64,000 bases of DNA from an uncultured Candidatus Saccharibacteria bacterium. Its GTDB lineage: Bacteria; Patescibacteriota; Minisyncoccia; SW-4-49-11. The position numbers and the translations under genes were made by a program. The stretch covers positions 1,006 through 65,005 of the forward strand of contig CAZPCB010000002.1 in NCBI GenBank assembly GCA_964585065.1, in the 5' to 3' direction. Of the stretch, positions 1 to 64,000 are shown in pieces; positions within the stretch are counted from its first letter, which is position 1, and the number at the start of each line of letters is the position of its first letter. The notes below the pieces were generated by a model. The model did not search any database. It was given only the letters and a program-made list of their open reading frames with translations, and was not told where the DNA came from.

Positions 1-1
1 G

Positions 2-229
2 TCCCTAACTACAGAACAAAAAGACCTTGCCATACAACATCTCAAACATAATCTAGATACTCATAGTGATTGGATTGTAATCAATACCACTATGGAGACA
101 TTATTCACTTGGAGTAAATCTGACACCACATTAGCTGAATGGCTTATTCCAAGACTTAAAAAATTCCAACAAGATACTCATAAATCAATATCCGGAAGAG
201 CAACTAAATACCTTATAGCCTTATCTTGA
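2..229 (+). CDS. C-terminal fragment of a CDS entering from the left edge (frame 2, stop TGA at 227-229); helical/HEAT-like tail, function unassigned
   Basis: Open frame from position 2 to the stop at 227-229 (75 codons); no start within the window; not in the ORF track because it is truncated. Confidence 0.25.
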   Translation, partial: SLTTEQKDLAIQHLKHNLDTHSDWIVINTTMETLFTWSKSDTTLAEWLIPRLKKFQQDTHKSISGRATKYLIALS

Positions 230-278
230 CTATATCTCTCTTATTCGGTACAATATACAAGTACCTTTCAAATCTAAT

Positions 279-353
279 TCCGCGATAGCTCAGCGGTAGA
301 GCAGTCGGCTGTTAACCGATTGGTCGTAGGTTCGAATCCTACTCGCGGAGCCA
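279..353 (+). tRNA. tRNA-Asn (anticodon GTT)
   Basis: Cloverleaf by eye: acceptor TCCGCGA/TCGCGGA (7 bp), D-arm GCTC..GAGC, anticodon stem GTCGG/CCGAT with loop CTGTTAA (GTT), T-arm GTAGG-TTCGAAT-CCTAC, discriminator G plus encoded CCA. Confidence 0.9.
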
Positions 354-717
354 AACAAGATAAAACCAGGGTAATTCCTGGTTTTATCTTTGTTATTACT
401 TTTGTAGAGAGTAGGATGAGAACCTGGGGAAGGGGTCGGGAAACTACTGTTTCCCGTGGTGGAGGGATTGGAACCGAGGGGTTCCAAGGAGTGAATCCCA
501 TTCACGACTGGTTTGCAATCCTACTCGCGGAGCCAAACAAGATAAAACCAGGGTAATTCCTGGTTTTATCTTTGTTATTACTTTTGTAGAGAGTAGGATG
601 AGAACCTGGGGAAGGGGTCGGGAAACTACTGTTTCCCGTGGTGGAGGGATTGGAACCGAGGGGTTCCAAGGAGTGAATCCCATTCACGACTGGTTTGCAA
701 TCCTACTCGCGGAGCCA
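354..717. repeat. Two perfect tandem copies of a 182-bp unit (354-535, 536-717) immediately 3' of tRNA-Asn. Each unit ends with a copy of the tRNA 3' end (..ggtttgcaatcctactcgcggagcca) and contains four hairpins.
   Basis: The string actcgcggagcca recurs at 341, 523 and 705 (period 182). Hairpins: aaaaccagg/cctggtttt, gggaaac/gtttccc, ttggaacc/ggttccaa, gtgaat/attcac. Outer stem agtaggat/atcctact. Confidence 0.9.
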
Positions 718-788
718 AACTCTAAAAAATAGCTAAATTATAAAAACATGGTACAATATAATAGTATATATAATACTAAAAGAATAAT

Positions 789-1331
789 ATGAAAAAAATT
801 GTTAAAATAATTGCATTAATAATAGGTATTGGTGTTTCTTCAATTTTATTAATAGGATTTATATTTACTATAACTGAAGACCCACTAGAAAAAAGCGTAA
901 AAATTATTGTTAAATCTCTAAATGAAAAAGATAGAGTAACATTTGATCAATATGTAGATCTCAAACAACTATCAGACAATATATCAAGGTCTGCTACAGA
1001 AGAGACTGCCCCAGATAGTTTGTCAGAATATAGCAAGAGACCTGATGTAGATGATGGAGATATAAGCTTTTTAAAAGATTTAATTTCAGAATATACTTCT
1101 GGAAAGTATACCGAGGTAGTTGATCTGTACTTCCAAGGTCAAGGAGAGATTAACGGCCCCCTTAAGTTTCTACTAGATATTGATGGGAAAGCAATTCGTA
1201 CAAAAATTACAAAAACTGAGACGAATGGGACTCTAACATATATACCTCCTTCTGGTGTAAATGATACGGAAAAATCTTATATTTTTGAGAAAAGGGGGGA
1301 ATATTGGGTTTTAGTAAATGCAATTAAGTAG
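789..1331 (+). CDS. hypothetical protein with N-terminal transmembrane anchor
   Basis: 180-aa ORF with a hydrophobic N-terminus (IIALIIGIGVSSILLIGFIF); no recognisable domain. Confidence 0.5.
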   Translation: MKKIVKIIALIIGIGVSSILLIGFIFTITEDPLEKSVKIIVKSLNEKDRVTFDQYVDLKQLSDNISRSATEETAPDSLSEYSKRPDVDDGDISFLKDLISEYTSGKYTEVVDLYFQGQGEINGPLKFLLDIDGKAIRTKITKTETNGTLTYIPPSGVNDTEKSYIFEKRGEYWVLVNAIK

Positions 1332-1353
1332 TTATATTACAACTATAATTTCC

Positions 1354-1393
1354 CCCACTCAAAGGTTCGAACATCCTCTAGCTCCCGGAGCCA
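1354..1393. repeat. pseudo-tRNA 3'-end fragment (ccactcaaaggttcgaacatcctctagctcccggagcca), degenerate copy of the tRNA-Asn T-loop/acceptor 3' half
   Basis: Contains ggttcgaa (T-loop) and ..cggagcca; the same fragment recurs at 3996-4036. Confidence 0.6.
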
Positions 1394-1573
1394 AACAAGA
1401 TAAAGCCAGGGTAATTCCTGGTTTTGTTTTTGTTATTGACTTTGAGAAAGTAGGATGAGAACCTGGGGAAGGGGTCGGGAAACGGAAGTTTCCCGTGGCG
1501 GAAATACCAAAACCGAGGGGTTTTGGGGAGTGAATCCCATTCACGACTGGTTTGCAATCCTACTCGCGGAGCA
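1394..1573. repeat. third, diverged copy (~90% identity) of the 182-bp tRNA-linked unit, followed by the same downstream flank (aactccctttaaatagc) as the array at 718
   Basis: Alignment by eye to 354-535. Hairpin 2 changed from ttggaacc/ggttccaa to ccaaaacc/ggttttgg (four compensatory pair changes). Hairpin 1 loop changed tact to ggaa. Confidence 0.85.
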
Positions 1574-1611
1574 AACTCCCTTTAAATAGCTTATTTTAGC
1601 TATTTTTTGGT

Positions 1612-2460
1612 TTATTTTTTCAACCACTTATTAAAGAATTCTCTTTGTAATGTATTACTCTCTTTTATAACTTGACTCAATCCATGATCAGCTTCATTGA
1701 AATAATGAAAATCAACACTATTATGACCCGCTTCTATAAGTTTATTGAAAAATTTTACTGCAATACTAGGAATTACTTGGACATCTTGCCCTCCTTGAAT
1801 AATTTGTAATGGAATAGTTTTATCTATCTCTTCTACATTCTGATAGGGAGATTTAGCTTTTATTAGCTCCTCTGAATTTGTATCATACATATCTGAATGC
1901 CATTCTTTCAAACCCGGTCTACTTATATATTCGCTTGCAATATCTAACAGGGAGCTTTGTATACTAACACATCGTATCCAATTTAGAGATTTACGTAATA
2001 TGTTCAAACTCATTAAACCACCTCTACTCATTCCCCTCATTCCAATTCTCGTAGAGTCTACATAGTCCAAGCTATCTATTACTGGTTTTAGATTAATAAT
2101 ATCCTCTAAATCCATACCTGAAAGCTCATCTTTTCCCTCACTACCCCCATTACCAGAGTATTGTGACGCAATTACCACATAGCCCCAAGAGGCAATAATA
2201 CATATAACTCCGATAAGCTTTTTACCAGTTATAACACCAAACTCTTTTGAGCCACCTCTATTGTAGATAATACATGGATATACACCATCTGCTTTTGGTT
2301 TTACAATATATCCTTTGATTTGTCGTCCATCTGAATCATAAGTAAGGTCATATAAATCCAACATGTCTAATGTATTCCAAGTCAATTTTTGCGTATCTAA
2401 AGGGAGAGCCTGCAATGTCTCTTGAACGATAGAATTCCAATCTATAGGTAATAACTTCAT
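1612..2460 (-). CDS. alpha/beta hydrolase, S9 prolyl-oligopeptidase/dienelactone-hydrolase-like catalytic domain
   Basis: 282 aa; nucleophile elbow GMSRGG, C-terminal ..GGQDVQV..ADHG arrangement typical of S9/DLH-fold serine hydrolases. Confidence 0.6.
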   Translation of the reverse strand: MKLLPIDWNSIVQETLQALPLDTQKLTWNTLDMLDLYDLTYDSDGRQIKGYIVKPKADGVYPCIIYNRGGSKEFGVITGKKLIGVICIIASWGYVVIASQYSGNGGSEGKDELSGMDLEDIINLKPVIDSLDYVDSTRIGMRGMSRGGLMSLNILRKSLNWIRCVSIQSSLLDIASEYISRPGLKEWHSDMYDTNSEELIKAKSPYQNVEEIDKTIPLQIIQGGQDVQVIPSIAVKFFNKLIEAGHNSVDFHYFNEADHGLSQVIKESNTLQREFFNKWLKK

Positions 2461-2467
2461 GAGATTA

Positions 2468-3685
2468 TTATATATACTTTTGAGCTTCTATCCACTCCTC
2501 CTCGGATAAATTTCCTTTAATCACAAGAGATTTAATATGAGATGATAGGAATTGTTTTGCTAGAGATATAACTTCTTCATAAGATATTGCTCTGACTTGC
2601 TCATAGAAATCTTCTAAGGTAAGATGTATTCCGTCATCATAACGCAACTGAAATCCATAAAAAGACTGTATGTCATATATGCTACCATCTTGAGTTTTTT
2701 CATCACTTATATAAATAGTTTTATATCTTTCTATATCTTGTGGCGTTATCAAAGACTCCAGATTATTAATAGAGTTATAGATAATTTGCAATGACTCTAA
2801 TAGCTTCTCTTTATCTATTTTATATTGAATCTGTATGTCTATACTATTAGGATGTACATTTGAATATGAATCAATCCAATATACTAAACCATTCTTAATT
2901 CGTAGTTCTTGTAATAATACTGAAGTCCAAAAATTAGCTAAAGTTGTTCGTAGAATTGATACAGCCGTGCTAGTTCTAAGGTTTATCGTATTGGGGATAG
3001 CATACCCAAATAAAACTTCTAATGTGTTATCTGATGTTGGAAGCAATCTATTAGTAGATTTTACACTTTCTAAAGCTCCAAGAGATAAAAATGGCTCTAT
3101 AGAATTTACTTCTGAATCTAATATAATCTCATTTATATCTGGAGTAATAATTAATAAATGTGCTTGGTTCTTTGTATAATGCTTTTCTGCATAATAAATA
3201 TACTCCTCATATGTAATGCTATCTAAATCCCCAAATACATTATACGCTAAAGATGTGTTAGAGTACAAAGTATCAGTAAAAATTTTATAGATATTATTTT
3301 GATCATTAGCTTTTTCTTGAGCAATAATATTTTTTTCCTTTTCAAAAGCCTCTCGAGATACTGGTTCTTGATCAAAGTTGTTTAATAATAGTTGTAAAGA
3401 AGGTAAAAGATTATCTAACTCTTGGACATGATAGTAATAGGTTAAATATGCTGTTGTATAAGCATTAGCTCTAATTCCATACTCTTCTAAAGTTTTGGCC
3501 TTAGTATACTCATCATCTCCTCCTGCCCAAAGATGTTCAAAAAAATGAGATAAGCCTTGAGCATTAACATCATCAAGTGCATATCCTCGAGCAAACCAAA
3601 GAGATACAGAAGACATAATTTGTTGCCTATCTTCTATTACTGTAGTCTTAATCCCTTGATATATCCCATGTTTAATAGTGGGCAT
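2468..3685 (-). CDS. M16 family (pitrilysin/insulinase-like) zinc peptidase
   Basis: 405 aa; inverted zinc-binding motif HFFEH (HxxEH) near the N-terminus followed by a downstream Glu region; sits 7 bp from the hydrolase gene, likely an operon. Confidence 0.75.
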   Translation of the reverse strand: MPTIKHGIYQGIKTTVIEDRQQIMSSVSLWFARGYALDDVNAQGLSHFFEHLWAGGDDEYTKAKTLEEYGIRANAYTTAYLTYYYHVQELDNLLPSLQLLLNNFDQEPVSREAFEKEKNIIAQEKANDQNNIYKIFTDTLYSNTSLAYNVFGDLDSITYEEYIYYAEKHYTKNQAHLLIITPDINEIILDSEVNSIEPFLSLGALESVKSTNRLLPTSDNTLEVLFGYAIPNTINLRTSTAVSILRTTLANFWTSVLLQELRIKNGLVYWIDSYSNVHPNSIDIQIQYKIDKEKLLESLQIIYNSINNLESLITPQDIERYKTIYISDEKTQDGSIYDIQSFYGFQLRYDDGIHLTLEDFYEQVRAISYEEVISLAKQFLSSHIKSLVIKGNLSEEEWIEAQKYI

Positions 3686-3716
3686 AATAATGTTGTTTAA
3701 ACTATACTCAGTATAT

Positions 3717-3751
3717 ATAAAATAATGAGGGAAGGCAACTTGTACCTTCCC
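3717..3751 (-). terminator. intrinsic terminator-like hairpin (minus orientation GGGAAGG-N9-CCTTCCC followed by tcattatttt) between a GC-rich leader/small ORF and the M16 peptidase start
   Basis: Plus-strand gggaaggcaacttgtaccttccc at 3729-3751, with a T-run on the minus strand. Confidence 0.45.
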
Positions 3752-3788
3752 TGTTTGGAACTTGGAGCCTAGTAGCTACCGTTGAGGA

Positions 3789-3869
3789 CTACTTGCTGGG
3801 ACGAGGGGTGGGACGGCCAGAGCCATTCCCCCAACCTTGCGAACCGCCACCACCATTGCTATTGGCCAT
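3789..3869 (-). CDS. possible 26-aa Gly-rich small peptide (MANSNGGGGSQGWGNGSGRPTPRPSK) in a GC-rich patch; could instead be a structured leader RNA
   Basis: ATG at 3869, TAG at 3789-3791, GGAG 11 nt upstream; codon usage is GC-rich and unlike its surroundings; has its own promoter-like element and a downstream hairpin. Confidence 0.2.
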   Translation of the reverse strand: MANSNGGGGSQGWGNGSGRPTPRPSK

Positions 3870-3922
3870 TGAAATGAATCTCCGAAACGAAGGGGTAGAG
3901 AGACATTACTGTCTCAAAACCA

Positions 3923-3961
3923 AATCTATCACAAATATTAATATTTGTCAATAACTGTCAA
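3923..3961 (-). promoter_or_regulatory. sigma70-like promoter on the minus strand: TTGACAgttaTTGACA, then 17 bp, then TAGATT
   Basis: Reverse complement of 3923-3961; -35 at 3946-3951, -10 at 3923-3928; nearly the same architecture recurs at 63443-63481. Confidence 0.45.
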
Positions 3962-3995
3962 TTATATTAATTCTTCCTGAAAACCTCCTAGATTA

Positions 3996-4052
3996 CCCAC
4001 TCAAAGGTTCGAACATCGTCTAGCTCGCGGAGCCAACTCTCTTTAAATAGCT
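3996..4052. repeat. solo copy of the pseudo-tRNA-3' fragment joined directly to the downstream-flank motif (..cgcggagcca|actctctttaaatagc), i.e. an empty-site/attR-like junction
   Basis: Same fragment and flank as at 1354-1393/1574-1590, without the 182-bp unit between them. Confidence 0.6.
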
Positions 4053-4106
4053 TGATCGTAATATTCTCAATTAATGCTATACTACATGTATATTTAACTC
4101 TATTAT

Positions 4107-5654
4107 ATGAAAGTTAGTAGAAAAATCTTTTTCATAGCCCCAGGGATTATATTGTTATGTGTAGTGATATTAAGTGGGTATATAATAATGAATAGTAATA
4201 CTCAATCAGCTACCTCTCCTAATACACCACCCTACTTAACGGAAGTAAGGGATTATACATTACATAATACTATTTCATTTATAAAACCAATTGATTATAC
4301 AAAATACCAGAATAATCAGGAAGATCTAGATATTGCTATGCAAAAAACCTATCTCGAGGGAGGAATAACTTTTGATGAATTTTTAGAACTGAATAGTATG
4401 GTAAATTTAATAGATAATAATCTTAAAGATATAGAGGCAACTCTATATTACAACTCAGAAACTGTGCTATCTGGAGTTATTTTGAGCTCTAATAAAGAAG
4501 TTTTTTACACAAATGCACGCCAAAAACTACAAGAGTTGAATATTAATTCCCCAGATCTCACCTCTCTCAAAATCACTGAGATATATTTCCGGACCACCTC
4601 TCAAGATTCTAGAGCTTTAGAGTTGGCTTATTTATTCAATATCAACACTGATGTTGAATTTAATAAAAATCTTAAAATAAAACTAGATAATGCTATTAAC
4701 TCTAATAATTACTCCGATTTAGAAAATACAGGGTTAAATATATCTAACCCTTATAATACCGATAATTATGGACTCAAAAGATTAAAAAGGGAGAATGAAG
4801 AAAAGACTAAGAGATTAGCACAAATTGAGTCCTGTATACTTGATTTATATATTCAAGAAGCCGATTTAAAGATTAGATTAAATCAACCTACATGGAGCAC
4901 CAAAAAAGGCCAGTATACAGAAACTATATCTAATCTGAGTAATAAAATTGGATCAATAAACTCACAAGGAGAAAGGACTATAATAGGATGTGAACAATAT
5001 CATTTCCACAATATCCAAATCAGATTCACAAAACCACTCTCTATTAGTGATATTCAGGAGATTGAGAATACCTTACCATTAATTTATCCCAAAAAATATA
5101 TAGCGGAATTAGATCCAGACTATAGGACTAACACTACTAGTACAGAAATAGATATATTAAATGCTCAATTTGATAACTATGAACCTGAAGACTATACTTA
5201 TCGTGATATAGATTTAATAACCACCACATCTACTGAAACTTCACAGTTATTTGCTTTATTTAATCCTGGGAAAAATTGGAAAGATATGAAAAATAATTAT
5301 TATCAAAATCGCACATACTTAAATATCCCTAAAGATAGTGTCGAGAAATATAGAAATGACCAGGATACAATCTATTACTTTACTAACAACCCTCAGTATA
5401 CTAATTTAAGTACTCAGTATATTGATGGTGTTACTCTCTTTACCACAACCCTAGACGATCAATATCTATGCTTACAACAATTATTAACATCAGATAACCA
5501 CTCATCTTGTAGTGTATTCTCTTTAAATCAAAGCCAGAAAAAGCTCTTACAATCCTACATAAAATTGATTGAAATTACCCCTGTAGCACCACATACCCAC
5601 ACAGACTTATATAAATTTGAGGCAAGCCCAACTTCTTCTTTTTGGGTAAAGTAA
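4107..5654 (+). CDS. hypothetical membrane-anchored protein (N/T/Y-rich, low complexity)
   Basis: 515-aa ORF; N-terminal TM (IFFIAPGIILLCVVILSGYII); no recognisable domain. Confidence 0.5.
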   Translation: MKVSRKIFFIAPGIILLCVVILSGYIIMNSNTQSATSPNTPPYLTEVRDYTLHNTISFIKPIDYTKYQNNQEDLDIAMQKTYLEGGITFDEFLELNSMVNLIDNNLKDIEATLYYNSETVLSGVILSSNKEVFYTNARQKLQELNINSPDLTSLKITEIYFRTTSQDSRALELAYLFNINTDVEFNKNLKIKLDNAINSNNYSDLENTGLNISNPYNTDNYGLKRLKRENEEKTKRLAQIESCILDLYIQEADLKIRLNQPTWSTKKGQYTETISNLSNKIGSINSQGERTIIGCEQYHFHNIQIRFTKPLSISDIQEIENTLPLIYPKKYIAELDPDYRTNTTSTEIDILNAQFDNYEPEDYTYRDIDLITTTSTETSQLFALFNPGKNWKDMKNNYYQNRTYLNIPKDSVEKYRNDQDTIYYFTNNPQYTNLSTQYIDGVTLFTTTLDDQYLCLQQLLTSDNHSSCSVFSLNQSQKKLLQSYIKLIEITPVAPHTHTDLYKFEASPTSSFWVK

Positions 5655-5666
5655 TCTCAAGACTAG

Positions 5667-6011
5667 CTACCTCATTAAAAGCCAAATGTCTATTGAGGTA
5701 ATAATTATTGCAGTAATTATGGCAAGTGCGACTATACTAGATCCAATATCTTTAATTCTTTTGATATGAATATTCCACTTAGGTTCCATAAAATCACAAA
5801 TTAACTCTATGGTAGTATTAATCAATTCTAAAATAATAATTGAAATACCAAATAATATCGTTTGCTTTATTAATTCCCAACTTTCCAAAAAAACTTCTAG
5901 TCCAACCAATACCAGAGTAATAATAATTGTTTGTATGATTAGGTTATTATCTCTAGAGAAAGCATATGATAAGCCTTCAACCCATAATTGATATTTTTTA
6001 AGCAGTTTCAT
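5667..6011 (-). CDS. dgkA: diacylglycerol kinase / undecaprenol kinase (DgkA family)
   Basis: 114 aa, 3 TM; motifs ELINTTIE and KDIGSSIVALAIIT match DgkA (E..N.AIE and KD.GSAAV.). Confidence 0.65.
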   Translation of the reverse strand: MKLLKKYQLWVEGLSYAFSRDNNLIIQTIIITLVLVGLEVFLESWELIKQTILFGISIIILELINTTIELICDFMEPKWNIHIKRIKDIGSSIVALAIITAIIITSIDIWLLMR

Positions 6012-6321
6012 AGGGTAGATTATCTTTTACCCTATGAAGCATCCCGACAGCACTATTGATTACATAAAAACCTTGTTTTTCCATAAGTAAAGAAGCTATT
6101 TGAGAGCGTTCACCACTTTTACAGTAGATAATATAGGTTTTCGATGGATCTAATCTTTTTATTTCCTGAACAATATCAGACCTACTAATATCAAAATTTA
6201 CCGCTCCCACTATATGCCCTTGATTAAACTCCTCTAAAGTCCGAACATCAAGTAATATTTCATTCTCTGGTAAATTTTGAGATTTAGATTGAAACTCTTG
6301 GGTTGTAGATATTATATTCAT
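5998..6321 (-). CDS. rhodanese-like sulfurtransferase domain protein
   Basis: 107 aa; active-site loop CKSGERS (Cys-x-S-G-x-R); overlaps dgkA by 14 nt. Confidence 0.75.
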   Translation of the reverse strand: MNIISTTQEFQSKSQNLPENEILLDVRTLEEFNQGHIVGAVNFDISRSDIVQEIKRLDPSKTYIIYCKSGERSQIASLLMEKQGFYVINSAVGMLHRVKDNLPYETA

Positions 6322-6488
6322 GCTATTATAGTAAGCTATATATATACTTTACTACATATATCTATCCATTTCAATTTGTAATCACTTCTCTCTTTTCAAA
6401 TTTATATACTTGTTAGCCATATAATACTTTAGTAGAGAACGTGTATTCTACTATACTAAAATAAAAGTGGATTAAGCACTACTGTCTA

Positions 6489-6517
6489 CCAGTCAAACAT
6501 CGTCTAGCTCCCGAATC
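6489..6517. repeat. short fragment of the pseudo-tRNA-3' repeat (aaacatcgtctagctcccgaatcc)
   Basis: Similarity by eye to 4012-4036. Confidence 0.35.
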
Positions 6518-6573
6518 CTAGATGATGTGGGCAACGTATTAATACAAATCTAATTACCAAATTATTATATTTA

Positions 6574-7302
6574 TCATCTATTTATCCAGGCAAAAATTCT
6601 GTTCAATTCCGATACAATATCCCGATCTAATATTTTTCCATGAGCTATTATAATTCTTTTTGGATTTAAAACTTTAACCCGATCAATTGATTTTTTTAAT
6701 AATTGATGATTACCCCAAAACAATGTTCTCTGGTCTCTCGTTGTGCCTCCATTTGGATGCAAAGCCCCACCTATATATGCTAAAGCTCGGAAAAATGGAT
6801 TGATTTTCTTTGCTTCAAAATTCTCTATAATATCAGTTACAATCCAAGATTTGCTAGGAATATGAAAAAAAGTGTATTCAGTCATAAATCGATTACCAAA
6901 CATAGGTAGAATCTCTAAATCTGGGAAATAATCCCGATCTATGTCTTTTAATTCCCTATCCCATCGTATTGATTGCCCTGCTTGCTGACTTCGCTTTTGA
7001 ACTCCATCACTAGCAAAAGTAATAGCTTCTGGATAGGCTTTTTGAAAATCCTGTATATACCAATAGTGAATTTTATTTGGAGAGATTAAATACTTTACAT
7101 TTCCCAACTCATCTAATTCTTTTTTCAAAGAACTCGTTAAACTAATTGGAGAGTGGATAAAAAGGTCATTATTAGAAAATCTTATTACTACCATTCTCGT
7201 AGTAAATGGCATTCCATAAAAATATATTATAGGACCATCTACAATCCATAGATTTTCACTAATTAATTTTAACGTATGTATTGGTTGATACAAATTATCC
7301 AT
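6574..7302 (-). CDS. conserved hypothetical protein (possibly DUF4336-like/MBL-fold related)
   Basis: 242-aa ORF; the family assignment is memory-based and weak. Confidence 0.5.
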   Translation of the reverse strand: MDNLYQPIHTLKLISENLWIVDGPIIYFYGMPFTTRMVVIRFSNNDLFIHSPISLTSSLKKELDELGNVKYLISPNKIHYWYIQDFQKAYPEAITFASDGVQKRSQQAGQSIRWDRELKDIDRDYFPDLEILPMFGNRFMTEYTFFHIPSKSWIVTDIIENFEAKKINPFFRALAYIGGALHPNGGTTRDQRTLFWGNHQLLKKSIDRVKVLNPKRIIIAHGKILDRDIVSELNRIFAWINR

Positions 7303-7430
7303 ATTATTTTTATGATTCTATTGTAATTATACACATTTATATATATTTTATCTACTTATAAAATTTATCTCCTCTCAAAACCATAGTGAGCCCCCTCTAG
7401 GGTAATGAGTGCTCTCTAACACTCATTTTT

Positions 7431-7460
7431 ATTATTGATTTTGAGAGAGTAGGATGAGAA
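7431..7460. repeat. fragment of the 182-bp unit (ttattgattttgagagagtaggatgagaa, matching 1436-1465)
   Basis: Similarity by eye; lies just left of the GC-rich island. Confidence 0.4.
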
Positions 7461-7541
7461 AAACTTAAGAATAAAGAATCCCCCCACTTAGGTGAGAGGA
7501 TTGTTGGAATTAGAGTTTACTTATCTTTCGTAGAGATTAAC

Positions 7542-8450
7542 TCAGTGATTTGCCTTTGCTAATAAAGCCTGTTTACTAGGAATCCGTAGCTGATAAGCCC
7601 AACCAAGACGCTCCAGAAATCGTATGAAGTAGTAGGTAGGGTCTGGTAGTGTTACTATCTTGTCCCCCCGTACTGTAAAACCCTGTCTTGCTGAATATTC
7701 GAAGCCATGATGTAGATTATGCCAACCCTCGCCAAGAGTGATAATAGCCACCCAAGTGTTGTTACGACTACCATCGCGGGTAATGAATGGCTGATCACCT
7801 ACTAAGTGGGCCACAGAGTTTACCGTAGCAACACCGTGGAACAAAAGAGTAGTGCTCAGACAAAATGCAACCAACCATTCTATACCACCGATATGCCAGG
7901 AGATCCAAGCTAATGCCAAAGCTGGCACTATATGTAGTCTATCGATCAAACGTAATACAGGATCAGACTCTATATCAGCTGGTAGGGTACTAGGATGAAA
8001 TCCAGGTGAAAGTATCCAACCTATCTGAGCATGCCAAAAACCATGCAGTCGATTTCTATACATCAGAGGGCTATGAGGATCATCCAAGGTATCAACATGA
8101 CGATGATGGGCCTTGTGATGAGCCTTCCACCAACTTGGTCCCATCTGGCCTGCTGAGGCTGTTATTATGGATCCGATCCACCATACTAGTCTAGGAGCCT
8201 TATAGCTACCATGAGTTATCAAGCGATGGTAAATGGCAGTAATTCCAAGCATCCGTACTAGGTATAATACTGTAGCCCAGAGTATGGCGCATAAGCCAAG
8301 TCTCTCCCGAAACAACAGTAGACAGCCTAGATGTGCAACCAGTATGAATACCGGTCCCATACCATGCAAAAACCGAAGGAGATGGGATTGGGAAATAGAA
8401 TGGGAAGATACTGCTGTGGAACTGATAGATTTTGAATTAAACATCAGCAT
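7542..8450 (-). CDS. membrane acyl-lipid/acyl-CoA delta-9 fatty acid desaturase (DesC-like)
   Basis: Three His boxes: HRLITH, HHKAHHRH..DPHSP, GEGWHNLHHGFEYSARQG. GC-rich codons. The ORF-track start (8513) is a TTG; the ATG at 8450 is more likely. Confidence 0.8.
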   Translation of the reverse strand: MLMFNSKSISSTAVSSHSISQSHLLRFLHGMGPVFILVAHLGCLLLFRERLGLCAILWATVLYLVRMLGITAIYHRLITHGSYKAPRLVWWIGSIITASAGQMGPSWWKAHHKAHHRHVDTLDDPHSPLMYRNRLHGFWHAQIGWILSPGFHPSTLPADIESDPVLRLIDRLHIVPALALAWISWHIGGIEWLVAFCLSTTLLFHGVATVNSVAHLVGDQPFITRDGSRNNTWVAIITLGEGWHNLHHGFEYSARQGFTVRGDKIVTLPDPTYYFIRFLERLGWAYQLRIPSKQALLAKANH

Positions 8451-8612
8451 ATTCCAGCCCAAACTGGACCATAAGGACATAAACACCTTAGCATACTTAT
8501 TATGTTTAATCAATATACAGAAATATATCTATTCTAGGATATGACACTTCTATCCTTCAAAGAAAAATCCCTCCAGCTGAGCCAAAGGGATTGAGTTAGA
8601 TTGAATTGTAGA

Positions 8613-9314
8613 TCAGATGAGAGCTGAGGCAGCCAGCTTGGCGATTTCACGGGTGGAGAATCCGATAGAGACCAAAGACTCCTGATACGCGATAAGGAAA
8701 TCCTCAATGAGGTCTTCCCTGTCCATTTGGAGGACGGCCGCGTCACCGGCTACCTGATCAAGCATAATGCGTACCAAGGGGAGATTGTCCCGATTGGCCT
8801 GCTCGAGCTCCTCACGACTGGCTTCAAAATTGGCTTTGAGCCATTCTTGGCCATAATTGAGATGAGTGTATTCATCCTTGACTACTCCCTCGGTGATTTT
8901 CCGCGCAAACGGATCGGCAACAGGTATATAGATGTGATAAGCTGCAATTGCAAAGGCCTCGATGAGAATCGCTTGAATCAGCAAACAGGTGACTACCTTC
9001 CTCTCTGTAAAAGCTTTTTGAAAATTGCCATGTAGGGGCAAGAAAAACTTTTTAGCAAAAGGTATATCTGCTTGCACTCCCAAGTTGCGGGCACAGGCAG
9101 TGAAACCCTTCATATGCCTCAGCTCCATACCCGCAAGGCGGGTAAGCTCTTCAGCCTGATCGGGTAGCAAGCTACCAAGGGAAATGTAATTGTCATAAGC
9201 TTCTTGCTCACCTTCAATCACAATGGCATTAATCCTACTATAGGCATCTTTGTAAATGGCGCTGGTGAAGTCAGGAAGAGAGATTTGTTCTTGAGAAAGA
9301 GCAGTTGTGTTCAT
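8613..9314 (-). CDS. aldehyde-deformylating oxygenase (cyanobacterial-type alkane-forming ADO, ferritin-like di-iron)
   Basis: The strings [71 protein letters not shown].. are close to the Synechococcus orf1593 family as recalled. ATG at 9314; the track start at 9338 is a TTG. Confidence 0.8.
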
Positions 9315-9446
9315 AATGGGTATTGGATAAAAATCCAAGAGGTCATTTTTATTATACGCCGCTTATTTTGCTTTGTATATATACACGAAATCATTGACAA
9401 TACCCCCTCAACACCCTATTATATACGTACTTTCTTTCATATCCTC

Positions 9447-9752
9447 ATGAAGCCAATTACAAGGAGTTCCAGAATTTCACTGATTGTGGGAACATTGATT
9501 AGAAAAAGATATCGTTATTATCATATAGAGAAAAAAGAGGCCATATTGCGTGGAGTAATATATGCTATACCTGGTCAAGTTCTTCCTCACTGCAATGGAG
9601 ATTGGACTGAATTAGAGCTGGGTTTATATGAATATTTTAGAACAAAGGGACAGCCTGGATCATTTAATGAGGAAGAGATGCAGACTCTTACTCGAGAGTA
9701 TTTCTCATCATTGCAAGCAACTATAGAATATATCACCCCCAAGGAAGACTAA
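9447..9752 (+). CDS. possible small hypothetical protein in the divergent ADO/CFA-synthase intergenic region
   Basis: ATG-initiated portion (101 aa) of track ORF 9204-9752; the upstream part overlaps ADO and is likely spurious. Confidence 0.15.
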   Translation: MKPITRSSRISLIVGTLIRKRYRYYHIEKKEAILRGVIYAIPGQVLPHCNGDWTELELGLYEYFRTKGQPGSFNEEEMQTLTREYFSSLQATIEYITPKED

Positions 9753-9865
9753 TCTCTTCCTTTTTTCTTTGCATAATTTGCTATAAATCCTCTTGGATAC
9801 TTGACTTTTACCTCATTTCCTGTTAGTGTTTCAAAGCATACTCTTCGGGGTATCGTTCTTTCACA

Positions 9866-11071
9866 ATGGAGCATTTAACCATGTCTGCTCAGACACGTGT
9901 TGAGAGATTTTTTGATAAAGCAGGAGTTGACCAAACCTTTATTACTGCAACTTCTAAGTTTTATAAAGCTTTCGATGGACGGTTCACCCTTGGAATGGGT
10001 GAATCTTATATCAATGGCAGTTTTGCGATTGGTGATGAGAATCTCATCGAAATGTTTACCAGAATTTTTGGAAGCTTAAATGGATTCTTGCGGGGAGATG
10101 ATTATGCTGGGTTTAGCTCACTGGGATTTTATCGGCTGTATCAGCTGATGAATGCCACCCAAATGATCAATTGGCAACACATCCGTGCAAAGTATTTTGC
10201 GGATATTCACTATGAGCTACCTCATCAGCTTTTTGTCCAGATGCTTGGCCCCTCTCGGGCTTATAGCTCTGGTTATTGGCCAGAGGGGGTGGAGACTCTA
10301 GACCAGGCTCAGGATGCCAAGTTTGACTTGATTATCCGCAAGCTTGGTCTCAAAGCCGGTGAAACCGTACTCGACTTCGGTTGTGGGGCGGGTAGTTTTG
10401 GCAGATATGCAGGATCTCGCGGTATTCGAGTCGTAGGACTCAATATCTGCCAGGAACAACTCGCTTATGCTCGAGCTCACAATGACCAAGAAGTTCCTGC
10501 AATTTACCTTGATTTTAATTTGGTAACACAAAGTGTTGCTGAGTTACAATCAATTCTCAAACCCTATGGGATTGAGAATTTCGATGCTGTTACCTTTATT
10601 GGCTCGATTGAGCATGTGGGTTGGAAGAACTATGCTTCTCTCTATCGCAAGCTCTATCAGCTTCTGAATCCTACGGGACGGATTCTCTGCCATGTTATTG
10701 GATCCTATATTCCATTACCGGTGGCCGATCCCTATATCATGACCAAGATTTTCCCTGACTCGCAGCTTGCTGTGATCAGTGAAATGACCAAGGCAACTGA
10801 GAAGACTGGCTTCCAGCTAATGGATTGGCACAACCTGGAAACAGGTGTTCACTCCTATGCCAAGACACTGAGAGCTTGGCTTAACAACTTCCAAACCAAC
10901 TGGGAAACTATCAAGCCCTCTATGCCTCACAAAGATAAGGAAGCCTTTTACCGAGAATGGGTATTCTACCTAATGCTCTGTATTGGAGCCTTCGAGTCTG
11001 ACTTTGTCAATGTTGGGCACTATGTGTTCCGCAAGACTGCAGACACTCACCCATTCACTCCAGTCCGCTAA
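9866..11071 (+). CDS. cyclopropane-fatty-acyl-phospholipid synthase family SAM-dependent methyltransferase
   Basis: 401 aa; SAM motif VLDFGCGAGSF; CMAS-like length and C-terminal region; GC-rich. Confidence 0.7.
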   Translation: MEHLTMSAQTRVERFFDKAGVDQTFITATSKFYKAFDGRFTLGMGESYINGSFAIGDENLIEMFTRIFGSLNGFLRGDDYAGFSSLGFYRLYQLMNATQMINWQHIRAKYFADIHYELPHQLFVQMLGPSRAYSSGYWPEGVETLDQAQDAKFDLIIRKLGLKAGETVLDFGCGAGSFGRYAGSRGIRVVGLNICQEQLAYARAHNDQEVPAIYLDFNLVTQSVAELQSILKPYGIENFDAVTFIGSIEHVGWKNYASLYRKLYQLLNPTGRILCHVIGSYIPLPVADPYIMTKIFPDSQLAVISEMTKATEKTGFQLMDWHNLETGVHSYAKTLRAWLNNFQTNWETIKPSMPHKDKEAFYREWVFYLMLCIGAFESDFVNVGHYVFRKTADTHPFTPVR

Positions 11072-11086
11072 GCCCTGAATACTCAC

Positions 11087-11113
11087 CGAGGGAAGCCCAG
11101 CTTCCCTCTTTTT
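11087..11113 (+). terminator. rho-independent terminator (gagggaagc-cca-gcttccctc + T6)
   Basis: Hairpin plus T-run directly after the CFA-synthase-like stop. Confidence 0.6.
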
Positions 11114-11184
11114 TATTACTCTTGTTATTTTCCTAATAATATACTATGATAAAGCGGTTGTGAAACTAATAATATACTAAATAT

Positions 11185-11544
11185 ATGAAGAATTTAGGTA
11201 TAGAGATTGTTGGAGATTTAAAAGGTATTGATAAAGAATTTTTAACCCATATTAATAGTGATGAAATTCAGGCTGAGATTTCTCGGCTTATCTCTCATTA
11301 TGGATTTCATGAGCTTGGAAACTATTATCATTCTTTTGAGCCAGGACTCACAGCTGCTGTCGCTCTTGCCGAATCTCATGTAACCTTTCATACTTGGCCT
11401 GAATTTGGGTATGTAAGTTTGAATGTTTTTACCTGTAATTATACCAAAGATAATGATGATAATGCCAAAGCTTTATTTGATGATATCGCCTCCCTATTCC
11501 GAGCAGAGAATATAGATAAACAAATCATTTTACGTAATCATTAG
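11185..11544 (+). CDS. speH: S-adenosylmethionine decarboxylase proenzyme (small bacterial/archaeal SpeH type)
   Basis: 119 aa; ESHVTFHTWPEFGYVSLNVFTC matches the AdoMetDC processing-site region (ESH.S.HTWPE). Confidence 0.7.
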   Translation: MKNLGIEIVGDLKGIDKEFLTHINSDEIQAEISRLISHYGFHELGNYYHSFEPGLTAAVALAESHVTFHTWPEFGYVSLNVFTCNYTKDNDDNAKALFDDIASLFRAENIDKQIILRNH

Positions 11545-11550
11545 AAATAA

Positions 11551-11580
11551 AAAAGCCCCCGACAAATGCTGGGGGCTGAG
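11551..11580. terminator. bidirectional terminator hairpin (gccccc-N10-gggggc) between convergent speH and the 11598-11864 ORF
   Basis: aaaagcccccgacaaatgctgggggct. Confidence 0.55.
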
Positions 11581-11597
11581 TGGAAGGGCAAAAGCCC

Positions 11598-11864
11598 TTA
11601 TTTGTGTACCTGTGAAGGCATTGGAGGGTTGGGGTCGGTCGGATCCACACCCAACAGCGCCGGCACAGTTAGGGCTGCAAGGCCCACAACCAAAAGACCT
11701 AGCAACACCTTCTTGAAGGGTGAGCGACGATCCTGACGTGGACGAGGGGGCAGAGGGGGATCGAGCACAACTCGATCCCCTTTGAAGTTACCCCCTTTGA
11801 GAAAAGCAGGAAGCTGAGGTTCCACTTGGCCAACATTGAGAAAGGCGGGGAGTTCAGGTGCCAT
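11598..11864 (-). CDS. hypothetical Pro-rich protein with a C-terminal hydrophobic segment; GC-rich
   Basis: 88 aa, ATG start; composition (~58% GC) is foreign relative to its flanks. Confidence 0.3.
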   Translation of the reverse strand: MAPELPAFLNVGQVEPQLPAFLKGGNFKGDRVVLDPPLPPRPRQDRRSPFKKVLLGLLVVGLAALTVPALLGVDPTDPNPPMPSQVHK

Positions 11865-11986
11865 TGAATGAACAAAACAATGTAGTTCGAAAAAAATTAT
11901 ACCACAAAAACCCTATTTTGTCAATATATAATAACACTATTTTAGCATATGCTTGCGAATTTTACTGAAAAAGGTATACTATCTCT

Positions 11987-13138
11987 ATGAATATATTATC
12001 CTCTTTTCGCTATATTAAATCACTATTCTTTCCCCGTATAAGCCCATTGATTACGGTACATATTGATGAGGCAGCTTTATTACATAATTTGAGAGAGTAT
12101 AGACAAGCCTATCCCGATATACAATTTGCGCCTGTACTCAAAAGCAATGCTTATGGACATGGGCTTATTCCTATTGCTCATATATTGGACTCCCCCAATA
12201 TCCCCTTCCTGATTGTAGACTCTTATTATGAGGCTTTAACCCTGCGGCAAAACGCTATCAAATCCCCCATTCTCATTATTGGGTATATTTTGCCTGAAAT
12301 TATCAAAAAATCTCGCCTCAAAAATGTATATTTTACCGTGACAAGTTTGGCGCAATTACAAGGAATTAATGATAGTATTCGGCGTCCTATCTCTATACAT
12401 CTCAAAATCGATACTGGTATGCATAGGCAGGGTTTATTACCGACTGAAATTCATCAAGCTATTACTATTATTAAAAAGAATTCTTCACTACAATTACAAG
12501 GTATATGCTCTCATCTTGCTGATGCGGATAATAAGATAAGTACATATAATCAAGCTCAATTAGATCAATGGGAACAAAGTATTCCGTTTTTTAAAACCGC
12601 CTTTCCTAATCTCAAGTATTATCATATATCAGCAAGCGCTGGGCTTATACATACCGATAAGTCTCATCATAATCTTGCTCGATTAGGTTTGGGATTATAT
12701 GGAATTAGTATTATTGAGAATAATAAACTTTCCCTGAAGCCCGTTATCTCACTTACTTCTATCATTAGTGGGATAAAAGTTATCAAAAAAGGTGATACCG
12801 TTGGATATAATAATACCTTTATTGCCAAAAATGATATGTTAATCGCGACTATACCCGCTGGTTATGCTGAGGGAGTCGATCGTAGATTATCTAATATTGG
12901 GCAAGTGGAGATAGCGGAAATATTATGCCCAATCATTGGGCGAGTAAGTATGAATATTACTACTATTGATATTACTCATATGCCGAATATTCAAATTGGA
13001 GATATTGTGACTCTTATCAGCAATGATCATTCCTCCCCTATTTCTGTTAGTGCTATTGCTAAAATGTGCGATACTATTCCTTATGAAATTCTGATACATA
13101 TTCCTGGATATTTGCGCCGAGAGATCAAAAAAGCATAA
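11987..13138 (+). CDS. alr: alanine racemase
   Basis: 383 aa; PLP-lysine motif AVLKSNAYGHG. Confidence 0.85.
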   Translation: MNILSSFRYIKSLFFPRISPLITVHIDEAALLHNLREYRQAYPDIQFAPVLKSNAYGHGLIPIAHILDSPNIPFLIVDSYYEALTLRQNAIKSPILIIGYILPEIIKKSRLKNVYFTVTSLAQLQGINDSIRRPISIHLKIDTGMHRQGLLPTEIHQAITIIKKNSSLQLQGICSHLADADNKISTYNQAQLDQWEQSIPFFKTAFPNLKYYHISASAGLIHTDKSHHNLARLGLGLYGISIIENNKLSLKPVISLTSIISGIKVIKKGDTVGYNNTFIAKNDMLIATIPAGYAEGVDRRLSNIGQVEIAEILCPIIGRVSMNITTIDITHMPNIQIGDIVTLISNDHSSPISVSAIAKMCDTIPYEILIHIPGYLRREIKKA

Positions 13139-13252
13139 AACTATTTGAGTATATCGAGTTCTAACTCTTGTATTATCAATGGGTTTAGGAGATAACTTGG
13201 TTTTAGCTTAGAATTATGATAATTTATAAGGGTTGTACATTTATTTAAAAAC

Positions 13253-13432
13253 ATGGTGGATTTTGATCCTTTTGTCTTATTGGGGATTTTTTCTACAGAA
13301 GAGGCTGAGAAAGCAATCAATAGCTGGGATCAATTTGAACAGAGACCATCTACTAATCCTGGTTATGTAGAGATATACGTATGTCCAGAAGAAAAAGCTT
13401 GGAGAGAATCACAATGTTCATCCGATATTTAA
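13253..13432 (+). CDS. possible 59-aa small protein (just below the ORF-track cutoff), followed by a hairpin terminator
   Basis: ATG 13253, TAA 13430-13432; hairpin aaagctccatcattgatggagcttt at 13462-13487. Confidence 0.2.
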   Translation: MVDFDPFVLLGIFSTEEAEKAINSWDQFEQRPSTNPGYVEIYVCPEEKAWRESQCSSDI

Positions 13433-13572
13433 AAAATTTTATTGATATAAATTCCCCCAACCTAAAGCTCCATCATTGATGGAGCTTTTCCACATTTTTA
13501 GGGCAATAGACAATTTTATATAGAGTATAGTATACTTGTTATATATTATATATAATATAAACAAAAAAAAAT

Positions 13573-14457
13573 ATGGCTACAGTAAAACCTAAGAGTTTAT
13601 CCAATAATTTACCTATTGTTATCACATTGATTTTAGTTCCTATTTTCTTTATATTTAGTACATTTTTAATATTCATACTCGTTAATAGCCGCAATAGAAT
13701 TAGTGATCAAGATATTAAGGTAAGCTTATTAGAAATTAAAAGTTATACCAGTGAAAGTGCTGAATTCTCTTTACGTGTTGATGGAGATCAATCAAAAATT
13801 ATTGAAAAAGGTTTTGTATACGACACCAATCCAGAACCATCTCTTCAAACTAAAAGTACTACTACCACTCCTTTCACTGAAATATTTGGGGGAAGTTCAT
13901 ATATAGAAACTGATCAAAGTGTCATATTGTCAGGAGATGAGACAAAGACTACTGCTAATAATTTATATCGAGATGATACCTATTTTGTGAGAGCTTATGC
14001 AAGGACATCATCAGGATTTATTTATAGTAATGAATTGTCTTTTGTAGTTGGGAAGGATAAAGTAGCTACGAGTTATTATGAAAGCCCTTCTGCAGGCACA
14101 ACTCCACAAAGTAGAGATGCTAGGAGGCTGGCAGATGCAAATTCTATCTTAAATGCTATATTAACACTTAAAGACCAGAATCCTAAAGCAATTCCTTCAT
14201 ATCCTAAACTTTCTCCCACTCCACAAAATTTAAGAATTGGTGGGGAAACGCCATGTACATACTCCATTTTACAAAATGCTGAAACCTCATTAACCAACTC
14301 CCTTAAAAAAATTGGATATACCATCCCAGAAGACCCACAATCAAGATCTGTTGGCTGTTCCGATTATGGTATAGCTTTGGAATCAAATCAAACCATAACC
14401 ATAACAGCTCCAAATGCTGAGATTTCTGTCGTAAAGGTAAATTCAGCTAACAGATAG
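13573..14457 (+). CDS. membrane-anchored secreted protein with an FN3-like beta-sandwich segment
   Basis: N-terminal TM; segment YFVRAYARTSSGFIYSNELSF resembles an FN3 C-terminal strand pattern. Confidence 0.5.
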   Translation: MATVKPKSLSNNLPIVITLILVPIFFIFSTFLIFILVNSRNRISDQDIKVSLLEIKSYTSESAEFSLRVDGDQSKIIEKGFVYDTNPEPSLQTKSTTTTPFTEIFGGSSYIETDQSVILSGDETKTTANNLYRDDTYFVRAYARTSSGFIYSNELSFVVGKDKVATSYYESPSAGTTPQSRDARRLADANSILNAILTLKDQNPKAIPSYPKLSPTPQNLRIGGETPCTYSILQNAETSLTNSLKKIGYTIPEDPQSRSVGCSDYGIALESNQTITITAPNAEISVVKVNSANR

Positions 14458-14531
14458 TTATCCACATTGACATAACAATAAACTTACATTACTATTAAAT
14501 TAGTTCTTATAAAATAATAATATATAAATCT

Positions 14532-15017
14532 ATGTTTGAAGAATTTAGTCCACGATTTGAATCAACTTTCCGTACTATATTTATTCTTTGGGTAGTAGGT
14601 TGGGCTTTCATCAATGGATTTGATGTTTTGCGTCAATATGCTGAATTTGGATATTCATCAGGTGGTAGTGATACCGCTCTCATAACATGGTTCTTTAGGC
14701 TAATTACATCTGTTTTAGCTTTCACGCTTGGTATTGTTTTATTATTTTGGTCATCTAATGTACCAAATAGAATTAAAAGATTAAGACCAATTAGCAATAT
14801 CCCCCTATTTACTGGACTCACAGTATTATACTATTTGTTTCCAACGGTAGCTAAAATAATTATTGATACTGCTGCTGCAACCAATGAAACATTTTTAAGA
14901 ACATTTATATTTAATTCTGCTTGGTTATTCCCTAGTATTATTATATTGGTATTCCATTTATTATATTATCTAAATATTGGTAAATATAATGAGACTTTAG
15001 AGGAATCTCAAAAATAA
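14532..15017 (+). CDS. hypothetical integral membrane protein (about 4 TM)
   Basis: 161-aa ORF with hydrophobic segments. Confidence 0.5.
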   Translation: MFEEFSPRFESTFRTIFILWVVGWAFINGFDVLRQYAEFGYSSGGSDTALITWFFRLITSVLAFTLGIVLLFWSSNVPNRIKRLRPISNIPLFTGLTVLYYLFPTVAKIIIDTAAATNETFLRTFIFNSAWLFPSIIILVFHLLYYLNIGKYNETLEESQK

Positions 15018-15072
15018 TGCTATTTCCTCTACACTGTAATATTGTACTTACAAATAATTATATATAATCGAT

Positions 15073-15876
15073 ATGAGTAGCACTAATTCACGCAAATGGA
15101 AATTGATACTTGGTATTCCTGTAACTCTTATTTTGCTTTGGCTACTTGCATCATTATATTTGACAAGCCAATCTACTGTGCTGATTTTTAATAACAAAGT
15201 TAGTTGGGCTCCCGTACCTAATTTTGGATATAAACTTGAATTCCTAAAAGATAAAGAAAATCGCTCTATTTCTCTGTGGACATTTGACCAAAACAAACAA
15301 TCTGATAAAGTTATTTTATATCTTCATGGAAATTCAGGAAGAATCAATGATTTCTTTGCTGATTTAGTGCAATATGGAACTGTGGTATCCCCTGCTTATC
15401 CTGGATATCATGAATCAGAAGGATCCCCTGATACTGATGGAGTATATGAAGCAGCTTTACTTGCTTATGATAATTTGGTTACTACAAAAGGTATTGATCC
15501 AAAAAATATTATTATATTAGGTCATTCTATGGGAGGGTCTCCAGCAGTATATGTTGCGAGTGAGAGACCAGAAACTCGTAAATTAATATTAATTAATACT
15601 TTTAGTAGTATTCAGAGTATGTGTCAAAGACAATATTCTATTCTTTGTGGATTTACTGGAGATATTCTTCCTACTACAACTTATGCTCCTAAAGTCACTA
15701 TTCCAGTACGACAATTTGTGTATAGAGGAGATCTTAGTGTCCCACCTGCAGAAGGAGACAAATTATTTGAAAATTTCACGGGAGCTAATGACAAAAAGAA
15801 ATTTGATTTAAATAAAAATACTCATACCTATCCTAATCTTAATGAAGTATTCACCCTAGCCGAGGAAGCTAATTAA
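15073..15876 (+). CDS. alpha/beta hydrolase fold protein
   Basis: N-terminal TM, GHSMGG nucleophile elbow, HG oxyanion motif (LYLHGNSG). Confidence 0.7.
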   Translation: MSSTNSRKWKLILGIPVTLILLWLLASLYLTSQSTVLIFNNKVSWAPVPNFGYKLEFLKDKENRSISLWTFDQNKQSDKVILYLHGNSGRINDFFADLVQYGTVVSPAYPGYHESEGSPDTDGVYEAALLAYDNLVTTKGIDPKNIIILGHSMGGSPAVYVASERPETRKLILINTFSSIQSMCQRQYSILCGFTGDILPTTTYAPKVTIPVRQFVYRGDLSVPPAEGDKLFENFTGANDKKKFDLNKNTHTYPNLNEVFTLAEEAN

Positions 15877-16544
15877 GACAATATTTCTAATAATTTTTGT
15901 TCACTGAGTTTACGATATCCTCCTTCTGGGATATCGTTTAATTCTATATGCCCAATGCGTATTCTCAGTAAATCTAATACATTATACCTCAGAGCCCTCG
16001 CCATACGCCGTATTTGCCTATTTTTGCCCTCAGTTAGGGTTATCTTGATTGTATCATTGCTCATACGCTTGATTCGACAAGGTTTGGTATGATAACCGGT
16101 GTCAATTTTGACCCCTTCTCTTAATTTTTCAATATCAGCTTGAGAAATAGGGCGATTCAATGTCACTATATAATCTTTTTCCATTTGGACTTTGGGCTCT
16201 AGGAGTTTTTTGGTAATACGCCCATCATTGGTAAGTATAATAAGTCCTCGTGAATCTTTATCTAATCTCCCAACTGGGAACACATCATCTCCAAAATCTG
16301 TAATATCTTGTATAGATTTTTCTCCTTCTTGGGGGCTGTGGGATACGATTCCCACGGGCTTATGATAGGCATAATATTTGTATTGCTTCTCATAACCTAT
16401 TACTTCCACCTTATCCCCTTCTTTGATATCCATACCAAGTTCAGCGAGAATTCCATTGACGAAAACCTTTCCTTCTTGAATTAATCTATCTGCCTCACGC
16501 CGAGAACAAATATCTTGATCGGCTAAATACTTATTAATTCGCAT
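15873..16544 (-). CDS. rsuA: pseudouridine synthase, RsuA/RluB family (S4 domain + catalytic domain)
   Basis: MRINKYLA..SRREAD (S4 domain); GRLDKDSRGLIILTNDG catalytic motif. Confidence 0.8.
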   Translation of the reverse strand: MRINKYLADQDICSRREADRLIQEGKVFVNGILAELGMDIKEGDKVEVIGYEKQYKYYAYHKPVGIVSHSPQEGEKSIQDITDFGDDVFPVGRLDKDSRGLIILTNDGRITKKLLEPKVQMEKDYIVTLNRPISQADIEKLREGVKIDTGYHTKPCRIKRMSNDTIKITLTEGKNRQIRRMARALRYNVLDLLRIRIGHIELNDIPEGGYRKLSEQKLLEILS

Positions 16545-16640
16545 ATATACTCTTATTATATGCCCTATACTAACATGCTTTTGAAGTTTACGGAATAGTA
16601 TGATAGATTATATACAGTATTAAATAAATATATACACTAT

Positions 16641-17513
16641 ATGCAAATTGAGCCTGGAACTTCTCCAAAACATCGCTATGAATTAATAAAAGCTACGCTT
16701 CTGGTTATTGTTGGTGCTCTTATTGCTATTACGATAGTATATGGTGTCCCCTATTTCTCTCCTAAGGAAGTAGCCGATCCTATTGAGCCTGTTGTTTCAG
16801 TTCCTGAAGTAAAGCCAACTCCTGTTGTAGAGAATACGCCCGCCCCTACTCAAGAGCCTGCTCCTAAAGAAAAAGTTTATACTCAAGATGAACTTAATAC
16901 TATCTTTGAGATGGATAAGAAAAAAGCTGGGACTAAGCTCTTTTATTCCTCCAAATTAGGTGTTGGATTTACTTATGCTCCTCTAGATAAAAAAGATGAT
17001 CCTAGTGGAAATCTAACCCTTAATACAGTAAAAGAGGTAGAGAATAAAATTTATCTTACCGATGGGACAGAAAAAGCTAATTCGAATCCATCCACTTGGG
17101 GTGGTCATAGTTTAGAATTATTTACTAAAACCTCCACAGATAGTCTTGATCAAGCTATTACCAAAGAGTTCTTAAGTGGTGTAGATCCTAAAAATTGTTC
17201 TGTTGTGCTAAATGGAGAAGAATATAATCCAGCCCCTTCCACTATAGATGTTGCTTATTTCAAATACTTAATTGATCCTAAAGCTAGCAAATCTGACATC
17301 GAAAACAATGGTAAATGGGGATATAATCTATGTCCTAAAAAAGCTCAGTCATATATACAGTCTACAGGAGCAGAATTTTTTATCGGAGGGAAAGACAAGT
17401 CAAACACCACCTATGGATTCTTAAGACTAGGAAATGGAGCTCAAAGAGCTGATTCAGGAATTAAAGGAGACACTGAAGGGTCTTGGGTTAATACAATACG
17501 CTTCTTAAAATAA
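16641..17513 (+). CDS. membrane-anchored secreted hypothetical protein
   Basis: 290 aa with N-terminal TM and a Pro/Thr-rich linker. Confidence 0.5.
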   Translation: MQIEPGTSPKHRYELIKATLLVIVGALIAITIVYGVPYFSPKEVADPIEPVVSVPEVKPTPVVENTPAPTQEPAPKEKVYTQDELNTIFEMDKKKAGTKLFYSSKLGVGFTYAPLDKKDDPSGNLTLNTVKEVENKIYLTDGTEKANSNPSTWGGHSLELFTKTSTDSLDQAITKEFLSGVDPKNCSVVLNGEEYNPAPSTIDVAYFKYLIDPKASKSDIENNGKWGYNLCPKKAQSYIQSTGAEFFIGGKDKSNTTYGFLRLGNGAQRADSGIKGDTEGSWVNTIRFLK

Positions 17514-17529
17514 TATCCCTACACCTACA

Positions 17530-17560
17530 AAAACACCTTATCAAAAAGGTGTTTTTGTTT
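17530..17560. terminator. bidirectional terminator (aaaaacacctt-atcaaaa-aggtgttttt) between convergent genes
   Basis: Perfect 10-bp stem flanked by A/T runs. Confidence 0.6.
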
Positions 17561-17583
17561 TCTCTTTATACTGTTACCTATAC

Positions 17584-19374
17584 CTAACTTCTCCCTTCTT
17601 GATTTTGTATTAAATTAAGGGCGGAGTCAAAATTTTCGGCTGGAGTTAATATTCCCCCACTGATAAAGAATATTTGATCGGCTTTTTTAATAGTATTAAG
17701 TCTATGAGCGATAATAACTTTGGTAGTTGTATCTGGTAATTGAGATAATATGGATTGGAGATTTTGCTCTGTTACAGTATCTATATTGGCGGTAGCTTCA
17801 TCGAGAATAAGGAGTTCAGGTTCTCTCAAAAGCGTACGAATAAAGGAGATAATTTGTTTTTGACCAATACTAATACCATTATTCTCTATAATAGTCTCTA
17901 TACCATTGTCAAAAGTATCCATAAGCTCAGTCAAATTATGAGATTTGAGTTTGTCTAATAATTCCTCATCACTACTATTGAGTAATTCGCTATTACCATA
18001 TCTAAGATTGTCTCCAATTGTCCCGGTGAATAAGAATGGTTCTTGTAGTATAAATCCTATAATCTTAGTTCTGTCCTCTTCGGTATAAGTCCTGATATCT
18101 TTATTATATAATTTGACTAAGCCTTGTTGAGGATCATATAATCTTGCCATCAATGAGGCTGTGGTACTTTTACCTCCTCCCGTTGGACCTACAAGGGCAT
18201 AGGTTTTTCCTTTTTCTAAAATAAAACTCATATTATGAATAATCATATCTTCATCATAGCCAAAAGATATATCTTTGAATGCTAATAATTCATTTGATTT
18301 TTTTTCACTATTATCATTCGCTTCTTCTATAATCAGATTAGATTCAAGTGAGATAATTTCTCTTACTCGAGCCCAAGCTGCCAGAGCCGATTGAAGGCTT
18401 CCTACAATAGAACCTAATATTCTTAATGGCTCAAAGAATTTCTGAGCATAGGCGAGAAATCCAATTAATAATCCTATGGTGATTGATCCTGCTAAAATAA
18501 ATCGGATACCCACTATTAATAGAATTATTTGCGCTATATTAGCAGTAAAATTATATAATGGTGCTATACCATCATTTAATATATTAGCTTTTATTTTAGA
18601 CTTATATACTCGCTCACTAATATTGGTAAAATGTTCTTTAAAATAATCTTGTATTTGAAAGGCTACCAAAGCATTAAAATTGGTTAATCCTTCTTGTATT
18701 TCAGATGATAAGGACCCCTGATCTACCAGGCTTCCTTTATTAATTCCTTCAATATACGGGGTTGCAATTCGGGTAATGATAATAATACCAGTGGTAAGCA
18801 AAAGCACTATACTCGCTAATTGCCAATTAAGATATAGCATAATAGCTGCGATTCCAATCAAGGAGAAAAACAGTGAGGTGAATCGTAATATACCCTCAGA
18901 TAAAAATTGATTAATTTTATTGGTATCATTATTAATACGAGAAATCAAATCCCCCGCTTTATTACGATTAAAGAAATCAATAGGTAAACTTTGTAGAGAT
19001 GAGAATACTATTCCTCTGAGTCGAAATAATACTCTTTGGGAAACATATCCCATAATTCTTGCCTGTCCATAGGCTGCAATGGCTGATATGATAAATAATA
19101 ATACTAATCCCCCAGACATTATACCTAGAGTTTGTATATCTTTATTAGCAATTGGCCCATCTATAGCTCTGGTTATAATATAAGGTGTAGCAACACTGGT
19201 TCCAATATTGATGAGTACGGTAAATACAATGATAACTATATTCCAGCCCTCTCCTATGAAAAGGGGTTTAATGGTTCTCCAAGTATCTGCCAGTGTTGAT
19301 GGTATTTTGCTTTCAGTGGAATTGAGTAAATTATATTGGTTCGACATATTTATGTGGTTTGTTGACTTTGCCAA
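17584..19374 (-). CDS. ABC transporter, fused permease/ATP-binding (MsbA-like exporter half-transporter)
   Basis: 596 aa; 6 TM N-terminal domain; Walker A GPTGGGKST; LSGGQ-like signature. Confidence 0.85.
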   Translation of the reverse strand: MAKSTNHINMSNQYNLLNSTESKIPSTLADTWRTIKPLFIGEGWNIVIIVFTVLINIGTSVATPYIITRAIDGPIANKDIQTLGIMSGGLVLLFIISAIAAYGQARIMGYVSQRVLFRLRGIVFSSLQSLPIDFFNRNKAGDLISRINNDTNKINQFLSEGILRFTSLFFSLIGIAAIMLYLNWQLASIVLLLTTGIIIITRIATPYIEGINKGSLVDQGSLSSEIQEGLTNFNALVAFQIQDYFKEHFTNISERVYKSKIKANILNDGIAPLYNFTANIAQIILLIVGIRFILAGSITIGLLIGFLAYAQKFFEPLRILGSIVGSLQSALAAWARVREIISLESNLIIEEANDNSEKKSNELLAFKDISFGYDEDMIIHNMSFILEKGKTYALVGPTGGGKSTTASLMARLYDPQQGLVKLYNKDIRTYTEEDRTKIIGFILQEPFLFTGTIGDNLRYGNSELLNSSDEELLDKLKSHNLTELMDTFDNGIETIIENNGISIGQKQIISFIRTLLREPELLILDEATANIDTVTEQNLQSILSQLPDTTTKVIIAHRLNTIKKADQIFFISGGILTPAENFDSALNLIQNQEGRS

Positions 19375-21077
19375 ATTTGAGTGTATTCAATAGAGGACTT
19401 CAATAATTCTGTGTGAATACCTGTCGCCAGAAGCTCTCCTTCCATAATTACAATGATTTGATCATAATCTTGAATTGGTTCAATTTTTTGGGTAATAGAT
19501 ATGAGGGTAATATCTGGATAATTGGTAAACAATGAGCTAATAATTTCTTTTTCTGTCTTCATATCCACTCGGGCTGTAAAATCATCCAATAAGAGTATTT
19601 TTGGACTTCTTACAAGGGCGCGAGCTAGCATTATACGTTGTTTTTGTCCTCCTGAGAGATTGGTTCCACGCTCACTGATTTGCGTCGCAAGCTTATTAGG
19701 AAGATTCTCTATAATTTCAGAAACATTGGTAGTATTTAATGCCTTTTGTAGTTCTTCTTCTGATATACTCTGGTTAAATACAATATTATCAGTAAGCGAA
19801 GAATTAAACAAAATACTTTCTTGAAATACTAATCCCATGGTTTTAAATATATATTTAGGATCCCATTGATTAAGCGGAATATCATCTATTAAAATCTGTC
19901 CTCCACTTGGCTGAATAAGACCTGTGAGAAGAGATAATATGAGGCTTTTACCGGATCCTGTTGGTCCAATTATAGCATTTTTGGTTTGAGAATTAATCGC
20001 AAATGAAATATCTTTTAATAATGACTTTCCATCAATTTCATAACATACCTTATCAAACACAATATTTCCTTTTACTTCTTGGCGGATTAAGGTTGACTCA
20101 TCAATAGCTGGGGCTTCAGGAGCTTGTAATACCTCTTGTATACGAGATAATGATACAAGTCCGCGAGATATAAAGCTACTTACAAATCCCAGTATAAAAA
20201 TTGGAGTAATCAAAAGATTAAAATAGGAAATAAAGGCACTAAATTCTCCTAAAGTTAAATCCTCTACCATTACCTGCCTCCCTCCAAACCAAATAATAGA
20301 TATAATAGCAAAATTTGAAACTAAATTAATAGCAGGAATAAGGCTTGCAAACAAATTGGTGATTTTAAATCCAATATCACGCCCTTTTGTATTTACCTCT
20401 TCAAATTTACTATTTTCATAACTTTGAGCATTTAATACTCGAATTAACATAGCCCCGAGAACACTTTCATTAATAACTTTATTAATATTACCGAGAATTT
20501 CCTGCGCCGCACGGAATAATGAGGAGATATTCTTAAAAATAAAAACAAATACTCCAATAATAAGTGGTAGTGAGAGTATTGCAATAAAGGCTAATTTTAC
20601 ATTAATACTAAATAGTAAGATAACACTTCCAATCAATATAATAATAGCTGAGAATACACTAGCAAATCCCTGGGAAATAATATCTTTAACCTGCTCAGTA
20701 TCTGATGTAATATTGGTGAATAAATCAGAAGATTCACGCTTATTTACAAAACTAATTGGTTGAGATACTATTTTTCGAATTAAATCTGCTCGTAAATCTT
20801 TAGCTACTCTCTCTGAGACATATACACTAATTATGATTTGTAGGAGAGTAAGAATTAATACCCCGACAGCAATTCCCGCCAAAAGCCATAAATCTCCGGT
20901 AATATTATAATTAGCTCCATTTTTACTAAAATTATCAATACTAGCTCCTAATATACGTGGAATTAGAAGAGTAGCCCCATTAGATAAAAATAAGAATATA
21001 ATTAATACTATTGTCCAACCTATATATGGCTTGAGAAAAGTAAAATCAATTTTTGGCTTTTGGGGAGCTTGTTTCAT
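19350..21077 (-). CDS. ABC transporter, fused permease/ATP-binding (heterodimer partner)
   Basis: 575 aa; GPTGSGKS Walker A; LSGGQKQR signature; 25-nt overlap with the downstream gene suggests translational coupling. Confidence 0.85.
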   Translation of the reverse strand: MKQAPQKPKIDFTFLKPYIGWTIVLIIFLFLSNGATLLIPRILGASIDNFSKNGANYNITGDLWLLAGIAVGVLILTLLQIIISVYVSERVAKDLRADLIRKIVSQPISFVNKRESSDLFTNITSDTEQVKDIISQGFASVFSAIIILIGSVILLFSINVKLAFIAILSLPLIIGVFVFIFKNISSLFRAAQEILGNINKVINESVLGAMLIRVLNAQSYENSKFEEVNTKGRDIGFKITNLFASLIPAINLVSNFAIISIIWFGGRQVMVEDLTLGEFSAFISYFNLLITPIFILGFVSSFISRGLVSLSRIQEVLQAPEAPAIDESTLIRQEVKGNIVFDKVCYEIDGKSLLKDISFAINSQTKNAIIGPTGSGKSLILSLLTGLIQPSGGQILIDDIPLNQWDPKYIFKTMGLVFQESILFNSSLTDNIVFNQSISEEELQKALNTTNVSEIIENLPNKLATQISERGTNLSGGQKQRIMLARALVRSPKILLLDDFTARVDMKTEKEIISSLFTNYPDITLISITQKIEPIQDYDQIIVIMEGELLATGIHTELLKSSIEYTQIWQSQQTT

Positions 21078-21115
21078 CTATTTAGTATACGCCTATTGTG
21101 GTTAAAAATCAAAAA

Positions 21116-22771
21116 CTAACTTCTATCAATAAATTCTTCTCTTGAGCTGGCATCTGGTTTTGTAATAGTATTAGGGATAAGAGCTGATAATAATGGTTCA
21201 CTTTCAGCCCCTATACGTGCTAGTTCATAGGCTAAATAGCGATAATTAATATGTCCTCCTGGTCGCACTCGAAGTTGTGTCATATAGCTGATTTCTTTTG
21301 GAGAGGCATGAAAAATACTGATAAAAATATGTCCAAAGGGTAATAATTGCGTCCAGAGATATTGAGGAAACCATGTATATTCACGAGTAAGTGCAACAAA
21401 GTCCTGCAATTTGACATAATACCCTTGTAAATCCTTCTCAAATTCCTCGCGAATAGAGGTGAATACAGGGTTATCAGTGAGATATAATGGTAAGGTATAG
21501 CCATTATATAATGATGCCTCATAATTCTCAGTGCTAAGAGTTGGAATATATCGTCCCCATGCACGATGACGATTCAAATCTCTAAGCTCGGAATTAGAGC
21601 TCATCAGTACAAAGCTATGAGTATTTACCCGAAACAAATTACCCATTTGCTTATGATGATTAAAGTCTTTGAATAGTATTTGAGATATAGTTTTTTCCTG
21701 CTCTTCTGTGAGTGTTTCAGTCCAATCTAGTACTGATTTAACACTTGCATTTGGATATAGGGTAAGAATATTCTGAAAGAGAATTTTAATCCCTGCACTT
21801 AAATTAATATCTAATAATTCAACATTGAGATTATGATAGCCAATAGTTTCTGATATCTCTAAATATTGCTCTATTTTTAATTCCTCATTAAGATATGTTT
21901 TAAGTTCACTAAGATTATTGCGTGTAATGGTATCTGCCTGAGTATGACGAATTAAATCAGGAGCTTCTGCAGTATAGTTAATTTCCTTTGCATAGGCTTC
22001 ATCTGGCGCAAATAATACTTCTAATTGCTCAGCTAAATATACTAATTCTTGTTCTGCAGAGGCTTTAAACACAGAGATTAATCGAGCCCATTCCCGAGCT
22101 GAGGTAATATAGGCAAGAGAAGTTTTATTCATAAGCCCTGAGGGGAGAAAATATCGGGTAGAGTCAAATACCCGAGCTGTAAGAGCTCCCGTCTCTGATT
22201 TATTATTCTCATCAATACCATAGCCTTTAATATAGGTACTGGTTAATTCAGCCTGCCAATATTTATATTTATCAAGAGCATATTGTTGTAAATCTAAGAG
22301 AGATTCATTCACCTTATCATAATTCTCTGCATCAGAATTAATACCGAGACTATTGAGTCCAAGTGGTTTACTATTCCCAAAATCTTGATATCGAGTTGAG
22401 CGCTGTTGCCCACCTCCTACACTGGTTTCATTAAAGAAAATTGTAGAATAATGATCGGGAATTTGCTCAATATAGGCAAATAGTTGAGCCATATCAGCTA
22501 CTGAAGAATGGCCATAATTACGAAATATATTGGCTAATTTTTCATTGGCATTACTTCCTGCAGCTTGAATTTCTTGGAATAATTCCTCTGCAGATAATGC
22601 TGAGCGAGAAAATCTTGCTCCAGCAAAAGCCATAATAGAGGCTGTTTGCTTACCCGCATTCGGAAGAGCGGTTCTGACAGTGTATCCTGTGCGAGTATCA
22701 GTCACTGAGACAATAACTAAATCGGTTTTATCTGGGTCTGAGACCGTGAATGTAAAATGCTCATATGCCAT
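21116..22771 (-). CDS. large conserved hypothetical protein (weak ThyX-like RHR..RY motif; unassigned)
   Basis: About 551 aa from the ATG at 22771; the RHRAWGRY segment is reminiscent of flavin-dependent thymidylate synthase but not diagnostic; immediately downstream of dcd. Confidence 0.5.
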   Translation of the reverse strand: MAYEHFTFTVSDPDKTDLVIVSVTDTRTGYTVRTALPNAGKQTASIMAFAGARFSRSALSAEELFQEIQAAGSNANEKLANIFRNYGHSSVADMAQLFAYIEQIPDHYSTIFFNETSVGGGQQRSTRYQDFGNSKPLGLNSLGINSDAENYDKVNESLLDLQQYALDKYKYWQAELTSTYIKGYGIDENNKSETGALTARVFDSTRYFLPSGLMNKTSLAYITSAREWARLISVFKASAEQELVYLAEQLEVLFAPDEAYAKEINYTAEAPDLIRHTQADTITRNNLSELKTYLNEELKIEQYLEISETIGYHNLNVELLDINLSAGIKILFQNILTLYPNASVKSVLDWTETLTEEQEKTISQILFKDFNHHKQMGNLFRVNTHSFVLMSSNSELRDLNRHRAWGRYIPTLSTENYEASLYNGYTLPLYLTDNPVFTSIREEFEKDLQGYYVKLQDFVALTREYTWFPQYLWTQLLPFGHIFISIFHASPKEISYMTQLRVRPGGHINYRYLAYELARIGAESEPLLSALIPNTITKPDASSREEFIDRS

Positions 22772-22772
22772 A

Positions 22773-23351
22773 TTATTCTTCTTTATTTTCAAAATTTTTA
22801 TGCATATCACTTGCTTGTACTCCTCTTGAGTCATAATATTTACTTCCTAGAGAGGCTGATCCATAAGAATTTTGGGCAGGAGTTTTGAGTTCATAAAAAG
22901 CAATTTGGGCTATTTTCATTTCTGGATAAAGCCGAATTGGTACGGTATTAGTATTTACAAATTCAAGGGTGGCATTGAGTTTATTCCCAGGATCAATAAA
23001 TCCAGCTGTGGTATGTACAATTAATCCGTATCGAGCTAGAGAGCTTTTTCCCATAATTTGACAGGCATATTTTTCATTGCATCCAAAATAATCTTTGGTT
23101 ACACCCAATACAAATTGACCTGGATGTATTACAAAATATTCATCCTTATCGGTTAATATAACTTTTTCCATAAATTCATGAACTGATTGCTTGGGGTCAA
23201 TATATTCAAATTTGTGACTATTAAAAATCATAAATTCATATCCGAGTAAAACATCATAACTAGCCGGCTGAAGACGAGCCTCATCAAAATCATTAATGAT
23301 AATATCTCCTAATTCGATTCCCTTCTTTATATCGACATCGGATAATTGCAT
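22773..23351 (-). CDS. dcd: dCTP deaminase
   Basis: 192 aa; N-terminal MQLSD..I..G..ARLQPASYDVLLG typical of Dcd. Confidence 0.8.
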   Translation of the reverse strand: MQLSDVDIKKGIELGDIIINDFDEARLQPASYDVLLGYEFMIFNSHKFEYIDPKQSVHEFMEKVILTDKDEYFVIHPGQFVLGVTKDYFGCNEKYACQIMGKSSLARYGLIVHTTAGFIDPGNKLNATLEFVNTNTVPIRLYPEMKIAQIAFYELKTPAQNSYGSASLGSKYYDSRGVQASDMHKNFENKEE

Positions 23352-23362
23352 AATGAAATAAA

Positions 23363-24292
23363 TTAAACTTTTAGATACCGATTAATAGCGATAAGACTAC
23401 TTCCAACCCCAAGAGCTATTCCAACAGCTAATTGAACCCCAATAATCATAAAGGCCTTACCAAGAACATAGCTACTTGGTGATTGAGCTCCATCTACAAA
23501 GGCAGTAATTGGTCCTGAGATAGCAAGAACTACAATAAACAGAATGAGGAAACTGATAAAGGTTCCAAATATACCGAATAATATACCCTCTACAAAAAAC
23601 GGACCTTTAATTTGAGAGTCACTAGCCCCAACCAAACGCATAATTTCAATTTCTTGACGATATGAATACAGTGTCAATCGAATAGTATTATAGGTAATTA
23701 ATACTGCAATGGTAGCAAGCACTACAATCACACTAATTCCTACATTACGGGTAACACTAATGATTTTATTTAATTTATCAATAATTTCTTTTGAGGTTGA
23801 TTTTTGGAAATCAGTTTCTTCAATAACAGTCTCCTTATATTGAGATTCTAGGAGATTATTATTAATTTTCTCATAAAATTTACTATCCTCGGCTTGTATT
23901 ACCAAGGTTACCGGAAGAGGATTAGTGTCTAACACCTGTAATGATTGTAAAATAGAAGGATTGTCCTTATAGGTTTCTTTGAACTTATCTAAAGCTTCTT
24001 CTTTGGTTACCAAATCAATTTCTCTTACCCCCTCAATACCTTTTACATAATTTTGGAACTCATCTATTTGAGTTTGTTCTATACCATCTTTTAGGTATAT
24101 ACTTATATTTACTTTATTTTGCACACTAGTCAAAGCATCACTACTAATTTGATTAATTACCATAAAAAATCCCAGCCCAAATAGAGTGAGCACCATAATA
24201 CTGGTAGTAGCAATAGAGAGGAATAGATTACGTCCAAAATTTTGAAATCCGTATGTAATGCTGCGTATGATATTAGTAAAGAGTGAGTCCAT
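23363..24292 (-). CDS. ftsX: cell-division ABC transporter permease FtsX
   Basis: 309 aa; N-terminal TM, periplasmic domain, 3 C-terminal TM; follows ftsE. Confidence 0.8.
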   Translation of the reverse strand: MDSLFTNIIRSITYGFQNFGRNLFLSIATTSIMVLTLFGLGFFMVINQISSDALTSVQNKVNISIYLKDGIEQTQIDEFQNYVKGIEGVREIDLVTKEEALDKFKETYKDNPSILQSLQVLDTNPLPVTLVIQAEDSKFYEKINNNLLESQYKETVIEETDFQKSTSKEIIDKLNKIISVTRNVGISVIVVLATIAVLITYNTIRLTLYSYRQEIEIMRLVGASDSQIKGPFFVEGILFGIFGTFISFLILFIVVLAISGPITAFVDGAQSPSSYVLGKAFMIIGVQLAVGIALGVGSSLIAINRYLKV

Positions 24293-24307
24293 AAATTTTA
24301 TATTGAT

Positions 24308-24994
24308 TTAGATAATATATTTTCCGTCTAGGCTATCACGAATAATTTTACCTTTATCGAGGCTAATAACACGTTTATTAATACTATTTACCACTTCTTT
24401 ATTATGTGTCGCAAAAATAATAGTAGTTTTCAATTGTTCATTAATTTTGAGTAGTAAATTCACAATATCCCAACTATTAAATACATCAAGATTTCCTGTT
24501 GGTTCATCAGCCAATAATACTGCTGGCTCATTGATAAGAGCTCGGGCAATAGCTATTCTTTGCCTTTCCCCCCCCGATAATTGATTTGGGAATTTATTAG
24601 CCTTAGCTCCCATACCCACAATATTCAAAAATCGTGGGACTTTACGGGCAATTTCATTACTATCTTTGCCCAATATTTCCATTGCAAAAGCAATATTTTC
24701 AAAAGCTGTTTTCTGAGCTAATAGCTTAAAGTCTTGAAAAATAATTCCTAAAGCTCTTCTATGTTGAGGTAAATCGCTATATATCAAATCATTAACTCGC
24801 GTCTTCCCTAAATACACCTCACCCTTATCTGGTTTCTGTTCTCCCGTAATTAGCTTCATCAAAGTAGATTTTCCCGCACCACTTTGCCCAACAAGAACTA
24901 CAAATTCTCCATCCTCTATTTTGAGATTAATATTTTCAATTGCAAAGGAGTCCTCCTCCCCATATGTTTTAGTTACATTTTTGAATAAAATCAT
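24308..24994 (-). CDS. ftsE: cell-division ATP-binding protein FtsE
   Basis: 228 aa; GQSGAGKST, LSGGERQR, LLADEPTGNLD. Confidence 0.85.
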   Translation of the reverse strand: MILFKNVTKTYGEEDSFAIENINLKIEDGEFVVLVGQSGAGKSTLMKLITGEQKPDKGEVYLGKTRVNDLIYSDLPQHRRALGIIFQDFKLLAQKTAFENIAFAMEILGKDSNEIARKVPRFLNIVGMGAKANKFPNQLSGGERQRIAIARALINEPAVLLADEPTGNLDVFNSWDIVNLLLKINEQLKTTIIFATHNKEVVNSINKRVISLDKGKIIRDSLDGKYII

Positions 24995-25009
24995 AGAACT
25001 TATTAATAT

Positions 25010-26083
25010 TTATTTAGATATCAGTACCGATGTAATAATTTCTTCTAAATTTCCTGCCAAAACACCATCTACATCTGTTGTTTCAAATCCACTACGCTGA
25101 TCTTTTACTAATTTATAGGGGTTCAGCACATAGGACCGAATATGATTCCCCCATGAAATAGACATATCTTCCGTATGGTCAGCTTGCTCTTGTTTTCTCT
25201 CAGCTTGTTTTAATTCCCATAATTTAGCTTTGAGTATACTCATTGCTAATGCTTTATTTTGCAATTGAGAGCGTTCCGTTTGAATTGCCACTACAATATT
25301 AGTCGGTATATGCGTTATTCGAACAGCCGAGTCAGTCGTATTAACACTTTGTCCCCCAGCTCCTTGAGATCGATATACATCAATCTTGAGGTCGCTTGGA
25401 TTAATAACAATATCATGAGAATGTATATCTTCCATTTCTGGCAAGGCTTGCACCATCACAAATGAGGTATGCCTAAGCCCCGCTGCATTGAATGGTGATA
25501 TTCTCACCAGACGATGAACACCTCGCTCTTGGCGAAAAATCCCATATGCATATTGACCTTTTATTTGTAGCAAGGAGCGTTTGATTCCGGCCTCTTGGCC
25601 TTGTATATATTCTATCACATTCACCTCAAAATTTCGAGACTTTGCATAGGAGATATACATTTTTGTTATCATTTCAGCAAAATCTTGAGCATCCACCCCT
25701 CCCGCTCCCGCTTGTATAAAGACTAATACATTCCCCGCATCATATTCAGAGTTAAAAAATAAACTTCTCCAATATTCATTAACAAGATTATTAAGAGCTT
25801 GTAATTCCTCTTCATAATCCAAATCCCCCTCAGATAGTATTTGCTCTATAAATTCTAACTGCTCAGGGATATTTTTGATATCTTGTATCTTTTTTTGAGT
25901 ATGAGACAAGTATTTGAGAATATTCTGAGCCTCATCTGGATTGTCCCATAATTGAGGGCTTTCTGATTTTTGCGTATATTCCTGTAAGTCTTCTTGTAGG
26001 TTATCAAGCTGTATTCCTAGTTCAACTTGCTTCCACTTCTCTTTTATTTCACCTAAAAGATTATAGGCTCGCTCCTGAGTCAT
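25010..26083 (-). CDS. prfB: peptide chain release factor 2
   Basis: GGQ motif (GAGGQSVNT) and the RF2-specific SPF tripeptide (RISPFNAAG); a single uninterrupted ORF, no programmed frameshift. Confidence 0.9.
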   Translation of the reverse strand: MTQERAYNLLGEIKEKWKQVELGIQLDNLQEDLQEYTQKSESPQLWDNPDEAQNILKYLSHTQKKIQDIKNIPEQLEFIEQILSEGDLDYEEELQALNNLVNEYWRSLFFNSEYDAGNVLVFIQAGAGGVDAQDFAEMITKMYISYAKSRNFEVNVIEYIQGQEAGIKRSLLQIKGQYAYGIFRQERGVHRLVRISPFNAAGLRHTSFVMVQALPEMEDIHSHDIVINPSDLKIDVYRSQGAGGQSVNTTDSAVRITHIPTNIVVAIQTERSQLQNKALAMSILKAKLWELKQAERKQEQADHTEDMSISWGNHIRSYVLNPYKLVKDQRSGFETTDVDGVLAGNLEEIITSVLISK

Positions 26084-26087
26084 TATA

Positions 26088-26324
26088 TTATTTCTTTAAT
26101 GTACTGGAAAGATGGGGAATTACTCTACGAGCAAGATGAGCATCAGCATTGTACATATTTATTTCAATATTACGACGATATCGAGTTAAACTCTCCTCAG
26201 TAACAGGCTTATATTTTCCTCCCATAATACCATAAATAGCATCATGAACTACTTTTTCATCTGGATGACCTCTATGTATACCTGCACTTTTAGTAACCTC
26301 TTTGGCATAATCTTCTGCAATCAT
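26088..26324 (-). CDS. hypothetical small protein
   Basis: 78-aa ORF in the operon between ychF and prfB. Confidence 0.4.
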   Translation of the reverse strand: MIAEDYAKEVTKSAGIHRGHPDEKVVHDAIYGIMGGKYKPVTEESLTRYRRNIEINMYNADAHLARRVIPHLSSTLKK

Positions 26325-26329
26325 ATAAT

Positions 26330-26629
26330 TTATGTTAATTCTTCTTCAATTGCTTTAGCGAGTATTTCTATATCTTTTTCTGAGATAATATCTTTTTTAT
26401 TCTCAAGTAAATGAACCTTTATCTCGTTCCACTCTTCTAGAGATACCAGATCTCTATCCTTACCATAGCGATCAAAAGCATCATCAAATACGGCTTTAAT
26501 ATATTCTTTTTTCTGATCGCTAGTAGCTCCAGATGAGAGAAACCCACCCCCACTAAAATAGGCTCTTTTTATTATTTCCTCAAATCGATATTTAGATAAA
26601 TACATATATTTATACCTTATATATCTCAA
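26330..26629 (-). CDS. hypothetical small protein
   Basis: 99-aa ORF. Confidence 0.4.
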   Translation of the reverse strand: MRYIRYKYMYLSKYRFEEIIKRAYFSGGGFLSSGATSDQKKEYIKAVFDDAFDRYGKDRDLVSLEEWNEIKVHLLENKKDIISEKDIEILAKAIEEELT

Positions 26630-26656
26630 TTATATCACAAAGTCCCTTTATTTCAA

Positions 26657-27727
26657 TTATACATTGAATTTAAAATGACATATATCCCCATCCTGGATTA
26701 TATAGGATTTCCCCTCTTGCCTGAGTTTACCTTGTTGCCTGGTACCAGACTCACCCCCACAATCAATAAAGTCCTGATAGGATATAATATCTGCCATAAT
26801 AAAACCTCTTTCAATATCTGAGTGAATTACTCCACCAGCCTGAGGAGCTAAAGTTCCTCGCTCTACAGTCCAAGCTCGAGTTTCTTGTGGTCCCGTAGTC
26901 AAAAATGATATTAAGTTAAGTAAATCATATCCCGCTCGAATCAGTATATCAAGTCCACTTATATCTCGACCAAGCATATTGAGATATTCTTTTTGCTCTT
27001 CCTCTTCCATTAAACTAATTTCTGATTCAATTTTAATAGATAATGGGATAATAGATTTACCTAAGTTATTTACTAAATCATCATCTAGGGTATATGTCTC
27101 ATCTGTATTTACTACATAAAGCATTGGCTTAGCGGTAAGAAAACTATATGACTTGATAGCGAATAATTCTTCTACCTCTAGCCCAGCATCTCGAATAGCA
27201 GTTCCTGATTCAATTAGGGGCAGAATTTTTTGTAATATTGGCAATACTTCCAGGGATAAAGCATCTTTTGACTTAGCTTTTTTCTCTACTTGTGGGAGAG
27301 CCTTGGTAATCTGGTCTAAATCAGCCAATAATAGTTCGGTATTAATTATATCAGCGTCCTCCAAAGGATGTATTCTATTCTCTACATGCGTAATGTCATC
27401 ATTATGAAAACTTCTAATAACATGACAAATAGCGTCTACTGATCGGATATTTGCTAAAAAGGCATTCCCAAGCCCCTCACCCTTAGAAGCCCCTCTTACC
27501 AGCCCCGCAATATCAATAAATTCTATAGTAGTGGGTAAAACCTTGAGAGATTTAGAAATATCAGCTAAAGCCTGAAGGCGACTATCTGGAACAGGAACTG
27601 TACCAATATTAGGTTCTATAGTACAAAAAGGATAATTCTCGGCTGAGACTTGTTTTTTAGTTAAGGTTTGGAATAAGGTCGATTTCCCTACATTAGGGAG
27701 CCCCACTATTCCAATAGATAAAGACAT
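26657..27727 (-). CDS. ychF: ribosome-binding ATPase YchF (Obg family GTPase with TGS domain)
   Basis: GIVGLPNVGKSTLF P-loop; C-terminal TGS-like segment. Confidence 0.9.
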   Translation of the reverse strand: MSLSIGIVGLPNVGKSTLFQTLTKKQVSAENYPFCTIEPNIGTVPVPDSRLQALADISKSLKVLPTTIEFIDIAGLVRGASKGEGLGNAFLANIRSVDAICHVIRSFHNDDITHVENRIHPLEDADIINTELLLADLDQITKALPQVEKKAKSKDALSLEVLPILQKILPLIESGTAIRDAGLEVEELFAIKSYSFLTAKPMLYVVNTDETYTLDDDLVNNLGKSIIPLSIKIESEISLMEEEEQKEYLNMLGRDISGLDILIRAGYDLLNLISFLTTGPQETRAWTVERGTLAPQAGGVIHSDIERGFIMADIISYQDFIDCGGESGTRQQGKLRQEGKSYIIQDGDICHFKFNV

Positions 27728-27830
27728 AGTTATAATTATTAACTCTTATATAGCCCCCAGTATACTATATATTCAGCTTTTTTACTAGAGATATGATACA
27801 ATAAAAGCATTCCTCTGCACCTTATTAATC

Positions 27831-28202
27831 ATGTCTCAATCCTGGTTCCTTTTTCAGCCTCAACAAACTACTCTTTCCCATAATCCCAAGAATATCATCA
27901 GAGAACATCTCTTGATTTTTAGCCGTAGGAATTTAGAAGATCCAGTAACTGAAGAGGTGTTAAGTCTTCTTGAGGAACTTCATCAGAATGTTTTAAAGCC
28001 TATGCATATAGGAAAATATACCCTTCATTCCTTACCATTGAATGAGAGTGAATTTCATCTAGTCCTTGGCCAACTCAGGCGCATCAATGAATTGTTCACA
28101 CTTCATTATGATGAGTTAGGTACGCTGACAGGAAGACAAGAAAGGCATTATGCAGTTATTCAGAGATATCTTGATCTGATAATATCGCACAATTCTCATT
28201 AG
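27831..28202 (+). CDS. hypothetical protein
   Basis: 123-aa ORF followed by a terminator. Confidence 0.4.
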   Translation: MSQSWFLFQPQQTTLSHNPKNIIREHLLIFSRRNLEDPVTEEVLSLLEELHQNVLKPMHIGKYTLHSLPLNESEFHLVLGQLRRINELFTLHYDELGTLTGRQERHYAVIQRYLDLIISHNSH

Positions 28203-28207
28203 CAACC

Positions 28208-28236
28208 CTCCCCATACTTGGAGGGTTTTTTCTTTA
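28208..28236 (+). terminator. rho-independent terminator (ccctcc-N9-ggaggg + T-run)
   Basis: caaccctccccatacttggagggtttttt. Confidence 0.6.
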
Positions 28237-28353
28237 CTATTGCTAAATATCCAATTTTATGCTATAATAACAACAAACTTCGCAAGTTCTTTCAACTTCA
28301 CAATGTCTGAGTATCTACAGACAAATGTCCATTTATTAGTATTGTATAGAATA

Positions 28354-28749
28354 ATGTTATACGAAATCACCTATATCCTAAAGCCTGAGCTTACTAATGA
28401 GGAGCAAATTGCTATCAATTCCGTAGTATCAGAGCAGATCAAATCCCTTGAGGGAAAGCCCAATGAGACCGAGAGAACATTTTCAGCCGAAAGAGGTGGT
28501 ACCGATGAAAATAATCTTCGAAAATTCGCTTATCCAATTAAGCATTATAGACAAGGTTATTATTACACAACTACTTTTGAATTAGACCCCAGCAAACTCA
28601 GTACTCTTGAGAGCTCTTTGTCTCGAGAAGCTGCTATACTACGATTCTTAATCGTAAAAGATTTTCTTAAATTAAGCGAAATCCCCGTAGAAGCTATTGC
28701 TGAGAAAGCAAAAGAAGAAACTCCTACCGAAGCTCCTAAAGTTGAATAA
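28354..28749 (+). CDS. rpsF: 30S ribosomal protein S6
   Basis: The sequence from MLYEITYILKPEL onward matches the S6 pattern (M..YE..., KFAYPI ~ RLAYPI). The track start at 28240 is probably too far upstream. Confidence 0.75.
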   Translation: MLYEITYILKPELTNEEQIAINSVVSEQIKSLEGKPNETERTFSAERGGTDENNLRKFAYPIKHYRQGYYYTTTFELDPSKLSTLESSLSREAAILRFLIVKDFLKLSEIPVEAIAEKAKEETPTEAPKVE

Positions 28750-28768
28750 ACATTAATATAATTACTGT

Positions 28769-29245
28769 ATGTATTTAAATAAAGTCTATCTTATTGGAAA
28801 TCTTACTCAAGATCCTGAGTTCAAAGCTTTACCAAATGGATCATCTGTATCAAGTTTTAGCCTCGCCACCAATCGCACATGGGTTGATAAGCAAGGACAA
28901 AAGCAAGAAACAGCTGAATATCACAATGTAGTAGCTTATGGAAAGCAGGCTGATACTATTAGCCAATATCTCAGAAAAGGTTCTCTCATCCTTGTAGAAG
29001 GACGATTACAAACCCGATCTTGGGAAGCTCAAGATGGACAAAAAAAATATCGCACAGAAATTATCATTGAGTCATTTCAATTTGGACCAAAAGGATCATC
29101 AGGAGCAGGAGCTGCTTCAAGTCCAGCATCTAGGTCAAGCGCTCCTAAGCCTGCCGCTTCAAAACCAGTCGCTAACATTCAGGAAGAACTTCCTACTGTC
29201 AACCTAGATGAGGATGAAATCGACTTAGAAGAAATTCCATTTTAA
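28769..29245 (+). CDS. ssb: single-stranded DNA-binding protein
   Basis: OB-fold N-terminus (NKV.LIGNL..DPE), acidic C-terminal tail [12 protein letters not shown]. Confidence 0.85.
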
Positions 29246-29259
29246 TTAATTTACCACGT

Positions 29260-29484
29260 ATGAGAACGAACAATAAGAAGAAAGTCCCTAAGGTATGCTA
29301 TTTTAGCACTAATAATGTTGCAATAGACTATAAGGATGCAGTTACCTTGAAGATGTTTTTAACTCCTCAAGCTAAAATCGTAGCCTCACGCCGAACAGGA
29401 ACTCGAGCAAATCATCAGAGAAATCTATCTAAGGCTATGAAAAGAGCTCGATTTTTATCAATTATCCCTTATGTAACAAGATAA
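29260..29484 (+). CDS. rpsR: 30S ribosomal protein S18
   Basis: 74 aa; conserved S18 core; rpsF-ssb-rpsR gene order. Confidence 0.8.
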
Positions 29485-29488
29485 ATCT

Positions 29489-29758
29489 ATGCCTATTACA
29501 CAATCAGCTATCAAAGCACATCGACAATCTCTTAAAAAGAATGCCGAGAATACCATTGTAAAGAAAAGACTAAAAGCTTCTGTAAAGGAGTTTATAGGAT
29601 ATCTTTCAACTGATATTACAAAAGCCAAGGAATTCATCCCTAATGTCTATAAAGCAATTGATAAGACTGCTAAGCGAGGAATCTTAAAAAAGAACTCTGC
29701 AGCCCGTAAAAAATCACGTCTTATGACCAAGCTTAATCAAGCATTAACTGAGAAATAG
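29489..29758 (+). CDS. rpsT: 30S ribosomal protein S20
   Basis: 89 aa; basic helical protein with N-terminal ..SAIKAHRQS.. Confidence 0.7.
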   Translation: MPITQSAIKAHRQSLKKNAENTIVKKRLKASVKEFIGYLSTDITKAKEFIPNVYKAIDKTAKRGILKKNSAARKKSRLMTKLNQALTEK

Positions 29759-29802
29759 ACACAATATATTTACTAGTATATATATTGTTGTGTGCTAAAC
29801 TA

Positions 29803-29831
29803 AAAAGCCCCTGATTTAAAGGGGTTTTTTA
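29803..29831. terminator. bidirectional terminator (aaaaagcccctgatttaaaggggtttttt)
   Basis: Stem gcccct/aggggt with A/T runs on both sides, between convergent rpsT and 29833-30948. Confidence 0.65.
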
Positions 29832-29832
29832 G

Positions 29833-30948
29833 TTATCTGTTAGCAGGTATTGGACTACCTATAGAATACTGTTTTATTAATCTATCTGGTATGGTTATTA
29901 CAAGGTCCGGTCTAAATGCATAAGAAGTTAATATGTCTAGACTATTTACAGGTCTTATGATATTTCCTTCAAAAACATATATTTGTGAAGAGTTTTGAGA
30001 CTTGACAAGAGTATATAATGCAGGAACCCTTGTATTTTTACCTATATTACTAGAGTTATTAGTTGGGATATTGTTCATATCAAAAGTACTAGCAGGCTTT
30101 ACTTGCCCCCAAGAAAGTCCTAGGCTCTCAAAAATTTCTGGGCTATATATTGGTACTTTTTTATTATTTTCAGTTACCCATACTGTACCCTCTCCTGATA
30201 TCAAAACACCATCTCGAATAGTAACATCTCCTTTTTCACTTGGATTATATACAGGTGCTACAGGAAGAGATAAATCTACCGTTTCATTCCACTTAAACCT
30301 CGATTCAAATACTAAAGGAGATGGTATGTATCTTCTCTTATCATCCTCAACTAAATACATTTTACCTCCTCCTGTTTTAATCACCACTCCATCTGGATAA
30401 TTAGATGTAATAGTTACGAGTTCTCCTAGTGGATGAAGATTGAGTTCAGCATCAGATACAGCTTTAATATTACTCCACTTAAAGCCTAATCTGAGAAAAG
30501 CAGCTGGAGAAGCTATAGGCCTTCTAAGTCCATTTGAGATAATATAAACTGTACCTTTATTAGACAATAAAGACCCATCTCTAAATTTTAATTGCTCTCC
30601 ATCAGGAATAGAAGCTATATCCTCTCTAGAAGTTACAATTAAACTATTCCAGTTTAATCCTCTAGATTCTACTATAGCTGGGGACTCTATTGGTCTTTTT
30701 TTAAAATTATCTAGATAATAAACTTTTGGATTAGTGTTTGATTTAATTAGATTTCCGTTAGGAAAAGCCTTACCTGCTATTTCATTATATTCTGCAATAT
30801 CTACTAAATTTTCAGGGTCTGCACAGCCAGGTACATCATCAGCTCTAAATATTGTACAGGTTGCAGTGACTGCCTCACCATAAGGTACAAAAACAAAAAA
30901 TATCCCGATAAATATTGAGCTTAATAATAATTCTTTCTTTAATTTCAT
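29833..30948 (-). CDS. secreted protein with four internal ~50-aa repeats
   Basis: Signal peptide/TM (LLLSSIFIGIFFVFVPYGEA); repeated motif G.(V/M)Y....(N/D)..RPI.SP..F.S.G..W..V occurs four times. Confidence 0.5.
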   Translation of the reverse strand: MKLKKELLLSSIFIGIFFVFVPYGEAVTATCTIFRADDVPGCADPENLVDIAEYNEIAGKAFPNGNLIKSNTNPKVYYLDNFKKRPIESPAIVESRGLNWNSLIVTSREDIASIPDGEQLKFRDGSLLSNKGTVYIISNGLRRPIASPAAFLRLGFKWSNIKAVSDAELNLHPLGELVTITSNYPDGVVIKTGGGKMYLVEDDKRRYIPSPLVFESRFKWNETVDLSLPVAPVYNPSEKGDVTIRDGVLISGEGTVWVTENNKKVPIYSPEIFESLGLSWGQVKPASTFDMNNIPTNNSSNIGKNTRVPALYTLVKSQNSSQIYVFEGNIIRPVNSLDILTSYAFRPDLVITIPDRLIKQYSIGSPIPANR

Positions 30949-30981
30949 ATTATTGTATTATATTTTATATACTTATATTAT

Positions 30982-30993
30982 CCCCCCCCCCCC
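30982..30993. repeat. homopolymeric C12 tract (G12 on the coding strand) 34 bp upstream of the 29833-30948 start
   Basis: tta-tcccccccccccc-gattttg; unique in this AT-rich window. Confidence 0.9.
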
Positions 30994-31049
30994 GATTTTG
31001 TATAGACTAGTTATCCACAATTTAAATAGTTGTTATAATATAATCCTAG

Positions 31050-32072
31050 CTACATATTCATTTGTAGGACAATCGATTTCAATTTTTCATAAGAATCCTT
31101 ACCTTCAAATTTAATTTCATAGTCTCCTTGTATTAGATTTAAATATATTTTTTTGAGGTCTTTAGAGTTCCAAGACTGAATATTCTGAGCAGTTATTTTG
31201 AGTATATAGGGATGACCTTTTACATAATCGATATATTGTTTTTGGCTTTCCTGAGACATTTTGATAATAAGTGCTGTCTTGATTTGGGATAATAATAATC
31301 CATATACTTTTATCCCTTCTATACCTTGTTTTTGAAGAAAGTTTAATGTTGCAATATATGTGCCATAATTCCTTGCATATATTGATTCAGCTAAAGAAAA
31401 TATACTATATGATTGCTCTTGTGGGAGTATTACTTTGAGCATTTCAACCGTAATAGGCTTATTTTCATAGTAGTTATATAATGTATTTAAGAGCAATTCT
31501 ATTGCATATAAATCTATTTGAAAGGCATTGGCTTTTGATTTTGACCTATTATCTGATTTTTCTTGAGCTAATGTATACTGCGCTTTTTGATAAGAAATAA
31601 GATATATAATACCATCTCTTTTGATATCTATACCCTGCTCTACACTCATTTGATGAATATAAGCTATTACTTTTTGCTCTGATAAAAAAGTATATTCTGT
31701 GTTTTTTGCTTTTACTTGATCTAGAGTTTTTGTTAGTGGATGGGTTTTGAGTATACTTACTGTATCATAAAATAATACAATAATATCTGCATTATCTTTG
31801 AGTATGGATAAACTTTTTTTGATTGTGGTATATAATGCTTTAGGCAGGGAAGCTAATCCTCGAATAATAAGTAATCTTTTTTCAGTAAATAAAGAACTCG
31901 TATTGAGACTTTGTTTTAATCGAGACAATACCATTTCCGGAGTTTCTGGTAATACAATTTCAGTAAAATCAAAGACTTCTTGTTTTGCCTGTTTCTGAAT
32001 TCCTAATTCTTGTATAGAATAAAGTTTTTCTCTTGAACGATACGTATCTGGTCCAGAAATTGATATAATCAC
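31050..32072 (-). CDS. holA: DNA polymerase III delta subunit (HolA-like)
   Basis: 340 aa; SSLFTEKRLLIIRG motif typical of delta; C-terminal helical domain. Confidence 0.55.
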   Translation of the reverse strand: MIISISGPDTYRSREKLYSIQELGIQKQAKQEVFDFTEIVLPETPEMVLSRLKQSLNTSSLFTEKRLLIIRGLASLPKALYTTIKKSLSILKDNADIIVLFYDTVSILKTHPLTKTLDQVKAKNTEYTFLSEQKVIAYIHQMSVEQGIDIKRDGIIYLISYQKAQYTLAQEKSDNRSKSKANAFQIDLYAIELLLNTLYNYYENKPITVEMLKVILPQEQSYSIFSLAESIYARNYGTYIATLNFLQKQGIEGIKVYGLLLSQIKTALIIKMSQESQKQYIDYVKGHPYILKITAQNIQSWNSKDLKKIYLNLIQGDYEIKFEGKDSYEKLKSIVLQMNM

Positions 32073-32091
32073 GATTGTCGCAAGCTAATCA

Positions 32092-33228
32092 CTAATTAAG
32101 CTCCCATTTCAAACTTTGATTTGGTTCGAGAACTTGAATAAAAGTTGATCCCGGAACAAGTGCAATTTCTTCCCCTGCTTCATTATAGAATCTCAAAGTT
32201 CCTTTGAAGCCATCTTTTTTCCAAGTGATAGTCTTTTCTTGACCATTTTGATATATTTTCCCCTCTCCTTTACCATAAAGACTAACCTCATTATATTGTC
32301 CCTCAATTTGTCGAGACTCTGCTCTGATAACAACAATATTTTTAGGGGTAATATCTGCATTATTATTCCCTCTATCAGTATCTTTTTGTCCAGCCCAATA
32401 TCGAGTATAACTATTAGTATCTTTATTATATTGCCAACGAGTTGCGAATACTCCTCCAAACCCTACATATAAAGTTCCATTTTTTGCATTTGCTTTTTCA
32501 GAGTCAATATTTTGATTACTTTGAAAATTATATCCCTCAAAGTCAGTAGTAAGAGAATAACCTCGAGATTTTGCTAAATCTAGAACTTTTGGCAAGGAAG
32601 CAAATCCATTATGAGGAGCTGGGGCTGTGCTTTTACGGAAAAATGGTCCGCTTGATGACATCGCATCAATATCTGATATTTTTCCTAAATCTTCACCAGA
32701 ATATCTCTTCCCGGTTTTGAGCTCATCAAGAGCAAAATGTGATCCTCCCCAATGCACATAAATAGCATCCCAACCTCTAACCAAACTAATATAATCATGT
32801 CTAGCACTGCGAATTGAACCAACTTCTTGTGGTAAATTACATACAAAAACCCCCATTAATCTTGTTACACTACCAGTTATTACAGGCATTTCTACCACAA
32901 TATCTGCCTGACTAAGACCAGATAATGGCCTTGCTACAGCGTCTCCCGCCATCATTACAGCCACAGGTCTTTGTTTATAATTATCACATTGAATACCACT
33001 CAGTGGACTAGCATTGGTAATTTTCTCTTCACTTGACTTTAATATATTCCCAGCCTCATCAGTTTTTACGTCTTGTGTACTCGTAACTGTATCTGAAGAA
33101 ATATCTGGATTTCTTGTAAAGGCATATGCTCCCAAACTAATACCTCCAATTATAATAGTGAGGAATCCATAGACAATATATTTTTGTTTGGTAGTTAATG
33201 TATTCCAACGCTTAAGAAAAGTTTTCAT
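32092..33228 (-). CDS. DUF3048 (YerB-like) family membrane-anchored protein
   Basis: N-terminal TM; RPVAVMMAGD..ARPLSGLSQADIVVEMP resembles the DUF3048 N-terminal domain signature. Confidence 0.45.
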   Translation of the reverse strand: MKTFLKRWNTLTTKQKYIVYGFLTIIIGGISLGAYAFTRNPDISSDTVTSTQDVKTDEAGNILKSSEEKITNASPLSGIQCDNYKQRPVAVMMAGDAVARPLSGLSQADIVVEMPVITGSVTRLMGVFVCNLPQEVGSIRSARHDYISLVRGWDAIYVHWGGSHFALDELKTGKRYSGEDLGKISDIDAMSSSGPFFRKSTAPAPHNGFASLPKVLDLAKSRGYSLTTDFEGYNFQSNQNIDSEKANAKNGTLYVGFGGVFATRWQYNKDTNSYTRYWAGQKDTDRGNNNADITPKNIVVIRAESRQIEGQYNEVSLYGKGEGKIYQNGQEKTITWKKDGFKGTLRFYNEAGEEIALVPGSTFIQVLEPNQSLKWELN

Positions 33229-33229
33229 A

Positions 33230-33610
33230 TTATTGTAATAATTGATTAATCTTTGCTACTATTTCAGTGGGGGAATAATGTGCTTTAATAACATAATCGA
33301 TTGCACCCAATTTTAAAGCTTTGGTAATATAGTTTTGTTCATTAAGATTACTCATTATTACAATTTTAGAATTAATAGTATCTGGCTTTTTTTTCTTATA
33401 TTCTTCTAATACTTCAAAGCCCGTCTTGATCGGAAGCATAATATCCAAAAGAACAATGTCATATTCTTGAGTTAATAATTTTTTCAGCCCCTCTTCACCA
33501 TTTGAAGCCTCGGTTACCTGATATTTAGAATCACGTAATTTGATACCAACTAATTCTCGGAGAAAGATATCATCTTCTATGAGTAATACTGTTTTTTTAT
33601 TTTCTGCCAT
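33230..33610 (-). CDS. stand-alone response-regulator receiver (CheY-like) domain protein
   Basis: 126 aa; VLLIEDD, DIVLLDIMLP, K near the C-terminus; no output domain. Confidence 0.75.
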   Translation of the reverse strand: MAENKKTVLLIEDDIFLRELVGIKLRDSKYQVTEASNGEEGLKKLLTQEYDIVLLDIMLPIKTGFEVLEEYKKKKPDTINSKIVIMSNLNEQNYITKALKLGAIDYVIKAHYSPTEIVAKINQLLQ

Positions 33611-33715
33611 ATTGAGTATATTCTAAGTTAACTTTATTATATCATATATATTTCATTTGGTGAATATATTTTTATGAGCATTGCTATCATAATATTTAAT
33701 GCTATACTAATAGGT

Positions 33716-35749
33716 ATGAAGTTTAAAATTTCCTCACATTATGAGCCGAAAGGTGATCAACCTCAAGCTATCGACAAATTAAGTCGAGGGCTAGCTGAAG
33801 GGCGAGCACATCAAACCTTGCTAGGAGTAACGGGTTCAGGAAAAACCTTTACTATGGCTCATTTGATTGAAAAAAATCAAAAACCAACTTTAATTATTTC
33901 TCATAATAAAACTCTCGCGGCTCAATTATACCAGGAGTTTCGTGATTTTTTTCCGGAGAACAATGTTCATTACTTTGTATCCTATTATGATTATTATCAA
34001 CCTGAAAGTTATCTTCCCTCTTCTGACACCTATATTGAAAAGGAGTCTATGACCAATGATCAGGTAGAGCGCTTACGGCATGCAGCTACGCAAAGCCTAT
34101 TATCTAATCCTGATACTATTATTATTTCCTCCGTATCTTGTATTTATGGTATTGGGTCACCTGAAGATTATGGAAATTTATCGGTAATTATTGAGATAGG
34201 CCAAAAAATTCAAAGAGATGATTTTATTCGCTCTTTAATTAGTATTCAATATAGCCGTAATGATATTGATTTTAAACCAGGATGTTTTCGTATTAAAGGA
34301 GATGTGGTAGAAATTCATGAGCCCGGGGAAAAGCGTTTAGTTAAAATTAGTTTTTGGGGAGATACTATTGAAACCATTTCTTATAATGAATATCAGGACA
34401 GTATTCTAGAACAACTCCCAGCAAAATATCTCGATAGCTATAGAATATTCCCCGCTACTCATTGGATTTCAACCCGAGCTAAAGTAGATAATATGATTCC
34501 TCTTATTAAGGAAGAGATGGCTATAAGAGTAGATTTTTTTAAAAAGCACAATAAATTAGTAGAGGCTCAGCGTATCGAAGAGAGGGTTAACTATGATGCA
34601 GAAATGTTATCTGAAGTCGGTTTCACTAAAGGAATTGAGAATTATTCTCGCTATTTAACTGGTAGGGCCCCCGGAGAACCGCCTTATACCCTTATTGATT
34701 ATTTTCTTGAATCAGATAGTGAATTTCTTACCCTTGTTGATGAATCTCATATTACCCTACCTCAAATTAGAGGTATGCATAATGGTGATGCTGCTCGCAA
34801 AAAAAACCTGATTGATTTTGGGTTTAGATTACCTTCTGCGGCGGACAATAGGCCTTTAAAATTTTATGAATTTGAGGCTAAAATACCTCGTATTGTGTAT
34901 GTGTCAGCAACTCCTGGAGAATATGAGCTTGCTCATTCTACTAATGATATTGTGCATTCTATTATTGAGTTACAACAATATAAAGAAAGTCCCGATGGTA
35001 TTGCAGAACAAATTATTCGCCCTACCGGACTTTTAGAACCCATTATTGAAATTAGGCCTACAGATAATCAAATTCAAGATATTATTACAGAAATCGGTAC
35101 CATTATTACTAAAGATGAGAGAGTATTAATATTAACTCTTACGAAAAGAATGGCTGAAGATATCACCGACTATCTCAAAGAACGTGGTATTAAAACTGAA
35201 TATTTGCATTCTGATATTGATACCCTAGATAGGCCTGAAATTCTTACCAAATTACGCCAAGGGGAATTTGATGTTTTAGTTGGTATTAATTTACTCCGAG
35301 AAGGACTGGATTTACCAGAGGTATCATTAGTTGCCATTCTGGATGCCGATAAAGAAGGCTTTTTACGTAATGAAACCTCTCTTATTCAAACTATTGGAAG
35401 AGCCGCTCGACATCAAAATGGTAAAGTTATTCTATATGCTAATAAAAGAACCAAATCTATTGAGAGAGCTATTGCTGAGACAAATCGCCGTCGAGATATT
35501 CAAGAAGCTTATAATACCGAGCATGGTATTACTCCACAGGGTATTAAAAAAGATATTCGCTCTAGTATTATAAAAGATAAGAAAAAAGAGCTATTAGAAC
35601 AAAAAATTTCTTCTCTGGATATCTCTGAACGAGAATTTATTATAGAAGAATTAACAAAGCAAATGAATATAGCAGCTCAAGCATTAGATTTTGAAAAGGC
35701 AAAAGATTTACGAGATGAAATTGCCTTAATTAAAGATTTACAGGAATAA
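33716..35749 (+). CDS. uvrB: excinuclease ABC subunit B
   Basis: The sequence from the ATG at 33716 (MKFKISSHYEPKGDQPQAI) matches the UvrB N-terminus; GVTGSGKTFT Walker A; C-terminal UVR domain (DFEKAKDLRDEI). Confidence 0.95.
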   Translation: MKFKISSHYEPKGDQPQAIDKLSRGLAEGRAHQTLLGVTGSGKTFTMAHLIEKNQKPTLIISHNKTLAAQLYQEFRDFFPENNVHYFVSYYDYYQPESYLPSSDTYIEKESMTNDQVERLRHAATQSLLSNPDTIIISSVSCIYGIGSPEDYGNLSVIIEIGQKIQRDDFIRSLISIQYSRNDIDFKPGCFRIKGDVVEIHEPGEKRLVKISFWGDTIETISYNEYQDSILEQLPAKYLDSYRIFPATHWISTRAKVDNMIPLIKEEMAIRVDFFKKHNKLVEAQRIEERVNYDAEMLSEVGFTKGIENYSRYLTGRAPGEPPYTLIDYFLESDSEFLTLVDESHITLPQIRGMHNGDAARKKNLIDFGFRLPSAADNRPLKFYEFEAKIPRIVYVSATPGEYELAHSTNDIVHSIIELQQYKESPDGIAEQIIRPTGLLEPIIEIRPTDNQIQDIITEIGTIITKDERVLILTLTKRMAEDITDYLKERGIKTEYLHSDIDTLDRPEILTKLRQGEFDVLVGINLLREGLDLPEVSLVAILDADKEGFLRNETSLIQTIGRAARHQNGKVILYANKRTKSIERAIAETNRRRDIQEAYNTEHGITPQGIKKDIRSSIIKDKKKELLEQKISSLDISEREFIIEELTKQMNIAAQALDFEKAKDLRDEIALIKDLQE

Positions 35750-36880
35750 ACTTAATATTCCAAAACTAAATATCACAATCATACTAATACCAACCCATTT
35801 TAAATGTCCCAGGCTATAAGCTGGACTTATTTTACTGGTAACTTTTGATCGCCAAAACATTAATACAATTAGTATAGATATTATACTAATTCCTATTCCT
35901 CCCGCATAGCGAATAATAGTATCAAACTCAGCCCAATCTAAGGTAAGTATAGCAATAGGTGGTATTACTGTAATAATGGTAGCTGTTAGTCTTGATATAT
36001 TACCAAAAGAAATATAAGAATCTATTAAAGCAATTCCCATAGTAATAAATGAGGTTATCATGGCTAAAAGTGCAAACACAGTAATAATACCGAGTACCTG
36101 TGGTCCCATTTTTTCTCCAAGAGCTATAGTGGCAACTTTTGTAATATCTGATCCCGCCACACCTATTACCAAAGTAACAAATATACTATACACTAAAACT
36201 GGTATTAATACCCCGAGCTGTATGACTGACTTCATTTGAATAGTTTGTTTTCCTAATATTTTTTTGACCTGTGGGATAGTAATTAGCCCAAAATAAGAAA
36301 ATAGTATTATCCCATATGGAGCAATAGTATCTGTAAATGAAGTCATTGGTTGAATAGAAAATTGAGACCAATCAATACTCTGAGTATATAGAGCTTTTAA
36401 CCATATAGTAATAACAATAAGAACCATACCTATACCAAATACTAATTCCCATTTACTCACTATTTTTAAACTCTTTACAATTAAATAACTTCCAATACTA
36501 AAGAAAACAATTGACCAAGCAAAAGAATTTGCTGGAATAATAGCATTCACTATGTCTCCTGCAGCTCTGATATAGGCTGTCATAGCTCCATATATTACAA
36601 TCATAGTTGCTGTCAGAGATAATAAATACCCTTTTTTTCCAAGATATTTTTTGATCAGTTCGGGTATTTGTAAAAATCCCTTTGTTCTTAAACTCACCTC
36701 TCCAAGCATCAAATGTAGTATCATCATCACCACTCCTAATATCACCAAATATAATATCCCCGTCCAATACCCTGCATAATAAATAGTATATGGAATAGCA
36801 AGGGTTCCAGCACCAATAATAGTACCCGATAATATTGCTACAGCTCTAATAAACTGATATTGTTTTATATTTTTTGTCAT
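35738..36880 (-). CDS. amino-acid permease-like transporter (about 11 TM)
   Basis: 380 aa, polytopic; N-terminal G.GTLAIPY pattern as in HAAAP/amino-acid permeases. Confidence 0.45.
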   Translation of the reverse strand: MTKNIKQYQFIRAVAILSGTIIGAGTLAIPYTIYYAGYWTGILYLVILGVVMMILHLMLGEVSLRTKGFLQIPELIKKYLGKKGYLLSLTATMIVIYGAMTAYIRAAGDIVNAIIPANSFAWSIVFFSIGSYLIVKSLKIVSKWELVFGIGMVLIVITIWLKALYTQSIDWSQFSIQPMTSFTDTIAPYGIILFSYFGLITIPQVKKILGKQTIQMKSVIQLGVLIPVLVYSIFVTLVIGVAGSDITKVATIALGEKMGPQVLGIITVFALLAMITSFITMGIALIDSYISFGNISRLTATIITVIPPIAILTLDWAEFDTIIRYAGGIGISIISILIVLMFWRSKVTSKISPAYSLGHLKWVGISMIVIFSFGILSLFL

Positions 36881-36913
36881 TGTATTTTGTTTATCTGTTT
36901 TTAGTATAACATA

Positions 36914-37582
36914 TCAATCTAAATAGCAATATATGACTAAATTAGGATGGCCCACAATATATTGTAAAGGAAATTCTTTAGGTATATGATTTTGATTAAG
37001 AGAATTAATCAGATAATTATGTTTGTATTCTCCTTTTAATAATACAATTATGAACTCCGAATTAAATATATATTCAGGGCTAAGACTTAATCTCTCCTGA
37101 GTTATATAATTATCAGGAGCATCCGTTATCAGAGCTTTATTATTGGATATATTATCCCAATATTCTCCTCCTGCAAAAAGTGATGCAAAATGTCCGTCTA
37201 ATCCCATACCTAATATTGTTACTCCCAATTGAGTGGGTAATTGCTGTTCTAATTTAATTAATGATTGCTCAATAGTATCCCGATATTGAAATCGTATAAT
37301 ATTGTGTGGATTTATTGTTTGAAAACTTTTTTGTATACTTTTCCAATTTGATTCATCTGTGTTCTCCGGTACATATCTTTCATCTACCTCCACAAGATTT
37401 ACTTTATCCCATTGAATAACTTGTTGAGCTAAAGCTTCATAAATGGGAAATGGAGTAGTGCCTCCTGATACTGCTAAAGAGGTTATTTGATGTTCTTGAA
37501 TACCAATGCTGAGATTTTCTTGAATCCAATTAACACTTGCTTCAATCCATTCTTTTTCACTCGTAAATGTTTGTATATCCAT
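36914..37582 (-). CDS. pgl: 6-phosphogluconolactonase / NagB-fold sugar-phosphate isomerase family
   Basis: LAVSGGTTP and GMGLDGHFASLF motifs; start taken at MDIQTF (ATG at 37582) rather than the track start. Confidence 0.6.
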   Translation of the reverse strand: MDIQTFTSEKEWIEASVNWIQENLSIGIQEHQITSLAVSGGTTPFPIYEALAQQVIQWDKVNLVEVDERYVPENTDESNWKSIQKSFQTINPHNIIRFQYRDTIEQSLIKLEQQLPTQLGVTILGMGLDGHFASLFAGGEYWDNISNNKALITDAPDNYITQERLSLSPEYIFNSEFIIVLLKGEYKHNYLINSLNQNHIPKEFPLQYIVGHPNLVIYCYLD

Positions 37583-37654
37583 ATATATCAGTATAGCATA
37601 AGACCCATAAACTCTATTATATGATATACTATATATACTAAGAAAATTTCCTCT

Positions 37655-40600
37655 ATGCAAGAATTTGTCCATCTTAATACTCGCTCTCATTACAGCATAC
37701 TTGAGGCCATAGGTTCTATTGATGACATTATCGCAAGGGCTCAGTTATTAAAATTTGATACCGTAACCCTTGCCGATAAGGATAATATGTTTGGGGCTAT
37801 TGAGTTTTATGAAAAAGCAAAAAAAGCTAATATAAAACCAATATTAGGAATATGTCTATCTGTTGGAAGCTTTGATGCAGGAGATAATAAAAGCTATTCC
37901 TTAACCCTACTTGCTAAATCCTATGCTGGATATATGAATTTGATTGAGCTTGCCTCTCTGGTTCGACTTAATACTCATAAATATGTTTCTTTTGAGGAAT
38001 TATCCCAATATTCTGATGATATTATTTGTCTTACTGGTAATTATACTGGGGAAATCGCCTCTTATCTTATTCATACTCCTTCCAAAGTTTCAGCTTGGGT
38101 AAAATCCTATAAAGATATTTTTAAAGAAAACCTTTATTTTGAAGTTTTACCACTTATCAATACCCCTGACCAATTAAAAGCAAATACCCTATTAACTGAG
38201 CTTGGGGTATCTGCTCAAATTCCTCTTGTTCTGACAGCTCAAAGTATGTATCTCACTTCTGAGCAAAAAACAGCTCACGATATTATGCTTGCCATTAAGT
38301 ATAAAACAAATATTCAAAATCCTGATCGTATTAGCTTTGCTTATGAAGATTATTCTCTCAAATCAGCTGAGGAAATGTATACTTTAGCTCAAGGACTCAA
38401 TATTCCAGAAGAGGCTATTCTTAATACCAGAATTATTGCTGATACTTGTAATGTAGAAATACCTCTCTATCAAATACAGCTACCTGCCTTTGAGGTGCCC
38501 ATACTTGAATCAGGAGAGAAATTATCAAATGAAAATTATCTTCGACACCTTTGTGAGGATGGAATACTAAAGCGTTATCCGGGAAAAGATCAAAAACCTA
38601 TACGAGAACGCCTCGAATATGAGTTTGATGTTATAAAAACTGCTGGATATATTGACTATTTTCTCATTGTATCTGATTTTATTAATTGGGCTAAAAGTAA
38701 TAACATATTGGTAGGACCGGGGAGAGGTTCTGCAGCTGGAAGTTTGGTTGCTTATTTACTTGCTATAACCGATCTTGACCCTCTCGAATATCAGCTTTTG
38801 TTTGAGCGATTCTTGAACCCTGCTCGTGTTTCTATGCCTGATATTGATATTGATTTTCAGGACAATAAGAGAGAATTAGTATTACAATATGTAGCTCAAA
38901 AATATGGTCAGGATCATGTGGCTCAAATTTGTACTTTTGGAACTATGGCAGCTAAAGCCGCGATTCGAGATACAGGGAGGGCTCTCGGGTATTCTTATGG
39001 GCTATGTGATTCTATTGCAAAGCTTATCGAACAAAAAACTATTGCTAAATCTATAGTCAATTCTCGAGAACTCAAAGCTCGCTATGAGCAAGAAGAAAAG
39101 GTAACAACTCTTATTGATGCTGCTCAAGAATTAGAAGGGTCGGTGAGGCATACTTCCACACATGCTTGTGCTGTAGTGATATCTCCCAAAAAACTCACCT
39201 CTTATACTCCCCTACAAATTTCTGAATCTGGAGGAAAAACATCTATTACTACTCAATACGAAATGCATGCTATTGAAGATTTAGGACTTCTTAAAATGGA
39301 TTTTTTGGGATTATCTAACCTCTCAACTATTGAGTCTACTCTTGAGTTAATACAATCTCAGACAGGAACTATTATTGATATCAATAATCTTCCCATCAAA
39401 GATGCGTTAACCTATAAATTATTCCAAAAAGGACAAACCACTGGGGTATTCCAATTCGAATCTCAGGGAATGAAAAAAGCTCTTATTGGATTAAAACCAT
39501 CAGACTTTAATGATCTTATTGCTATGGTTTCCCTGTATAGACCGGGTCCTATGGAGCTTATACCAACTTATATAGCTCGTAAACATGGTAAGGAGGAGGT
39601 TTCTTATTTACACCCTAATCTGGAGCCTATTTTGAAACCAACTTATGGAATTATGATTTACCAAGAGCAGCTGATGCAAGCCTCACAAGCGGTGGCAGGA
39701 TTTTCGCTACCAGAAGCCGATACCTTGCGTAAAGCTGTGGGAAAAAAGATTAAAGAGTTAATGGATGAGCAGAAAACGAATATTATTGAAGGTACTGTTA
39801 AACAAGGTATAGAGAGACAAGTTGGGGAAAAATTATGGGAATTAATTGAGCCTTTTGGAGATTATGGATTCAATAAATCGCATGCCGCTTGTTATGCTTT
39901 TATCGCCTATCAGACAGCCTATCTCAAAGCACATTATCCTCTACAATTTATGGTAGCTCTCCTCAATAGTGATGCCAAAGATATGACGCGTATTGCTATT
40001 GATATTACAGAATCTCGACAATTAGGGCTCAAGATTCAAGCCCCTCATGTAAATAATAGCAAAGCTCAATTTTCTGGCATTGATTCTACAATTTTCTATG
40101 GTCTTGCGAGTATCAAGAATATGAGTTCCCATTTAGCAGAATATATTGAGCAAGAGCGAATAGATAATGGCCCATTTAGCTCTTTAGAAGATTTTTTCAA
40201 AAGAATACCAGCAAAAGAATTAAATAAGAAAAATTTAGAAGCCTTAATCAAAGGGGGAGCTTTAGATGAATTAGAGAAAAGACATATACTTATCACAAAT
40301 ATCGATACTATTAGTTTATATATCAAAAAACTTTCTGATATCAATACCATAGTCCCAACCAATTCTTTATTTGGAAATACTGCCCCTACTGCACCTGTAT
40401 TAGATTTAGTAGATAGCCCGATTTCTCCAACAGAACAATTAAATCAAATTTTGGAATTAGAAAATCATTATCTTGGCTTATGGATTTCAGCTCATCCAAT
40501 CGATGAGTATAAAACAATTATAGAAGATTTAGCATTTCCAAGTATAAAAGAGCTCAAAGAATCTAAAAGAAAAACGGGGATGATTTTAGCTGGTATCATC

Positions 40601-41173
40601 AAAGAAAATAAAATTATTATGACGAAAAGTGGCTCCAAAATGGCATTTATAACACTAGAAGATTATAATGATAGCATTGAGGCTATTATATTCCCAAGTA
40701 TTTATGGACCTATATCTGATGCTATTGTCCCTGGTAAAGGTTTTGCTCTCAAAGGAAAGCGCCAAGATAAAGATGGAAGTTCTCAGTTTATTGTATCAGA
40801 GGTCAAATCTCTCTCTGATACTGATATAAATACTTGGATTACCACAAAAGAAAAGAAAGATAATGGTAATTCGGTTGAGGATATTGGAGCTAGTATACCC
40901 GAGCCTGATGAGAGTATACCAAATACTATCCCCACAACTCCTGAAGGACAGGAAATTGTAGGTGTTAATATTATTATCCCCCCACATACCTCTAAAGATT
41001 CCTTGGAAAAAGTAAGAGATATATTAAATCGAGAGCCTCGAGGTAATTGTCCGGTATATCTAGTTGCTAATTATAATAGCCCAAATGTACAAATCAAATC
41101 CACTAATTTTGCAATTCAGTATTCCGAGGAACTTATATCCAGAATAAAATATATTCTCAATAATCCGGAATAA
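37655..41173 (+). CDS. dnaE: DNA polymerase III alpha subunit
   Basis: 1172 aa; PHP N-terminus (FVHLNTRSHYSILEA), PDIDIDF, palm/fingers region, OB-fold near the C-terminus. Confidence 0.95.
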   Translation: MQEFVHLNTRSHYSILEAIGSIDDIIARAQLLKFDTVTLADKDNMFGAIEFYEKAKKANIKPILGICLSVGSFDAGDNKSYSLTLLAKSYAGYMNLIELASLVRLNTHKYVSFEELSQYSDDIICLTGNYTGEIASYLIHTPSKVSAWVKSYKDIFKENLYFEVLPLINTPDQLKANTLLTELGVSAQIPLVLTAQSMYLTSEQKTAHDIMLAIKYKTNIQNPDRISFAYEDYSLKSAEEMYTLAQGLNIPEEAILNTRIIADTCNVEIPLYQIQLPAFEVPILESGEKLSNENYLRHLCEDGILKRYPGKDQKPIRERLEYEFDVIKTAGYIDYFLIVSDFINWAKSNNILVGPGRGSAAGSLVAYLLAITDLDPLEYQLLFERFLNPARVSMPDIDIDFQDNKRELVLQYVAQKYGQDHVAQICTFGTMAAKAAIRDTGRALGYSYGLCDSIAKLIEQKTIAKSIVNSRELKARYEQEEKVTTLIDAAQELEGSVRHTSTHACAVVISPKKLTSYTPLQISESGGKTSITTQYEMHAIEDLGLLKMDFLGLSNLSTIESTLELIQSQTGTIIDINNLPIKDALTYKLFQKGQTTGVFQFESQGMKKALIGLKPSDFNDLIAMVSLYRPGPMELIPTYIARKHGKEEVSYLHPNLEPILKPTYGIMIYQEQLMQASQAVAGFSLPEADTLRKAVGKKIKELMDEQKTNIIEGTVKQGIERQVGEKLWELIEPFGDYGFNKSHAACYAFIAYQTAYLKAHYPLQFMVALLNSDAKDMTRIAIDITESRQLGLKIQAPHVNNSKAQFSGIDSTIFYGLASIKNMSSHLAEYIEQERIDNGPFSSLEDFFKRIPAKELNKKNLEALIKGGALDELEKRHILITNIDTISLYIKKLSDINTIVPTNSLFGNTAPTAPVLDLVDSPISPTEQLNQILELENHYLGLWISAHPIDEYKTIIEDLAFPSIKELKESKRKTGMILAGIIKENKIIMTKSGSKMAFITLEDYNDSIEAIIFPSIYGPISDAIVPGKGFALKGKRQDKDGSSQFIVSEVKSLSDTDINTWITTKEKKDNGNSVEDIGASIPEPDESIPNTIPTTPEGQEIVGVNIIIPPHTSKDSLEKVRDILNREPRGNCPVYLVANYNSPNVQIKSTNFAIQYSEELISRIKYILNNPE

Positions 41174-41707
41174 CTACTCCTCCAGCTGAGCTTTACCAGC
41201 TTTTAGGTCCTTATATTTTCCTTCCCTGAGAAAAATTAGAAAGTTTTTATCCCATAACAATATACTATATGGTAATATTATGGCGGTAAGAAAAATTACG
41301 AGAAGAAAACTAAATGTAATAAAAAAATATAAGCCTATATAATAAGCTATGTCAGCCCCTTGTTGAATTGCTTGTTCAATATTTATAGGTTCTTGTAATG
41401 GCCAATTATTTGAAGTGTTATTTACTAAAAACGCAATACTTAAAAGCCCAATAACTCCTATTGCTATTATAGTGTTCAATGTGATTTCATTTACTTTTGT
41501 ATAAATATTTAGTTCTTCTTGAGTAAACTTTTTTGAATTAATAAATAACCTTACTTTTTGGAAAGCAGGGTTTTGTTTCTTTAGTTTACGTACAATAATA
41601 ATATAGAAAGAGGTGATAAGTAATATCCCTATACCTAAATTGATATTGAATATATTGTCTAATCCATAACCCAATACCTCTGGTAAGAATAATAAAGCTG
41701 ATGACAA
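41174..41707 (-). CDS. hypothetical integral membrane protein
   Basis: 177 aa with 4 hydrophobic segments. Confidence 0.4.
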   Translation of the reverse strand: MSSALLFLPEVLGYGLDNIFNINLGIGILLITSFYIIIVRKLKKQNPAFQKVRLFINSKKFTQEELNIYTKVNEITLNTIIAIGVIGLLSIAFLVNNTSNNWPLQEPINIEQAIQQGADIAYYIGLYFFITFSFLLVIFLTAIILPYSILLWDKNFLIFLREGKYKDLKAGKAQLEE

Positions 41708-41863
41708 CAGTCCTATGTATAGGATAACACTATAAAATCTACGATAATTAAGATCGTATATAATAGCATTAATAATAGTAGTATTAATTATTTGATATTA
41801 GTCTATGTATTTTAATAATACCTCTTTTTCAGATTTTATCAAATATCTGTAATTGTGGATAAA

Positions 41864-42496
41864 TCACTCCTCAATAAACGGAAATATTTTGATATCATTA
41901 ATTGATGATGTGTGTAAATTTAACGTTTTGTATAGGGGGAAGAATATGTTTTTTACATATGTGTCTTTACTCCCGAGTAATCCAATAGATATATGTCTTC
42001 TAATCAAAATGAGAGACCATAAAGCTTGATCCCAATAACAGTACAGATTTATCAATTTTATCTCTTTTTTTTGTAACTTTGCTTGTAAATATTCTGGGAA
42101 CAACCTATTCCGTGAAATATTACTTTGAATAAATACAATTTTTTTCAAAGAAGGGGGTAATGTGTGATTGGTAAGATAGTTTAATAACAAAGAACTTCCT
42201 GCTGAATGACAAACTATTATTTCTGGTTTTGTTAACTCCAACTCTTTTTGCAATCTATGATATACTTTTTGATTCTCCGTCTTTAACATTTCAATATCAT
42301 ATTGTTTTATACTTGTTTTTACATTAATAGTTTCCCAAAAATTCAATTTACGAGACATTTCCCAACGAAACACTTTAGCCTCCCCCGCCTCAATTAAATC
42401 ATCAAAAGCTCCAAAGCCAGCATTTTCTCCTTCTGCTGATTTAAAAAAAGAATATTGTAAACCAATACCATATCCATGTATAAGTAAATATTTCAT
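41864..42496 (-). CDS. putative alpha/beta hydrolase (esterase-like)
   Basis: N-terminal LLIHGYG; nucleophile elbow CHSAGS. Confidence 0.4.
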   Translation of the reverse strand: MKYLLIHGYGIGLQYSFFKSAEGENAGFGAFDDLIEAGEAKVFRWEMSRKLNFWETINVKTSIKQYDIEMLKTENQKVYHRLQKELELTKPEIIVCHSAGSSLLLNYLTNHTLPPSLKKIVFIQSNISRNRLFPEYLQAKLQKKEIKLINLYCYWDQALWSLILIRRHISIGLLGSKDTYVKNIFFPLYKTLNLHTSSINDIKIFPFIEE

Positions 42497-42641
42497 ATAT
42501 CTATATTATACATTTTTGAAAGCTATTATGCTATACTATATATACTTCTGTATTATTTTCATGGATTCAAATCTCCCAAACAACCTAGAAGCTCCTATTT
42601 GGAAACTTCTACTGCAAGACTTCAATGCACTGTACTCAGAC

Positions 42642-42787
42642 CAACAAATTCCTCCAGAAGTACTGAGAGATCATCCTGTACTTCGCCACCCTAACCCAAC
42701 TCCCCTTACACAAGCAACAAACTCCTCCAGAAGTGCTGAGAAATCATCCTGTACTTCACCACCCTAACCCAACTCCCCTTACAGATT
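42642..42787. repeat. two tandem copies of a 73-bp direct repeat (about 93% identical), GC-richer than the surroundings, upstream of 42867
   Basis: caacaaattcctccagaagtactgagagatcatcctgtacttcgccaccctaacccaactccccttaca versus the next 73 bp. Confidence 0.85.
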
Positions 42788-42866
42788 AGTAGGTGGGAGT
42801 TTTTCTTGTTTTGCAAAAAATGTATATTTAGTCTATAATACTTAAGTCTAAAAATAACTGTTATTT

Positions 42867-43922
42867 GTGTTGGGCCAAGCCCTATTATTTCCCTTATATA
42901 TGTCTAGAATATCTTCTCTTGGCACACTTCTTAGTTTGCCTACCCAAATTATATCTTCAAAGGATTCTGTTGAGAATTCTTGTGAGAATTATCGTACTAT
43001 TGAATGGGGAAAATATTCTCGGTCCTATCATAATCTTTTATCCGCTCAATTTACCGCGCTTTTATCTAATCATAGAGGATTTAGTTATATAAATAACTCT
43101 ATTTATCATAATAATTCTAAAAACTCTCTTAACTTAGAGAATTTAGTACAGCAAAGTCTCATTCATCGTCCTAAAATTATATGGCTTCCTTGTATGGACG
43201 AGAGAATACAATATCTCACAGCCTCTCATCATGCTTTATCTCTTGGAATGCCGGGATGTGAATGTCTTATGACTTATACAAATAAAGCCAAAATGATAGA
43301 TGATATTATTGATATTTGCAAAAATAGTCCAAGCATACAAGAAATTATTACTACCTCTCATTCTGACTGTGGAGCTGTTGATTATGCGATAAAAAAATAT
43401 GATAAGGCCCATATAGTAAGTCGTATTACTCATAAATTAAAAAAGAGAGCGGCTCTCATTGATAAAGAGGGAGAAAAATATGCCCTCCATTTTACTCACT
43501 TATTAGAAAATGCTCTCCAAGAAAATAATCTCAATATTTCCGTAAGAACTCATCATTTTCAACAACAAGAATTACATTCCCAAAATCTACATAATGCCTT
43601 TGGGGCAATTATTAATTTCAACCCTCTTCTTAATAGTGCTGAATTAGAGGAAAATCTAGAATTACCGATGTTTAATATTTATGCTGGTGGCCAAAAGCCG
43701 ACACAAATACTCAAAAATATTGAGTTAGCTTTACGTATATCTGCAGGGGAGAATGGATTCGGTAATATCTATTTCAATAAAGAGAATCCTTTCATCTTAT
43801 TCTTCACCCTTAATCAAAACCAATCCCCCGATTCAATCAAATTCACTCAATCTATTATCAAAAAATTACAAGAAAAAGACCTCCCACTTGAAGTTGTGTA
43901 CACTATATTAGAGACAGCCTAA
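42867..43922 (+). CDS. hypothetical protein with a divergent beta-carbonic-anhydrase-like zinc-site arrangement
   Basis: C-x-D-x-R (LPCMDER), then 56 residues, then H-x-x-C-G (SHSDCGA, compare GHSxCGA in beta-CA); the intervening RNAGN-type motif is not seen, so the assignment is tentative. Confidence 0.3.
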   Translation: MLGQALLFPLYMSRISSLGTLLSLPTQIISSKDSVENSCENYRTIEWGKYSRSYHNLLSAQFTALLSNHRGFSYINNSIYHNNSKNSLNLENLVQQSLIHRPKIIWLPCMDERIQYLTASHHALSLGMPGCECLMTYTNKAKMIDDIIDICKNSPSIQEIITTSHSDCGAVDYAIKKYDKAHIVSRITHKLKKRAALIDKEGEKYALHFTHLLENALQENNLNISVRTHHFQQQELHSQNLHNAFGAIINFNPLLNSAELEENLELPMFNIYAGGQKPTQILKNIELALRISAGENGFGNIYFNKENPFILFFTLNQNQSPDSIKFTQSIIKKLQEKDLPLEVVYTILETA

Positions 43923-43929
43923 TTTTTAT

Positions 43930-45822
43930 TTGACGATATTCTTTAGAATTGTTAATCTAACATATATACATCAAAAAAAATATACTATGTTTAGATCACG
44001 CAAATCTCTGTTTATCTTTTTAGGATTTGCTATTATATTAAGTTTTGCTATAGGATACAGTATTCCAAATAATTTTATTCAATCACCACAAATAAATCCT
44101 TCAGATACCATTCCCACAGAATCTTTTTCTGAGCAAAATCTTCATTATTCCTATCTTAATGATAAAAACTATTTTGAAGAAGCCTTTCAAAATTTACCTC
44201 AACCGACAAATTCCAAGAGTGAGGATATAAAAGGTCTTATTATACCTCATCATCTGGTCGCAAAAAAACTTATTGCTAATGCCTTTAATCAAGTTACATC
44301 TGATAAACCTCTTACAGTATTTCTTATTAGTCCTAATCACTTTAATACTGGTCGAGGGCAAATCATCACATCTCAATATGACTGGAGTACTCCCTATGGT
44401 ATTATTGAGCCCAATACTCAAATAATTGATAAGCTGATTGAAATTAATACTACTATAAAAATAGATGAATCTCCATTTACTAATGAACATGGAATATCAA
44501 ATGAAGTTTCTTTTATCAAAAAAACTCTTCCTCAGGCTCAAATTGTCCCCCTTATTATTAAAGATACAATATCACAGAATCAAATTAATACTTTTGTTGA
44601 TAATTTAACTCAAAATCTTCCAGAAAATTATCTTTTCGTTGCTTCCCTAGACTTTTGTCATAATAAAGGAGTTACCATATGTAATCAAAATGATAAAAAA
44701 AGTCTTTCTATTCTCTCCAAATTTGACTATAAAGACACTAAAAGTGTTGATGTAGACTCTCCAGCAGGATTACAAATACTATTACAAAGTCTCAATAAAC
44801 TTGGCTATTCTCAATTTAATCTTCTAGAAAATACTAATTCTGTAAATATTATAGGAGAAGCACCTAATGATGAAATGGTCAGTTATATTACAGGATATAT
44901 CACCAAAAAATCTGAGAGCAAAAAAGTAGATATATTATCTTTTGGGGATATGATGCTTGATAGATATATGCGTAATGCCATTAATTCTAGAGGTTTTGAT
45001 GCTATTTTTGAGAATATGAGAAGTATTATTAAGGATAAAAATATTATTTTAGTTAATTTAGAAGGAAGTTTCACCTCCTTTACCCCAAAACCCCTTAATC
45101 CTAATAATGTACAATTTACTTTTGACCCTGCCATTGTACCTAAATTAAAAGACTTGGGATTTACTCATTTTGGACTTGCTAATAATCATTCTCTTGATTT
45201 TGGATTGGCTGGGCTTAATCAAAACAAAGATTTTCTCAGTAAATCAGGTATAGACTATTTTGGAGAACCCAATAATAAAGATGCTATTTCCTTTATTCAA
45301 TCAGTTAATGATATGAATATTGGACTTATTGGATATCATGAATTTAATAATCCTGATACCAGTTCTGTAATACAAGAAATCAAATCTCTCAAGGATAAAA
45401 CTGATTTTATTATAGTATATCCACATTGGGGTATTGAATATCAAACTCAATTCTCTAGAGGGCAGCAAGTTAAGGCTTATCAATTTATTGATGCGGGGGC
45501 AGATGCCGTAATTGGAGCTCATCCACATGTTATACAACCAATAGAAATATATCAAAATAAACCTATATTCTACTCCTTAGGAAATTTTATATTTGACCAA
45601 ACATTTTCAAAAAACACCCAACAAGGATTAGCTCTTAATATTACCCTACAAGATAATAGTGCTACTTATACACTAATCCCTCTTGAGTCTCGTAACTTAA
45701 TTCCTTATATTGCAGAGGATAATTCTCGTAAAACAACACTCTCAAATCTTGCTGAGAATTCATCTGTTTCAGAAGATATAAAATCTCAGTTAGAATTGGG
45801 GATAATTAATTTGAATCGATAA
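43930..45822 (+). CDS. fusion protein: N-terminal Memo-like (AmmeMemoRadiSam system protein B-type) domain + C-terminal CapA/PgsA metallophosphatase-fold domain
   Basis: The N-terminal half has IIPHH...FLISPNH...TNEHGISNEVSFI (Memo/LigB-like). The C-terminal half has FGDMMLDR..NLE..LANNHSLDFG..IVYPHWGIEY..GADAVIGAHPHVIQPIE..YSLGNFIF, the canonical CapA pattern. Confidence 0.6.
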   Translation: MTIFFRIVNLTYIHQKKYTMFRSRKSLFIFLGFAIILSFAIGYSIPNNFIQSPQINPSDTIPTESFSEQNLHYSYLNDKNYFEEAFQNLPQPTNSKSEDIKGLIIPHHLVAKKLIANAFNQVTSDKPLTVFLISPNHFNTGRGQIITSQYDWSTPYGIIEPNTQIIDKLIEINTTIKIDESPFTNEHGISNEVSFIKKTLPQAQIVPLIIKDTISQNQINTFVDNLTQNLPENYLFVASLDFCHNKGVTICNQNDKKSLSILSKFDYKDTKSVDVDSPAGLQILLQSLNKLGYSQFNLLENTNSVNIIGEAPNDEMVSYITGYITKKSESKKVDILSFGDMMLDRYMRNAINSRGFDAIFENMRSIIKDKNIILVNLEGSFTSFTPKPLNPNNVQFTFDPAIVPKLKDLGFTHFGLANNHSLDFGLAGLNQNKDFLSKSGIDYFGEPNNKDAISFIQSVNDMNIGLIGYHEFNNPDTSSVIQEIKSLKDKTDFIIVYPHWGIEYQTQFSRGQQVKAYQFIDAGADAVIGAHPHVIQPIEIYQNKPIFYSLGNFIFDQTFSKNTQQGLALNITLQDNSATYTLIPLESRNLIPYIAEDNSRKTTLSNLAENSSVSEDIKSQLELGIINLNR

Positions 45823-45868
45823 AATACTGTGTTACTATTAGTATATAATTAATATAAAAACCTATTTT

Positions 45869-47653
45869 ATGGCTGATAATATTGACCCTATCAATACATC
45901 CACAACTCCTGAACCTACCCAAACTCCAATAACTCCACCCGTACAAAATCCTAAAAAAAATTCAAAGAAAACACTTCTTATTATTCTATTTGCTCTTCTC
46001 CTACTCGGAGCCGCTGGAGCAAGTGGATATTTTTTGTCTCAAAAAATAAATCCTTCTAGTCCTACAAATACCACTCCAGCAGAAACAACTAATACCACTA
46101 CAGAGCCAACACCGACTCCAGAACCAGTAACACCTTTTATATCTTGGATAGAGCCTCAAAAAATAGCTTCTCTAGGATTATTTGATACAAAAAAAGATGA
46201 AAATGGAGATGGATTGTCTGAGAGTGATATTAATTATTATAAAGTTGGTACTATTAATAAAGATACCTATCAAGGAGCTGAGATTATACTCGTAAGAAGA
46301 GCTCCTTTTAATCTAATTCCTTTTTCCTCCTATCGTTTTATAAAGAACAAAGATAATATAATATTTCTCCCTTCCTATTCCGATGAAAGGTTTGAAGAAG
46401 ATAAATTAATAAATAGTAAATTCACTGAAGATAAAAGTTTCGTAATATCAGATCTTGATTTTCCAAAAACTATTATAGGAGATTCTCCTCGAAAAGTATT
46501 AACCAAGACTATAGAAGGAGATGGTATAAAATATATTCCTTTTGATAAAACTAATTTAACCAAAGCATTTACTGATACTAAGCTTGGAGACGTATATATT
46601 TCAAAAGATAATACCCCCTCTGTCAATGATACTTTAGCTTTTAGTCAAAATGGAGAAGAAGGTTTAAATAAATTATTTAATAAAAATGGATTTTATATTA
46701 AATCTCCGGATGGTGGAACTGTAATTTATAATCTCGATATTGATTTTATCAAAGGTAAAAGCACTCCTGAAATCACGTATCTTGATGGGAAGAAGAATAC
46801 AAAAGAATTCCTCTCTACTGATATTGGTGGCTGTGGTAGTACTAATTTTATATCTGTAGTTAATGATATTAATGTTTCAACTGATCTTGAGAAAATTGGA
46901 ATAAATTCCAAAGGAGATGATATATATAAGCTCAAAGACCCTAATAATGCTCTCTTGAAAGACTTTTATGATAATAATTATTTCCCCGAAGGTAAAAAAA
47001 TAGCCTATAAAGATTTTGTAGCAAAAAACCCTCTTATTTTCTGGGTTGATCCCTTTAATCGTGTAATTAAGTTTACTGATGTTACCTATATTCCTGCCGC
47101 TGAATGTGGAAAGCCTGTGATTTATTTATATCCAAAAGAGACAACTAAAGTAAATGTACAGGTTGAGCCACAAGGAGGATTTACCTATACCGATCCGGTA
47201 TATCCTGAAGGTGGGTGGAATGTACTTGCAACTCCTCAAGGTAAATTGACATATCTTCTTGATAATAAGCCTTATCCTTATCTCTTCTGGGAAGGTCGTG
47301 GAGGTTTATATGAAAAGCCCAAGAAAGGTTTTGTCGTAAAAAAAGCAGAAGTATATTCTTTCTTACAACAAAAATTAGCTGAGTTAGGACTTAATACACA
47401 AGAAGCGGCAGATTTCCTAGAATTCTGGTATCCTCGTATGCAAGCAAAGCCTTATTACTTCATTAGTTTCCTTGGTAATCAGGTTATGGATAAACTCGCT
47501 CCTCTTAATATAACTCCAAAGCCCGATACGGTAATTCGTGTACTTATGGATTATACTCCTCTTGATCAACCTATTGAAGTAGAAGGATTTAAAATTAAAA
47601 CTCCTGAGCGAAAAGGCTTCACCGTCGTAGAATGGGGTGGAGTAATCCAATAG
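45869..47653 (+). CDS. membrane-anchored secreted hypothetical protein (Pro/Thr-rich linker after the TM)
   Basis: 594-aa ORF; TM at ~35-55; no recognisable domain. Confidence 0.5.
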   Translation: MADNIDPINTSTTPEPTQTPITPPVQNPKKNSKKTLLIILFALLLLGAAGASGYFLSQKINPSSPTNTTPAETTNTTTEPTPTPEPVTPFISWIEPQKIASLGLFDTKKDENGDGLSESDINYYKVGTINKDTYQGAEIILVRRAPFNLIPFSSYRFIKNKDNIIFLPSYSDERFEEDKLINSKFTEDKSFVISDLDFPKTIIGDSPRKVLTKTIEGDGIKYIPFDKTNLTKAFTDTKLGDVYISKDNTPSVNDTLAFSQNGEEGLNKLFNKNGFYIKSPDGGTVIYNLDIDFIKGKSTPEITYLDGKKNTKEFLSTDIGGCGSTNFISVVNDINVSTDLEKIGINSKGDDIYKLKDPNNALLKDFYDNNYFPEGKKIAYKDFVAKNPLIFWVDPFNRVIKFTDVTYIPAAECGKPVIYLYPKETTKVNVQVEPQGGFTYTDPVYPEGGWNVLATPQGKLTYLLDNKPYPYLFWEGRGGLYEKPKKGFVVKKAEVYSFLQQKLAELGLNTQEAADFLEFWYPRMQAKPYYFISFLGNQVMDKLAPLNITPKPDTVIRVLMDYTPLDQPIEVEGFKIKTPERKGFTVVEWGGVIQ

Positions 47654-47681
47654 AATAGTCTTAATCCCTTCTTATTGAACT

Positions 47682-47758
47682 ATATCCCTTAGACCTATTA
47701 GGCTAAGGGATATAATTTTATCTTAAAGTATAGAAAAAAGCCCGAGCTGAGTAGCACG
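47682..47758. terminator. two hairpins between convergent genes: a perfect 12-bp palindrome tatatcccttag..ctaagggatata, then gcccg-N12-cgggc
   Basis: Seen directly in the sequence; a bidirectional terminator is likely. Confidence 0.5.
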
Positions 47759-47781
47759 GGCGGGTTTAGTAGAGATGTCAA

Positions 47782-48051
47782 TCAATCCTTGAGATAGGGA
47801 CGAGATGTTTGGTAACGAGGATTGATGATATTTTCACCCTTCACACTGTAAGGGAGTTTATCTGTATCATTTGTATCAATGAGCTCATAGGACTCATCAG
47901 GGTTGATTTCTCTCGTTTGAGAATCAAATCTAAATGTAAGAGTTTTGTTTTTTTTCTTATCAAAATATTCTCCTAAAAAAATATAAACTAGTCTCTTTGA
48001 TGCTCGTGTGGTGGTTGTCATGTGATAAATTGAAAACACCTTAAACACCAT
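47782..48051 (-). CDS. hypothetical small protein
   Basis: 89-aa ORF. Confidence 0.35.
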   Translation of the reverse strand: MVFKVFSIYHMTTTTRASKRLVYIFLGEYFDKKKNKTLTFRFDSQTREINPDESYELIDTNDTDKLPYSVKGENIINPRYQTSRPYLKD

Positions 48052-48118
48052 ACTATATTTTCACTTCTTTGTAAAGATAATATACTCTGATATACTATAT
48101 ATAATAATTATTACTCTT

Positions 48119-48394
48119 ATGTCTAATATCAATCTAAAAGAGTCTTTATCTGAATTAAACTCTAATTGGATATTATCCGAAAATCAAGATTTATTATCTC
48201 GTCGTTTTGAACTTAATACTTTTGCAGAAGCTTTAGATTTAGTAAATAAAATTGGAAAACTTGCTGAAGAGCAAGGACATCATCCAGATATTAATCTTGG
48301 TTGGGGTTATGTAGAAATTTATCTTAGTACTCATGATATTGGGGGAATTTCTGAGAAAGATATAGTCTTAGCTAAAGCCATTGATAATTTATAG
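48119..48394 (+). CDS. pterin-4-alpha-carbinolamine dehydratase (PCD/DCoH)
   Basis: EEQGHHPDI and STHDIGGISEKD motifs. Confidence 0.8.
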   Translation: MSNINLKESLSELNSNWILSENQDLLSRRFELNTFAEALDLVNKIGKLAEEQGHHPDINLGWGYVEIYLSTHDIGGISEKDIVLAKAIDNL

Positions 48395-48398
48395 GTAT

Positions 48399-49610
48399 TT
48401 AATTCATTTCACAAGCAATACCATCTTCATCTCTGTCCCGACTAAGTCGATAATTAGGGTCATTTTTAGGGAAATTACCCAGTCCCTTTTCATTTAATGT
48501 ATCACAACTTCCAGGAATATATTCACTAGCTGACTTAGTACTTTGTTTTTTTTCAGTTATAGGTTCTATATTTGGTGGTGTGGGTATGCTTGGTTTTTGG
48601 GGTTTATTTATTTGAGCTTGTAACCTTTCAGCTACAGCCTTACTTGTATCACCATTACAGGTGTTTGGTGACCATAAGCCTTTATTATTATCTCTAGACT
48701 CTTTTTGATATTGATTAAATTCTTCCAGTTTTGGATGAGGAAATTTAGTATAAGAATTAGCATATCCCTGTTTTACCATCTCCGCATTATAGAATAGTCC
48801 ATCTTTACGATATACATAGGCGAGAGTTCTCCCATATTTATCTATGCGATTAGCTGGATCAAATTCCAAATACACTTCTTGATTATCTAGTAGCTCTTTT
48901 GCCTTATTACTCGCTTCCTCACCGTAGCATTGCACAGGTTTACGAGGATCTTTCGTTTCTGGAGTATCTATACCAATTAATCGTATTGTTCCTAAATCAT
49001 TTACTTTTATTGTATCTCCATCCACCACTGCAGTAACGGTAAATAATTTAGTATCTTGGGTATTATTATCATTTCCTAGAATTAATTTATTAACTTCTAT
49101 TGTCTTATTTATATCTTGAGCCTCTTTATCATCCCCTGTATCATAATCAGGATTAGCAATAATATTCAGGTTTGGAGAATTTTTTTCTTCTGAAGAAGTA
49201 GTGTTATCTATTGATACCGTTTTAGTACTATTAATAGTATTAAATGGAATAATACTATTAGAATAGGCAATTGCAGCAATACTAAATAAAACATAAATAC
49301 TAATAAATAGTATACTTATTGATAATAATCTCCTTAATTTTGGCCTATCTTTATTTTTCTTTTTTATATACGGTATATTACGAATACCCCATATCCATAA
49401 AGGAAGTACAATTAAGCATATTAATAAGGATATATAGGGTATAAAGAATGAAGTTATAAGTATAATACTACTAATAACAATAATCTTATGTTTACGCCAT
49501 AAGATAGCTATTAGCTGTTGTAGTTCCGATCCCATCGATTCATTTTGAACTAATTTTTCCTGCTGCTTTTCTTCTTTTTCTATCATACAGTTATATATTT
49601 CTTTATTCAT
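48399..49610 (-). CDS. membrane-anchored thermonuclease (SNase-like) with a C-terminal Excalibur Ca-binding motif
   Basis: VVDGDTIKV..IRLIGIDTPE..YGR..AYVY (SNase fold); C-terminal DRDEDGIACE; N-terminal TMs. Confidence 0.8.
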   Translation of the reverse strand: MNKEIYNCMIEKEEKQQEKLVQNESMGSELQQLIAILWRKHKIIVISSIILITSFFIPYISLLICLIVLPLWIWGIRNIPYIKKKNKDRPKLRRLLSISILFISIYVLFSIAAIAYSNSIIPFNTINSTKTVSIDNTTSSEEKNSPNLNIIANPDYDTGDDKEAQDINKTIEVNKLILGNDNNTQDTKLFTVTAVVDGDTIKVNDLGTIRLIGIDTPETKDPRKPVQCYGEEASNKAKELLDNQEVYLEFDPANRIDKYGRTLAYVYRKDGLFYNAEMVKQGYANSYTKFPHPKLEEFNQYQKESRDNNKGLWSPNTCNGDTSKAVAERLQAQINKPQKPSIPTPPNIEPITEKKQSTKSASEYIPGSCDTLNEKGLGNFPKNDPNYRLSRDRDEDGIACEMN

Positions 49611-49787
49611 TGTATCATATATATAATATTAGAGTAGATAATTTGTTATATATAAGCCAAAATATAGTATTTTTATTGACAAATTTACCTATTTATTATA
49701 TACTATTTTTGAATCTAAAATCATTAGACAAGGTTGATTTTGAATCAAGACATTAGTCTGTTTATTCCGTTTTGAAGTTCGAATTCC

Positions 49788-50924
49788 TTGTATTTAGTTA
49801 AGAATCCTATTAGTACGTCTGTTTTTCAATTATCCAAAAACCAGGTGACACGATTCATAAAAAATGCCACAAGGCATAGCCAAGATAAAATAAGTTGGAT
49901 TATTCTTACCCTCGTAGTAGGATTAGTCGTATTCAGTAATATAGCCTATGCAGGAAAGCTTCCTCTTGGGTCAACTCTTCTTGCTAATAATAATTTAGGA
50001 GGTCCCCTTGATGCATCTCTTGGATCTGTTGGTGTTCTTCAAGGAAATGGAATTCTTGGACTTCCAAGTGATGAAGAGTCTAATACTGATATTCCTGTTG
50101 TTGATACTAATATTATCAATGGTCTTAATGCACCTGAAGGATATACAAAGGAGGCCTCTACTCCTGTAGTTAGAGAATATGTGGTGCAGCAAGGTGATAC
50201 TATTGATAGTATTGCACAAAAATTTGGTATTTCATCCGAAACTGTCGCTATTGCAAATGATATTAAAGACTTAAAACAAAATCCTGCTATTAATACTAAT
50301 TTAGATATTCTTCCAGAAAATGGTGTTGAGGTTGAATTAAAAGAGGGACAATCTTTAGCTGATTTAGCTTCAAGGTATAATGTTTCTGAGCAAACTATAC
50401 GAGATTATAATAATATTGGAGATAATTTAGCTCTTGGAACTACCATTATTATCCCAAATGCAGTTGTTCCTAATGAGGAAAAGCCTTTCCCTACGGCTGA
50501 GCCTGTACAACCCAAGAAAGTTGCTACAAAAAAGTCAATTCCTGCTACCAATGTACAATCAGCTAATCTTCCTAGTAATGATGGGTATTTTGCATTCCCT
50601 ACAACAGGAAATAATTACGGAAGAATTCACTCAAATAATGGTGTAGATATTAGTAATTCTTGTGGTACACCTATTTATGCTTCTGCTGAAGGAGTTATAA
50701 CTACATCTCAAGATGGATGGAATGGTGGATATGGAAATTATATTAAAATCACTCATCCTAATGGAGTTGTAACTCTTTATGGCCATCTTAGCAGTAGAGC
50801 TTTACAAACTGGTGCTTCTGTAACCAAGGGTCAATATCTTGGAGCTATGGGAACTACTGGTAATTCAAGTGGATGTCATCTTCATTTTGAAGTAAGAGGA
50901 GGACGAAATCCTTTAGCTCGATAA
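49788..50924 (+). CDS. LysM-domain M23 family metallopeptidase
   Basis: Two LysM repeats (YVVQQGDTIDSIAQKFGIS; ..LADLASRYNVSEQTIRDYN) and a C-terminal M23 domain (H..G.D, GGYGNYIKI.H, HLHFE). Confidence 0.85.
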   Translation: MYLVKNPISTSVFQLSKNQVTRFIKNATRHSQDKISWIILTLVVGLVVFSNIAYAGKLPLGSTLLANNNLGGPLDASLGSVGVLQGNGILGLPSDEESNTDIPVVDTNIINGLNAPEGYTKEASTPVVREYVVQQGDTIDSIAQKFGISSETVAIANDIKDLKQNPAINTNLDILPENGVEVELKEGQSLADLASRYNVSEQTIRDYNNIGDNLALGTTIIIPNAVVPNEEKPFPTAEPVQPKKVATKKSIPATNVQSANLPSNDGYFAFPTTGNNYGRIHSNNGVDISNSCGTPIYASAEGVITTSQDGWNGGYGNYIKITHPNGVVTLYGHLSSRALQTGASVTKGQYLGAMGTTGNSSGCHLHFEVRGGRNPLAR

Positions 50925-50990
50925 TTTTTATTCCCCTATACAAATAGTACTATTAGGAATATACTGAACGTATATATTAACATTACTATT

Positions 50991-51347
50991 ATGAGTGAAG
51001 AAAAGAAGACCTCTAAAAAAGTAACCATAGTCCCAACTGATAGACAAAAAAATATTGCCGCTATTAGCTATATATTCTTTATTATTGGATATTTTACCGT
51101 AGAAAAAGACTCTCCTTTTGTGAAATTTCATATGAAACAATCTCTCACTTTATTAATTTTTGCTGCTGCTATTAGTTTTACTCTAAGTATTTTTGGGATT
51201 ATACCTATATTAGGTTGGTTAATTGCTTTTTTGGGTGGTATTCTTTCTCTTATTTTATTTGTTATTGGAATTATTAATGCCTTATCTGGAGAAGAAAAAG
51301 AGCTTCCTCTTATTGGTAAATATACTGAAAATTTATTCAGTTTTTAA
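50991..51347 (+). CDS. small multi-TM membrane protein (DUF4870-like)
   Basis: 118 aa; FVKFHMKQSL motif and 3 TMs. Confidence 0.4.
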   Translation: MSEEKKTSKKVTIVPTDRQKNIAAISYIFFIIGYFTVEKDSPFVKFHMKQSLTLLIFAAAISFTLSIFGIIPILGWLIAFLGGILSLILFVIGIINALSGEEKELPLIGKYTENLFSF

Positions 51348-52867
51348 GCTACTTTTTCGCGATATTGTAAGGCTTCTGCAATATGAGTTATTTGAATATT
51401 CTCTGAATGAGCGATATCCGCAATGGTGCGGGATAATTTGAGAATTCTATTATAGGCTCTGGCGGATAAATTCATTTTCGTGACAGCTTGGGTTAGAAGA
51501 TGTTGTGAGGCTTTATCTAATATACAAATTTCTTGAATTTGTTTTATATTCATTTCACTATTGGTTTTAATTCCCATATGTTGAAATCGTTCTTTTTGTA
51601 TTGCACGAGCTTTTTCTACTCTATTACGAATTGACTCTGATGATTCTTCTAATACTTCTGAAGGCTTAATTAATTCTTCAGTTTTGACTTTTTCTACCTG
51701 AATAATCATATCTATTCTGTCGAGTAATGGCCCGGATATTTTTTGCTGATAGCGTACAATTTGAGCTTGAGAACAAATACATTCTCTATCATTATCAGTA
51801 AGATAGCCACAAGGGCAAGGATTTTGGCTAGCAATAAGCATAAAGTCAGCAGGAAAGGTTAGAGATCCCTGTGCTCTGGATATTGTCACTATTCTATCTT
51901 CTAATGGTTGCCGTAAACTTTCTAATACTAATCGAGGAAACTCCGGAAATTCATCCATATAGAGCACTCCGCGATGAGCGAGACTAATTTCACCTGGTTT
52001 AGGAAAACTCCCGCCTCCGATTAAAGAAATGGACGATGCGGTATGATGTGGTGCTCGAAAGGGTCTACTAATTATGAGTGGGTTATCTGAACTCAGATTT
52101 CCTGCAATACTATATAATTGAGAAACTTCTAATACTTCTTCCCTATCCATTATCGGTAATATGGTGGGTATGGTTCGAGATAATAATGTTTTACCAGCCC
52201 CTGGAGGTCCTGTCATTAATATATTATGCGCTCCCGCGGCTGCGATTTCTAAAGCTCTTTTGGCGAGCTTTTGTCCTCGTATATAAGACATATCTATATC
52301 AGATATATGAGGTTTGGGTATAAAATGATAGGGAGGAGTAGCTTGAATTTGTGTATGTACTTTATTATCAAAATGATCAATTAATTCCTGTATATGACTA
52401 ATGGCTAAAATGGTTATGCCCTCTACAAGAGAAGCTTCTTTGGCATTATCTGCTGGTATAATAATAAAGGGTATATGTTGTTGTTTGGCATATATTGCAA
52501 TTGGTAATATACCTTGTACACCTCGTATTGATCCATCTAATCCCATTTCTCCAAGAATAATATATTCTTTTTCTGGAAATTGAATAAGTTCTAAAGCTTT
52601 TAAGATAGCTACCGCCATTGGTAAATCATAGGCTGTTCCAATTTTCTTTACTTCAGCTGGAGCTAAATTAAGTACAAATCGTTTTTGGGGTAAAACAATG
52701 CCACTATTTTTAAGCCCTAAGCGCATACGCTCTTTAGCTTCATTGATAGCAGTATCGGGTAATCCAACTATTGTAATACCTGGTAATCCCTGAGTCATAT
52801 CAACTTCAATCTCTATTCTTTGCCCATTTAGTCCTAGAGTTGCTGCTGATTGTACTCGGGATAACAT
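51344..52867 (-). CDS. comM: Mg-chelatase-like AAA+ protein YifB/ComM
   Basis: 507 aa; N-terminal ChlI-like subdomain, Walker A GPPGAGKT, C-terminal domain. Confidence 0.85.
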   Translation of the reverse strand: MLSRVQSAATLGLNGQRIEIEVDMTQGLPGITIVGLPDTAINEAKERMRLGLKNSGIVLPQKRFVLNLAPAEVKKIGTAYDLPMAVAILKALELIQFPEKEYIILGEMGLDGSIRGVQGILPIAIYAKQQHIPFIIIPADNAKEASLVEGITILAISHIQELIDHFDNKVHTQIQATPPYHFIPKPHISDIDMSYIRGQKLAKRALEIAAAGAHNILMTGPPGAGKTLLSRTIPTILPIMDREEVLEVSQLYSIAGNLSSDNPLIISRPFRAPHHTASSISLIGGGSFPKPGEISLAHRGVLYMDEFPEFPRLVLESLRQPLEDRIVTISRAQGSLTFPADFMLIASQNPCPCGYLTDNDRECICSQAQIVRYQQKISGPLLDRIDMIIQVEKVKTEELIKPSEVLEESSESIRNRVEKARAIQKERFQHMGIKTNSEMNIKQIQEICILDKASQHLLTQAVTKMNLSARAYNRILKLSRTIADIAHSENIQITHIAEALQYREKVA

Positions 52868-52871
52868 ATAT

Positions 52872-53981
52872 TTAATCTCGAATTGGCATTATAAGATAAA
52901 AGAAATCTGGAATATCAGGACTTTTGAGAATAACAGGAGAATCCGTATCATTAAGGTTGAATTGTATTGGCTTATCTTGGAATAATTGTATACCGTCCAA
53001 AAGATAATTATAATTAAAGGCTACAGCCAAATTAATTTCACCCGTACTATGTATAGGTAATTTAGTGGTATTAGCTCCAACTTGAGAATCTGAAGAACTA
53101 ATGCTCAAAGTACTATCATCTTGAATAGTTAATTTGACATCATGAACCGTATTCTGAGAGAATACTGAAGCTAATTTTATAGCCTGTACTAATTCCTGAC
53201 TATCTATATCAAATAATGTATTGAATTTTTGAGGAATAAGTCCTTCATATTGAGGAAAATTCCCTTCAATTAATTTTGATACTATTTCTACCGTATCAGC
53301 AATAATATGTATTTGAGAAGCTCCAAATTGTAATGTCACTTCTACTTCTTCTAGGGCGTCCAATACTCGAATAATTTCTGCTACTGTTTTACTTGGAATA
53401 ATAAGAGAAAAATTTTCTTCAGCAGGACTTGATAAAGTAATTCTCTTTTCACTAAGTCGAAATCCATCAGTTCCAACAAAAATTAATTGCTGATCTTTTT
53501 TTGCAATATATACTCCGGAAATTTCTGGGCGAAAATCATTTTTAGGTAAAGCACCATATACTGTCTTGAGAGCTTGCTTCAATTCTATACTTCCTACCAC
53601 TAATTGCTTATTTGCTTCTATTTGGGGAAGTTGTGGGAATTCATCTGCAATAATACCTTTGAATTCAGCAGTAATATCTTTTCCTTGTTCTATAGTAAGT
53701 TTATCATCTACAACCGTTAAATCTAATTTATCTTGTGGTAAATTTCGAATATAGGCAAGTAAAGTATCTTGAGGAATACAAATAGCCCCTTCAGCTTCTT
53801 CTTTTCCTCTAATATGTACCCGTATTCCAATTTCTAAATTGGTGGAGCTAATTGTGAGTGATCCTTTATCTCCTTGTAATAAAAAGGTTTGTAAAACTGG
53901 TAATGTTGTAGCTCGTGAAGAACTTTGCCGAGCTATACTCAGTCCCTTTAAAAGATTTTCTTGCAAACAGGTGAATTTCAT
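52872..53981 (-). CDS. dnaN: DNA polymerase III beta sliding clamp
   Basis: 369 aa, three-domain architecture, N-terminal MKF.C....L; immediately downstream of dnaA. Confidence 0.85.
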   Translation of the reverse strand: MKFTCLQENLLKGLSIARQSSSRATTLPVLQTFLLQGDKGSLTISSTNLEIGIRVHIRGKEEAEGAICIPQDTLLAYIRNLPQDKLDLTVVDDKLTIEQGKDITAEFKGIIADEFPQLPQIEANKQLVVGSIELKQALKTVYGALPKNDFRPEISGVYIAKKDQQLIFVGTDGFRLSEKRITLSSPAEENFSLIIPSKTVAEIIRVLDALEEVEVTLQFGASQIHIIADTVEIVSKLIEGNFPQYEGLIPQKFNTLFDIDSQELVQAIKLASVFSQNTVHDVKLTIQDDSTLSISSSDSQVGANTTKLPIHSTGEINLAVAFNYNYLLDGIQLFQDKPIQFNLNDTDSPVILKSPDIPDFFYLIMPIRD

Positions 53982-54331
53982 ATCTTCTCTATCTTACTCT
54001 ATTTCTATATATGTATTATACCTTGAATAATTCCTTTTTTCTAGTTTATTTGTTTTCTTGTCCTTTATTTATATAAAGTATAATAGTAGATAGTAGTATG
54101 TGTGGAAAAGCTGAAAACTGGTTTTTGACCGCATAAATACTGTGTGTCAAGTGGGGATATCATTTGGGATAAGTCTCTTATAACTTTGGGGATAAAACAG
54201 AGTGGGAAAAATCTCTGTGGATTAAGTCCTATTTATACACAATAGTATTCACAGAAATCTAGTGATTTTATATAAGTTATACACAACTTATTAACAATAG
54301 TTAAGGAATTACAAAGGAGGTTTTTTCTGTA
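53982..54331. promoter_or_regulatory. AT-rich dnaA-dnaN intergenic region with a cluster of DnaA-box-like 9-mers (each one mismatch from TTATCCACA/TGTGGATAA): candidate oriC segment
   Basis: tgtggaaaa (54099), tggggataa (54186), tgtggatta (54217), ttatacaca (54233 and 54267). Confidence 0.5.
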
Positions 54332-55774
54332 TTATGAAGATGCGGGATTTTCCTCATTATATAATTTATTTTTTAATAACGTAATATCTTGCTCAAGACT
54401 GTAATTGGTTACAATATCCTTTTTTACCTTATTCCAAGCATGCATAACTGTGCTATGATCTTTACCCCCTAATAATTCTCCAATATTAGGAAAAGTAAGC
54501 TTTAATTCTTCTCGAATTAAGTACATCGCAATTTGCCTTGGTATTGCGATATCTTTTTTACGGCTTTTAGACAATAAATCTTCTTTGGTAATATGAAAAT
54601 GTTCAGCCACGGTATCGAGAATCATATCAGTGTTCACAATACGTTGAGAATGAATTTGTCCCCCTTCAATTAACTTATCTACTAATTCAGGAGTAACTTT
54701 GGCTCCTAGAAGTTGTACTCGTCCAATAATTTTATTTAGAGCCCCCTCTAATTCACGCACATTGCTTCGTATGCGCTCAGCAATGACATAAATAATATCA
54801 TCATCAAGATGAAAATTCTTTTGAATACATTTACTTTTAAGAATAGCTACACGAGTTTCAAATTCTGGAATAGCTACATCCACAATCATACCTCCTTCAA
54901 ATCGAGACTTTAATCTATCATTTAAAGTCTTTATAGCACTTGGTGGTCTATCACTTGTGAATACAATTTGCTTATTATGAGCATAAAGTTCATTAAAGGT
55001 ATTAAAAACCTCATATTGAGTAGCCTCTTTACCCCCAATAAATTGAATATCGTCAATAATCAAGAGATCAACAGCTCTATGCCGAGCTTTAAAATCTTCC
55101 ATACGTCCATTTTTGAGAGAATTCATTAAATCTGAGATGAATACATCTGAGGTAACATACAGGATATTCTTATTCTTTTTATTGAGACTATTCGCAATAG
55201 CTTGAATAAGATGAGTTTTCCCTAATCCCACACCTCCATAAATAAATAAGGGATTATAACGAGTTCCAGGCTCATTTGCAACTGATTGAGCAGCAGCATG
55301 GGCAAGTTCATTGGATGATCCCACAATAAAATTTTCAAAAGTATAATTCTCTTTTAAGAGAGCAGTTCCACTGGGCTTAGCAGGGATAATAGTAGGCTCA
55401 GCATATTGATAATTGGGATCCGTATTCTCATTATTCTGCTTTTCCTCTATTTTAGACTTTTTCTCCTTTAATTCTTTATCTTTGAGGTTAATAACAGATT
55501 GAATAGCTTTAGGAGATTGTTTTTGGGTATTTTGAACTACATATTTTACCCGTTTTATAGAACCGGTAATCTTTTGAATGGAGTTTAGAATAGTAACATT
55601 AAATTTATTCTCAAGCCAATCCCGTGTAAAGGCGCTTGGTACGCAAATTACAATTTCTTTATCATCCATACTTATGGGATAAGTATTTTTGATCCACGTA
55701 TTAAACTGAGGTTTACTGATATTGAGTTCTATCTCACCTAATACTGAGTTCCAAACTCTTTGTTTCTCGTCCAT
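54332..55774 (-). CDS. dnaA: chromosomal replication initiator DnaA
   Basis: 480 aa; AAA+ GGVGLGKTHL; C-terminal DNA-binding domain. Confidence 0.95.
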   Translation of the reverse strand: MDEKQRVWNSVLGEIELNISKPQFNTWIKNTYPISMDDKEIVICVPSAFTRDWLENKFNVTILNSIQKITGSIKRVKYVVQNTQKQSPKAIQSVINLKDKELKEKKSKIEEKQNNENTDPNYQYAEPTIIPAKPSGTALLKENYTFENFIVGSSNELAHAAAQSVANEPGTRYNPLFIYGGVGLGKTHLIQAIANSLNKKNKNILYVTSDVFISDLMNSLKNGRMEDFKARHRAVDLLIIDDIQFIGGKEATQYEVFNTFNELYAHNKQIVFTSDRPPSAIKTLNDRLKSRFEGGMIVDVAIPEFETRVAILKSKCIQKNFHLDDDIIYVIAERIRSNVRELEGALNKIIGRVQLLGAKVTPELVDKLIEGGQIHSQRIVNTDMILDTVAEHFHITKEDLLSKSRKKDIAIPRQIAMYLIREELKLTFPNIGELLGGKDHSTVMHAWNKVKKDIVTNYSLEQDITLLKNKLYNEENPASS

Positions 55775-55997
55775 TGCAATCGTCTAAATTGATGATGTTG
55801 ATAATCTGTGGATAAGTTGATTTTATTATACGCTATTGCAGGATTTTTGCAAAGATATCCCCATTAAAGATTGAGTATAAGCTATAATTCACTTTGAATT
55901 CACTTTCAAAAATAACCCTCCCTCAACAATACGGTATTATATCTTGACTTTCTCTTAATAATAAGCTATAATATGCAACAAGTCTATCGTTATATAT
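55775..55997. promoter_or_regulatory. dnaA/rpmH divergent region: one perfect DnaA box and a consensus sigma70 promoter for rpmH
   Basis: TGTGGATAA at 55807-55815; TTGACT at 55944-55949, 17-bp spacer, TATAAT at 55967-55972. Confidence 0.55.
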
Positions 55998-56132
55998 ATG
56001 ATCAAAGGAGCAGCAAGTAAGAATCGTAAAAGAAATCGCCGACATGGTTTTTTGTCTCGTATGGCAACAAAGTCGGGACGAGCTTTAATTAATCGACGCC
56101 GAGCAAGAGGACGAGCAAAATTATCCGTCTAA
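55998..56132 (+). CDS. rpmH: 50S ribosomal protein L34
   Basis: 44 aa, [44 protein letters not shown]; below the ORF-track cutoff, found by eye. Confidence 0.85.
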
Positions 56133-56154
56133 TTTACTTTATATAAAAAACACA

Positions 56155-56475
56155 ATGGAGCGGCTGCATGAATCATCAGATATAGCCTCTATATTTGCTG
56201 AGATTAAGCCTCAATATCTTGATATATTTCAGATATATACTCGCCCGAGTGACAAAGATATTACTCGATTGGGTATTATTATTTCAAAAAAACATATACC
56301 ACTTGCTGTCAACCGCAATAGATTCAAAAGACAAGTCCGAGAATTATTTCGCAAGCAAATTGATACAAAAACTAGACATTATGATATACTTGTACTAGTG
56401 CGCAATCGTCCAAAACAAGAGAACAAAACTCAAGTATTTGAGCAATTAACTCAATATATTAATACCTTAATCTAA
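56155..56475 (+). CDS. rnpA: ribonuclease P protein component
   Basis: RLGIIISKKHIPLAVNRNRFKRQVRELFR (RnpA RNR motif); classic rpmH-rnpA-yidC synteny. Confidence 0.8.
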   Translation: MERLHESSDIASIFAEIKPQYLDIFQIYTRPSDKDITRLGIIISKKHIPLAVNRNRFKRQVRELFRKQIDTKTRHYDILVLVRNRPKQENKTQVFEQLTQYINTLI

Positions 56476-56484
56476 ACAATCTGT

Positions 56485-57243
56485 ATGGGATGGCTATTCA
56501 ATGAATTATTATATCGACCATTATTCAACTCAATGGTATTCTTCTATGATATTATACCAGGAGCTAATCTTGGTTTAGCAATTATACTTACCACCCTTAT
56601 TGTGCGAGTATTAATGATACCTTTGTATAGGGCTAGTATAAAAAGTCAGCGAGAAATTACTATTATACAACCTATAATTAAGGAAATACAGACTAAGTAT
56701 AAAGATGATAAGCAAAAGCTTTCTGAGGAGTTAATGAAAGCCTATAAAGAGCATAATGTTAATCCATTTGCGGGAATAGTATTATTATTAGTACAACTCC
56801 CTATACTTATTGCTATTTATCAGGTATCTCTCAATTTATTCAAGCCTGAAACCTATCCTGCGCTTTATTCTTTTGTAACTTTGCCAGAGAATGGGTTTAA
56901 CAATATGTCATTCTTTTCTTTAAATATAGCTGAGCCAAACAATATTATACTCGCCTTACTAGTTGGAATTTCACAGTATTATCAGATTCGACTTATTATG
57001 AAGAGAACTCAACCAAAAAAAGTTGAAGATAAGAAAAAGAAAAAATCAGATAAGCCAGAAGCACCAGATTTTGCAACTATTCTCAATAAACAAATGTTAT
57101 TCTTAATGCCAATACTAGTCACAGTATTTGCTTATACATTACCAGCATCTATGAGTTTGTATTGGATTACTACAACCGTATTCACTATAGTACAAGAGTT
57201 TTTCCTTATCAGACAAGTTGATAAAGCAGAGGGGGTAAAATAA
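56485..57243 (+). CDS. yidC: membrane protein insertase YidC (short Oxa1-like form)
   Basis: 252 aa, 5 TM, basic C-terminal tail; follows rnpA. Confidence 0.8.
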   Translation: MGWLFNELLYRPLFNSMVFFYDIIPGANLGLAIILTTLIVRVLMIPLYRASIKSQREITIIQPIIKEIQTKYKDDKQKLSEELMKAYKEHNVNPFAGIVLLLVQLPILIAIYQVSLNLFKPETYPALYSFVTLPENGFNNMSFFSLNIAEPNNIILALLVGISQYYQIRLIMKRTQPKKVEDKKKKKSDKPEAPDFATILNKQMLFLMPILVTVFAYTLPASMSLYWITTTVFTIVQEFFLIRQVDKAEGVK

Positions 57244-57252
57244 TACTCATCT

Positions 57253-58683
57253 ATGACATTAAATAAGAAATTAGCCCTGAATAGTATTATCCAAATTTTA
57301 GGTAAATTTGTGATGATAGTAGTTGGGTTTATTTCTATACGTATACTCACCACCACATTGGGAGTAGAAGGATTTGGAGCTTATATTACTATTACTAGTT
57401 ATCTCATTATCGCGAGCGTAATCGCTGAATATGGATTTAATGCCTTACTCACCACCGAAATCGCCGGTAAAAATGAGGAAGAAGCAGGACATATTGTAAA
57501 TAATCTATTCACTGCCCGCCTGTTAATGGCAATATCCATAATTGGTATATTTGCCTCTTTGGCTGTATGGCTTATCCCATCCTATTCTACAGAGGTGAAA
57601 TGGCTAGTTGCTCTTGGGGCTATAGGAACAATAGGATCATCATTATCTCAGGTTTTGGTAGGAGTATTTCAGACCAAATTACGCACAGATAAAATCACTA
57701 TAGGAGATTTTATTGCCCGAATCACATTAACTGTAGGAGTTATTCTTCTTGCCCTACTTGGTACGGTGAATTTATTCTGGGTAATGGTAGTATATAGCAT
57801 AGCAGGAATTGCTCAGGCTATTTTTGTCATATCCGCCACTTATAAATATTATCCTCTCAAACTCACTATCGATTGGCCTTATTGGAAATATATATTCAAA
57901 AAAGCCTTTCCCCTCTTTATTATTATTACCTTTAATCTCATCTATTATCGAATAGATGTCATTATGTTATCCATAATGAAAGATCAAAGCGCAGTGGGAT
58001 TATATGGAGCTGCTTACAAAATCCTTGAAGTTTTAATTGCTCTACCTGGAATGTTTATGGGATTATTATTACCCCTATTTGCAAAATATTATAAACAAGA
58101 CCGAGAGAGATTCAAACATGTATTCCAGCAAGCTTTTAATATCCTACTCACTATCGCAATACCATTAACCGTAGGAGGAATACTATTATCTGGTAAAATA
58201 CTGGAACTTATTGCAGGAGCAGAATTCCTCCCTGCTACCGCTACATTACAAATCTTATTTGTAGGAATAGGGTTTATATTTATGGGGAATCTTATGGGGC
58301 ATATCTTAATAGGAGCTGAGTTTCAGAATAAAAGTATGTATATTGCTATTATTGGGGCATTCTTTAATGTAGGGCTTAATCTCTATCTTATACCCCGATA
58401 CTCCTATTTTGGAGCTGCAGCAGCAACCGCTATAACAGAGGGATTGGTCCTTATTAGCTATATTTATCTGGTTAGGCGATATGTAAAATGGTTCCCACGC
58501 TTCCAATGGATACATATACTGACACTTGTCGCCACTGCAATAATGGGAATAGTATTATATGTAATACATGATTGGAATATATTTCTTCAATCGGTGATAG
58601 CGGTATTAGTATTTGGGCTTACTCTTCTTCCCCTTGGAATTAATCGACTAAAACAGTATTATGCCATCAATATTCAAGAATAA
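57253..58683 (+). CDS. MOP-superfamily polysaccharide/lipid-linked-oligosaccharide flippase (Wzx/MurJ-like)
   Basis: 476 aa, ~14 TM; N-terminal ..LNSIIQILGKF.. Confidence 0.6.
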   Translation: MTLNKKLALNSIIQILGKFVMIVVGFISIRILTTTLGVEGFGAYITITSYLIIASVIAEYGFNALLTTEIAGKNEEEAGHIVNNLFTARLLMAISIIGIFASLAVWLIPSYSTEVKWLVALGAIGTIGSSLSQVLVGVFQTKLRTDKITIGDFIARITLTVGVILLALLGTVNLFWVMVVYSIAGIAQAIFVISATYKYYPLKLTIDWPYWKYIFKKAFPLFIIITFNLIYYRIDVIMLSIMKDQSAVGLYGAAYKILEVLIALPGMFMGLLLPLFAKYYKQDRERFKHVFQQAFNILLTIAIPLTVGGILLSGKILELIAGAEFLPATATLQILFVGIGFIFMGNLMGHILIGAEFQNKSMYIAIIGAFFNVGLNLYLIPRYSYFGAAAATAITEGLVLISYIYLVRRYVKWFPRFQWIHILTLVATAIMGIVLYVIHDWNIFLQSVIAVLVFGLTLLPLGINRLKQYYAINIQE

Positions 58684-59452
58684 AACCATATCATTCATTA
58701 TAGTCTCATATAAGACGAAACATTATCTAGAAGATTGTATCAAAGCTATTATCTCATCTACCACAGGAGATTATGAGATAATAGTAGTCGAGAATAATTC
58801 AAGAGAGAATTTAGATAGCCTCCAAGACTTATCCACAGAAAGAATACATATTGTGTATTCAGATAAAAATGCTGGATTTGGAGCCGGAGTAAATATAGGA
58901 GCCACTAAAGCTACAGGTTACTGGCTATGCTTTATTAATCCCGACACCAGAATACAAGGAGATATCCACACTTTATCCACAATGAGTGAAAATACGGGGA
59001 TAATTGGACTGGCTCTTGTGGATAACAATAATCATATACAAGATTATCAGTATGGAGCTTTCCCCACACCACAAAGTATAATCACCAATACTGCTAAAAA
59101 GACTTGGCAAATGCCCACAGATCAGACGATTTCTACCGATTGGGTAAGTGGAGGGTCACTATGTATAGAGACTGCTTTATTCCGCGAACTTGGAGGTTTT
59201 GATGAGCAATTCTTTATGTATTATGAAGATATAGATTTATGCCAGCGAGCTAAACAAATAGACAGAGACATAGAATGGACACAACAAATAACTGTCTGGC
59301 ATCAAGAAGGTGGATCTGAGAGTAATATCAAGAGAACCAAGGAGAGATATTATACTGCCCAGAGAAAATATATCGCAAAATGGTATAGTGATTATTGGAA
59401 TCTCCTCCTAATGCCAATACATTTGGGATTATTAATCAGAGGAAAGTTTTAA
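58661..59452 (+). CDS. family 2 glycosyltransferase
   Basis: FIIVSYKT..YEIIVVENNS, DxD region (YYEDIDL); overlaps the flippase gene by 23 nt. Confidence 0.75.
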   Translation: MPSIFKNKTISFIIVSYKTKHYLEDCIKAIISSTTGDYEIIVVENNSRENLDSLQDLSTERIHIVYSDKNAGFGAGVNIGATKATGYWLCFINPDTRIQGDIHTLSTMSENTGIIGLALVDNNNHIQDYQYGAFPTPQSIITNTAKKTWQMPTDQTISTDWVSGGSLCIETALFRELGGFDEQFFMYYEDIDLCQRAKQIDRDIEWTQQITVWHQEGGSESNIKRTKERYYTAQRKYIAKWYSDYWNLLLMPIHLGLLIRGKF

Positions 59453-59510
59453 AACTTAGATTTTAAAGGTATAATATAGCAAGTAGTCGTAATAATGTAT
59501 AAATCTGGGT

Positions 59511-60377
59511 ATGAATTTAGAAGATAATGTAAATAAACATAATAATTATGTCATTAACCCCCTAACTAATGAGGAGTTAAATGGTTTTTTAGATGATAAA
59601 TCAAGAGATATTATTAAATATTTTATTGTTAAGTCATTATTTTCTCAGCCTGAACCAAAATTAGATCAAAATCAAATCCCCATACAGATACCTAAAGAAC
59701 ATGTTGAACAATGGTTTACACAAGCTCTCAATGTTCACTCTGTTGGTGCTGGTTCATACCCTATTGATATATATAACTTGGAACAAAAATGGGGTGCAGA
59801 TATTAAGATGTTAAATATTAAAGTAGATAAATTTGGAAATATTACAAATAGTAGTAGTGGTGAAGCTTCTCTAGGTCAAAAATTTACAGGACCAGGCATT
59901 GATCTAGATACTTGGTTTGCTCAAAAAGAATATAAAAAAATTAAAGATAGTTGGGTTAATCTATACAATGAGAAATATAACTCAATTAAAGATAAATATG
60001 AAATTAATAAAATCTATTACTTTTTTATACTAAGACCAGGTACTCAGGTAGAGGGGGCAGATTTCTATTTTACAGGAGCTATTATTGATTTAGATAATCT
60101 TCATAAGATTGAAGTTAATAAGAAAAAAACAACGAGTAAATCTGTATTTCTAAATCATTTTATCGATAATGATTATGGGAACATAAAGATTTATAAAGCA
60201 AAGAAAAGACTTGAGCTGAGACTAAATCCAAAGAAATGGATAGAAAATGGATTTTCTCTTAAAATATCTACTTCATTTCAAAATAAACCTATTAATCTAA
60301 GAGACGACTATACAGATAGTTATCTAGATGATCGTATAGATCAATTAAAAAATGTCACTATTAACTTTATAGAATAA
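59511..60377 (+). CDS. hypothetical protein; candidate partner (restriction endonuclease?) of the convergent LexA-methyltransferase
   Basis: 288-aa ORF ending 6 bp from the methyltransferase stop codon; no recognisable motif, so the assignment is positional only. Confidence 0.25.
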   Translation: MNLEDNVNKHNNYVINPLTNEELNGFLDDKSRDIIKYFIVKSLFSQPEPKLDQNQIPIQIPKEHVEQWFTQALNVHSVGAGSYPIDIYNLEQKWGADIKMLNIKVDKFGNITNSSSGEASLGQKFTGPGIDLDTWFAQKEYKKIKDSWVNLYNEKYNSIKDKYEINKIYYFFILRPGTQVEGADFYFTGAIIDLDNLHKIEVNKKKTTSKSVFLNHFIDNDYGNIKIYKAKKRLELRLNPKKWIENGFSLKISTSFQNKPINLRDDYTDSYLDDRIDQLKNVTINFIE

Positions 60378-60383
60378 CTAAAT

Positions 60384-61952
60384 CTATTTCATTGCTTTCA
60401 TCATTTGTTTAGCAACAGCTTCAATAACGGGTACACTAACTGAATTCCCCGCTTGTTTATATAATGCAGAATCTGAAATATTTGGCAAAACATAATTCTT
60501 AGGAAATCCTTGAATTCTAAAGCACTCCAAAGGGGTTAACTTTCTAATACCTTTAGAATCCTTAATTATAGGTACATTATGTCCACCCATACCCATATTT
60601 GCAGTTAGTGTTGGACAAACCCCACTTTTATTTTCTCTAACATATTGTCTACGCCACTGGTAAACCTTTCCTTCTTCAACTACAAAATCTTTAAGTCTCT
60701 CAAATAGAGGTTTATTATTGTAATAATATTTTTCAGGAACATCTTTTTCCAGAAGATTAATAATATTTGTGGTTAGCTTTACTGGAGTAGGAAATTCAAA
60801 CTTATCAAAATAATATTTATTTTTAAAGCCTACAATATAAATCCGCTCTCTATTTTGTGGAATATTCCCATACTCCATGGTATTTAGAACCTTAGACCTT
60901 ACATAATAACCTAGTGATCTAAGAGTTTCCTCAATTACTTTGAATGTATTTCCCCCATCATGACTTTTTAGATTTTTAACATTTTCAAGCATAAATCCTT
61001 CTGGTTTTCTAGCTTCAATAATTTTTGCTATATCAAAAAATAAGTTACCTCTATTTTTGGGATCATCAAAACCTTTTCTATAGCCAGCAATTGAAAATGC
61101 CTGACAAGGAAATCCCCCTAAAATAAAGTCAAATTTGGGTAAATCATCTATTCCAACCTTTCGAATATCTTCTACAACAAGTTTAGATTTTTTAAAGTTT
61201 ACATCATAGGTATCTTTACATTTCGCATCAAAATCATTTGCAAATACCGTTTCAAATCCAGCATTTTCAAAACCAAGACGAATCCCCCCTACTCCAGCAA
61301 AAAGATCAATAGTCCTAAATCTAGGTATATTTTTTTGAATTTCTGGATGTATAGATTGATTAACAATATTGCTAATTACTTGAACTACAACACCTCTCAC
61401 CTCAACTTCTTTTCTATAAAATGGTAAAAGGTTTTGATTTCTAGGCTCAAGTCTAAACCTATCTTTTTCCCGATAGATTTTTTTTAGTGTGGCTTCATTA
61501 TCATCTATGATAGCAACCACAGTCTGCCCATTTTCTGCAACAGACTGCTTTTTAATAATAACAATATCACCATCAAAAATACCCTCATCAACCATACTAT
61601 CACCAGCTACTTTTAAAGCATAATAACCTTCAGAGGATCTAATACTAGGATTTACAATTGAAACCGTATTATCAATATTTTCTATTGCTTCGATAGGGCT
61701 TCCTGCAGCGATAATCCCAATAATAGGTATCTCTAGTATAGATTTTACATTTATTTGTGGAGACAAGGTTCTTGCTGAGTTTGAGAGATAACCTTTTAAT
61801 TTTAAGGTATTAATATGCTCATGAACTGTCGATACAGCCTTAAGATTTAAGTGTTTACGAATCTCTTCTATGGTAGGAGCTACACCAACCTCATTGATAT
61901 ATGAAGTTATGAAATCAAATACCTCTTTTTGTTTTTTTGTTAGTGTTGACAT
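60384..61952 (-). CDS. fusion protein: complete LexA-like repressor (wHTH + S24 autopeptidase) fused to a C5-cytosine DNA methyltransferase
   Basis: Residues 1-~195 carry LexA features: an N-terminal HTH, an AAG cleavage site (GIIAAGSP), Ser (GDSM) and Lys (ATLKK). Residues ~205-522 carry methyltransferase motifs I DLFAGVGG, IV GGFPCQAFS, VI ENV, VIII QNRERIYIVG, X GNSV. It is a single stop-free frame with an ATG start. Confidence 0.75.
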   Translation of the reverse strand: MSTLTKKQKEVFDFITSYINEVGVAPTIEEIRKHLNLKAVSTVHEHINTLKLKGYLSNSARTLSPQINVKSILEIPIIGIIAAGSPIEAIENIDNTVSIVNPSIRSSEGYYALKVAGDSMVDEGIFDGDIVIIKKQSVAENGQTVVAIIDDNEATLKKIYREKDRFRLEPRNQNLLPFYRKEVEVRGVVVQVISNIVNQSIHPEIQKNIPRFRTIDLFAGVGGIRLGFENAGFETVFANDFDAKCKDTYDVNFKKSKLVVEDIRKVGIDDLPKFDFILGGFPCQAFSIAGYRKGFDDPKNRGNLFFDIAKIIEARKPEGFMLENVKNLKSHDGGNTFKVIEETLRSLGYYVRSKVLNTMEYGNIPQNRERIYIVGFKNKYYFDKFEFPTPVKLTTNIINLLEKDVPEKYYYNNKPLFERLKDFVVEEGKVYQWRRQYVRENKSGVCPTLTANMGMGGHNVPIIKDSKGIRKLTPLECFRIQGFPKNYVLPNISDSALYKQAGNSVSVPVIEAVAKQMMKAMK

Positions 61953-62033
61953 ATTGACAATATTATTTATTTTCGCTACAATTATATTATATCCGAAAAA
62001 TAACCGAAATGTAAAGCTTAGTTATCCACAATT

Positions 62034-62222
62034 ATGGACAGAGATAAAAAAATTAAATATTGGATAGATAGATTAATAATAAAAAATGCTGGAGTGCATT
62101 TATTTATATTCATTACGATATGTGCAATTCCATTAGCAGGATTTGAGATATTATTGAATGGTTATTATCAATTAGCATTTGTATCAACTGTAATTATAGA
62201 AGCATTAAATCCGACAAAATAG
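62034..62222 (+). CDS. possible small membrane protein
   Basis: 62-aa ORF with one hydrophobic segment. Confidence 0.25.
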   Translation: MDRDKKIKYWIDRLIIKNAGVHLFIFITICAIPLAGFEILLNGYYQLAFVSTVIIEALNPTK

Positions 62223-62266
62223 AGTAGTTAATAAGGCCTAATCAATAGAAGAGACAATCGAGTAGT

Positions 62267-62509
62267 ATGACAAAAGATGAGGTGATACGTAAATTAAAGA
62301 ATAAAATAGCTGAACTTCAATTAGAGCCCGATACATTGATTGAAAGCACAACTGATAATACCGATATATTATCTTTGGTAGATAAATATAATCTTATGGT
62401 ACATATGATGAATAAAGCTGTTGATACTCAATTGGAATATATCCCTTATGAGCCTACTATACAGGAAATAGATGATATAATAGCTAGAAATAATACTCTG
62501 AGTAATTAG
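62267..62509 (+). CDS. hypothetical small protein
   Basis: 80-aa ORF. Confidence 0.35.
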   Translation: MTKDEVIRKLKNKIAELQLEPDTLIESTTDNTDILSLVDKYNLMVHMMNKAVDTQLEYIPYEPTIQEIDDIIARNNTLSN

Positions 62510-63042
62510 AGCTTTAAAAACTTTTGTATAAAAATATAATCTCTCATAATATTAAAAGCAGTATTATAAAATTTCACTTCTCCACGCAATAGCTGGGCTT
62601 TTTGTTCTTCAAAAAGCTGTATTACTTTATCTAAAGGTAAAACAAGAGTATAAAGTCCATTTTTTGACTCACTATCTGTTAATTGAGGCTTATCTTTGTC
62701 TCCAATTATATGAGCTGTATAGCAGTAATTGATATTATGTCTATTATCTCGAGTACGATAATCATCTACTACTCCTATTTCTTTACCAATCTCAACAGTA
62801 TAGCCAGTTTCTTCTCTACATTCTCGAATAATACCGTCAATAATTGATTCATTTTTCTCTATTCCACCACCAGGGAGAATAAAGAAAGAGTTTATTGTGT
62901 TTCCAATTAATACAATTTCATGAGAATTGTTTAATATAATAGCTTTCCCTGTAATACGATCTTTAAAAGTCTGATTTTCATTCACAGATGGTTGTTTATC
63001 AGGGAAAATATCTTTTTCTGTAAATGTTTTTAGATGTTCCAT
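62506..63042 (-). CDS. NUDIX hydrolase
   Basis: Nudix box GGGIEKNESIIDGIIRECREETGY. Confidence 0.85.
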   Translation of the reverse strand: MEHLKTFTEKDIFPDKQPSVNENQTFKDRITGKAIILNNSHEIVLIGNTINSFFILPGGGIEKNESIIDGIIRECREETGYTVEIGKEIGVVDDYRTRDNRHNINYCYTAHIIGDKDKPQLTDSESKNGLYTLVLPLDKVIQLFEEQKAQLLRGEVKFYNTAFNIMRDYIFIQKFLKL

Positions 63043-63103
63043 AAGGTTGAAAATAATTATTTGTATAATAACATAGGATTAAGAATAGAACTATTTATCA
63101 AAC

Positions 63104-63130
63104 AAAAAAGCCCCGCGATGTACGGGGCTG
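63104..63130 (-). terminator. rho-independent terminator in minus orientation (agccccg-tacatcg-cggggct + T6)
   Basis: Plus strand aaaaaagccccgcgatgtacggggct; terminates the GC-rich minus-strand mini-locus above it. Confidence 0.65.
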
Positions 63131-63222
63131 GGTGTGTGAGGTGAGGATTTGGAGGGATTAGCCGTCTTCCTCTGGATCTTCATCAAAGAAGGTATCTCTC
63201 AATACGGGATTTGTCCTCCCTA

Positions 63223-63414
63223 TCATCTCCAGGATAACTCCAACATAATGGGAGTTGTCATCTGTATGAGATGGGGGGGGATGGTGTCTCCTTCTACCCA
63301 TAAGGGGTCAGTGACCTCTACAACTTCTCCTGGTGTGGGAGTTGTGTAGAGATAGGCTGATCCACCCCAGAGAGCTTTTCGGCTCTCCGAAAAGTAACCA
63401 TGAAAAGGTGTCAT
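63223..63414 (-). CDS. small GC-rich ORF (~63 aa from the ATG) containing a C8 homopolymer
   Basis: The track ORF 63223-63429 starts at a TTG; ATG at 63414. About 50% GC versus ~30% in the flanks. Coding-strand C8 at 63273-63280. Confidence 0.3.
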   Translation of the reverse strand: MTPFHGYFSESRKALWGGSAYLYTTPTPGEVVEVTDPLWVEGDTIPPHLIQMTTPIMLELSWR

Positions 63415-63442
63415 TGTAGTTGTGAACAATCAAAACAGTAAT

Positions 63443-63481
63443 ACCCTAACATATTTTTTGGTGTTTGTCAATAACTATCAA
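63443..63481 (-). promoter_or_regulatory. promoter-like element on the minus strand: TTGATAgttaTTGACA, then 17 bp, then TAGGGT; same architecture as 3923-3961
   Basis: Plus-strand ttgtcaataactatcaa at 63465-63481. Confidence 0.35.
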
Positions 63482-63510
63482 CAAACACAATGGTGATATA
63501 GCGTAATATA

Positions 63511-63834
63511 TTATTCTCCTCCTTCAGATTCTCCTTCGCCTCCTCCAATAGTAAAGGTAGAGATAATTTGTTCTCGAACTGCAGAGATATTAGCTTGAAT
63601 AATTTCGGAAATAATATTCTGGGATTCTTGTTTTCCTTGCTCTATTCCTTCTTGTGCAATTTGTTCTCCTTCTTCAATAATAGGAGCAGATATATTAGCG
63701 ACAGGTTCAGAAAGATTGGCAATATTGGGCTTAATAAGGGTATTAAATGCTATAGCTCCTCCAACAAATCCTATAATAAGAAATATTCCAAGACCTATAA
63801 GGGTAAATAGTATGAATTTAGGTATTTTAGACAT
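63511..63834 (-). CDS. small membrane-anchored protein with an acidic C-terminal tail
   Basis: From the ATG at 63834 (MSKIPKFILFTLIGLGIFLIIGF...GGGEGESEGGE). Confidence 0.4.
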   Translation of the reverse strand: MSKIPKFILFTLIGLGIFLIIGFVGGAIAFNTLIKPNIANLSEPVANISAPIIEEGEQIAQEGIEQGKQESQNIISEIIQANISAVREQIISTFTIGGGEGESEGGE

Positions 63835-64000
63835 ATTGAAATAATTAATTATGTTCATATAGTATAGCATAATTATAGAATAGAAAACACTTACATATAG
63901 CACAATTCTGGACAAAAGAGTATAATGAATCTATATAATCTGAATATATGATAGGATATTGGATATTAATAGCTAGCGTTATCACAGGGCAAATTACCCG

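What the first reader, a model, noticed from the sequence alone, without database searches (positions are those of the whole stretch)
43930..45822. Memo-like domain fused to a CapA/PgsA metallophosphatase-fold domain
The N-terminal half matches the Memo/AmmeMemoRadiSam-B family. The C-terminal half is an unmistakable CapA-type domain (poly-gamma-glutamate capsule synthesis family), but no PgsB/PgsC ligase partners are nearby. The gene sits in a plus-strand block with a divergent beta-carbonic-anhydrase-like protein and a large secreted protein. The combination is unusual and its function is open (cell-envelope polymer handling?).
Basis: partly seen in the sequence, partly recalled or inferred. 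Interest (0 to 1): 0.5.

Follow-up and report, generated by a model that had tools for sequence, protein, structure and literature searches.

The report
Surface Memo–CapA enzyme with unknown partner
The gene really does encode a membrane-anchored fusion of a Memo-like metal-binding domain and a CapA-type domain; the fusion is common in the tiny "candidate phyla radiation" bacteria, where it nearly always sits beside a very large, uncharacterised family of surface proteins with no known fold, so it looks like an undescribed cell-surface enzyme module and not a capsule-synthesis gene.

Summary

The fusion is not rare. At least about 90 of the 120 best database hits have the same architecture, almost all from CPR/Patescibacteria, and are labelled "AmmeMemoRadiSam protein B" or "PGA synthesis protein". 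Both labels are probably wrong. The window holds no PgsB/PgsC, AMMECR1 or radical-SAM gene, and no related locus whose genes were scanned showed one. The protein is also predicted to face outward.

The main new result concerns the downstream gene (45869..47653, "downX"):
- It belongs to a CPR family of about 7,600 clusters at 50% identity.
- It has no Pfam match and no structural relative in the PDB, despite a confident model.
- It lies directly beside a Memo gene, on the same strand, in 30 of 36 independent loci.
- A sister lineage with the same synteny keeps only the CapA part and lacks both the Memo domain and downX.

In other lineages Memo/CapA genes pair with alpha-2-macroglobulin or DUF3160 proteins. 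The best reading is an extracytoplasmic envelope-modifying module. Its chemistry is inferred, not shown.

The parts
43987..45822 (+). Memo-CapA fusion gene (611 aa from the ATG at 43987; the mechanical ORF starts at the TTG at 43930)
44008..44064 (+). N-terminal signal-anchor helix (SLFIFLGFAIILSFAIGYSI) preceded by MFRSRKS; predicted N-in, so both domains face outside
   Evidence: sequence; AF2 helix at residues 4-25; 64 of 73 family members have such a helix
44209..44895 (+). Memo domain. Metal-site residues H88/H89, H118, E167-H168, D222 and H225 (611-aa numbering) align with MEMO1 H49, H81, D189 and H192
44935..45600 (+). CapA/PGA_cap (calcineurin-like) domain. D321, E359, N400-H401, H480, E484 and H512-P-H514 are invariant and align with MslH D11, E44, N87-H88, H259 and H295
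45869..47653 (+). downX: the conserved partner gene, 594 aa, 46 bp downstream with no terminator between. Membrane anchor, Thr/Pro-rich linker, beta-rich domain, and a highly conserved C-terminal alpha/beta domain
45971..46036 (+). downX signal-anchor helix (TLLIILFALLLLGAAGASGYFL) after a Lys-rich stretch
   Evidence: 78 of 78 members have one
47081..47650 (+). Most conserved region of downX (residues 405-594): AECGKPVIYLYP, YPYLFWEGRG and a C-terminal EWGGV[IL]x. The second invariant Cys (C413) lies here and the first (C322) lies upstream
42867..43922 (+). Divergent beta-carbonic-anhydrase-like gene upstream. It is syntenic only in close relatives and is probably not part of the module
   Evidence: absent next to the fusion

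Best explanation
The gene encodes a membrane-anchored two-domain metalloenzyme that faces outward, and it works as a two-gene module with the downstream surface protein downX. SHOWN: (a) both domains are bona fide Memo and CapA/MslH folds with their metal and catalytic residues under strict conservation; (b) the protein and its relatives carry an N-terminal anchor or signal peptide; (c) Memo and downX are linked on the same strand across deeply diverged CPR genomes and are absent together in a sister lineage, whereas CapA can be lost or kept independently; (d) in other lineages the same enzyme domains pair with other large secreted proteins (alpha-2-macroglobulin, DUF3160). INFERRED: the CapA domain acts like MslH/PgsA, as a single-metal acid/base enzyme that binds a free carboxylate of a peptide and inverts or otherwise modifies the terminal residue. 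The Memo domain uses its His/His/Asp/His metal site (Fe or Cu) for a second binding or redox step that depends on downX. The substrate would be an envelope peptide or protein, either peptidoglycan-type stem peptides or the partner protein itself. It is not a poly-gamma-glutamate synthase subunit and not part of the cytoplasmic AmmeMemoRadiSam system.
For: - Domain identity.
- Invariant catalytic columns in 73 homologues with 42% mean column identity.
- Equivalence to MEMO1 and MslH residues: alignments, and the MslH mechanism in PMC10406935.
- CapA family as epimerase: MslH (PMC8179263); B. subtilis without pgsA makes PGA with a D/L ratio of 5/95 instead of 75/25 (PMC6029982).
- Topology.
- Linkage: 30 of 36 downX-seeded metagenome loci with at least 1.9 kb on both flanks have a Memo gene directly adjacent on the same strand (24 fused to CapA, 6 Memo only). 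Of 11 close fusion-seeded genome loci, 10 have downX adjacent. The surrounding genes differ between the loci whose neighbours were listed.
- Natural experiment: locus L169 (DnaE 78% identical, same gene order) has only TM-CapA (65% identical), with no Memo domain and no downX.
- Memo-only forms are scattered through the Memo tree, which indicates repeated CapA loss.
- Alternative partners: A2M-like giants next to Memo-CapA or Memo; DUF3160 next to Memo-CapA or CapA.
Against: - No biochemical data exist for any member, and the substrate is unknown.
- The MslH Asp91 equivalent (partner of the catalytic His88) is Asn in 43 of 73 members and Asp in 29. MslH His261 aligns to an invariant Gly. The MslH mechanism may therefore not transfer unchanged.
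- MEMO1 Cys244 appears to be replaced by Ser; this rests on motif inspection, because the HMMER alignment to MEMO1 does not reach that residue.
- The pTM of 0.63 leaves the arrangement of the two domains uncertain.
- 6 of 36 downX loci lack a Memo neighbour within 5 kb.
- Only 64 kb of the genome could be searched for pgsB/C, AMMECR1 and radical SAM.
- Gene adjacency does not show whether downX is a substrate, a scaffold or a co-enzyme.
Confidence: 0.55

Rival explanations
1. The CapA domain is a genuine extracellular metallophosphoesterase, for example a nucleotidase or phosphodiesterase that scavenges nucleotides or phospholipid head groups for a CPR cell with little biosynthetic capacity. 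The Memo domain would serve as a phospho-ligand binding module, as MEMO1 binds phosphopeptides.
Confidence: 0.2
2. The enzyme matures or anchors its neighbouring large secreted protein (downX, A2M or DUF3160), i.e. the partner is the substrate of a post-translational modification, for example at the conserved C-terminus EWGGV[IL]x or at the two invariant cysteines.
For: Partners that show no detectable similarity to one another (downX against DUF3160 tested by hhalign; A2M judged by its Pfam domains) are all large and secreted, and each sits next to the same enzyme domains. MslH acts on the C-terminal residue of a protein-bound peptide. In downX, 61 of 78 members end exactly 3 residues after the invariant EWGG. 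downX has exactly two invariant Cys.
Against: The C-terminal strand is predicted to be a buried core strand, and 17 of 78 members have longer tails. The known partner of bacterial A2M (PBP1c) acts on the cell wall, not on A2M (own knowledge). There is no direct evidence of any modification.
Confidence: 0.15
3. As annotated in databases: a PgsA/CapA subunit of a poly-gamma-glutamate capsule synthase, or the B protein of an AmmeMemoRadiSam system.
For: Both HMMs pass their thresholds, and sources name homologues this way.
Against: There is no PgsB, PgsC, AMMECR1 or radical-SAM gene among 47 scanned ORFs of the window, nor in the gene lists of the related loci for which Pfam assignments were available. 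The signal anchor predicts that the Memo domain lies outside the cell, which is incompatible with a cytoplasmic radical-SAM partner. Conserved partners are downX, A2M or DUF3160 instead.
Confidence: 0.05

Closest known systems
MslH (lasso-peptide C-terminal Trp epimerase, PDB 8gq9) and PgsA/CapA of the PGA synthase
   Different: The NCBIfam MslH model scores 62 bits against a cut-off of 700. There is no lasso-peptide or pgsBC context. The D91 equivalent is Asn in most members, and H261 aligns to Gly, with an invariant Glu two residues on. The domain is fused behind a Memo domain.
MEMO1 / Memo family (PF01875), PCAD-Memo (LigB) superfamily
   Different: It is extracytoplasmic and membrane-anchored instead of cytosolic. 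C244 is probably replaced by Ser. It is fused to CapA and is linked to downX or A2M, not to AMMECR1 and radical SAM.
Bacterial alpha-2-macroglobulin with PBP1c pairs (periplasmic defence/repair, own knowledge: Budd et al. 2004)
   Same: In one CPR clade the Memo-CapA gene occupies the position directly downstream of an A2M-like giant protein, as pbpC does in proteobacteria. Both partners are envelope-located.
   Different: The enzyme is unrelated to PBP1c. Most Memo-CapA genes, including this one, pair with downX and not with A2M.

Membership tests
Memo (PF01875) | Profile match above the gathering threshold | tested here: met
   96.3 bits against 27
Memo (PF01875) | Memo/LigB fold | tested here: met
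Memo (PF01875) | Metal-site residues (MEMO1 H49, H81, D189, H192, C244) | tested here: inconclusive
   The four His/Asp equivalents are present in 72-73 of 73 members. The C244 equivalent appears to be Ser258, but that region was not covered by the HMMER alignment.
AmmeMemoRadiSam system protein B (TIGR04336) | Profile match above the cut-off | tested here: met
   103.3 bits against 26
AmmeMemoRadiSam system protein B (TIGR04336) | Co-occurrence with AMMECR1 (A) and radical-SAM (activase) partners | tested here: not met
   None among 47 ORFs of the window or in the Pfam gene lists of related loci. The whole genome could not be tested.
AmmeMemoRadiSam system protein B (TIGR04336) | Cytoplasmic location compatible with a radical-SAM partner | tested here: not met
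   An N-terminal signal anchor with a positive-inside N-terminus. This is a prediction only.
CapA/PgsA (PF09587) as a PGA synthase subunit | Profile match and fold | tested here: met
CapA/PgsA (PF09587) as a PGA synthase subunit | Operon with PgsB (amide ligase) and PgsC | tested here: not met
   Absent from the window and from the Pfam gene lists of related loci
MslH-type lasso-peptide epimerase (NF038314) | Equivalog score and lasso-peptide gene cluster | tested here: not met
   62.4 bits against a cut-off of 700; no lasso cyclase, RRE or precursor context
MslH-type lasso-peptide epimerase (NF038314) | Two His/Asp catalytic dyads and Ca ligands | tested here: inconclusive
   D321/H514, N400-H401, E359 and H480 are invariant. 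The D91 equivalent is Asn in 43 and Asp in 29 of 73 members (Asp in this protein), and H261 aligns to Gly.
Canonical dinuclear metallophosphoesterase | Motif I DxH and motif II GDxxDR metal ligands | tested here: not met
   The motif-I His is absent (D321-M-M) and the motif-II position is Glu359, as in single-metal MslH
Anti-phage defence systems (PADLOC) | Match to any defence-system model | tested here: not met
   No hit for the fusion, downX or the CA-like protein

The most novel reading that the evidence does not exclude
Memo(-CapA) plus downX would be a previously undescribed cell-surface enzyme system spread across the CPR. Its obligatory partner (about 7,600 sequence clusters) has a fold not seen in any solved structure. 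The system would carry out a stereochemical and/or oxidative modification of envelope or host-derived peptides. If so, it would give the first clear physiological and genetic context for the long-enigmatic Memo domain, and a second natural role for CapA-type epimerases outside PGA and lasso peptides.
Probability: 0.3. Interest if true: 0.8.

Novelty: new variant of a known kind. Interest (0 to 1): 0.6.

Why it matters
Memo is conserved from bacteria to humans and is linked to disease, yet it has no agreed biochemical function. CapA/PgsA has been 'function unknown' for decades and was only recently tied to peptide epimerisation. Here both domains occur in one outward-facing protein, with intact active sites, and are genetically locked to a huge uncharacterised family of CPR surface proteins. 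That provides a tractable system in which to ask what Memo does: two genes and soluble ectodomains. It also flags a candidate core component of the CPR cell envelope. On the practical side, it shows that hundreds of database entries named 'AmmeMemoRadiSam system protein B' or 'poly-gamma-glutamate synthesis protein' are probably misnamed.

Tried and rejected
- The look-up of encoding contigs for the exact window protein found nothing on record.
- Word-start literature searches returned only 'memory' and 'capacity' noise. Searches for PF09587/PF01875 and for AmmeMemoRadiSam found nothing on this fusion.
- The one paper most likely to have described it (Burroughs et al. 2019, JBC, PCAD-Memo superfamily) is not held, so prior description cannot be excluded.
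- The supplements of the Patescibacteria Tn-seq paper hold no Memo or CapA entry.
- The afdb50 fold library was unavailable.
- PADLOC gave no defence-system hit.
- I considered the idea that downX's C-terminus is the CapA substrate because of its fixed length, but 17 of 78 members have longer tails, so I kept it only as a rival.
- I considered a thioester theme shared by A2M and downX. Only one of the five A2M-like partner ORFs examined (one of them truncated) has CxEQ, and downX has no Gln partner, so I dropped it.
- The six downX loci without a Memo neighbour share no alternative neighbour.

Full report
1. THE OBSERVATION

The ORF at 43930..45822 (+) exists and translates to 630 aa from a TTG start. 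A 100%-identical database protein is 611 aa long (P0001). The family alignment starts at the corresponding Met, so the ATG at 43987 is the likely start (sequence).

- Pfam finds Memo (residues 94-322, E 2.3e-27) and PGA_cap (residues 336-557, E 1.4e-56), both far above their gathering scores.
- NCBIfam finds AmmeMemoSam_B (E 1.3e-29) and a weak, far sub-threshold match to the MslH epimerase model.

2. ANATOMY OF THE FUSION PROTEIN

The N-terminus (MFRSRKS followed by SLFIFLGFAIILSFAIGYSI) is a signal anchor with the positive charges before the helix. Both domains are therefore predicted to lie outside the membrane. Of 73 family members, 64 have such a helix. Relatives in Mesorhizobium, Caldisericum, Atribacteria, Prevotella and Marinisporobacter have signal peptides, lipoprotein-like signals or anchors.

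Conservation across the 73 homologues (mean column identity 42%), in 611-aa numbering:
- Memo half: H89, E167, H168, S220, D222 and H225 are invariant, and H88 and H118 are present in 72 of 73.
- CapA half: D321, E359, N399, N400, H401, H480, G482, E484 and H514 are invariant.

HMMER alignments place H88, H118, D222 and H225 on MEMO1 H49, H81, D189 and H192. They place N400-H401, H480 and P513-H514 on MslH N87-H88, H259 and P294-H295; MslH D11 and E44 lie outside those aligned stretches and are matched to D321 and E359 by motif order. These MslH residues are the Ca ligands and catalytic dyads defined in PMC10406935.

There are three differences from the reference proteins:
- The MslH D91 equivalent is Asp here but Asn in 43 of 73 members.
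- MslH H261 aligns to an invariant Gly.
- MEMO1 C244 seems to be replaced by Ser.

The canonical motif-I His of dinuclear phosphoesterases is absent, as it is in MslH.

3. HOW WIDESPREAD THE FUSION IS

At least about 90 of the 120 best hits in the 5.8-billion-protein collection carry both Pfam domains and are about 600 aa long. Those that have a name come from Tagabacteria, Taylorbacteria, Uhrbacteria, Falkowbacteria, Paceibacterota and Minisyncoccia, and are labelled 'AmmeMemoRadiSam system protein B' or 'poly-gamma-glutamate synthesis protein'.

A scan of one genome per species adds Moraniibacteriota, Collierbacteria and Saccharibacteria. Outside the CPR it adds Caldisericum, Atribacteria and three Mesorhizobium species. 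The architecture is therefore common, not unusual.

4. WHAT IS NOT THERE

Pfam scans of 47 ORFs of the window found no PgsB-type ligase, no CapC/PgsC, no AMMECR1 and no radical SAM. No such gene appears in the gene lists of the related loci for which Pfam assignments were available. The outward-facing topology is also hard to reconcile with a cytoplasmic radical-SAM partner. Both database names are probably functional misnomers.

5. THE CONSERVED PARTNER, downX

The next gene (45869..47653, 46 bp downstream, with no terminator-like site between) encodes a 594-aa protein. It has a Lys-rich N-terminus, a membrane helix, a Thr/Pro-rich linker and a large beta-rich body.

Gene neighbourhood. In the first five independent contexts examined it was the neighbour of the fusion: immediately adjacent in four, and separated by one small ORF in L001. 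The other neighbouring genes all differed. To measure the linkage without bias, I seeded a metagenome scan with downX itself. Of 36 loci with at least 1.9 kb on both flanks:
- 30 have a Memo-domain gene directly adjacent on the same strand;
- 24 of those are Memo-CapA fusions (19 upstream of downX, 5 downstream);
- 6 are Memo alone;
- 6 have no Memo gene within the flank.

Of 11 close fusion-seeded genome loci, 10 also have downX adjacent.

6. WHICH DOMAIN IS TIED TO downX

Memo-only partners of downX are scattered through the Memo tree, among the fusions. CapA has therefore been lost repeatedly while the Memo-downX pair persists. In the fetched loci no complete CapA-only gene was seen next to downX; three contigs that break off just upstream of downX (L150, L156, L166) show only a CapA fragment and cannot be judged.

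A natural experiment points the same way. Locus L169 comes from a sister lineage (DnaE 78% identical). It has the same gene order as the window: DnaE, CA-like gene, the CapA gene, Pterin-4a, LysM/M23, ComM, DnaN. At the corresponding position it has only a TM-CapA protein of 377 aa, which is 65% identical to the C-terminal half here. That is closer than the CapA domain of any other fusion outside the immediate relatives (at most 58% identical). L169 has neither the Memo domain nor downX; a GSDH gene sits in downX's place. Two separate changes on either side of the CapA-coding segment would be needed to produce this arrangement. This argues that Memo and downX depend on each other and that CapA can work alone.

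7. OTHER PARTNERS IN OTHER LINEAGES

- CPR loci L024, L027, L028 and L029: the fusion lies directly downstream of an alpha-2-macroglobulin-like protein (1,700-1,870 aa where the ORF is complete; truncated in L029), carrying MG2, A2M_BRD, A2M and bMG10 domains. Two of these proteins have a HINT insert. In L075 a Memo-only gene has the same kind of neighbour.
- Caldisericum and Atribacteria: the fusion is adjacent to a DUF3160 protein.
- Marinisporobacter, Prevotellaceae and Prevotella: a stand-alone CapA lies directly downstream of DUF3160.
- Mesorhizobium: the fusion lies in a conserved cluster with a WD40-caspase protein and a trypsin-like protease.

The common theme is secreted Memo and/or CapA enzymes next to a large secreted protein. 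Memo goes with downX or A2M. CapA goes with DUF3160. The fusion goes with all three.

8. MECHANISM

Shown: the domain identities, the intact active sites, the linkage with downX, and the absence of PGA and AmmeMemoRadiSam partners nearby. The export signal and the outside topology are predictions from sequence.

Inferred from the only characterised relatives:
- MslH epimerises the C-terminal residue of a peptide through a Ca-bound carboxylate and His/Asp dyads (PMC10406935, PMC8179263).
- Removing pgsA shifts the PGA D/L ratio from 75/25 to 5/95 (PMC6029982).

I therefore propose that the CapA domain binds a free carboxylate of an envelope peptide and carries out acid/base chemistry on it, with epimerisation the most likely reaction. 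The Memo domain would contribute a metal-dependent binding or redox step that requires downX.

Candidate substrates are peptidoglycan-type stem peptides (suggested by the A2M/PBP1c analogy, which rests on my own knowledge) or the partner protein itself.

My confidence is high, about 0.75, for the statement 'extracytoplasmic Memo-CapA/downX module, not PGA synthesis and not AmmeMemoRadiSam'. It is low, about 0.25, for the specific chemistry.

9. NOVELTY

The domains are known, and the fusion is already present in public databases, where it is misnamed. I found no paper in the held library that describes the fusion, downX or their linkage. The 2019 PCAD-Memo survey by Burroughs et al. could not be read, so prior mention of the fusion cannot be excluded. 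I class the finding as a new variant of a known kind. The partner family downX is the truly unexplored element.

Noticed in passing
window 7542..11071: A higher-GC island (0.42-0.43 against about 0.33 elsewhere) encodes a fatty-acid desaturase, a cyanobacterial-type aldehyde decarbonylase/ADO (PF11266, E 5e-117) and a cyclopropane-fatty-acyl-synthase-like methyltransferase. It looks like horizontally acquired lipid/alkane genes in a CPR-like genome.
   Followed up: no
window 60384..61952 (-): A single 522-aa ORF combines a LexA DNA-binding domain, a Peptidase_S24 autocleavage domain and a complete C-5 cytosine DNA methyltransferase (E 6e-91). This is an unusual LexA-methylase fusion.
   Followed up: no
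window 42867..43922 (+): A divergent beta-carbonic-anhydrase-like protein: Pro_CA scores below threshold, but the CxDxR and HxxCG zinc motifs are kept. It is conserved at 52% identity at the same position, upstream of the CapA gene, in sister lineage L169.
   Followed up: partly
L169 6001..8372, compared with window 43987..47653: The sister lineage has a TM-CapA-only gene followed by a GSDH (PF07995) gene, exactly where the window has Memo-CapA plus downX.
   Followed up: yes
L024 191..5794 and L028 551..5770: CPR alpha-2-macroglobulin-like giant proteins carry a HINT/intein-like insert next to the bait region. Most of these A2M-like proteins lack the CxEQ thioester motif.
   Followed up: partly
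L058 3597..6960, L077 3468..6834, L079 3349..6886: A DUF3160 gene directly followed by a stand-alone secreted CapA gene is a conserved pair in Clostridia and Bacteroidota. This suggests a function for the many CapA genes that lack pgsBC.
   Followed up: partly
L060 2876..12175 (also L074, L078): The Mesorhizobium Memo-CapA fusions sit in a conserved cluster with a WD40-caspase protein, a trypsin-like protease, DUF4760 and several proteins with no Pfam match. The layout resembles a conflict system.
   Followed up: partly
window 47102..47110 (downX E412-C413-G414) and the DUF3160 alignment A3: downX and DUF3160 both have a conserved 'AECG' motif (AECGKP against KQSxxAECGGG), although hhalign finds no homology between them. 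This is possibly coincidental.
   Followed up: partly
window 48399..49610 (-) and 49788..50924 (+): A membrane-anchored SNase nuclease with an Excalibur Ca-binding domain, and a LysM/M23 peptidase, lie just downstream of the module. The dnaN and dnaA genes at 52872..55774 place the window at the replication origin region.
   Followed up: no
window 21116..22834 (-): A 572-aa protein has only a weak ThyX (Thy1) match over residues 68-271 (E 4e-6) and sits next to a dCTP deaminase. It may be an unusually long or divergent ThyX.
   Followed up: no

What the first reader, a model, noticed from the sequence alone, without database searches (positions are those of the whole stretch)
59511..61952. Candidate SOS-linked restriction-modification pair: unassigned 288-aa ORF convergent with, and 6 bp from, the LexA-methyltransferase
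Type II R-M genes are commonly convergent and tightly spaced, and restriction endonucleases typically lack recognisable sequence families. The 288-aa ORF has no detectable motif, and the tail-to-tail spacing is 6 bp. If it is a nuclease, a LexA domain on the methyltransferase would couple restriction control to the SOS response. Nothing in this window identifies a separate lexA, which raises the question of whether this fusion is the only LexA.
Basis: inference. Interest (0 to 1): 0.5.

Follow-up and report, generated by a model that had tools for sequence, protein, structure and literature searches.

The report
LexA repressor fused to restriction-modification methylase
The unassigned 288-aa gene is very probably a new family of restriction endonuclease, and its partner methyltransferase is fused to the DNA-damage (SOS) repressor LexA, an arrangement found in nearly all close relatives of this LexA in Patescibacteria, so self-DNA marking and damage sensing sit on one protein.

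Summary
In detail: a 288-aa ORF (59511-60377, +) lies tail-to-tail, 6 bp from a 522-aa LexA_DNA_bind + Peptidase_S24 + C5-methylase fusion (60384-61952, -).

The 288-aa protein matches no sequence family. Its confident model (pLDDT 90) resembles Type II restriction enzymes, and it carries an invariant E66...P84-x-D86...D97-x-K99 nuclease motif. Homologs sit beside a C5 methylase in 61 of 67 species across many phyla, with LexA on the methylase only in Patescibacteria-type loci.

The fusion is conserved. The LexA cleavage site, catalytic Ser and Lys, and the methylase Cys are invariant in 62 of 62 proteins. A direct-repeat operator (TTTCGG-N6-TTCGG) overlaps its promoter and is absent from the nuclease promoter.

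Where the 288-aa gene is missing, the same slot holds other restriction enzymes (Bsp6I-type, NgoFVII-type, PD-(D/E)XK_5 and others), while the methylase recognition domain stays constant.

Among the 54 distinct close LexA relatives that could be read, 53 are fused to a DNA methylase of one of five families, and the commonest classes have restriction-enzyme partners (MvaI/BcnI for the N6_N4 class).

The R-M pair is well supported. SOS coupling is inferred, not shown. I found no prior description.

The parts
59511..60377 (+). 288-aa candidate Type II restriction endonuclease, the founding example of an unannotated PD-(D/E)xK family. Predicted catalytic residues: E66 (59706-59708), D86 (59766-59768), D97 (59799-59801), K99 (59805-59807), E118 (59862-59864).
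59448..59475 (+). Promoter-like site for the nuclease gene (TTTAAA, 16 nt, TATAAT). It contains no LexA operator.
   Evidence: Consensus scan, 10 of 12 matches. The operator matrix finds nothing here, and nothing upstream of the nuclease gene in 0 of 32 related loci.
60378..60383 (.). 6-bp spacer between the two convergent stop codons. No terminator is predicted.
   Evidence: Sequence. Zero terminator-like sites in 59300-62300. Near-abutting stops are typical of related loci (median distance 2 bp in 31 loci).
60384..61952 (-). 522-aa LexA-S24-C5 DNA methyltransferase fusion protein.
   Evidence: Pfam and NCBIfam. PDB sequence matches to M.HhaI and to LexA. More than 120 clusters at 75-99% identity over the full length.
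60399..61319 (-). C5 cytosine methyltransferase domain (aa 212-518) with motifs I (FAGVGG), IV (PC283Q), VI (ENV), VIII (QNRER) and X (GNSVSV). The target-recognition domain is about aa 392-470.
   Evidence: Pfam E 6e-91. Alignment to M.HhaI. Motif conservation in 62 fusions. Recognition domain invariant across nuclease partners.
61383..61727 (-). Peptidase S24 (LexA C-terminal) domain. It holds the self-cleavage site A83-G84 (61701-61706), the nucleophile S119 (61596-61598) and the general base K157 (61482-61484).
   Evidence: Pfam E 4e-27. Residue-by-residue alignment to E. coli LexA. All three features invariant in 62 of 62.
61782..61952 (-). LexA winged-helix DNA-binding domain (aa 1-57).
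   Evidence: Pfam LexA_DNA_bind E 1.9e-16. TIGR00498 above its cut-off.
61990..62011 (-). Putative LexA operator, a direct repeat: CATTTCGGTTATTTTTCGGATA. It lies in the -35/-10 spacer and overlaps both hexamers.
   Evidence: The motif is present in 84 of 96 unique upstream regions of related lexA genes. This is the only match in the 64-kb window (score 21.7).
61986..62015 (-). Promoter of the fusion gene (TTTACA, 18 nt, TATAAT).
   Evidence: Joint-best promoter-like site in the region, 11 of 12 matches.
62022..62030 (-). DnaA-box-like TGTGGATAA just upstream of the -35 hexamer. It is conserved at lexA promoters of related loci.
   Evidence: Its role was not tested.

Best explanation
The two genes form a Type II restriction-modification pair. 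The 288-aa protein is the restriction endonuclease, from a previously unannotated PD-(D/E)xK family. The 522-aa protein is both the protective m5C methyltransferase and a LexA-type SOS repressor.

Shown by computation: the nuclease fold and motif; obligate pairing of this family with C5 methylases across phyla; intact LexA and methylase catalytic residues; and a conserved direct-repeat operator that overlaps the fusion gene's own promoter.

Inferred mechanism: the fusion dimerises through its S24 domain, binds the operator and represses its own synthesis, which holds the methylase level constant, as in HTH-methylases such as M.SsoII. When single-stranded DNA or breaks activate RecA, including breaks made by the cell's own nuclease at under-methylated sites, the protein cuts itself at A83-G84 and the DNA-binding head is lost. 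The promoter then opens and more methylase is made.

The two genes converge with only 6 bp between their stops and no terminator. Stronger methylase transcription should therefore also read antisense through the nuclease gene and lower its expression. The predicted net effect is a damage-triggered shift towards protection, a Type II equivalent of restriction alleviation.

In this lineage LexA is the constant module, and methylase and nuclease modules are exchanged behind it.

For: Pairing: 61 of 67 species loci with a homolog have a C5 methylase within about 2 kb, usually convergent. This includes Campylobacterota, Clostridia, Prochlorococcus and Bacteroidota, where the methylase has no LexA. 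A Clostridium plasmid has the same layout. One protein, P0268, fuses a C5 methylase to an ORF-A-like domain.

Slot equivalence: in 17 of 18 fusion loci that lack the 288-aa gene, a convergent ORF lies 4-18 bp from the stop. These include RE_Bsp6I (E 1.8e-12), an NgoFVII-type enzyme (PADLOC REase_II, 2e-108) and PDDEXK_5. The methylase recognition domain is the same in all partner classes, with identity 0.81 between classes and 0.79 within.

LexA function: TIGR00498 scores above its cut-off. A83-G84, S119 and K157 are invariant in 62 of 62. The operator is found in 84 of 96 related upstream regions, has a single match in the window at the fusion promoter, and is upstream of the fusion in 29 of 40 loci.

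Generality: 53 of 54 distinct close LexA relatives are fused to one of five methylase families. The 623-aa N6_N4 class pairs with an MvaI/BcnI enzyme, E 8e-43.

The fusion is not phage-borne: no relatives in 2.9 million viral contigs. There are no terminators between the genes.
Against: No experiment or methylome is available. Nuclease activity, methylase specificity, RecA-dependent cleavage and operator binding are all inferred.

No avoidance of a candidate target site is seen in the window: GCNGC ratio 0.86 and GCGC 0.73, no lower than other palindromes.

The operator is absent from the nuclease promoter (0 of 32 loci), so any control of restriction itself is indirect.

The fate of the S24-methylase fragment after cleavage is unknown. 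If it is degraded, as LexA fragments are in E. coli, the direction of the effect would reverse.

The LexA sample consists of the 80 closest relatives retrieved by peptide patterns, not a census of the phylum. Whether this genome has a second lexA outside the window is unknown.
Confidence: 0.7

Rival explanations
1. Damage-triggered suicide (abortive-infection logic). RecA-stimulated self-cleavage marks the S24-methylase fragment for proteolysis. Methylase activity then falls, newly replicated DNA is left unprotected, and the stable nuclease kills the damaged or infected cell.
For: The cleavage site and catalytic dyad are strictly conserved. The residues before the cut (…G-I-I-A-A83) resemble the C-terminal degradation signal exposed on E. 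coli LexA after cleavage (own knowledge of Neher et al. 2003; sequence). The nuclease promoter is independent of LexA. R-M systems are known to act like toxin-antitoxin modules and to induce SOS when unbalanced (PMC3874152).
Against: Cleavage also derepresses the fusion's own promoter, which sits under the operator. Synthesis should therefore rise at the same time. A repressor whose every routine SOS induction risks self-restriction seems costly for an organism in which it is probably the only LexA. There are no data on fragment stability.
Confidence: 0.15
2. The LexA module serves only as a dimeric DNA-binding autoregulator of the methylase gene, functionally like the N-terminal HTH of M.SsoII or M.EcoRII. 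It does not respond to DNA damage, and a separate LexA or no SOS system exists in these cells.
For: Autoregulatory N-terminal DNA-binding domains on C5 methylases are an established mechanism (PMC3874152). The operator is found at the fusion's own promoter, and only 6 further sites were seen in 708 kb of flanking DNA, none at recognisable SOS genes.
Against: A83-G84, S119 and K157 are invariant in 62 of 62 fusions while the rest of the LexA module is only about 60% identical. That pattern indicates selection on self-cleavage itself. The module scores as a LexA equivalog. Nearly all close LexA relatives are fusions and only one distinct standalone LexA was seen, so no obvious 'other' LexA is in view. 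The flanks scanned are too short to test for a regulon.
Confidence: 0.1
3. The 288-aa protein is not a restriction enzyme. It is a methylation-associated repair or nicking nuclease (Vsr- or MutH-like) that accompanies C5 methylases.
Against: The gene occupies exactly the convergent slot that recognised restriction enzymes (Bsp6I-type, NgoFVII-type) fill in sister loci, and it is mutually exclusive with them. True Vsr genes sit on the other side of the fusion and co-occur with those partners; locus L023 has both Vsr and a 288-aa homolog. At 288 aa, with an extra C-terminal beta-rich domain, it resembles monomeric or dimeric Type II enzymes.
Confidence: 0.05

Closest known systems
Autoregulatory C5 methyltransferases with an N-terminal DNA-binding domain (M.SsoII, M.Ecl18kI, M.EcoRII, M.MspI, M.ScrFIA)
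   Same: A Type II m5C methylase carries an N-terminal DNA-binding region. That region binds an operator overlapping the methylase promoter and represses its own gene (PMC3874152). The same architecture and promoter logic are inferred here.
   Different: Here the N-terminal part is a complete LexA: winged helix, S24 self-cleaving protease, and a conserved Ala-Gly site with Ser/Lys dyad. Repression should therefore be released by a DNA-damage signal. The genes are convergent rather than divergent around a shared control region, and the nuclease promoter has no operator. The same LexA head is found on five unrelated methylase families.
Canonical LexA SOS repressor (TIGR00498), including lineages with direct-repeat LexA boxes such as Alphaproteobacteria (GTTC-N7-GTTC)
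   Same: Domain order, cleavage site, catalytic dyad, autoregulation through a box in its own promoter, and an 11-bp-period direct-repeat box like the alphaproteobacterial one (PMC8565304).
   Different: Canonical LexA is about 200 aa and has no enzymatic cargo. This protein carries a 310-aa DNA methyltransferase after a linker of about 15 residues, and its gene is paired with a restriction endonuclease.
PD-(D/E)xK Type II restriction endonucleases of known structure (ThaI, MspI, HinP1I, SfiI, EcoRV)
   Different: There is no detectable sequence similarity to any of them or to any Pfam, PADLOC or NCBIfam restriction-enzyme model. All public copies are labelled 'hypothetical protein'.
Restriction alleviation of Type I R-M systems after DNA damage (ClpXP degradation of HsdR in E. 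coli)
   Same: The proposed outcome is the same: DNA damage shifts the balance from restriction towards protection of unmodified self DNA. This comparison rests on own knowledge and is an analogy only.
   Different: The mechanism is entirely different. It is proteolysis of the nuclease subunit there, and derepression of a LexA-methylase fusion here. No such mechanism is known to me for Type II systems.
Bsp6I (GC^NGC) and NgoFVII (GCSGC) R-M systems
   Same: Enzymes of these two Pfam families occupy the nuclease slot next to LexA-methylases whose recognition domain is essentially identical to the one in this window. This suggests a GCNGC-type target.
   Different: The 288-aa protein is unrelated in sequence to either family. 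The target sequence was not determined, and GCNGC is not depleted in the window (ratio 0.86).

Membership tests
Type II restriction-modification system | DNA methyltransferase with a complete set of catalytic motifs | tested here: met
   Pfam DNA_methylase E 6e-91. Motifs I, IV (PCQ), VI, VIII and X are present; the catalytic Cys is invariant in 62 of 62 and the other motifs are conserved in about 60-62 of 62.
Type II restriction-modification system | Adjacent gene encodes an endonuclease | tested here: met
Type II restriction-modification system | Nuclease and methylase genes co-occur across unrelated genomes | tested here: met
   61 of 67 species loci. A plasmid copy exists. One methylase-nuclease fusion protein, P0268.
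Type II restriction-modification system | Nuclease and methylase recognise the same DNA sequence | not testable with these tools
   This needs a methylome and cleavage mapping. Site-avoidance statistics were uninformative.
PD-(D/E)xK nuclease superfamily | Alpha-beta-beta-beta-alpha-beta core with (E)...(P)D...(D/E)xK on the second and third strands | tested here: met
Any named restriction-enzyme sequence family (Pfam RE_*, PADLOC REase_II, NCBIfam) | Significant profile match | tested here: not met
   No hit at E<=1 in Pfam, NCBIfam or PADLOC. No PDB sequence or profile hit. It is therefore treated as a new family.
LexA repressor (TIGR00498 equivalog) | Winged-helix DNA-binding domain plus S24 domain scoring above the curated cut-off | tested here: met
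   170.9 bits against a cut-off of 110.95. Pfam finds both domains.
LexA repressor (TIGR00498 equivalog) | Ala-Gly cleavage site and Ser/Lys catalytic dyad | tested here: met
   A83-G84, S119 and K157 align with E. coli A84-G85, S119 and K156. They are invariant in 62 of 62 fusions.
LexA repressor (TIGR00498 equivalog) | Operator in its own promoter (autoregulation) | tested here: met
   A conserved direct repeat occurs in 84 of 96 related upstream regions, overlapping the -35/-10 spacer. Binding itself was not tested.
LexA repressor (TIGR00498 equivalog) | RecA*-stimulated self-cleavage and control of a DNA-repair regulon | not testable with these tools
   There was no access to whole genomes. 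Only 6 extra operator sites were found in 708 kb of flanks, none at recognisable SOS genes.
LexA repressor (TIGR00498 equivalog) | Stand-alone protein of about 200 aa | tested here: not met
   The protein is 522 aa with a C-terminal methylase.
SsoII-type autoregulatory C5 methylases | Short N-terminal HTH region, divergent R and M genes and a shared intergenic operator | tested here: not met
   The N-terminal region is LexA plus S24, about 200 aa. The genes are convergent. There is no operator at the nuclease promoter. It may work in a similar way but is not a member.
C-protein-controlled R-M systems | Small HTH controller gene next to the nuclease gene | tested here: not met
   The only small neighbouring ORFs (62034-62222 and 62267-62509) have no Pfam hit, and none lies upstream of the nuclease gene.
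HhaI-type (GCGC) methylases | Target-recognition loops like those of M.HhaI | tested here: not met
   M.HhaI is the best PDB match overall (210 bits), but the recognition loop differs: GKGGQGERIYS in M.HhaI against YQWRRQYVREN here.
GCNGC/GCSGC-specific systems (Bsp6I, NgoFVII) | Same target sequence | tested here: inconclusive
   This is suggested by partner enzymes in sister loci that have an identical recognition domain. No site depletion is seen and no direct data exist.

The most novel reading that the evidence does not exclude
Across a large part of the Patescibacteria (CPR), the cell's only SOS repressor is physically the methyltransferase subunit of a Type II restriction-modification system. 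LexA is the fixed, vertically inherited head, and methylase and nuclease modules of many unrelated families are swapped in behind it. RecA-triggered self-cleavage then acts as a switch that resets the balance between methylation and restriction whenever the chromosome is damaged, including by self-restriction or phage attack. Immunity, self-marking and the DNA-damage response would form one circuit in organisms that largely lack CRISPR.
Probability: 0.4. Interest if true: 0.9.

Novelty: new variant of a known kind. Interest (0 to 1): 0.8.

Why it matters
There are three reasons.

1. It gives a function to a conserved "hypothetical protein" family: 428 relatives in the word-indexed search and 185 clusters at 50% identity in the exhaustive one. 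The family occurs from CPR bacteria to Clostridium, Prochlorococcus and Campylobacterota. If confirmed, it is a new restriction-enzyme family with a defined candidate active site.

2. It exposes a regulatory design not known for Type II R-M systems: the methylase is covalently joined to the self-cleaving SOS repressor. This makes a long-standing question directly testable, namely how Type II systems avoid killing their host when repair or replication leaves sites unmethylated.

3. It changes how SOS biology should be read in the candidate phyla radiation. Nearly every close LexA relative sampled here is an enzyme fusion. Annotation pipelines label the same protein either "LexA" or "cytosine methyltransferase". 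Regulon studies that treat it as an ordinary repressor may therefore miss half of its function.

Tried and rejected
- **Sequence-family assignment of the 288-aa ORF.** Pfam, NCBIfam, PADLOC, PDB phmmer and a PDB profile search were all negative.
- **GCGC specificity from the M.HhaI match.** Rejected, because the recognition loops differ.
- **Target-site avoidance.** GCGC ratio 0.73, GCNGC 0.86, GCSGC 1.08. None stands out from general palindrome depletion.
- **My own interim conclusion that most fusions are orphan methylases** (6 of 25 with the 288-aa gene). This was wrong. The slot is filled by other restriction enzymes.
- **My interim label "standalone LexA" for 42 loci**. This was also wrong. 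They are fused to other methylase classes.
- **Phage origin.** No LexA-module relatives were found in viral contigs, and only three weak partial nuclease matches.
- **Conserved wider synteny around the fusion.** None beyond Vsr and the nuclease slot.
- **Defining an SOS regulon from extra operator sites.** Only 6 sites in 708 kb, not at recognisable repair genes.
- **Literature.** Six full-text searches found no description of LexA-methylase fusions. The most relevant paper, Sanchez-Osuna, Barbe and Erill 2017 (Environ Microbiol 19:3465), is not held, so I cannot exclude that it mentions the fusion or the operator.
- **Phage methylases with a similar recognition domain.** Matches of 52-60% identity exist, but none has a stated specificity.
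Full report
**1. The observation**

The window contains a 288-aa ORF at 59511-60377 on the plus strand and a 522-aa ORF at 60384-61952 on the minus strand. Their stop codons face each other across 6 bp.

The 522-aa product contains three domains:
- LexA_DNA_bind, aa 1-57
- Peptidase_S24, aa 76-190
- C5 DNA_methylase, aa 212-518

It passes the curated cut-off of the NCBIfam LexA equivalog TIGR00498, with 170.9 bits against 110.95. The 288-aa product matches nothing in Pfam, NCBIfam, PADLOC or PDB sequences, either as a single sequence or as a profile.

**2. The 288-aa protein is a nuclease of the restriction-enzyme type**

It has 428 relatives in the public protein collection, all unnamed. An exhaustive HMMER scan finds 185 clusters at 50% identity at E<=0.001 among 1.84 billion representatives.

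A 39-sequence alignment has 59 invariant columns. They include E66 and the string P84-x-D86 ... D97-x-K99 ... S116-G-E118.

AlphaFold2 with that alignment gives a confident model, pLDDT 90.4 and pTM 0.87. The motif residues lie where the fold requires them: E66 in helix 62-72, D86 just before strand 87-89, and D97 and K99 within strand 94-103.

**3. Context: the family is a partner of C5 methylases, with or without LexA**

A scan of one genome per species found homologs in 67 species. These span Patescibacteria, Campylobacterota (Sulfurovum, Poseidonibacter, Helicobacter cetorum), Clostridia, Epulopiscium, Prochlorococcus, Bacteroidota, SAR86, Methylophilaceae and Aquificales. This patchy distribution is typical of mobile R-M genes.

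In 61 of the 67 loci a C5 methylase lies within about 2 kb, mostly convergent and nearly abutting. Four of the six exceptions are cut by contig ends or are fragmentary.

About 34 of the loci carry the LexA module on the methylase; these are the Patescibacteria-type loci, a few of them from bins labelled as other phyla. In the remaining loci the methylase is an ordinary one, 25-66% identical to this one.

Other supporting cases:
- A Clostridium plasmid (pCM028-B) shows the same convergent pair, annotated "hypothetical protein" and "dcm".
- Homologs in cultured Poseidonibacter and Clostridium are also "hypothetical protein" in RefSeq.
- One database protein, P0268, joins a C5 methylase domain to an ORF-A-like domain in a single chain.

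**4. The reverse test, and a correction**

Using the LexA module as the query, I fetched the 80 closest loci from metagenomes. At first only 6 of 25 C5 fusions with enough downstream DNA seemed to have the 288-aa gene, which suggested orphan methylases.

Inspecting the downstream DNA showed otherwise. In 17 of 18 such loci a convergent ORF begins 4-18 bp from the fusion's stop codon. These ORFs fall into at least six unrelated families:
- a Bsp6I-family enzyme (Pfam RE_Bsp6I E 1.8e-12; PADLOC REase_II 3.7e-25)
- a full-length NgoFVII-type enzyme (PADLOC REase_II 2e-108; Pfam RE_NgoFVII_C)
- a PDDEXK_5 nuclease
- a 349-aa protein with a weak REase_II hit
- two unknown families

The 288-aa gene therefore occupies a slot that recognised restriction enzymes fill in sister genomes.

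The methylase target-recognition domain (aa 392-470...VYQWRRQYVRENKxGVCPTLTANMGxGGHNVPIIKD...) is essentially the same whatever the partner. Mean identity is 0.81 between partner classes and 0.79 within them. One methylase specificity is thus served by at least seven unrelated nucleases.

From my own knowledge of those families, Bsp6I cuts GC^NGC and NgoFVII recognises GCSGC, so a GCNGC-type target is a reasonable guess. It is unproven:
- The recognition loops differ from those of M.HhaI, the best PDB match.
- Neither GCGC nor GCNGC is specifically depleted in the window.

**5. The LexA half is intact and autoregulatory**

Aligned with E. coli LexA, the fusion has the Ala-Gly cleavage site (A83-G84), the nucleophile serine (S119) and the general-base lysine (K157).

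In 62 fusion proteins from independent contigs, all three features are invariant. The methylase catalytic cysteine is also invariant, and the other methylase motifs are conserved in about 60-62 of 62. Meanwhile the LexA module as a whole is only about 60% identical between proteins. That pattern points to selection on self-cleavage itself.

Upstream regions of about 100 related lexA genes share a direct repeat, TTTCGG-N6-TTCGG, with variants TTCGA and TTCTA. It lies between or over the -35 and -10 hexamers and is present in 84 of 96 unique regions.

In the window:
- The motif occurs exactly once in 64 kb, at 61990-62011 on the minus strand.
- It lies inside a promoter-like site that ties for the best score in the locus: TTTACA, 18 nt, TATAAT.

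Direct-repeat LexA boxes with an 11-bp period are known from Alphaproteobacteria (PMC8565304).

Across nuclease-bearing loci, the operator lies upstream of the fusion gene in 29 of 40 and upstream of the nuclease gene in 0 of 32. LexA therefore controls the methylase promoter directly, and the nuclease at most indirectly.

No terminator is predicted between or within the two genes. Transcription of each gene should run antisense into the other. Interference of this kind is documented in other R-M systems (PMC3874152).

**6. The wider pattern**

The loci I had first labelled "standalone LexA" are not standalone. Their ORFs run to 467-626 aa. Pfam shows LexA_DNA_bind + Peptidase_S24 joined to several different methylases:
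- an N6_N4 methylase (623-aa class)
- a D12/Dam-class adenine methylase (514 aa)
- a second N6_N4 type (467-478 aa)
- a second C5 methylase lineage (571 aa)

After de-replication at 95% identity, the unbiased sample holds 60 distinct LexA sequences:

| Class | Count |
|---|---|
| C5 fusion | 29 |
| N6_N4 fusion (623-aa class) | 19 |
| Dam-type fusion | 2 |
| Second N6_N4 type fusion | 2 |
| Second C5 lineage fusion | 1 |
| True standalone LexA (225 aa) | 1 |
| Cut by contig ends | 6 |

So 53 of the 54 sequences that can be read are methylase fusions.

Partners of the other classes:
- The 623-aa class has, in 18 loci, a convergent gene 0-3 bp from its stop. It is a full-length MvaI/BcnI-family restriction enzyme (Pfam E 8e-43).
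- The partner of the second C5 lineage hits a PADLOC Type II nuclease model (4.6e-19).

On a neighbour-joining tree of the LexA domain, the methylase classes are interleaved. LexA identity between classes (0.55-0.60) is close to that within the C5 class (0.61). This suggests a continuous LexA backbone behind which methylase and nuclease modules have been exchanged. The tree has no support values, so I treat this as a lead.

The LexA module is absent from 2.9 million viral contigs, searched with the same peptide patterns that found 286 relatives in metagenomes. The fusion is therefore not a phage repressor.

Vsr, the T:G mismatch endonuclease that normally accompanies 5mC methylases, lies divergently 96 bp upstream of the fusion in 10 C5 loci and occurs in 16 loci in all. 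This fits active cytosine methylation there. This window has none.

**7. Mechanism**

*Shown by computation:*
- the pair has the anatomy, conservation and context of a Type II R-M system;
- the methylase is also a complete LexA;
- its promoter carries a conserved LexA-type operator, and the nuclease promoter does not.

*Inferred:*
- The fusion represses itself and so holds methylase at a set level.
- RecA activated by damage, including self-restriction at under-methylated sites, triggers cleavage at A83-G84. This releases repression and raises methylase synthesis.
- Increased convergent transcription lowers nuclease expression.

I put the R-M assignment at about 0.9, functional damage-responsive LexA autoregulation at about 0.75, and the protective direction of the switch at about 0.45.

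The main rival is the opposite direction. If the cleaved S24-methylase fragment is degraded, as LexA fragments are in E. coli (own knowledge), damage would lower protection and turn the pair into a suicide module.

Two lesser rivals are less likely for the reasons given in the rival-explanations section:
- a LexA head used only as an HTH autoregulator;
- a repair rather than a restriction nuclease.

**8. Comparison with known systems, and novelty**

The closest known systems are C5 methylases with N-terminal HTH autoregulatory regions, such as M.SsoII and M.EcoRII (PMC3874152). This system may work in a similar way but is not a member. Its head is a self-cleaving LexA, the genes are convergent, and the same head serves five methylase families.

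The nuclease is a new sequence family within the PD-(D/E)xK superfamily.

Six full-text searches found no description of LexA-methylase fusions. The one paper on the Patescibacterial SOS network is not held, so prior mention cannot be excluded.

I rate the finding a new variant of a known kind, with high interest.

**9. Limits**

- Everything is computational.
- The LexA sample is the 80 closest relatives, not a census.
- The genome beyond this 64-kb window could not be searched for a second lexA.
- The target sequence is unknown.

Noticed in passing
window 62022-62030 (-); also 14458, 31011, 41854, 55807, 58829, 58973, 59017: The DnaA-box 9-mer TGTGGATAA occurs 8 times in 64 kb against 0.76 expected; 0 of 100 shuffles reach 8. 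One copy sits just upstream of the -35 hexamer of the LexA-methylase promoter. The same 10-mer, TGTGGATAAC or its complement, is conserved at that position in most related lexA loci, whichever methylase is fused. Three copies cluster within 200 bp inside the glycosyltransferase coding region, about 500 bp upstream of the nuclease gene. This may indicate DnaA control of lexA or a DnaA-titrating cluster.
   Followed up: partly
window 51344-57243: The R-M/LexA locus lies about 6 kb from the replication-origin gene set: comM-like Mg-chelatase gene (51344-52867, -), dnaN (52872-53981, -), dnaA (54332-55774, -), rnpA (56155-56475, +) and yidC (56485-57243, +).
   Followed up: partly
loci L070, L071, L073-L079, L087, L088, L096, L100, L105, L109, L123, L023: A Vsr mismatch endonuclease gene (PF03852, E 1e-22) lies divergently about 96 bp upstream of many LexA-C5 methylase genes and shares the operator-bearing intergenic region. 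Vsr could therefore be LexA-regulated. No vsr is present in this window.
   Followed up: partly
upstream regions of C5-class fusions, e.g. window 61960-61985 (-): Beyond the operator, the leaders of the C5-class fusion genes share a conserved AATTGTAGC(G/A)CAAA block just after the -10 hexamer, and a GTCAA a few bases before the ATG. The 623-aa class instead often has a second, inverted copy of the operator (TCGAAA-N5-TCGAAAG) after the -10 hexamer. Function unknown.
   Followed up: no
P0268 (751 aa) and P0304 (916 aa): Two long proteins contain an ORF-A-like domain at their C-terminus. P0268 has a C5 methylase domain in front of it. P0304 has about 660 N-terminal residues with no Pfam match.
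   Followed up: partly
L011 and L013 (both from MAG MAS3.bin172, JAJZMH01): One metagenome-assembled genome carries two separate LexA-methylase plus 288-aa-homolog loci. This is either two LexA fusions in one cell or a mixed bin. It bears on the question of whether the fusion is the only LexA.
   Followed up: no
L133 and L146 (467-478-aa LexA-N6_N4 class): These fusions are followed on the same strand by a second N6_N4 methylase gene instead of a convergent nuclease. This resembles two-methylase (Type IIS-like) systems. The nuclease was not located.
   Followed up: no
L094, downstream of the fusion: One 623-aa-class fusion is followed by a co-directional ORF of 788 aa or more with an NPPY motif, reminiscent of a Type IIG/Eco57I-like combined enzyme rather than MvaI/BcnI. 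It was not analysed.
   Followed up: no
window 62034-62222 and 62267-62509 (+): Two small ORFs (62 and 80 aa) lie divergently upstream of the fusion gene. They have no Pfam match and are called as genes in the Logan copy of this locus. Function unknown.
   Followed up: no
annotations: Public pipelines name the same fusion family inconsistently: 'transcriptional repressor LexA' at NCBI and 'DNA (cytosine-5)-methyltransferase 1' at JGI. Each label hides half of the protein.
   Followed up: no

What the first reader, a model, noticed from the sequence alone, without database searches (positions are those of the whole stretch)
60384..61952. Single-ORF fusion of a complete LexA (HTH + S24 autopeptidase) to a C5-cytosine DNA methyltransferase
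The N-terminal ~195 aa carry every LexA hallmark: a winged-HTH N-terminus, the Ala-Gly autocleavage site (IIAAGSP), the Ser nucleophile (GDSM) and the Lys general base (ATLKK). With no start or stop codon between them, the frame continues into a canonical, non-permuted Dcm-type methyltransferase (motifs I FAGVGG, IV PCQ, VI ENV, VIII QxRxR, X GNSV). Short HTH extensions that autoregulate methyltransferases are known (SsoII/EcoRII-type). A full SOS-repressor module with an intact RecA-triggered self-cleavage domain fused to a methyltransferase is not something I recognise as described. It implies DNA-damage-responsive control of methylation, or of a partner nuclease, or a methyltransferase moonlighting as the cell's LexA; no separate lexA is visible in this window.
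Basis: partly seen in the sequence, partly recalled or inferred. Interest (0 to 1): 0.85.

Follow-up and report, generated by a model that had tools for sequence, protein, structure and literature searches.

The report
LexA-fused methyltransferase of a restriction system
A complete, apparently self-cleaving LexA SOS repressor really is fused in one protein to the cytosine methyltransferase of a mobile restriction-modification system that is common in Patescibacteria, which suggests, untested, that DNA damage raises protective methylation.

Summary
Window 60384-61952 (minus strand) is one intact 522-aa ORF with LexA_DNA_bind, Peptidase_S24 and C5 DNA_methylase domains. It passes NCBI's lexA equivalog cut-off.

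It is not an assembly artefact. At least 120 protein clusters from Patescibacteria metagenomes share the architecture. The Ala-Gly site, the Ser/Lys dyad and all methyltransferase motifs are essentially invariant, and only the linker varies.

The gene is the M gene of a mobile type II restriction-modification system. A convergent nuclease gene always abuts it, but that nuclease belongs to at least six unrelated families. In the window it is the 288-aa ORF 59511-60377, which has a PD-(D/E)XK restriction-enzyme fold. Bsp6I- and NgoFVII-type partners point to a GCNGC target.

The promoter carries a direct repeat, TTCGG-N6-TTCGG, between -35 and -10. The repeat co-varies with the LexA recognition helix and occurs nowhere else in the window.

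Best model: the fusion represses its own gene, and RecA-stimulated self-cleavage lifts that repression after DNA damage. Both steps are inferred. A role as the cell's general LexA is not supported. I found no publication describing it. It is a new variant of two known kinds.

The parts
60384..61952 (-). LexA-S24-C5 methyltransferase fusion gene (522 aa), the M gene of the system
   Evidence: ORF list; Pfam and NCBIfam; at least 120 homologous clusters with the same architecture.
61782..61952 (-). LexA winged-HTH DNA-binding domain (aa 1-57). The predicted recognition helix is S41-T-V-H-E-H-I47.
   Evidence: PF01726 at 1.9e-16. The helix is ST[IV]HEH[IVL] in 118 of 120 clusters. The helix co-varies with the promoter repeat.
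61701..61706 (-). Codons for Ala83-Gly84, the predicted self-cleavage site
   Evidence: Aligns with E. coli A84-G85. An xAG site is present in 117 of 120 clusters. Codons read directly from the sequence.
61383..61727 (-). Peptidase S24 domain (aa 76-190) with Ser119 (GDSM) and Lys157 (ATLKK). In LexA this domain also makes the dimer.
   Evidence: PF00717 at 4e-27. G[DEN]SM is present in 120 of 120 clusters and [AT]TLK in 120 of 120. PDB LexA matches cover aa 1-194.
61320..61382 (-). Variable linker (aa about 191-211) between the S24 and methyltransferase domains
   Evidence: This is the only poorly conserved stretch in alignment A1. A Met occurs between the S24 end and motif I in only 5 of 120 clusters.
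60399..61319 (-). C5-cytosine DNA methyltransferase domain (aa 212-518), with motifs I, IV (PC283Q), VI, VIII and X in canonical order. The probable target is GCNGC.
   Evidence: PF00145 at 6e-91. M.HhaI is the best PDB match, 4e-61. Motifs are present in 119-120 of 120 clusters. The closest annotated plasmid relatives (55-56% identity) lie beside Bsp6I-family nucleases.
61986..62015 (-). Promoter of the fusion gene: -35 TTTACA (62015-62010), 18-nt spacer, -10 TATAAT (61991-61986)
   Evidence: Best promoter-like site in 59300-62400, 11 of 12 matches. The same arrangement is found in all main-family loci.
61993..62008 (-). Predicted operator: direct repeat TTCGG-N6-TTCGG with 11-bp period, filling the -35/-10 spacer
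   Evidence: It is the only match in the 64-kb window. It lies at -48 to -56 from the ATG in 16 of 16 main-family loci. It changes to TTTCTA-N5-TTTCTA where the recognition helix changes. It travels with the LexA module onto a different methyltransferase.
62021..62030 (-). Perfect DnaA-box sequence TGTGGATAAC just upstream of the -35
   Evidence: Exact 9-mer. It lies at -71 to -78 from the ATG in 14 of 16 main-family loci. The same consensus clusters around dnaA and dnaN in the window. Its function here is untested.
59511..60377 (+). Partner restriction endonuclease candidate (288 aa). It is convergent, and its stop lies 6 bp from the M stop.
59448..59475 (+). Promoter-like site upstream of the nuclease gene (TTTAAA-16-TATAAT)
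   Evidence: Consensus scan, 10 of 12. No TTCGG repeat lies there. This is a weak assignment.
61954..61982 (+). Opposite-strand promoter-like site (TTGACA-17-TACAAT) inside the 5' leader of the fusion gene, pointing at the operator
   Evidence: Consensus scan, 11 of 12. A site at the same offset recurs in most main-family loci. In L247 a TTGACA-17-TACAAT promoter followed by inverted repeats drives the fusion gene itself. Its function is unknown.

Best explanation
The gene encodes the modification enzyme of a mobile type II restriction-modification system, with a probable GCNGC target. Its own transcriptional repressor is built into the same protein.

Shown:
- One polypeptide carries a full LexA and a full C5 methyltransferase.
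- An unrelated, swappable restriction nuclease gene always abuts it convergently.
- Its promoter holds a conserved direct repeat between -35 and -10.

Inferred, in order:
1. The protein dimerises through the S24 domain, as LexA does.
2. Its two winged-HTH domains bind the tandem TTCGG half-sites and block RNA polymerase. Methyltransferase level is therefore self-limiting, as in SsoII- and EcoRII-type enzymes.
3. On arrival in a new cell no repressor is present, so M is made at once.
4. When RecA filaments form, the Ser119/Lys157 dyad cuts the Ala83-Gly84 bond. Such filaments could arise from DNA damage, including breaks made by the system's own nuclease when methylation falls short.
5. The DNA-binding domain is released, the promoter opens and more enzyme is made. 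The S24-methyltransferase fragment presumably stays active.
6. No terminator-like site was found between the convergent genes, so stronger M transcription may also dampen nuclease expression.

The net effect would be a damage-triggered shift towards protection, a type II counterpart of restriction alleviation.
For: - Domains score above curated cut-offs.
- The cleavage site, the dyad and the methyltransferase motifs are kept in 117-120 of 120 clusters, while the linker varies. This indicates selection on both activities, including proteolysis.
- The restriction-modification identity is well supported. An abutting convergent nuclease gene is found in every locus. The families are RE_Bsp6I, PDDEXK_5, RE_NgoFVII_C and three without Pfam. 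The window's partner has a restriction-enzyme fold. A C protein is present in some loci. vsr lies nearby in L017 and L100.
- Operator evidence:
  - The repeat fills the promoter spacer.
  - It is unique in the window and positionally fixed in 16 of 16 main-family loci.
  - It co-varies with the recognition helix: STVHEHI goes with TTCGG, and STAH[YHF][YH][IV]K goes with TTTCTA.
  - It accompanies the LexA module in a second fusion family built on a different methyltransferase.
- Direct-repeat LexA boxes with 11-bp period are established (GTTC-N7-GTTC in Alphaproteobacteria; PMC8565304).
- Autorepression by an N-terminal HTH of the modification enzyme is an established mode of restriction-modification control. 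Unbalanced restriction-modification activity is known to induce SOS (PMC3874152).
- No terminator-like site lies between M and R.
Against: - Nothing here is biochemical. Binding to the repeat, dimerisation, cleavage, and the activity and stability of the cleaved fragment are all inferred.
- The operator-helix co-variation rests on two sequence groups, 16 loci against 4 of which two are near-identical.
- If the cleaved S24-methyltransferase fragment were degraded, as LexA fragments are in E. coli (my knowledge), damage would lower methylation rather than raise it.
- The GCNGC target is inferred from partner and neighbour families, not measured. GCNGC is not depleted in the window (observed/expected 0.86).
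- I could not examine whole genomes of carriers, so a wider regulon is not excluded.
- The AlphaFold model of the fusion was too poor to use (pLDDT 56.7).
Confidence: 0.6

Rival explanations
1. The fusion is the organism's genuine, and perhaps only, LexA and controls an SOS regulon. The methyltransferase would be a passenger domain, or would add methylation to the damage response.
For: - It scores as a lexA equivalog, and NCBI names homologues 'transcriptional repressor LexA'.
- No other LexA-like ORF occurs in the 64-kb window or in any locus flank.
Against: - Genomic neighbourhoods are not syntenic.
- The gene is always paired with a restriction nuclease, and the nuclease family is swapped between loci.
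- Gene GC is below flank GC in the GC-richer hosts.
- The proteins are 75-82% identical across hosts that sources name as different candidate phyla.
- The predicted operator is found only at its own promoter in the window and is absent from the uvrB upstream region. Other matches in about 204 kb of main-family loci are few (8) and scattered.
- At 50% identity the family collapses to a single full-length cluster, unlike a vertically inherited housekeeping regulator.
Confidence: 0.1
2. The LexA module is only a dimeric autorepressor. The S24 domain would be kept for dimerisation, and cleavage would play no physiological role, so there is no link to DNA damage.
For: - Autorepression alone suffices for SsoII- and EcoRII-type control.
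- Some LexA homologues have lost cleavage (my knowledge, e.g. Synechocystis LexA).
Against: Ser119 and Lys157 are kept in 120 of 120 clusters and the Ala-Gly site in 117 of 120. Dimerisation does not need these residues, so drift would be expected if cleavage were unused.
Confidence: 0.15
3. The fusion is a suicide or abortive-infection switch. RecA activation by phage DNA or heavy damage cleaves the fusion, the methyltransferase fragment is then degraded or mislocalised, and the stable nuclease kills the cell.
For: - Restriction-modification systems behave as toxin-antitoxin pairs, and an unstable M protein strengthens post-segregational killing (PMC3874152).
- LexA cleavage fragments are protease substrates in E. 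coli (my knowledge).
Against: - Cleavage also derepresses the gene, so synthesis rises.
- The cut lies about 130 residues upstream of the methyltransferase domain, which stays intact.
- Nothing in the sequences points to a degron.
Confidence: 0.1
4. The fusion is an assembly or sequencing artefact: a frameshift or lost stop codon merged a lexA gene with a dcm gene.
For: One locus (L100) does carry separate lexA-like and M genes, with vsr between them.
Against: - At least 120 independent clusters from many studies have the same uninterrupted frame and a linker of similar length.
- A separate assembly gives an identical sequence.
- A Met occurs between the S24 end and motif I in only 5 of 120 clusters.
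Confidence: 0.01

Closest known systems
Autoregulating C5 methyltransferases with an N-terminal HTH (M.SsoII, M.Ecl18kI, M.EcoRII, M.MspI, M.ScrFIA)
   Same: The DNA-binding domain is fused to the N-terminus of the modification enzyme. The operator overlaps the enzyme's own promoter, and the enzyme represses its own synthesis (PMC3874152).
   Different: Those extensions are short HTH regions with no protease domain. Here the extension is a whole LexA of about 195 aa with a conserved self-cleavage site and Ser/Lys dyad. That adds a potential inducing signal (RecA filaments) and a dimerisation domain. Homology of the HTH to SsoII-type regions was neither found nor tested.
LexA, the SOS repressor (E. 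coli, Thermotoga maritima; direct-repeat boxes of Alphaproteobacteria)
   Same: The domain order, cleavage site and catalytic dyad match, and the score is above the TIGR00498 cut-off. The predicted box is a direct repeat with 11-bp period, like GTTC-N7-GTTC. Placement in its own promoter is autoregulatory.
   Different: It is covalently joined to an enzyme and carried on a mobile restriction-modification module. No regulon is detectable beyond its own promoter in the sequence available.
Bsp6I / LlaDII / Fnu4HI-type (GCNGC) and NgoFVII-type (GCSGC) restriction-modification systems
   Same: The methyltransferase domain is 55-56% identical to plasmid enzymes that sit beside Bsp6I-family nucleases. 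Several fusion loci carry RE_Bsp6I or RE_NgoFVII_C partners. The recognition sequences are from my knowledge of REBASE.
   Different: Those methyltransferases have no LexA extension. In the window the nuclease belongs to a different, uncharacterised PD-(D/E)XK family.
C-protein-controlled restriction-modification systems
   Same: Some relatives (L001, L007, L008, L088, L090, L092, L249) also carry a 72-73-aa HTH_3 gene just upstream of the nuclease gene.
   Different: The window's system has no C gene. The LexA module controls, by inference, the M gene rather than the R gene.
RecA-cleavable S24 repressors of mobile elements (lambda CI, SetR of SXT) and restriction alleviation in type I systems
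   Same: A mobile element wires the host's RecA signal into its own control. After DNA damage the balance shifts from restriction towards protection. This is a functional analogy from my own knowledge.
   Different: Those repressors are free-standing proteins. Type I restriction alleviation works by proteolysis of the restriction subunit, not by inducing the methyltransferase.

Membership tests
LexA (TIGR00498 / PF01726 + PF00717) | N-terminal LexA-type winged-HTH domain | tested here: met
   PF01726 aa 1-57 at 1.9e-16. PDB LexA chains match aa 1-194.
LexA (TIGR00498 / PF01726 + PF00717) | S24 domain with a Ser/Lys dyad and an Ala-Gly cleavage site | tested here: met
   PF00717 at 4e-27. Residues align with E. 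coli A84-G85, S119 and K156. They are kept in 117-120 of 120 clusters.
LexA (TIGR00498 / PF01726 + PF00717) | Whole-protein score above the curated equivalog cut-off | tested here: met
   170.9 bits against a cut-off of 110.95.
LexA (TIGR00498 / PF01726 + PF00717) | RecA-stimulated self-cleavage | not testable with these tools
   This needs biochemistry. Only conservation of the catalytic residues is shown.
LexA (TIGR00498 / PF01726 + PF00717) | Represses a set of DNA-repair genes (SOS regulon) through a shared box | tested here: inconclusive
   The predicted box occurs only at the gene's own promoter in the 64-kb window and is absent upstream of uvrB. In about 204 kb of main-family loci there are 8 scattered other matches, none assigned to a repair-gene promoter. 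Whole genomes could not be scanned.
C5-cytosine DNA methyltransferase (PF00145 / TIGR00675) | Conserved motifs I, IV (PCQ), VI (ENV), VIII (QxRxR) and X (GNSV) in canonical order, with a target-recognition region between VIII and IX | tested here: met
   PF00145 at 6e-91 over the full profile. TIGR00675 at 334.5 bits. M.HhaI aligns over aa 207-516. Motifs are invariant.
Type II restriction-modification system | Adjacent gene for a sequence-specific endonuclease | tested here: met
   A convergent ORF abuts the gene in every locus. Pfam restriction-enzyme families are found in several loci. The window's 288-aa partner has a PD-x10-DxK motif and a restriction-enzyme fold. Nuclease activity is not tested.
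Type II restriction-modification system | Methyltransferase and nuclease share one recognition sequence | not testable with these tools
   GCNGC is inferred from Bsp6I and NgoFVII family partners and from plasmid relatives. There are no methylome or cleavage data. The site is not depleted in the window.
SsoII/EcoRII-type self-repressing methyltransferases | N-terminal DNA-binding region of the enzyme binds an operator overlapping its own promoter | tested here: inconclusive
   A conserved direct repeat lies in the promoter spacer, co-varies with the recognition helix and travels with the module. Binding itself is not shown.
C-protein-controlled restriction-modification systems | Small HTH_3 controller gene upstream of the nuclease gene | tested here: not met
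   No such gene lies next to 59511-60377 in the window. One is present in relatives L001, L007, L008, L088, L090, L092 and L249.

The most novel reading that the evidence does not exclude
The fusion is a damage sensor built into a type II restriction-modification system. RecA filaments, raised by the system's own off-target cuts, by repair synthesis or by incoming single-stranded DNA, cut off the DNA-binding domain and cause a burst of methyltransferase. Because the convergent genes lack a terminator, the same event also shuts down the nuclease gene. This would be the first restriction-alleviation or autoimmunity-feedback circuit described for type II systems. With the conserved DnaA box it would also tie methylation to replication initiation. 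In Patescibacteria that lack a separate lexA, it could be the only RecA-responsive repressor in the cell.
Probability: 0.3. Interest if true: 0.8.

Novelty: new variant of a known kind. Interest (0 to 1): 0.66.

Why it matters
Restriction-modification systems must keep methylation ahead of cutting. The known control devices are C proteins, short HTH extensions on the methyltransferase, and antisense RNAs, and none of them senses the damage the system itself can cause.

A methyltransferase carrying a complete RecA-cleavable repressor would give type II systems a direct feedback from DNA breaks to protection. Type I systems achieve the same end through restriction alleviation.

The module is abundant in Patescibacteria, small-genome, mostly uncultured bacteria. 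It has been joined to at least two different methyltransferases and paired with at least six unrelated nucleases, so it behaves as a portable regulatory cassette.

It is also a caution for annotation. Pipelines label these proteins either 'LexA' or 'DNA methyltransferase'. The first label would inflate counts of SOS regulators in these lineages. The first step, RecA-stimulated self-cleavage, can be tested directly with purified protein.

Tried and rejected
- **Palindrome depletion** in the window, to read the target site. No site stands out: GCNGC observed/expected 0.86, GCGC 0.73. Uninformative.
- **Canonical Gram-positive SOS box** CGAAC-N4-GTTCG. Only chance-level matches with 2 mismatches.
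- **AlphaFold model of the whole fusion** from a 24-sequence alignment. Mean pLDDT 56.7, S24 region below 50. Unusable.
- **Structure prediction from alignment A2**, built from locus-derived nuclease sequences. It was replaced by an alignment of database homologues.
- **Sequence searches for the 288-aa neighbour** in Pfam, PADLOC and PDB. No hit. Only fold comparison was informative.
- **Search for the fusion elsewhere.** None was found in IMG/VR viral contigs, plasmids or GenBank phages.
- **Literature searches** for a LexA-methyltransferase fusion, and for the Patescibacteria SOS paper (Sanchez-Osuna et al. 2017). The paper is not held, so I could not compare my repeat with the published Patescibacteria LexA box.
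- **A second lexA in the same genomes.** I could not test for one.
- **The GTAGCG box** after the -10 as a methylation or second operator site. It varies between loci and is better read as the -10 of an opposite-strand promoter. Unresolved.
- **Co-variation statistics.** I did not attempt any, because there are too few independent groups.
Full report
**1. The observation**

It has an ATG start, encodes 522 aa and has no internal stop.

- Pfam finds LexA_DNA_bind (aa 1-57, 1.9e-16), Peptidase_S24 (aa 76-190, 4e-27) and DNA_methylase (aa 212-518, 6e-91, full profile).
- NCBIfam places aa 1-196 above the curated cut-off of the lexA equivalog TIGR00498 (170.9 against 110.95 bits). It places the rest in TIGR00675 dcm.
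A83-G84, S119 and K157 lie opposite A84-G85, S119 and K156.
- PDB sequence search gives LexA chains for aa 1-194 and M.HhaI for aa 207-516.

**2. Not an artefact, and not rare**

A search of the 5.8-billion-protein collection returned 120 listed clusters. All are 521-561 aa long, all carry the same three Pfam domains, and they are 75-99% identical to the query. Their sources name them Parcubacteria, Paceibacterota, Moranbacteria or 'Patescibacteria group'. NCBI calls them 'transcriptional repressor LexA', and JGI calls them 'DNA (cytosine-5)-methyltransferase 1'.

Conservation in those 120 clusters:

| Feature | Clusters keeping it |
|---|---|
| Cleavage site xAG | 117 of 120 |
| G[DEN]SM (Ser nucleophile) | 120 of 120 |
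| [AT]TLK (Lys base) | 120 of 120 |
| PCQ, ENV, QNRER, FAGxGG | 120 of 120 |
| GNSV | 119 of 120 |

Only the stretch of about 20 aa between the two halves varies. The 120 clusters were checked for a Met only between the S24 end and motif I, and 5 of 120 have one there. An internal ATG start at the junction is therefore not conserved, so the methyltransferase is probably made mainly as the fusion or as its cleavage product. A separate Logan assembly of run SRR8942238 is 100% identical to the window over 5425 bp, including the intact gene.

At 50% identity the whole family collapses into one full-length cluster plus fragments. It is a tight, recently spread family rather than an ancient housekeeping lineage.

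**3. What it belongs to**

In every locus I could read, the gene is followed by a convergent gene whose end abuts or overlaps its own. I read 24 loci of this fusion family besides the window (22 distinct sequences) and three loci of a second fusion family. The rest of the neighbourhood differs completely between loci: FtsZ, ClpP, ATP synthase, UvrD-like helicase and others.

The abutting gene belongs to at least six unrelated families (Pfam calls):

| Family | Size | Loci |
|---|---|---|
| RE_Bsp6I (includes annotated variants up to 203 aa) | 187-203 aa | L005, L006, L008, L009, L010, L088, L089, L091, L092, L093, L096 |
| PDDEXK_5 | 149-163 aa | L001, L002, L004, L095 |
| RE_NgoFVII_C-containing | 378 aa | L013 |
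| No Pfam | 345-349 aa | L003, L017, L087, L090 |
| No Pfam | 360 aa | L007 |
| No Pfam | 271-288 aa | window, L011, L012, L086 |

A 72-73-aa HTH_3 controller gene precedes the nuclease in some loci only, and it is paired with several different nuclease families. vsr lies next to the system in L017 and L100. Gene GC is below flank GC in the GC-richer hosts, for example 0.378 against 0.469 in L005. This is the signature of a mobile type II restriction-modification module in which the M gene is kept and the R gene is exchanged.

**4. The window's nuclease**

ORF 59511-60377 (+, 288 aa) stops 6 bp from the stop of the fusion gene. It has no Pfam, PADLOC or PDB sequence match. It does have 428 homologues, all without Pfam or a functional name. 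Every one that a source names is from Patescibacteria.

**5. Probable target**

Four observations point the same way.
- Bsp6I-family and NgoFVII-type nucleases are partners in several loci.
- Two more distant relatives are RE_Bsp6I-methyltransferase fusions.
- The closest annotated methyltransferases in PLSDB are 55-56% identical. They are on Lactococcus cremoris pAF22 and Bacillus altitudinis pTM1.
- Both of those lie beside a 'Bsp6I family type II restriction endonuclease'.

Bsp6I cuts GCNGC and NgoFVII cuts GCSGC (my knowledge of REBASE). GCNGC is therefore the likely site. This is inference: GCNGC is not depleted in the window, and no methylome is available.

**6. The promoter and a candidate operator**

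The strongest promoter-like site in 59300-62400 is on the gene's strand: TTTACA (62015-62010), 18 nt, TATAAT (61991-61986). The spacer is filled by a direct repeat, TTCGG-N6-TTCGG (62008-61993), with an 11-bp period.

Five lines of evidence support the repeat as the operator of the fused HTH:
- **Conservation.** The arrangement is conserved base for base in all 16 main-family loci while the flanking bases vary.
- **Fixed position.** TTCG-N7-TTCG lies at -48 to -56 from the ATG in 16 of 16 loci. Only 8 other, scattered matches occur in about 204 kb.
- **Uniqueness.** It is the only match in the 64-kb window.
- **Co-variation.** A more distant subgroup (L009, L010, L011, L092) has TTTCTA-N5-TTTCTA at the same place. 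Its predicted recognition helix reads STAH[YHF][YH][IV]K instead of ST[VI]HEHI.
- **Co-transfer.** See section 7.

Direct-repeat LexA boxes with this spacing are established for Alphaproteobacteria (GTTC-N7-GTTC; PMC8565304). A site in the -35/-10 spacer is the classical position for a repressor.

**7. The module is portable**

A second, rarer family (P0241, P0391-P0393, about 1041 aa) joins the same LexA module to a different C5 methyltransferase plus an Eco57I-type N6 methyltransferase. That partner is widespread without LexA in Bacteroidales and other groups.
- Its loci again show a convergent abutting gene of 395-400 aa, and one has a C protein.
- L249 has TGTGGATAAC, then TTCAG-N6-TTCGG, then TATAAT.
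- L247 has a TTGACA-17-TACAAT promoter followed by the two repeats in inverted orientation.

One locus, L100, has the parts separate: a 207-aa lexA-like gene, vsr, a 318-aa methyltransferase and an NgoFVII-type nuclease, all on one strand. Among about 250 loci holding relatives of the methyltransferase, a LexA-like ORF appears only as a fusion or in L100. No fusion was found in IMG/VR contigs, plasmids or phage genomes.

**8. How it most likely works**

The following is inference. The protein dimerises through its S24 domain as LexA does. It binds the tandem half-sites and represses its own promoter. [quoted passage not shown]

The strict conservation of the cleavage site and dyad argues that proteolysis is used, because dimerisation alone would not require it. 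RecA filaments would then trigger cleavage at Ala83-Gly84, release of the DNA-binding domain and derepression.

Unbalanced type II restriction-modification activity is known to induce SOS (PMC3874152). The natural reading is therefore a feedback loop: breaks made when methylation lags raise methyltransferase synthesis. The convergent genes have no terminator-like site between them, so stronger M transcription could also interfere with R transcription. I put about 0.6 on this overall model. The real fusion within a restriction-modification system is near certain, autorepression is about 0.7, and damage induction is about 0.55.

**9. Rivals**

- **Cell's general LexA.** The equivalog score and the absence of another lexA in the window speak for it. 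The mobile, nuclease-linked, non-syntenic context speaks against it. So do the tight sequence family and the absence of the box at uvrB or elsewhere in the window. Whole genomes could not be scanned, so it stays at about 0.1.
- **Pure autorepressor with unused protease.** About 0.15. The invariant catalytic residues argue against it.
- **Suicide switch** in which cleavage destabilises the methyltransferase. About 0.1. Only measuring the fragment's stability and activity can settle it.
- **Artefact.** Excluded.

**10. Comparison with what is known, and novelty**

The catalytic half is an ordinary Bsp6I-group C5 methyltransferase. The N-terminal half is by every sequence criterion a LexA. Self-repression by a methyltransferase and RecA-cleavable repressors of mobile elements are both textbook.

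What I could not find described is their combination: a complete cleavable SOS repressor fused to a restriction-modification methyltransferase. Six literature searches and the main review of restriction-modification regulation turned up nothing. The library lacks most subscription papers. In particular I could not read the 2017 Patescibacteria SOS study, so prior mention cannot be excluded. I classify it as a new variant of a known kind.

**11. Limits**

All mechanism steps are inferred from sequence. The co-variation rests on few independent groups. The target site is indirect. The fusion's structure model failed.

Noticed in passing
window 62021-62030 (minus strand); also L003-L008, L017, L086-L092, L096, L249: A perfect DnaA-box sequence (TGTGGATAAC) lies just upstream of the -35 of the fusion gene. 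It sits at -71 to -78 from the ATG in 14 of 16 main-family loci, in unrelated genomic contexts. It therefore travels with the module and may couple methyltransferase expression to DnaA and replication. In L247 it lies between the repeats and the ATG.
   Followed up: partly
window 52872-55815: The window contains the replication origin region: dnaA (54332-55774, minus) and dnaN (52872-53981, minus). DnaA-box clusters lie between them (54101-54285, five near-consensus boxes) and upstream of dnaA (55796-55815). Exact TGTGGATAA occurs 9 times in 64 kb.
   Followed up: partly
window 58829-59025: Three exact DnaA boxes and one box with a single mismatch lie inside the coding region of a family-2 glycosyltransferase gene (58661-59452). 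This is about 500 bp upstream of the nuclease gene. The reason is unknown.
   Followed up: no
L001-L017, L086-L096 (downstream of the fusion gene): Near-identical methyltransferases (75-82% identity) are paired with at least six unrelated nuclease families. Closely similar 73-aa C proteins precede three of those families (PDDEXK_5, the 360-aa type and Bsp6I-like). This is a clear case of nuclease-gene swapping beside a conserved M gene.
   Followed up: partly
L247 4001-7126, L248, L249 2167-5301: A second fusion family of about 1041 aa joins the same LexA module to a C5 methyltransferase plus an Eco57I-type N6 methyltransferase. It also has a convergent 395-400-aa partner gene. Only four clusters were found.
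   Followed up: partly
L100 2808-5957: A split version has a free-standing 207-aa lexA-like gene, vsr, a 318-aa methyltransferase (65% identical in the best aligned segment) and an NgoFVII-type nuclease, all co-directional. Its promoter carries a palindrome (AAACATGTTT) rather than the direct repeat. It may be a precursor or a derivative of the fusion.
   Followed up: partly
window 61954-61982 (plus strand): A strong promoter-like site (TTGACA-17-TACAAT, 11 of 12) lies on the opposite strand inside the leader of the fusion gene and points at the operator and the DnaA box. A site at the same offset recurs in most main-family loci. The conserved 'TGTAGCG' after the -10 is the complement of its -10. 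It could be a competing or antisense promoter.
   Followed up: partly
window 30982-30993 (minus strand): A run of 12 G lies between a TGTGGATAAC box (31010-31019) and an AT-rich -10-like region. It is upstream of a 371-aa ORF (29833-30948) that has no Pfam match. It looks like a slippage-prone promoter tract.
   Followed up: no
L090 4893-4907: A good copy of the operator repeat (TTCGGTATATTTTCG) lies inside the 3' end of the C gene, about 30 nt upstream of the nuclease start. This is the only hint of direct control of R by the LexA module, and it may be chance.
   Followed up: no
window 62034-62509 (plus strand): Two small ORFs (62 and 80 aa) with no family match lie divergent from the fusion gene. 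In most other loci the upstream neighbour is also divergently oriented but is unrelated.
   Followed up: no
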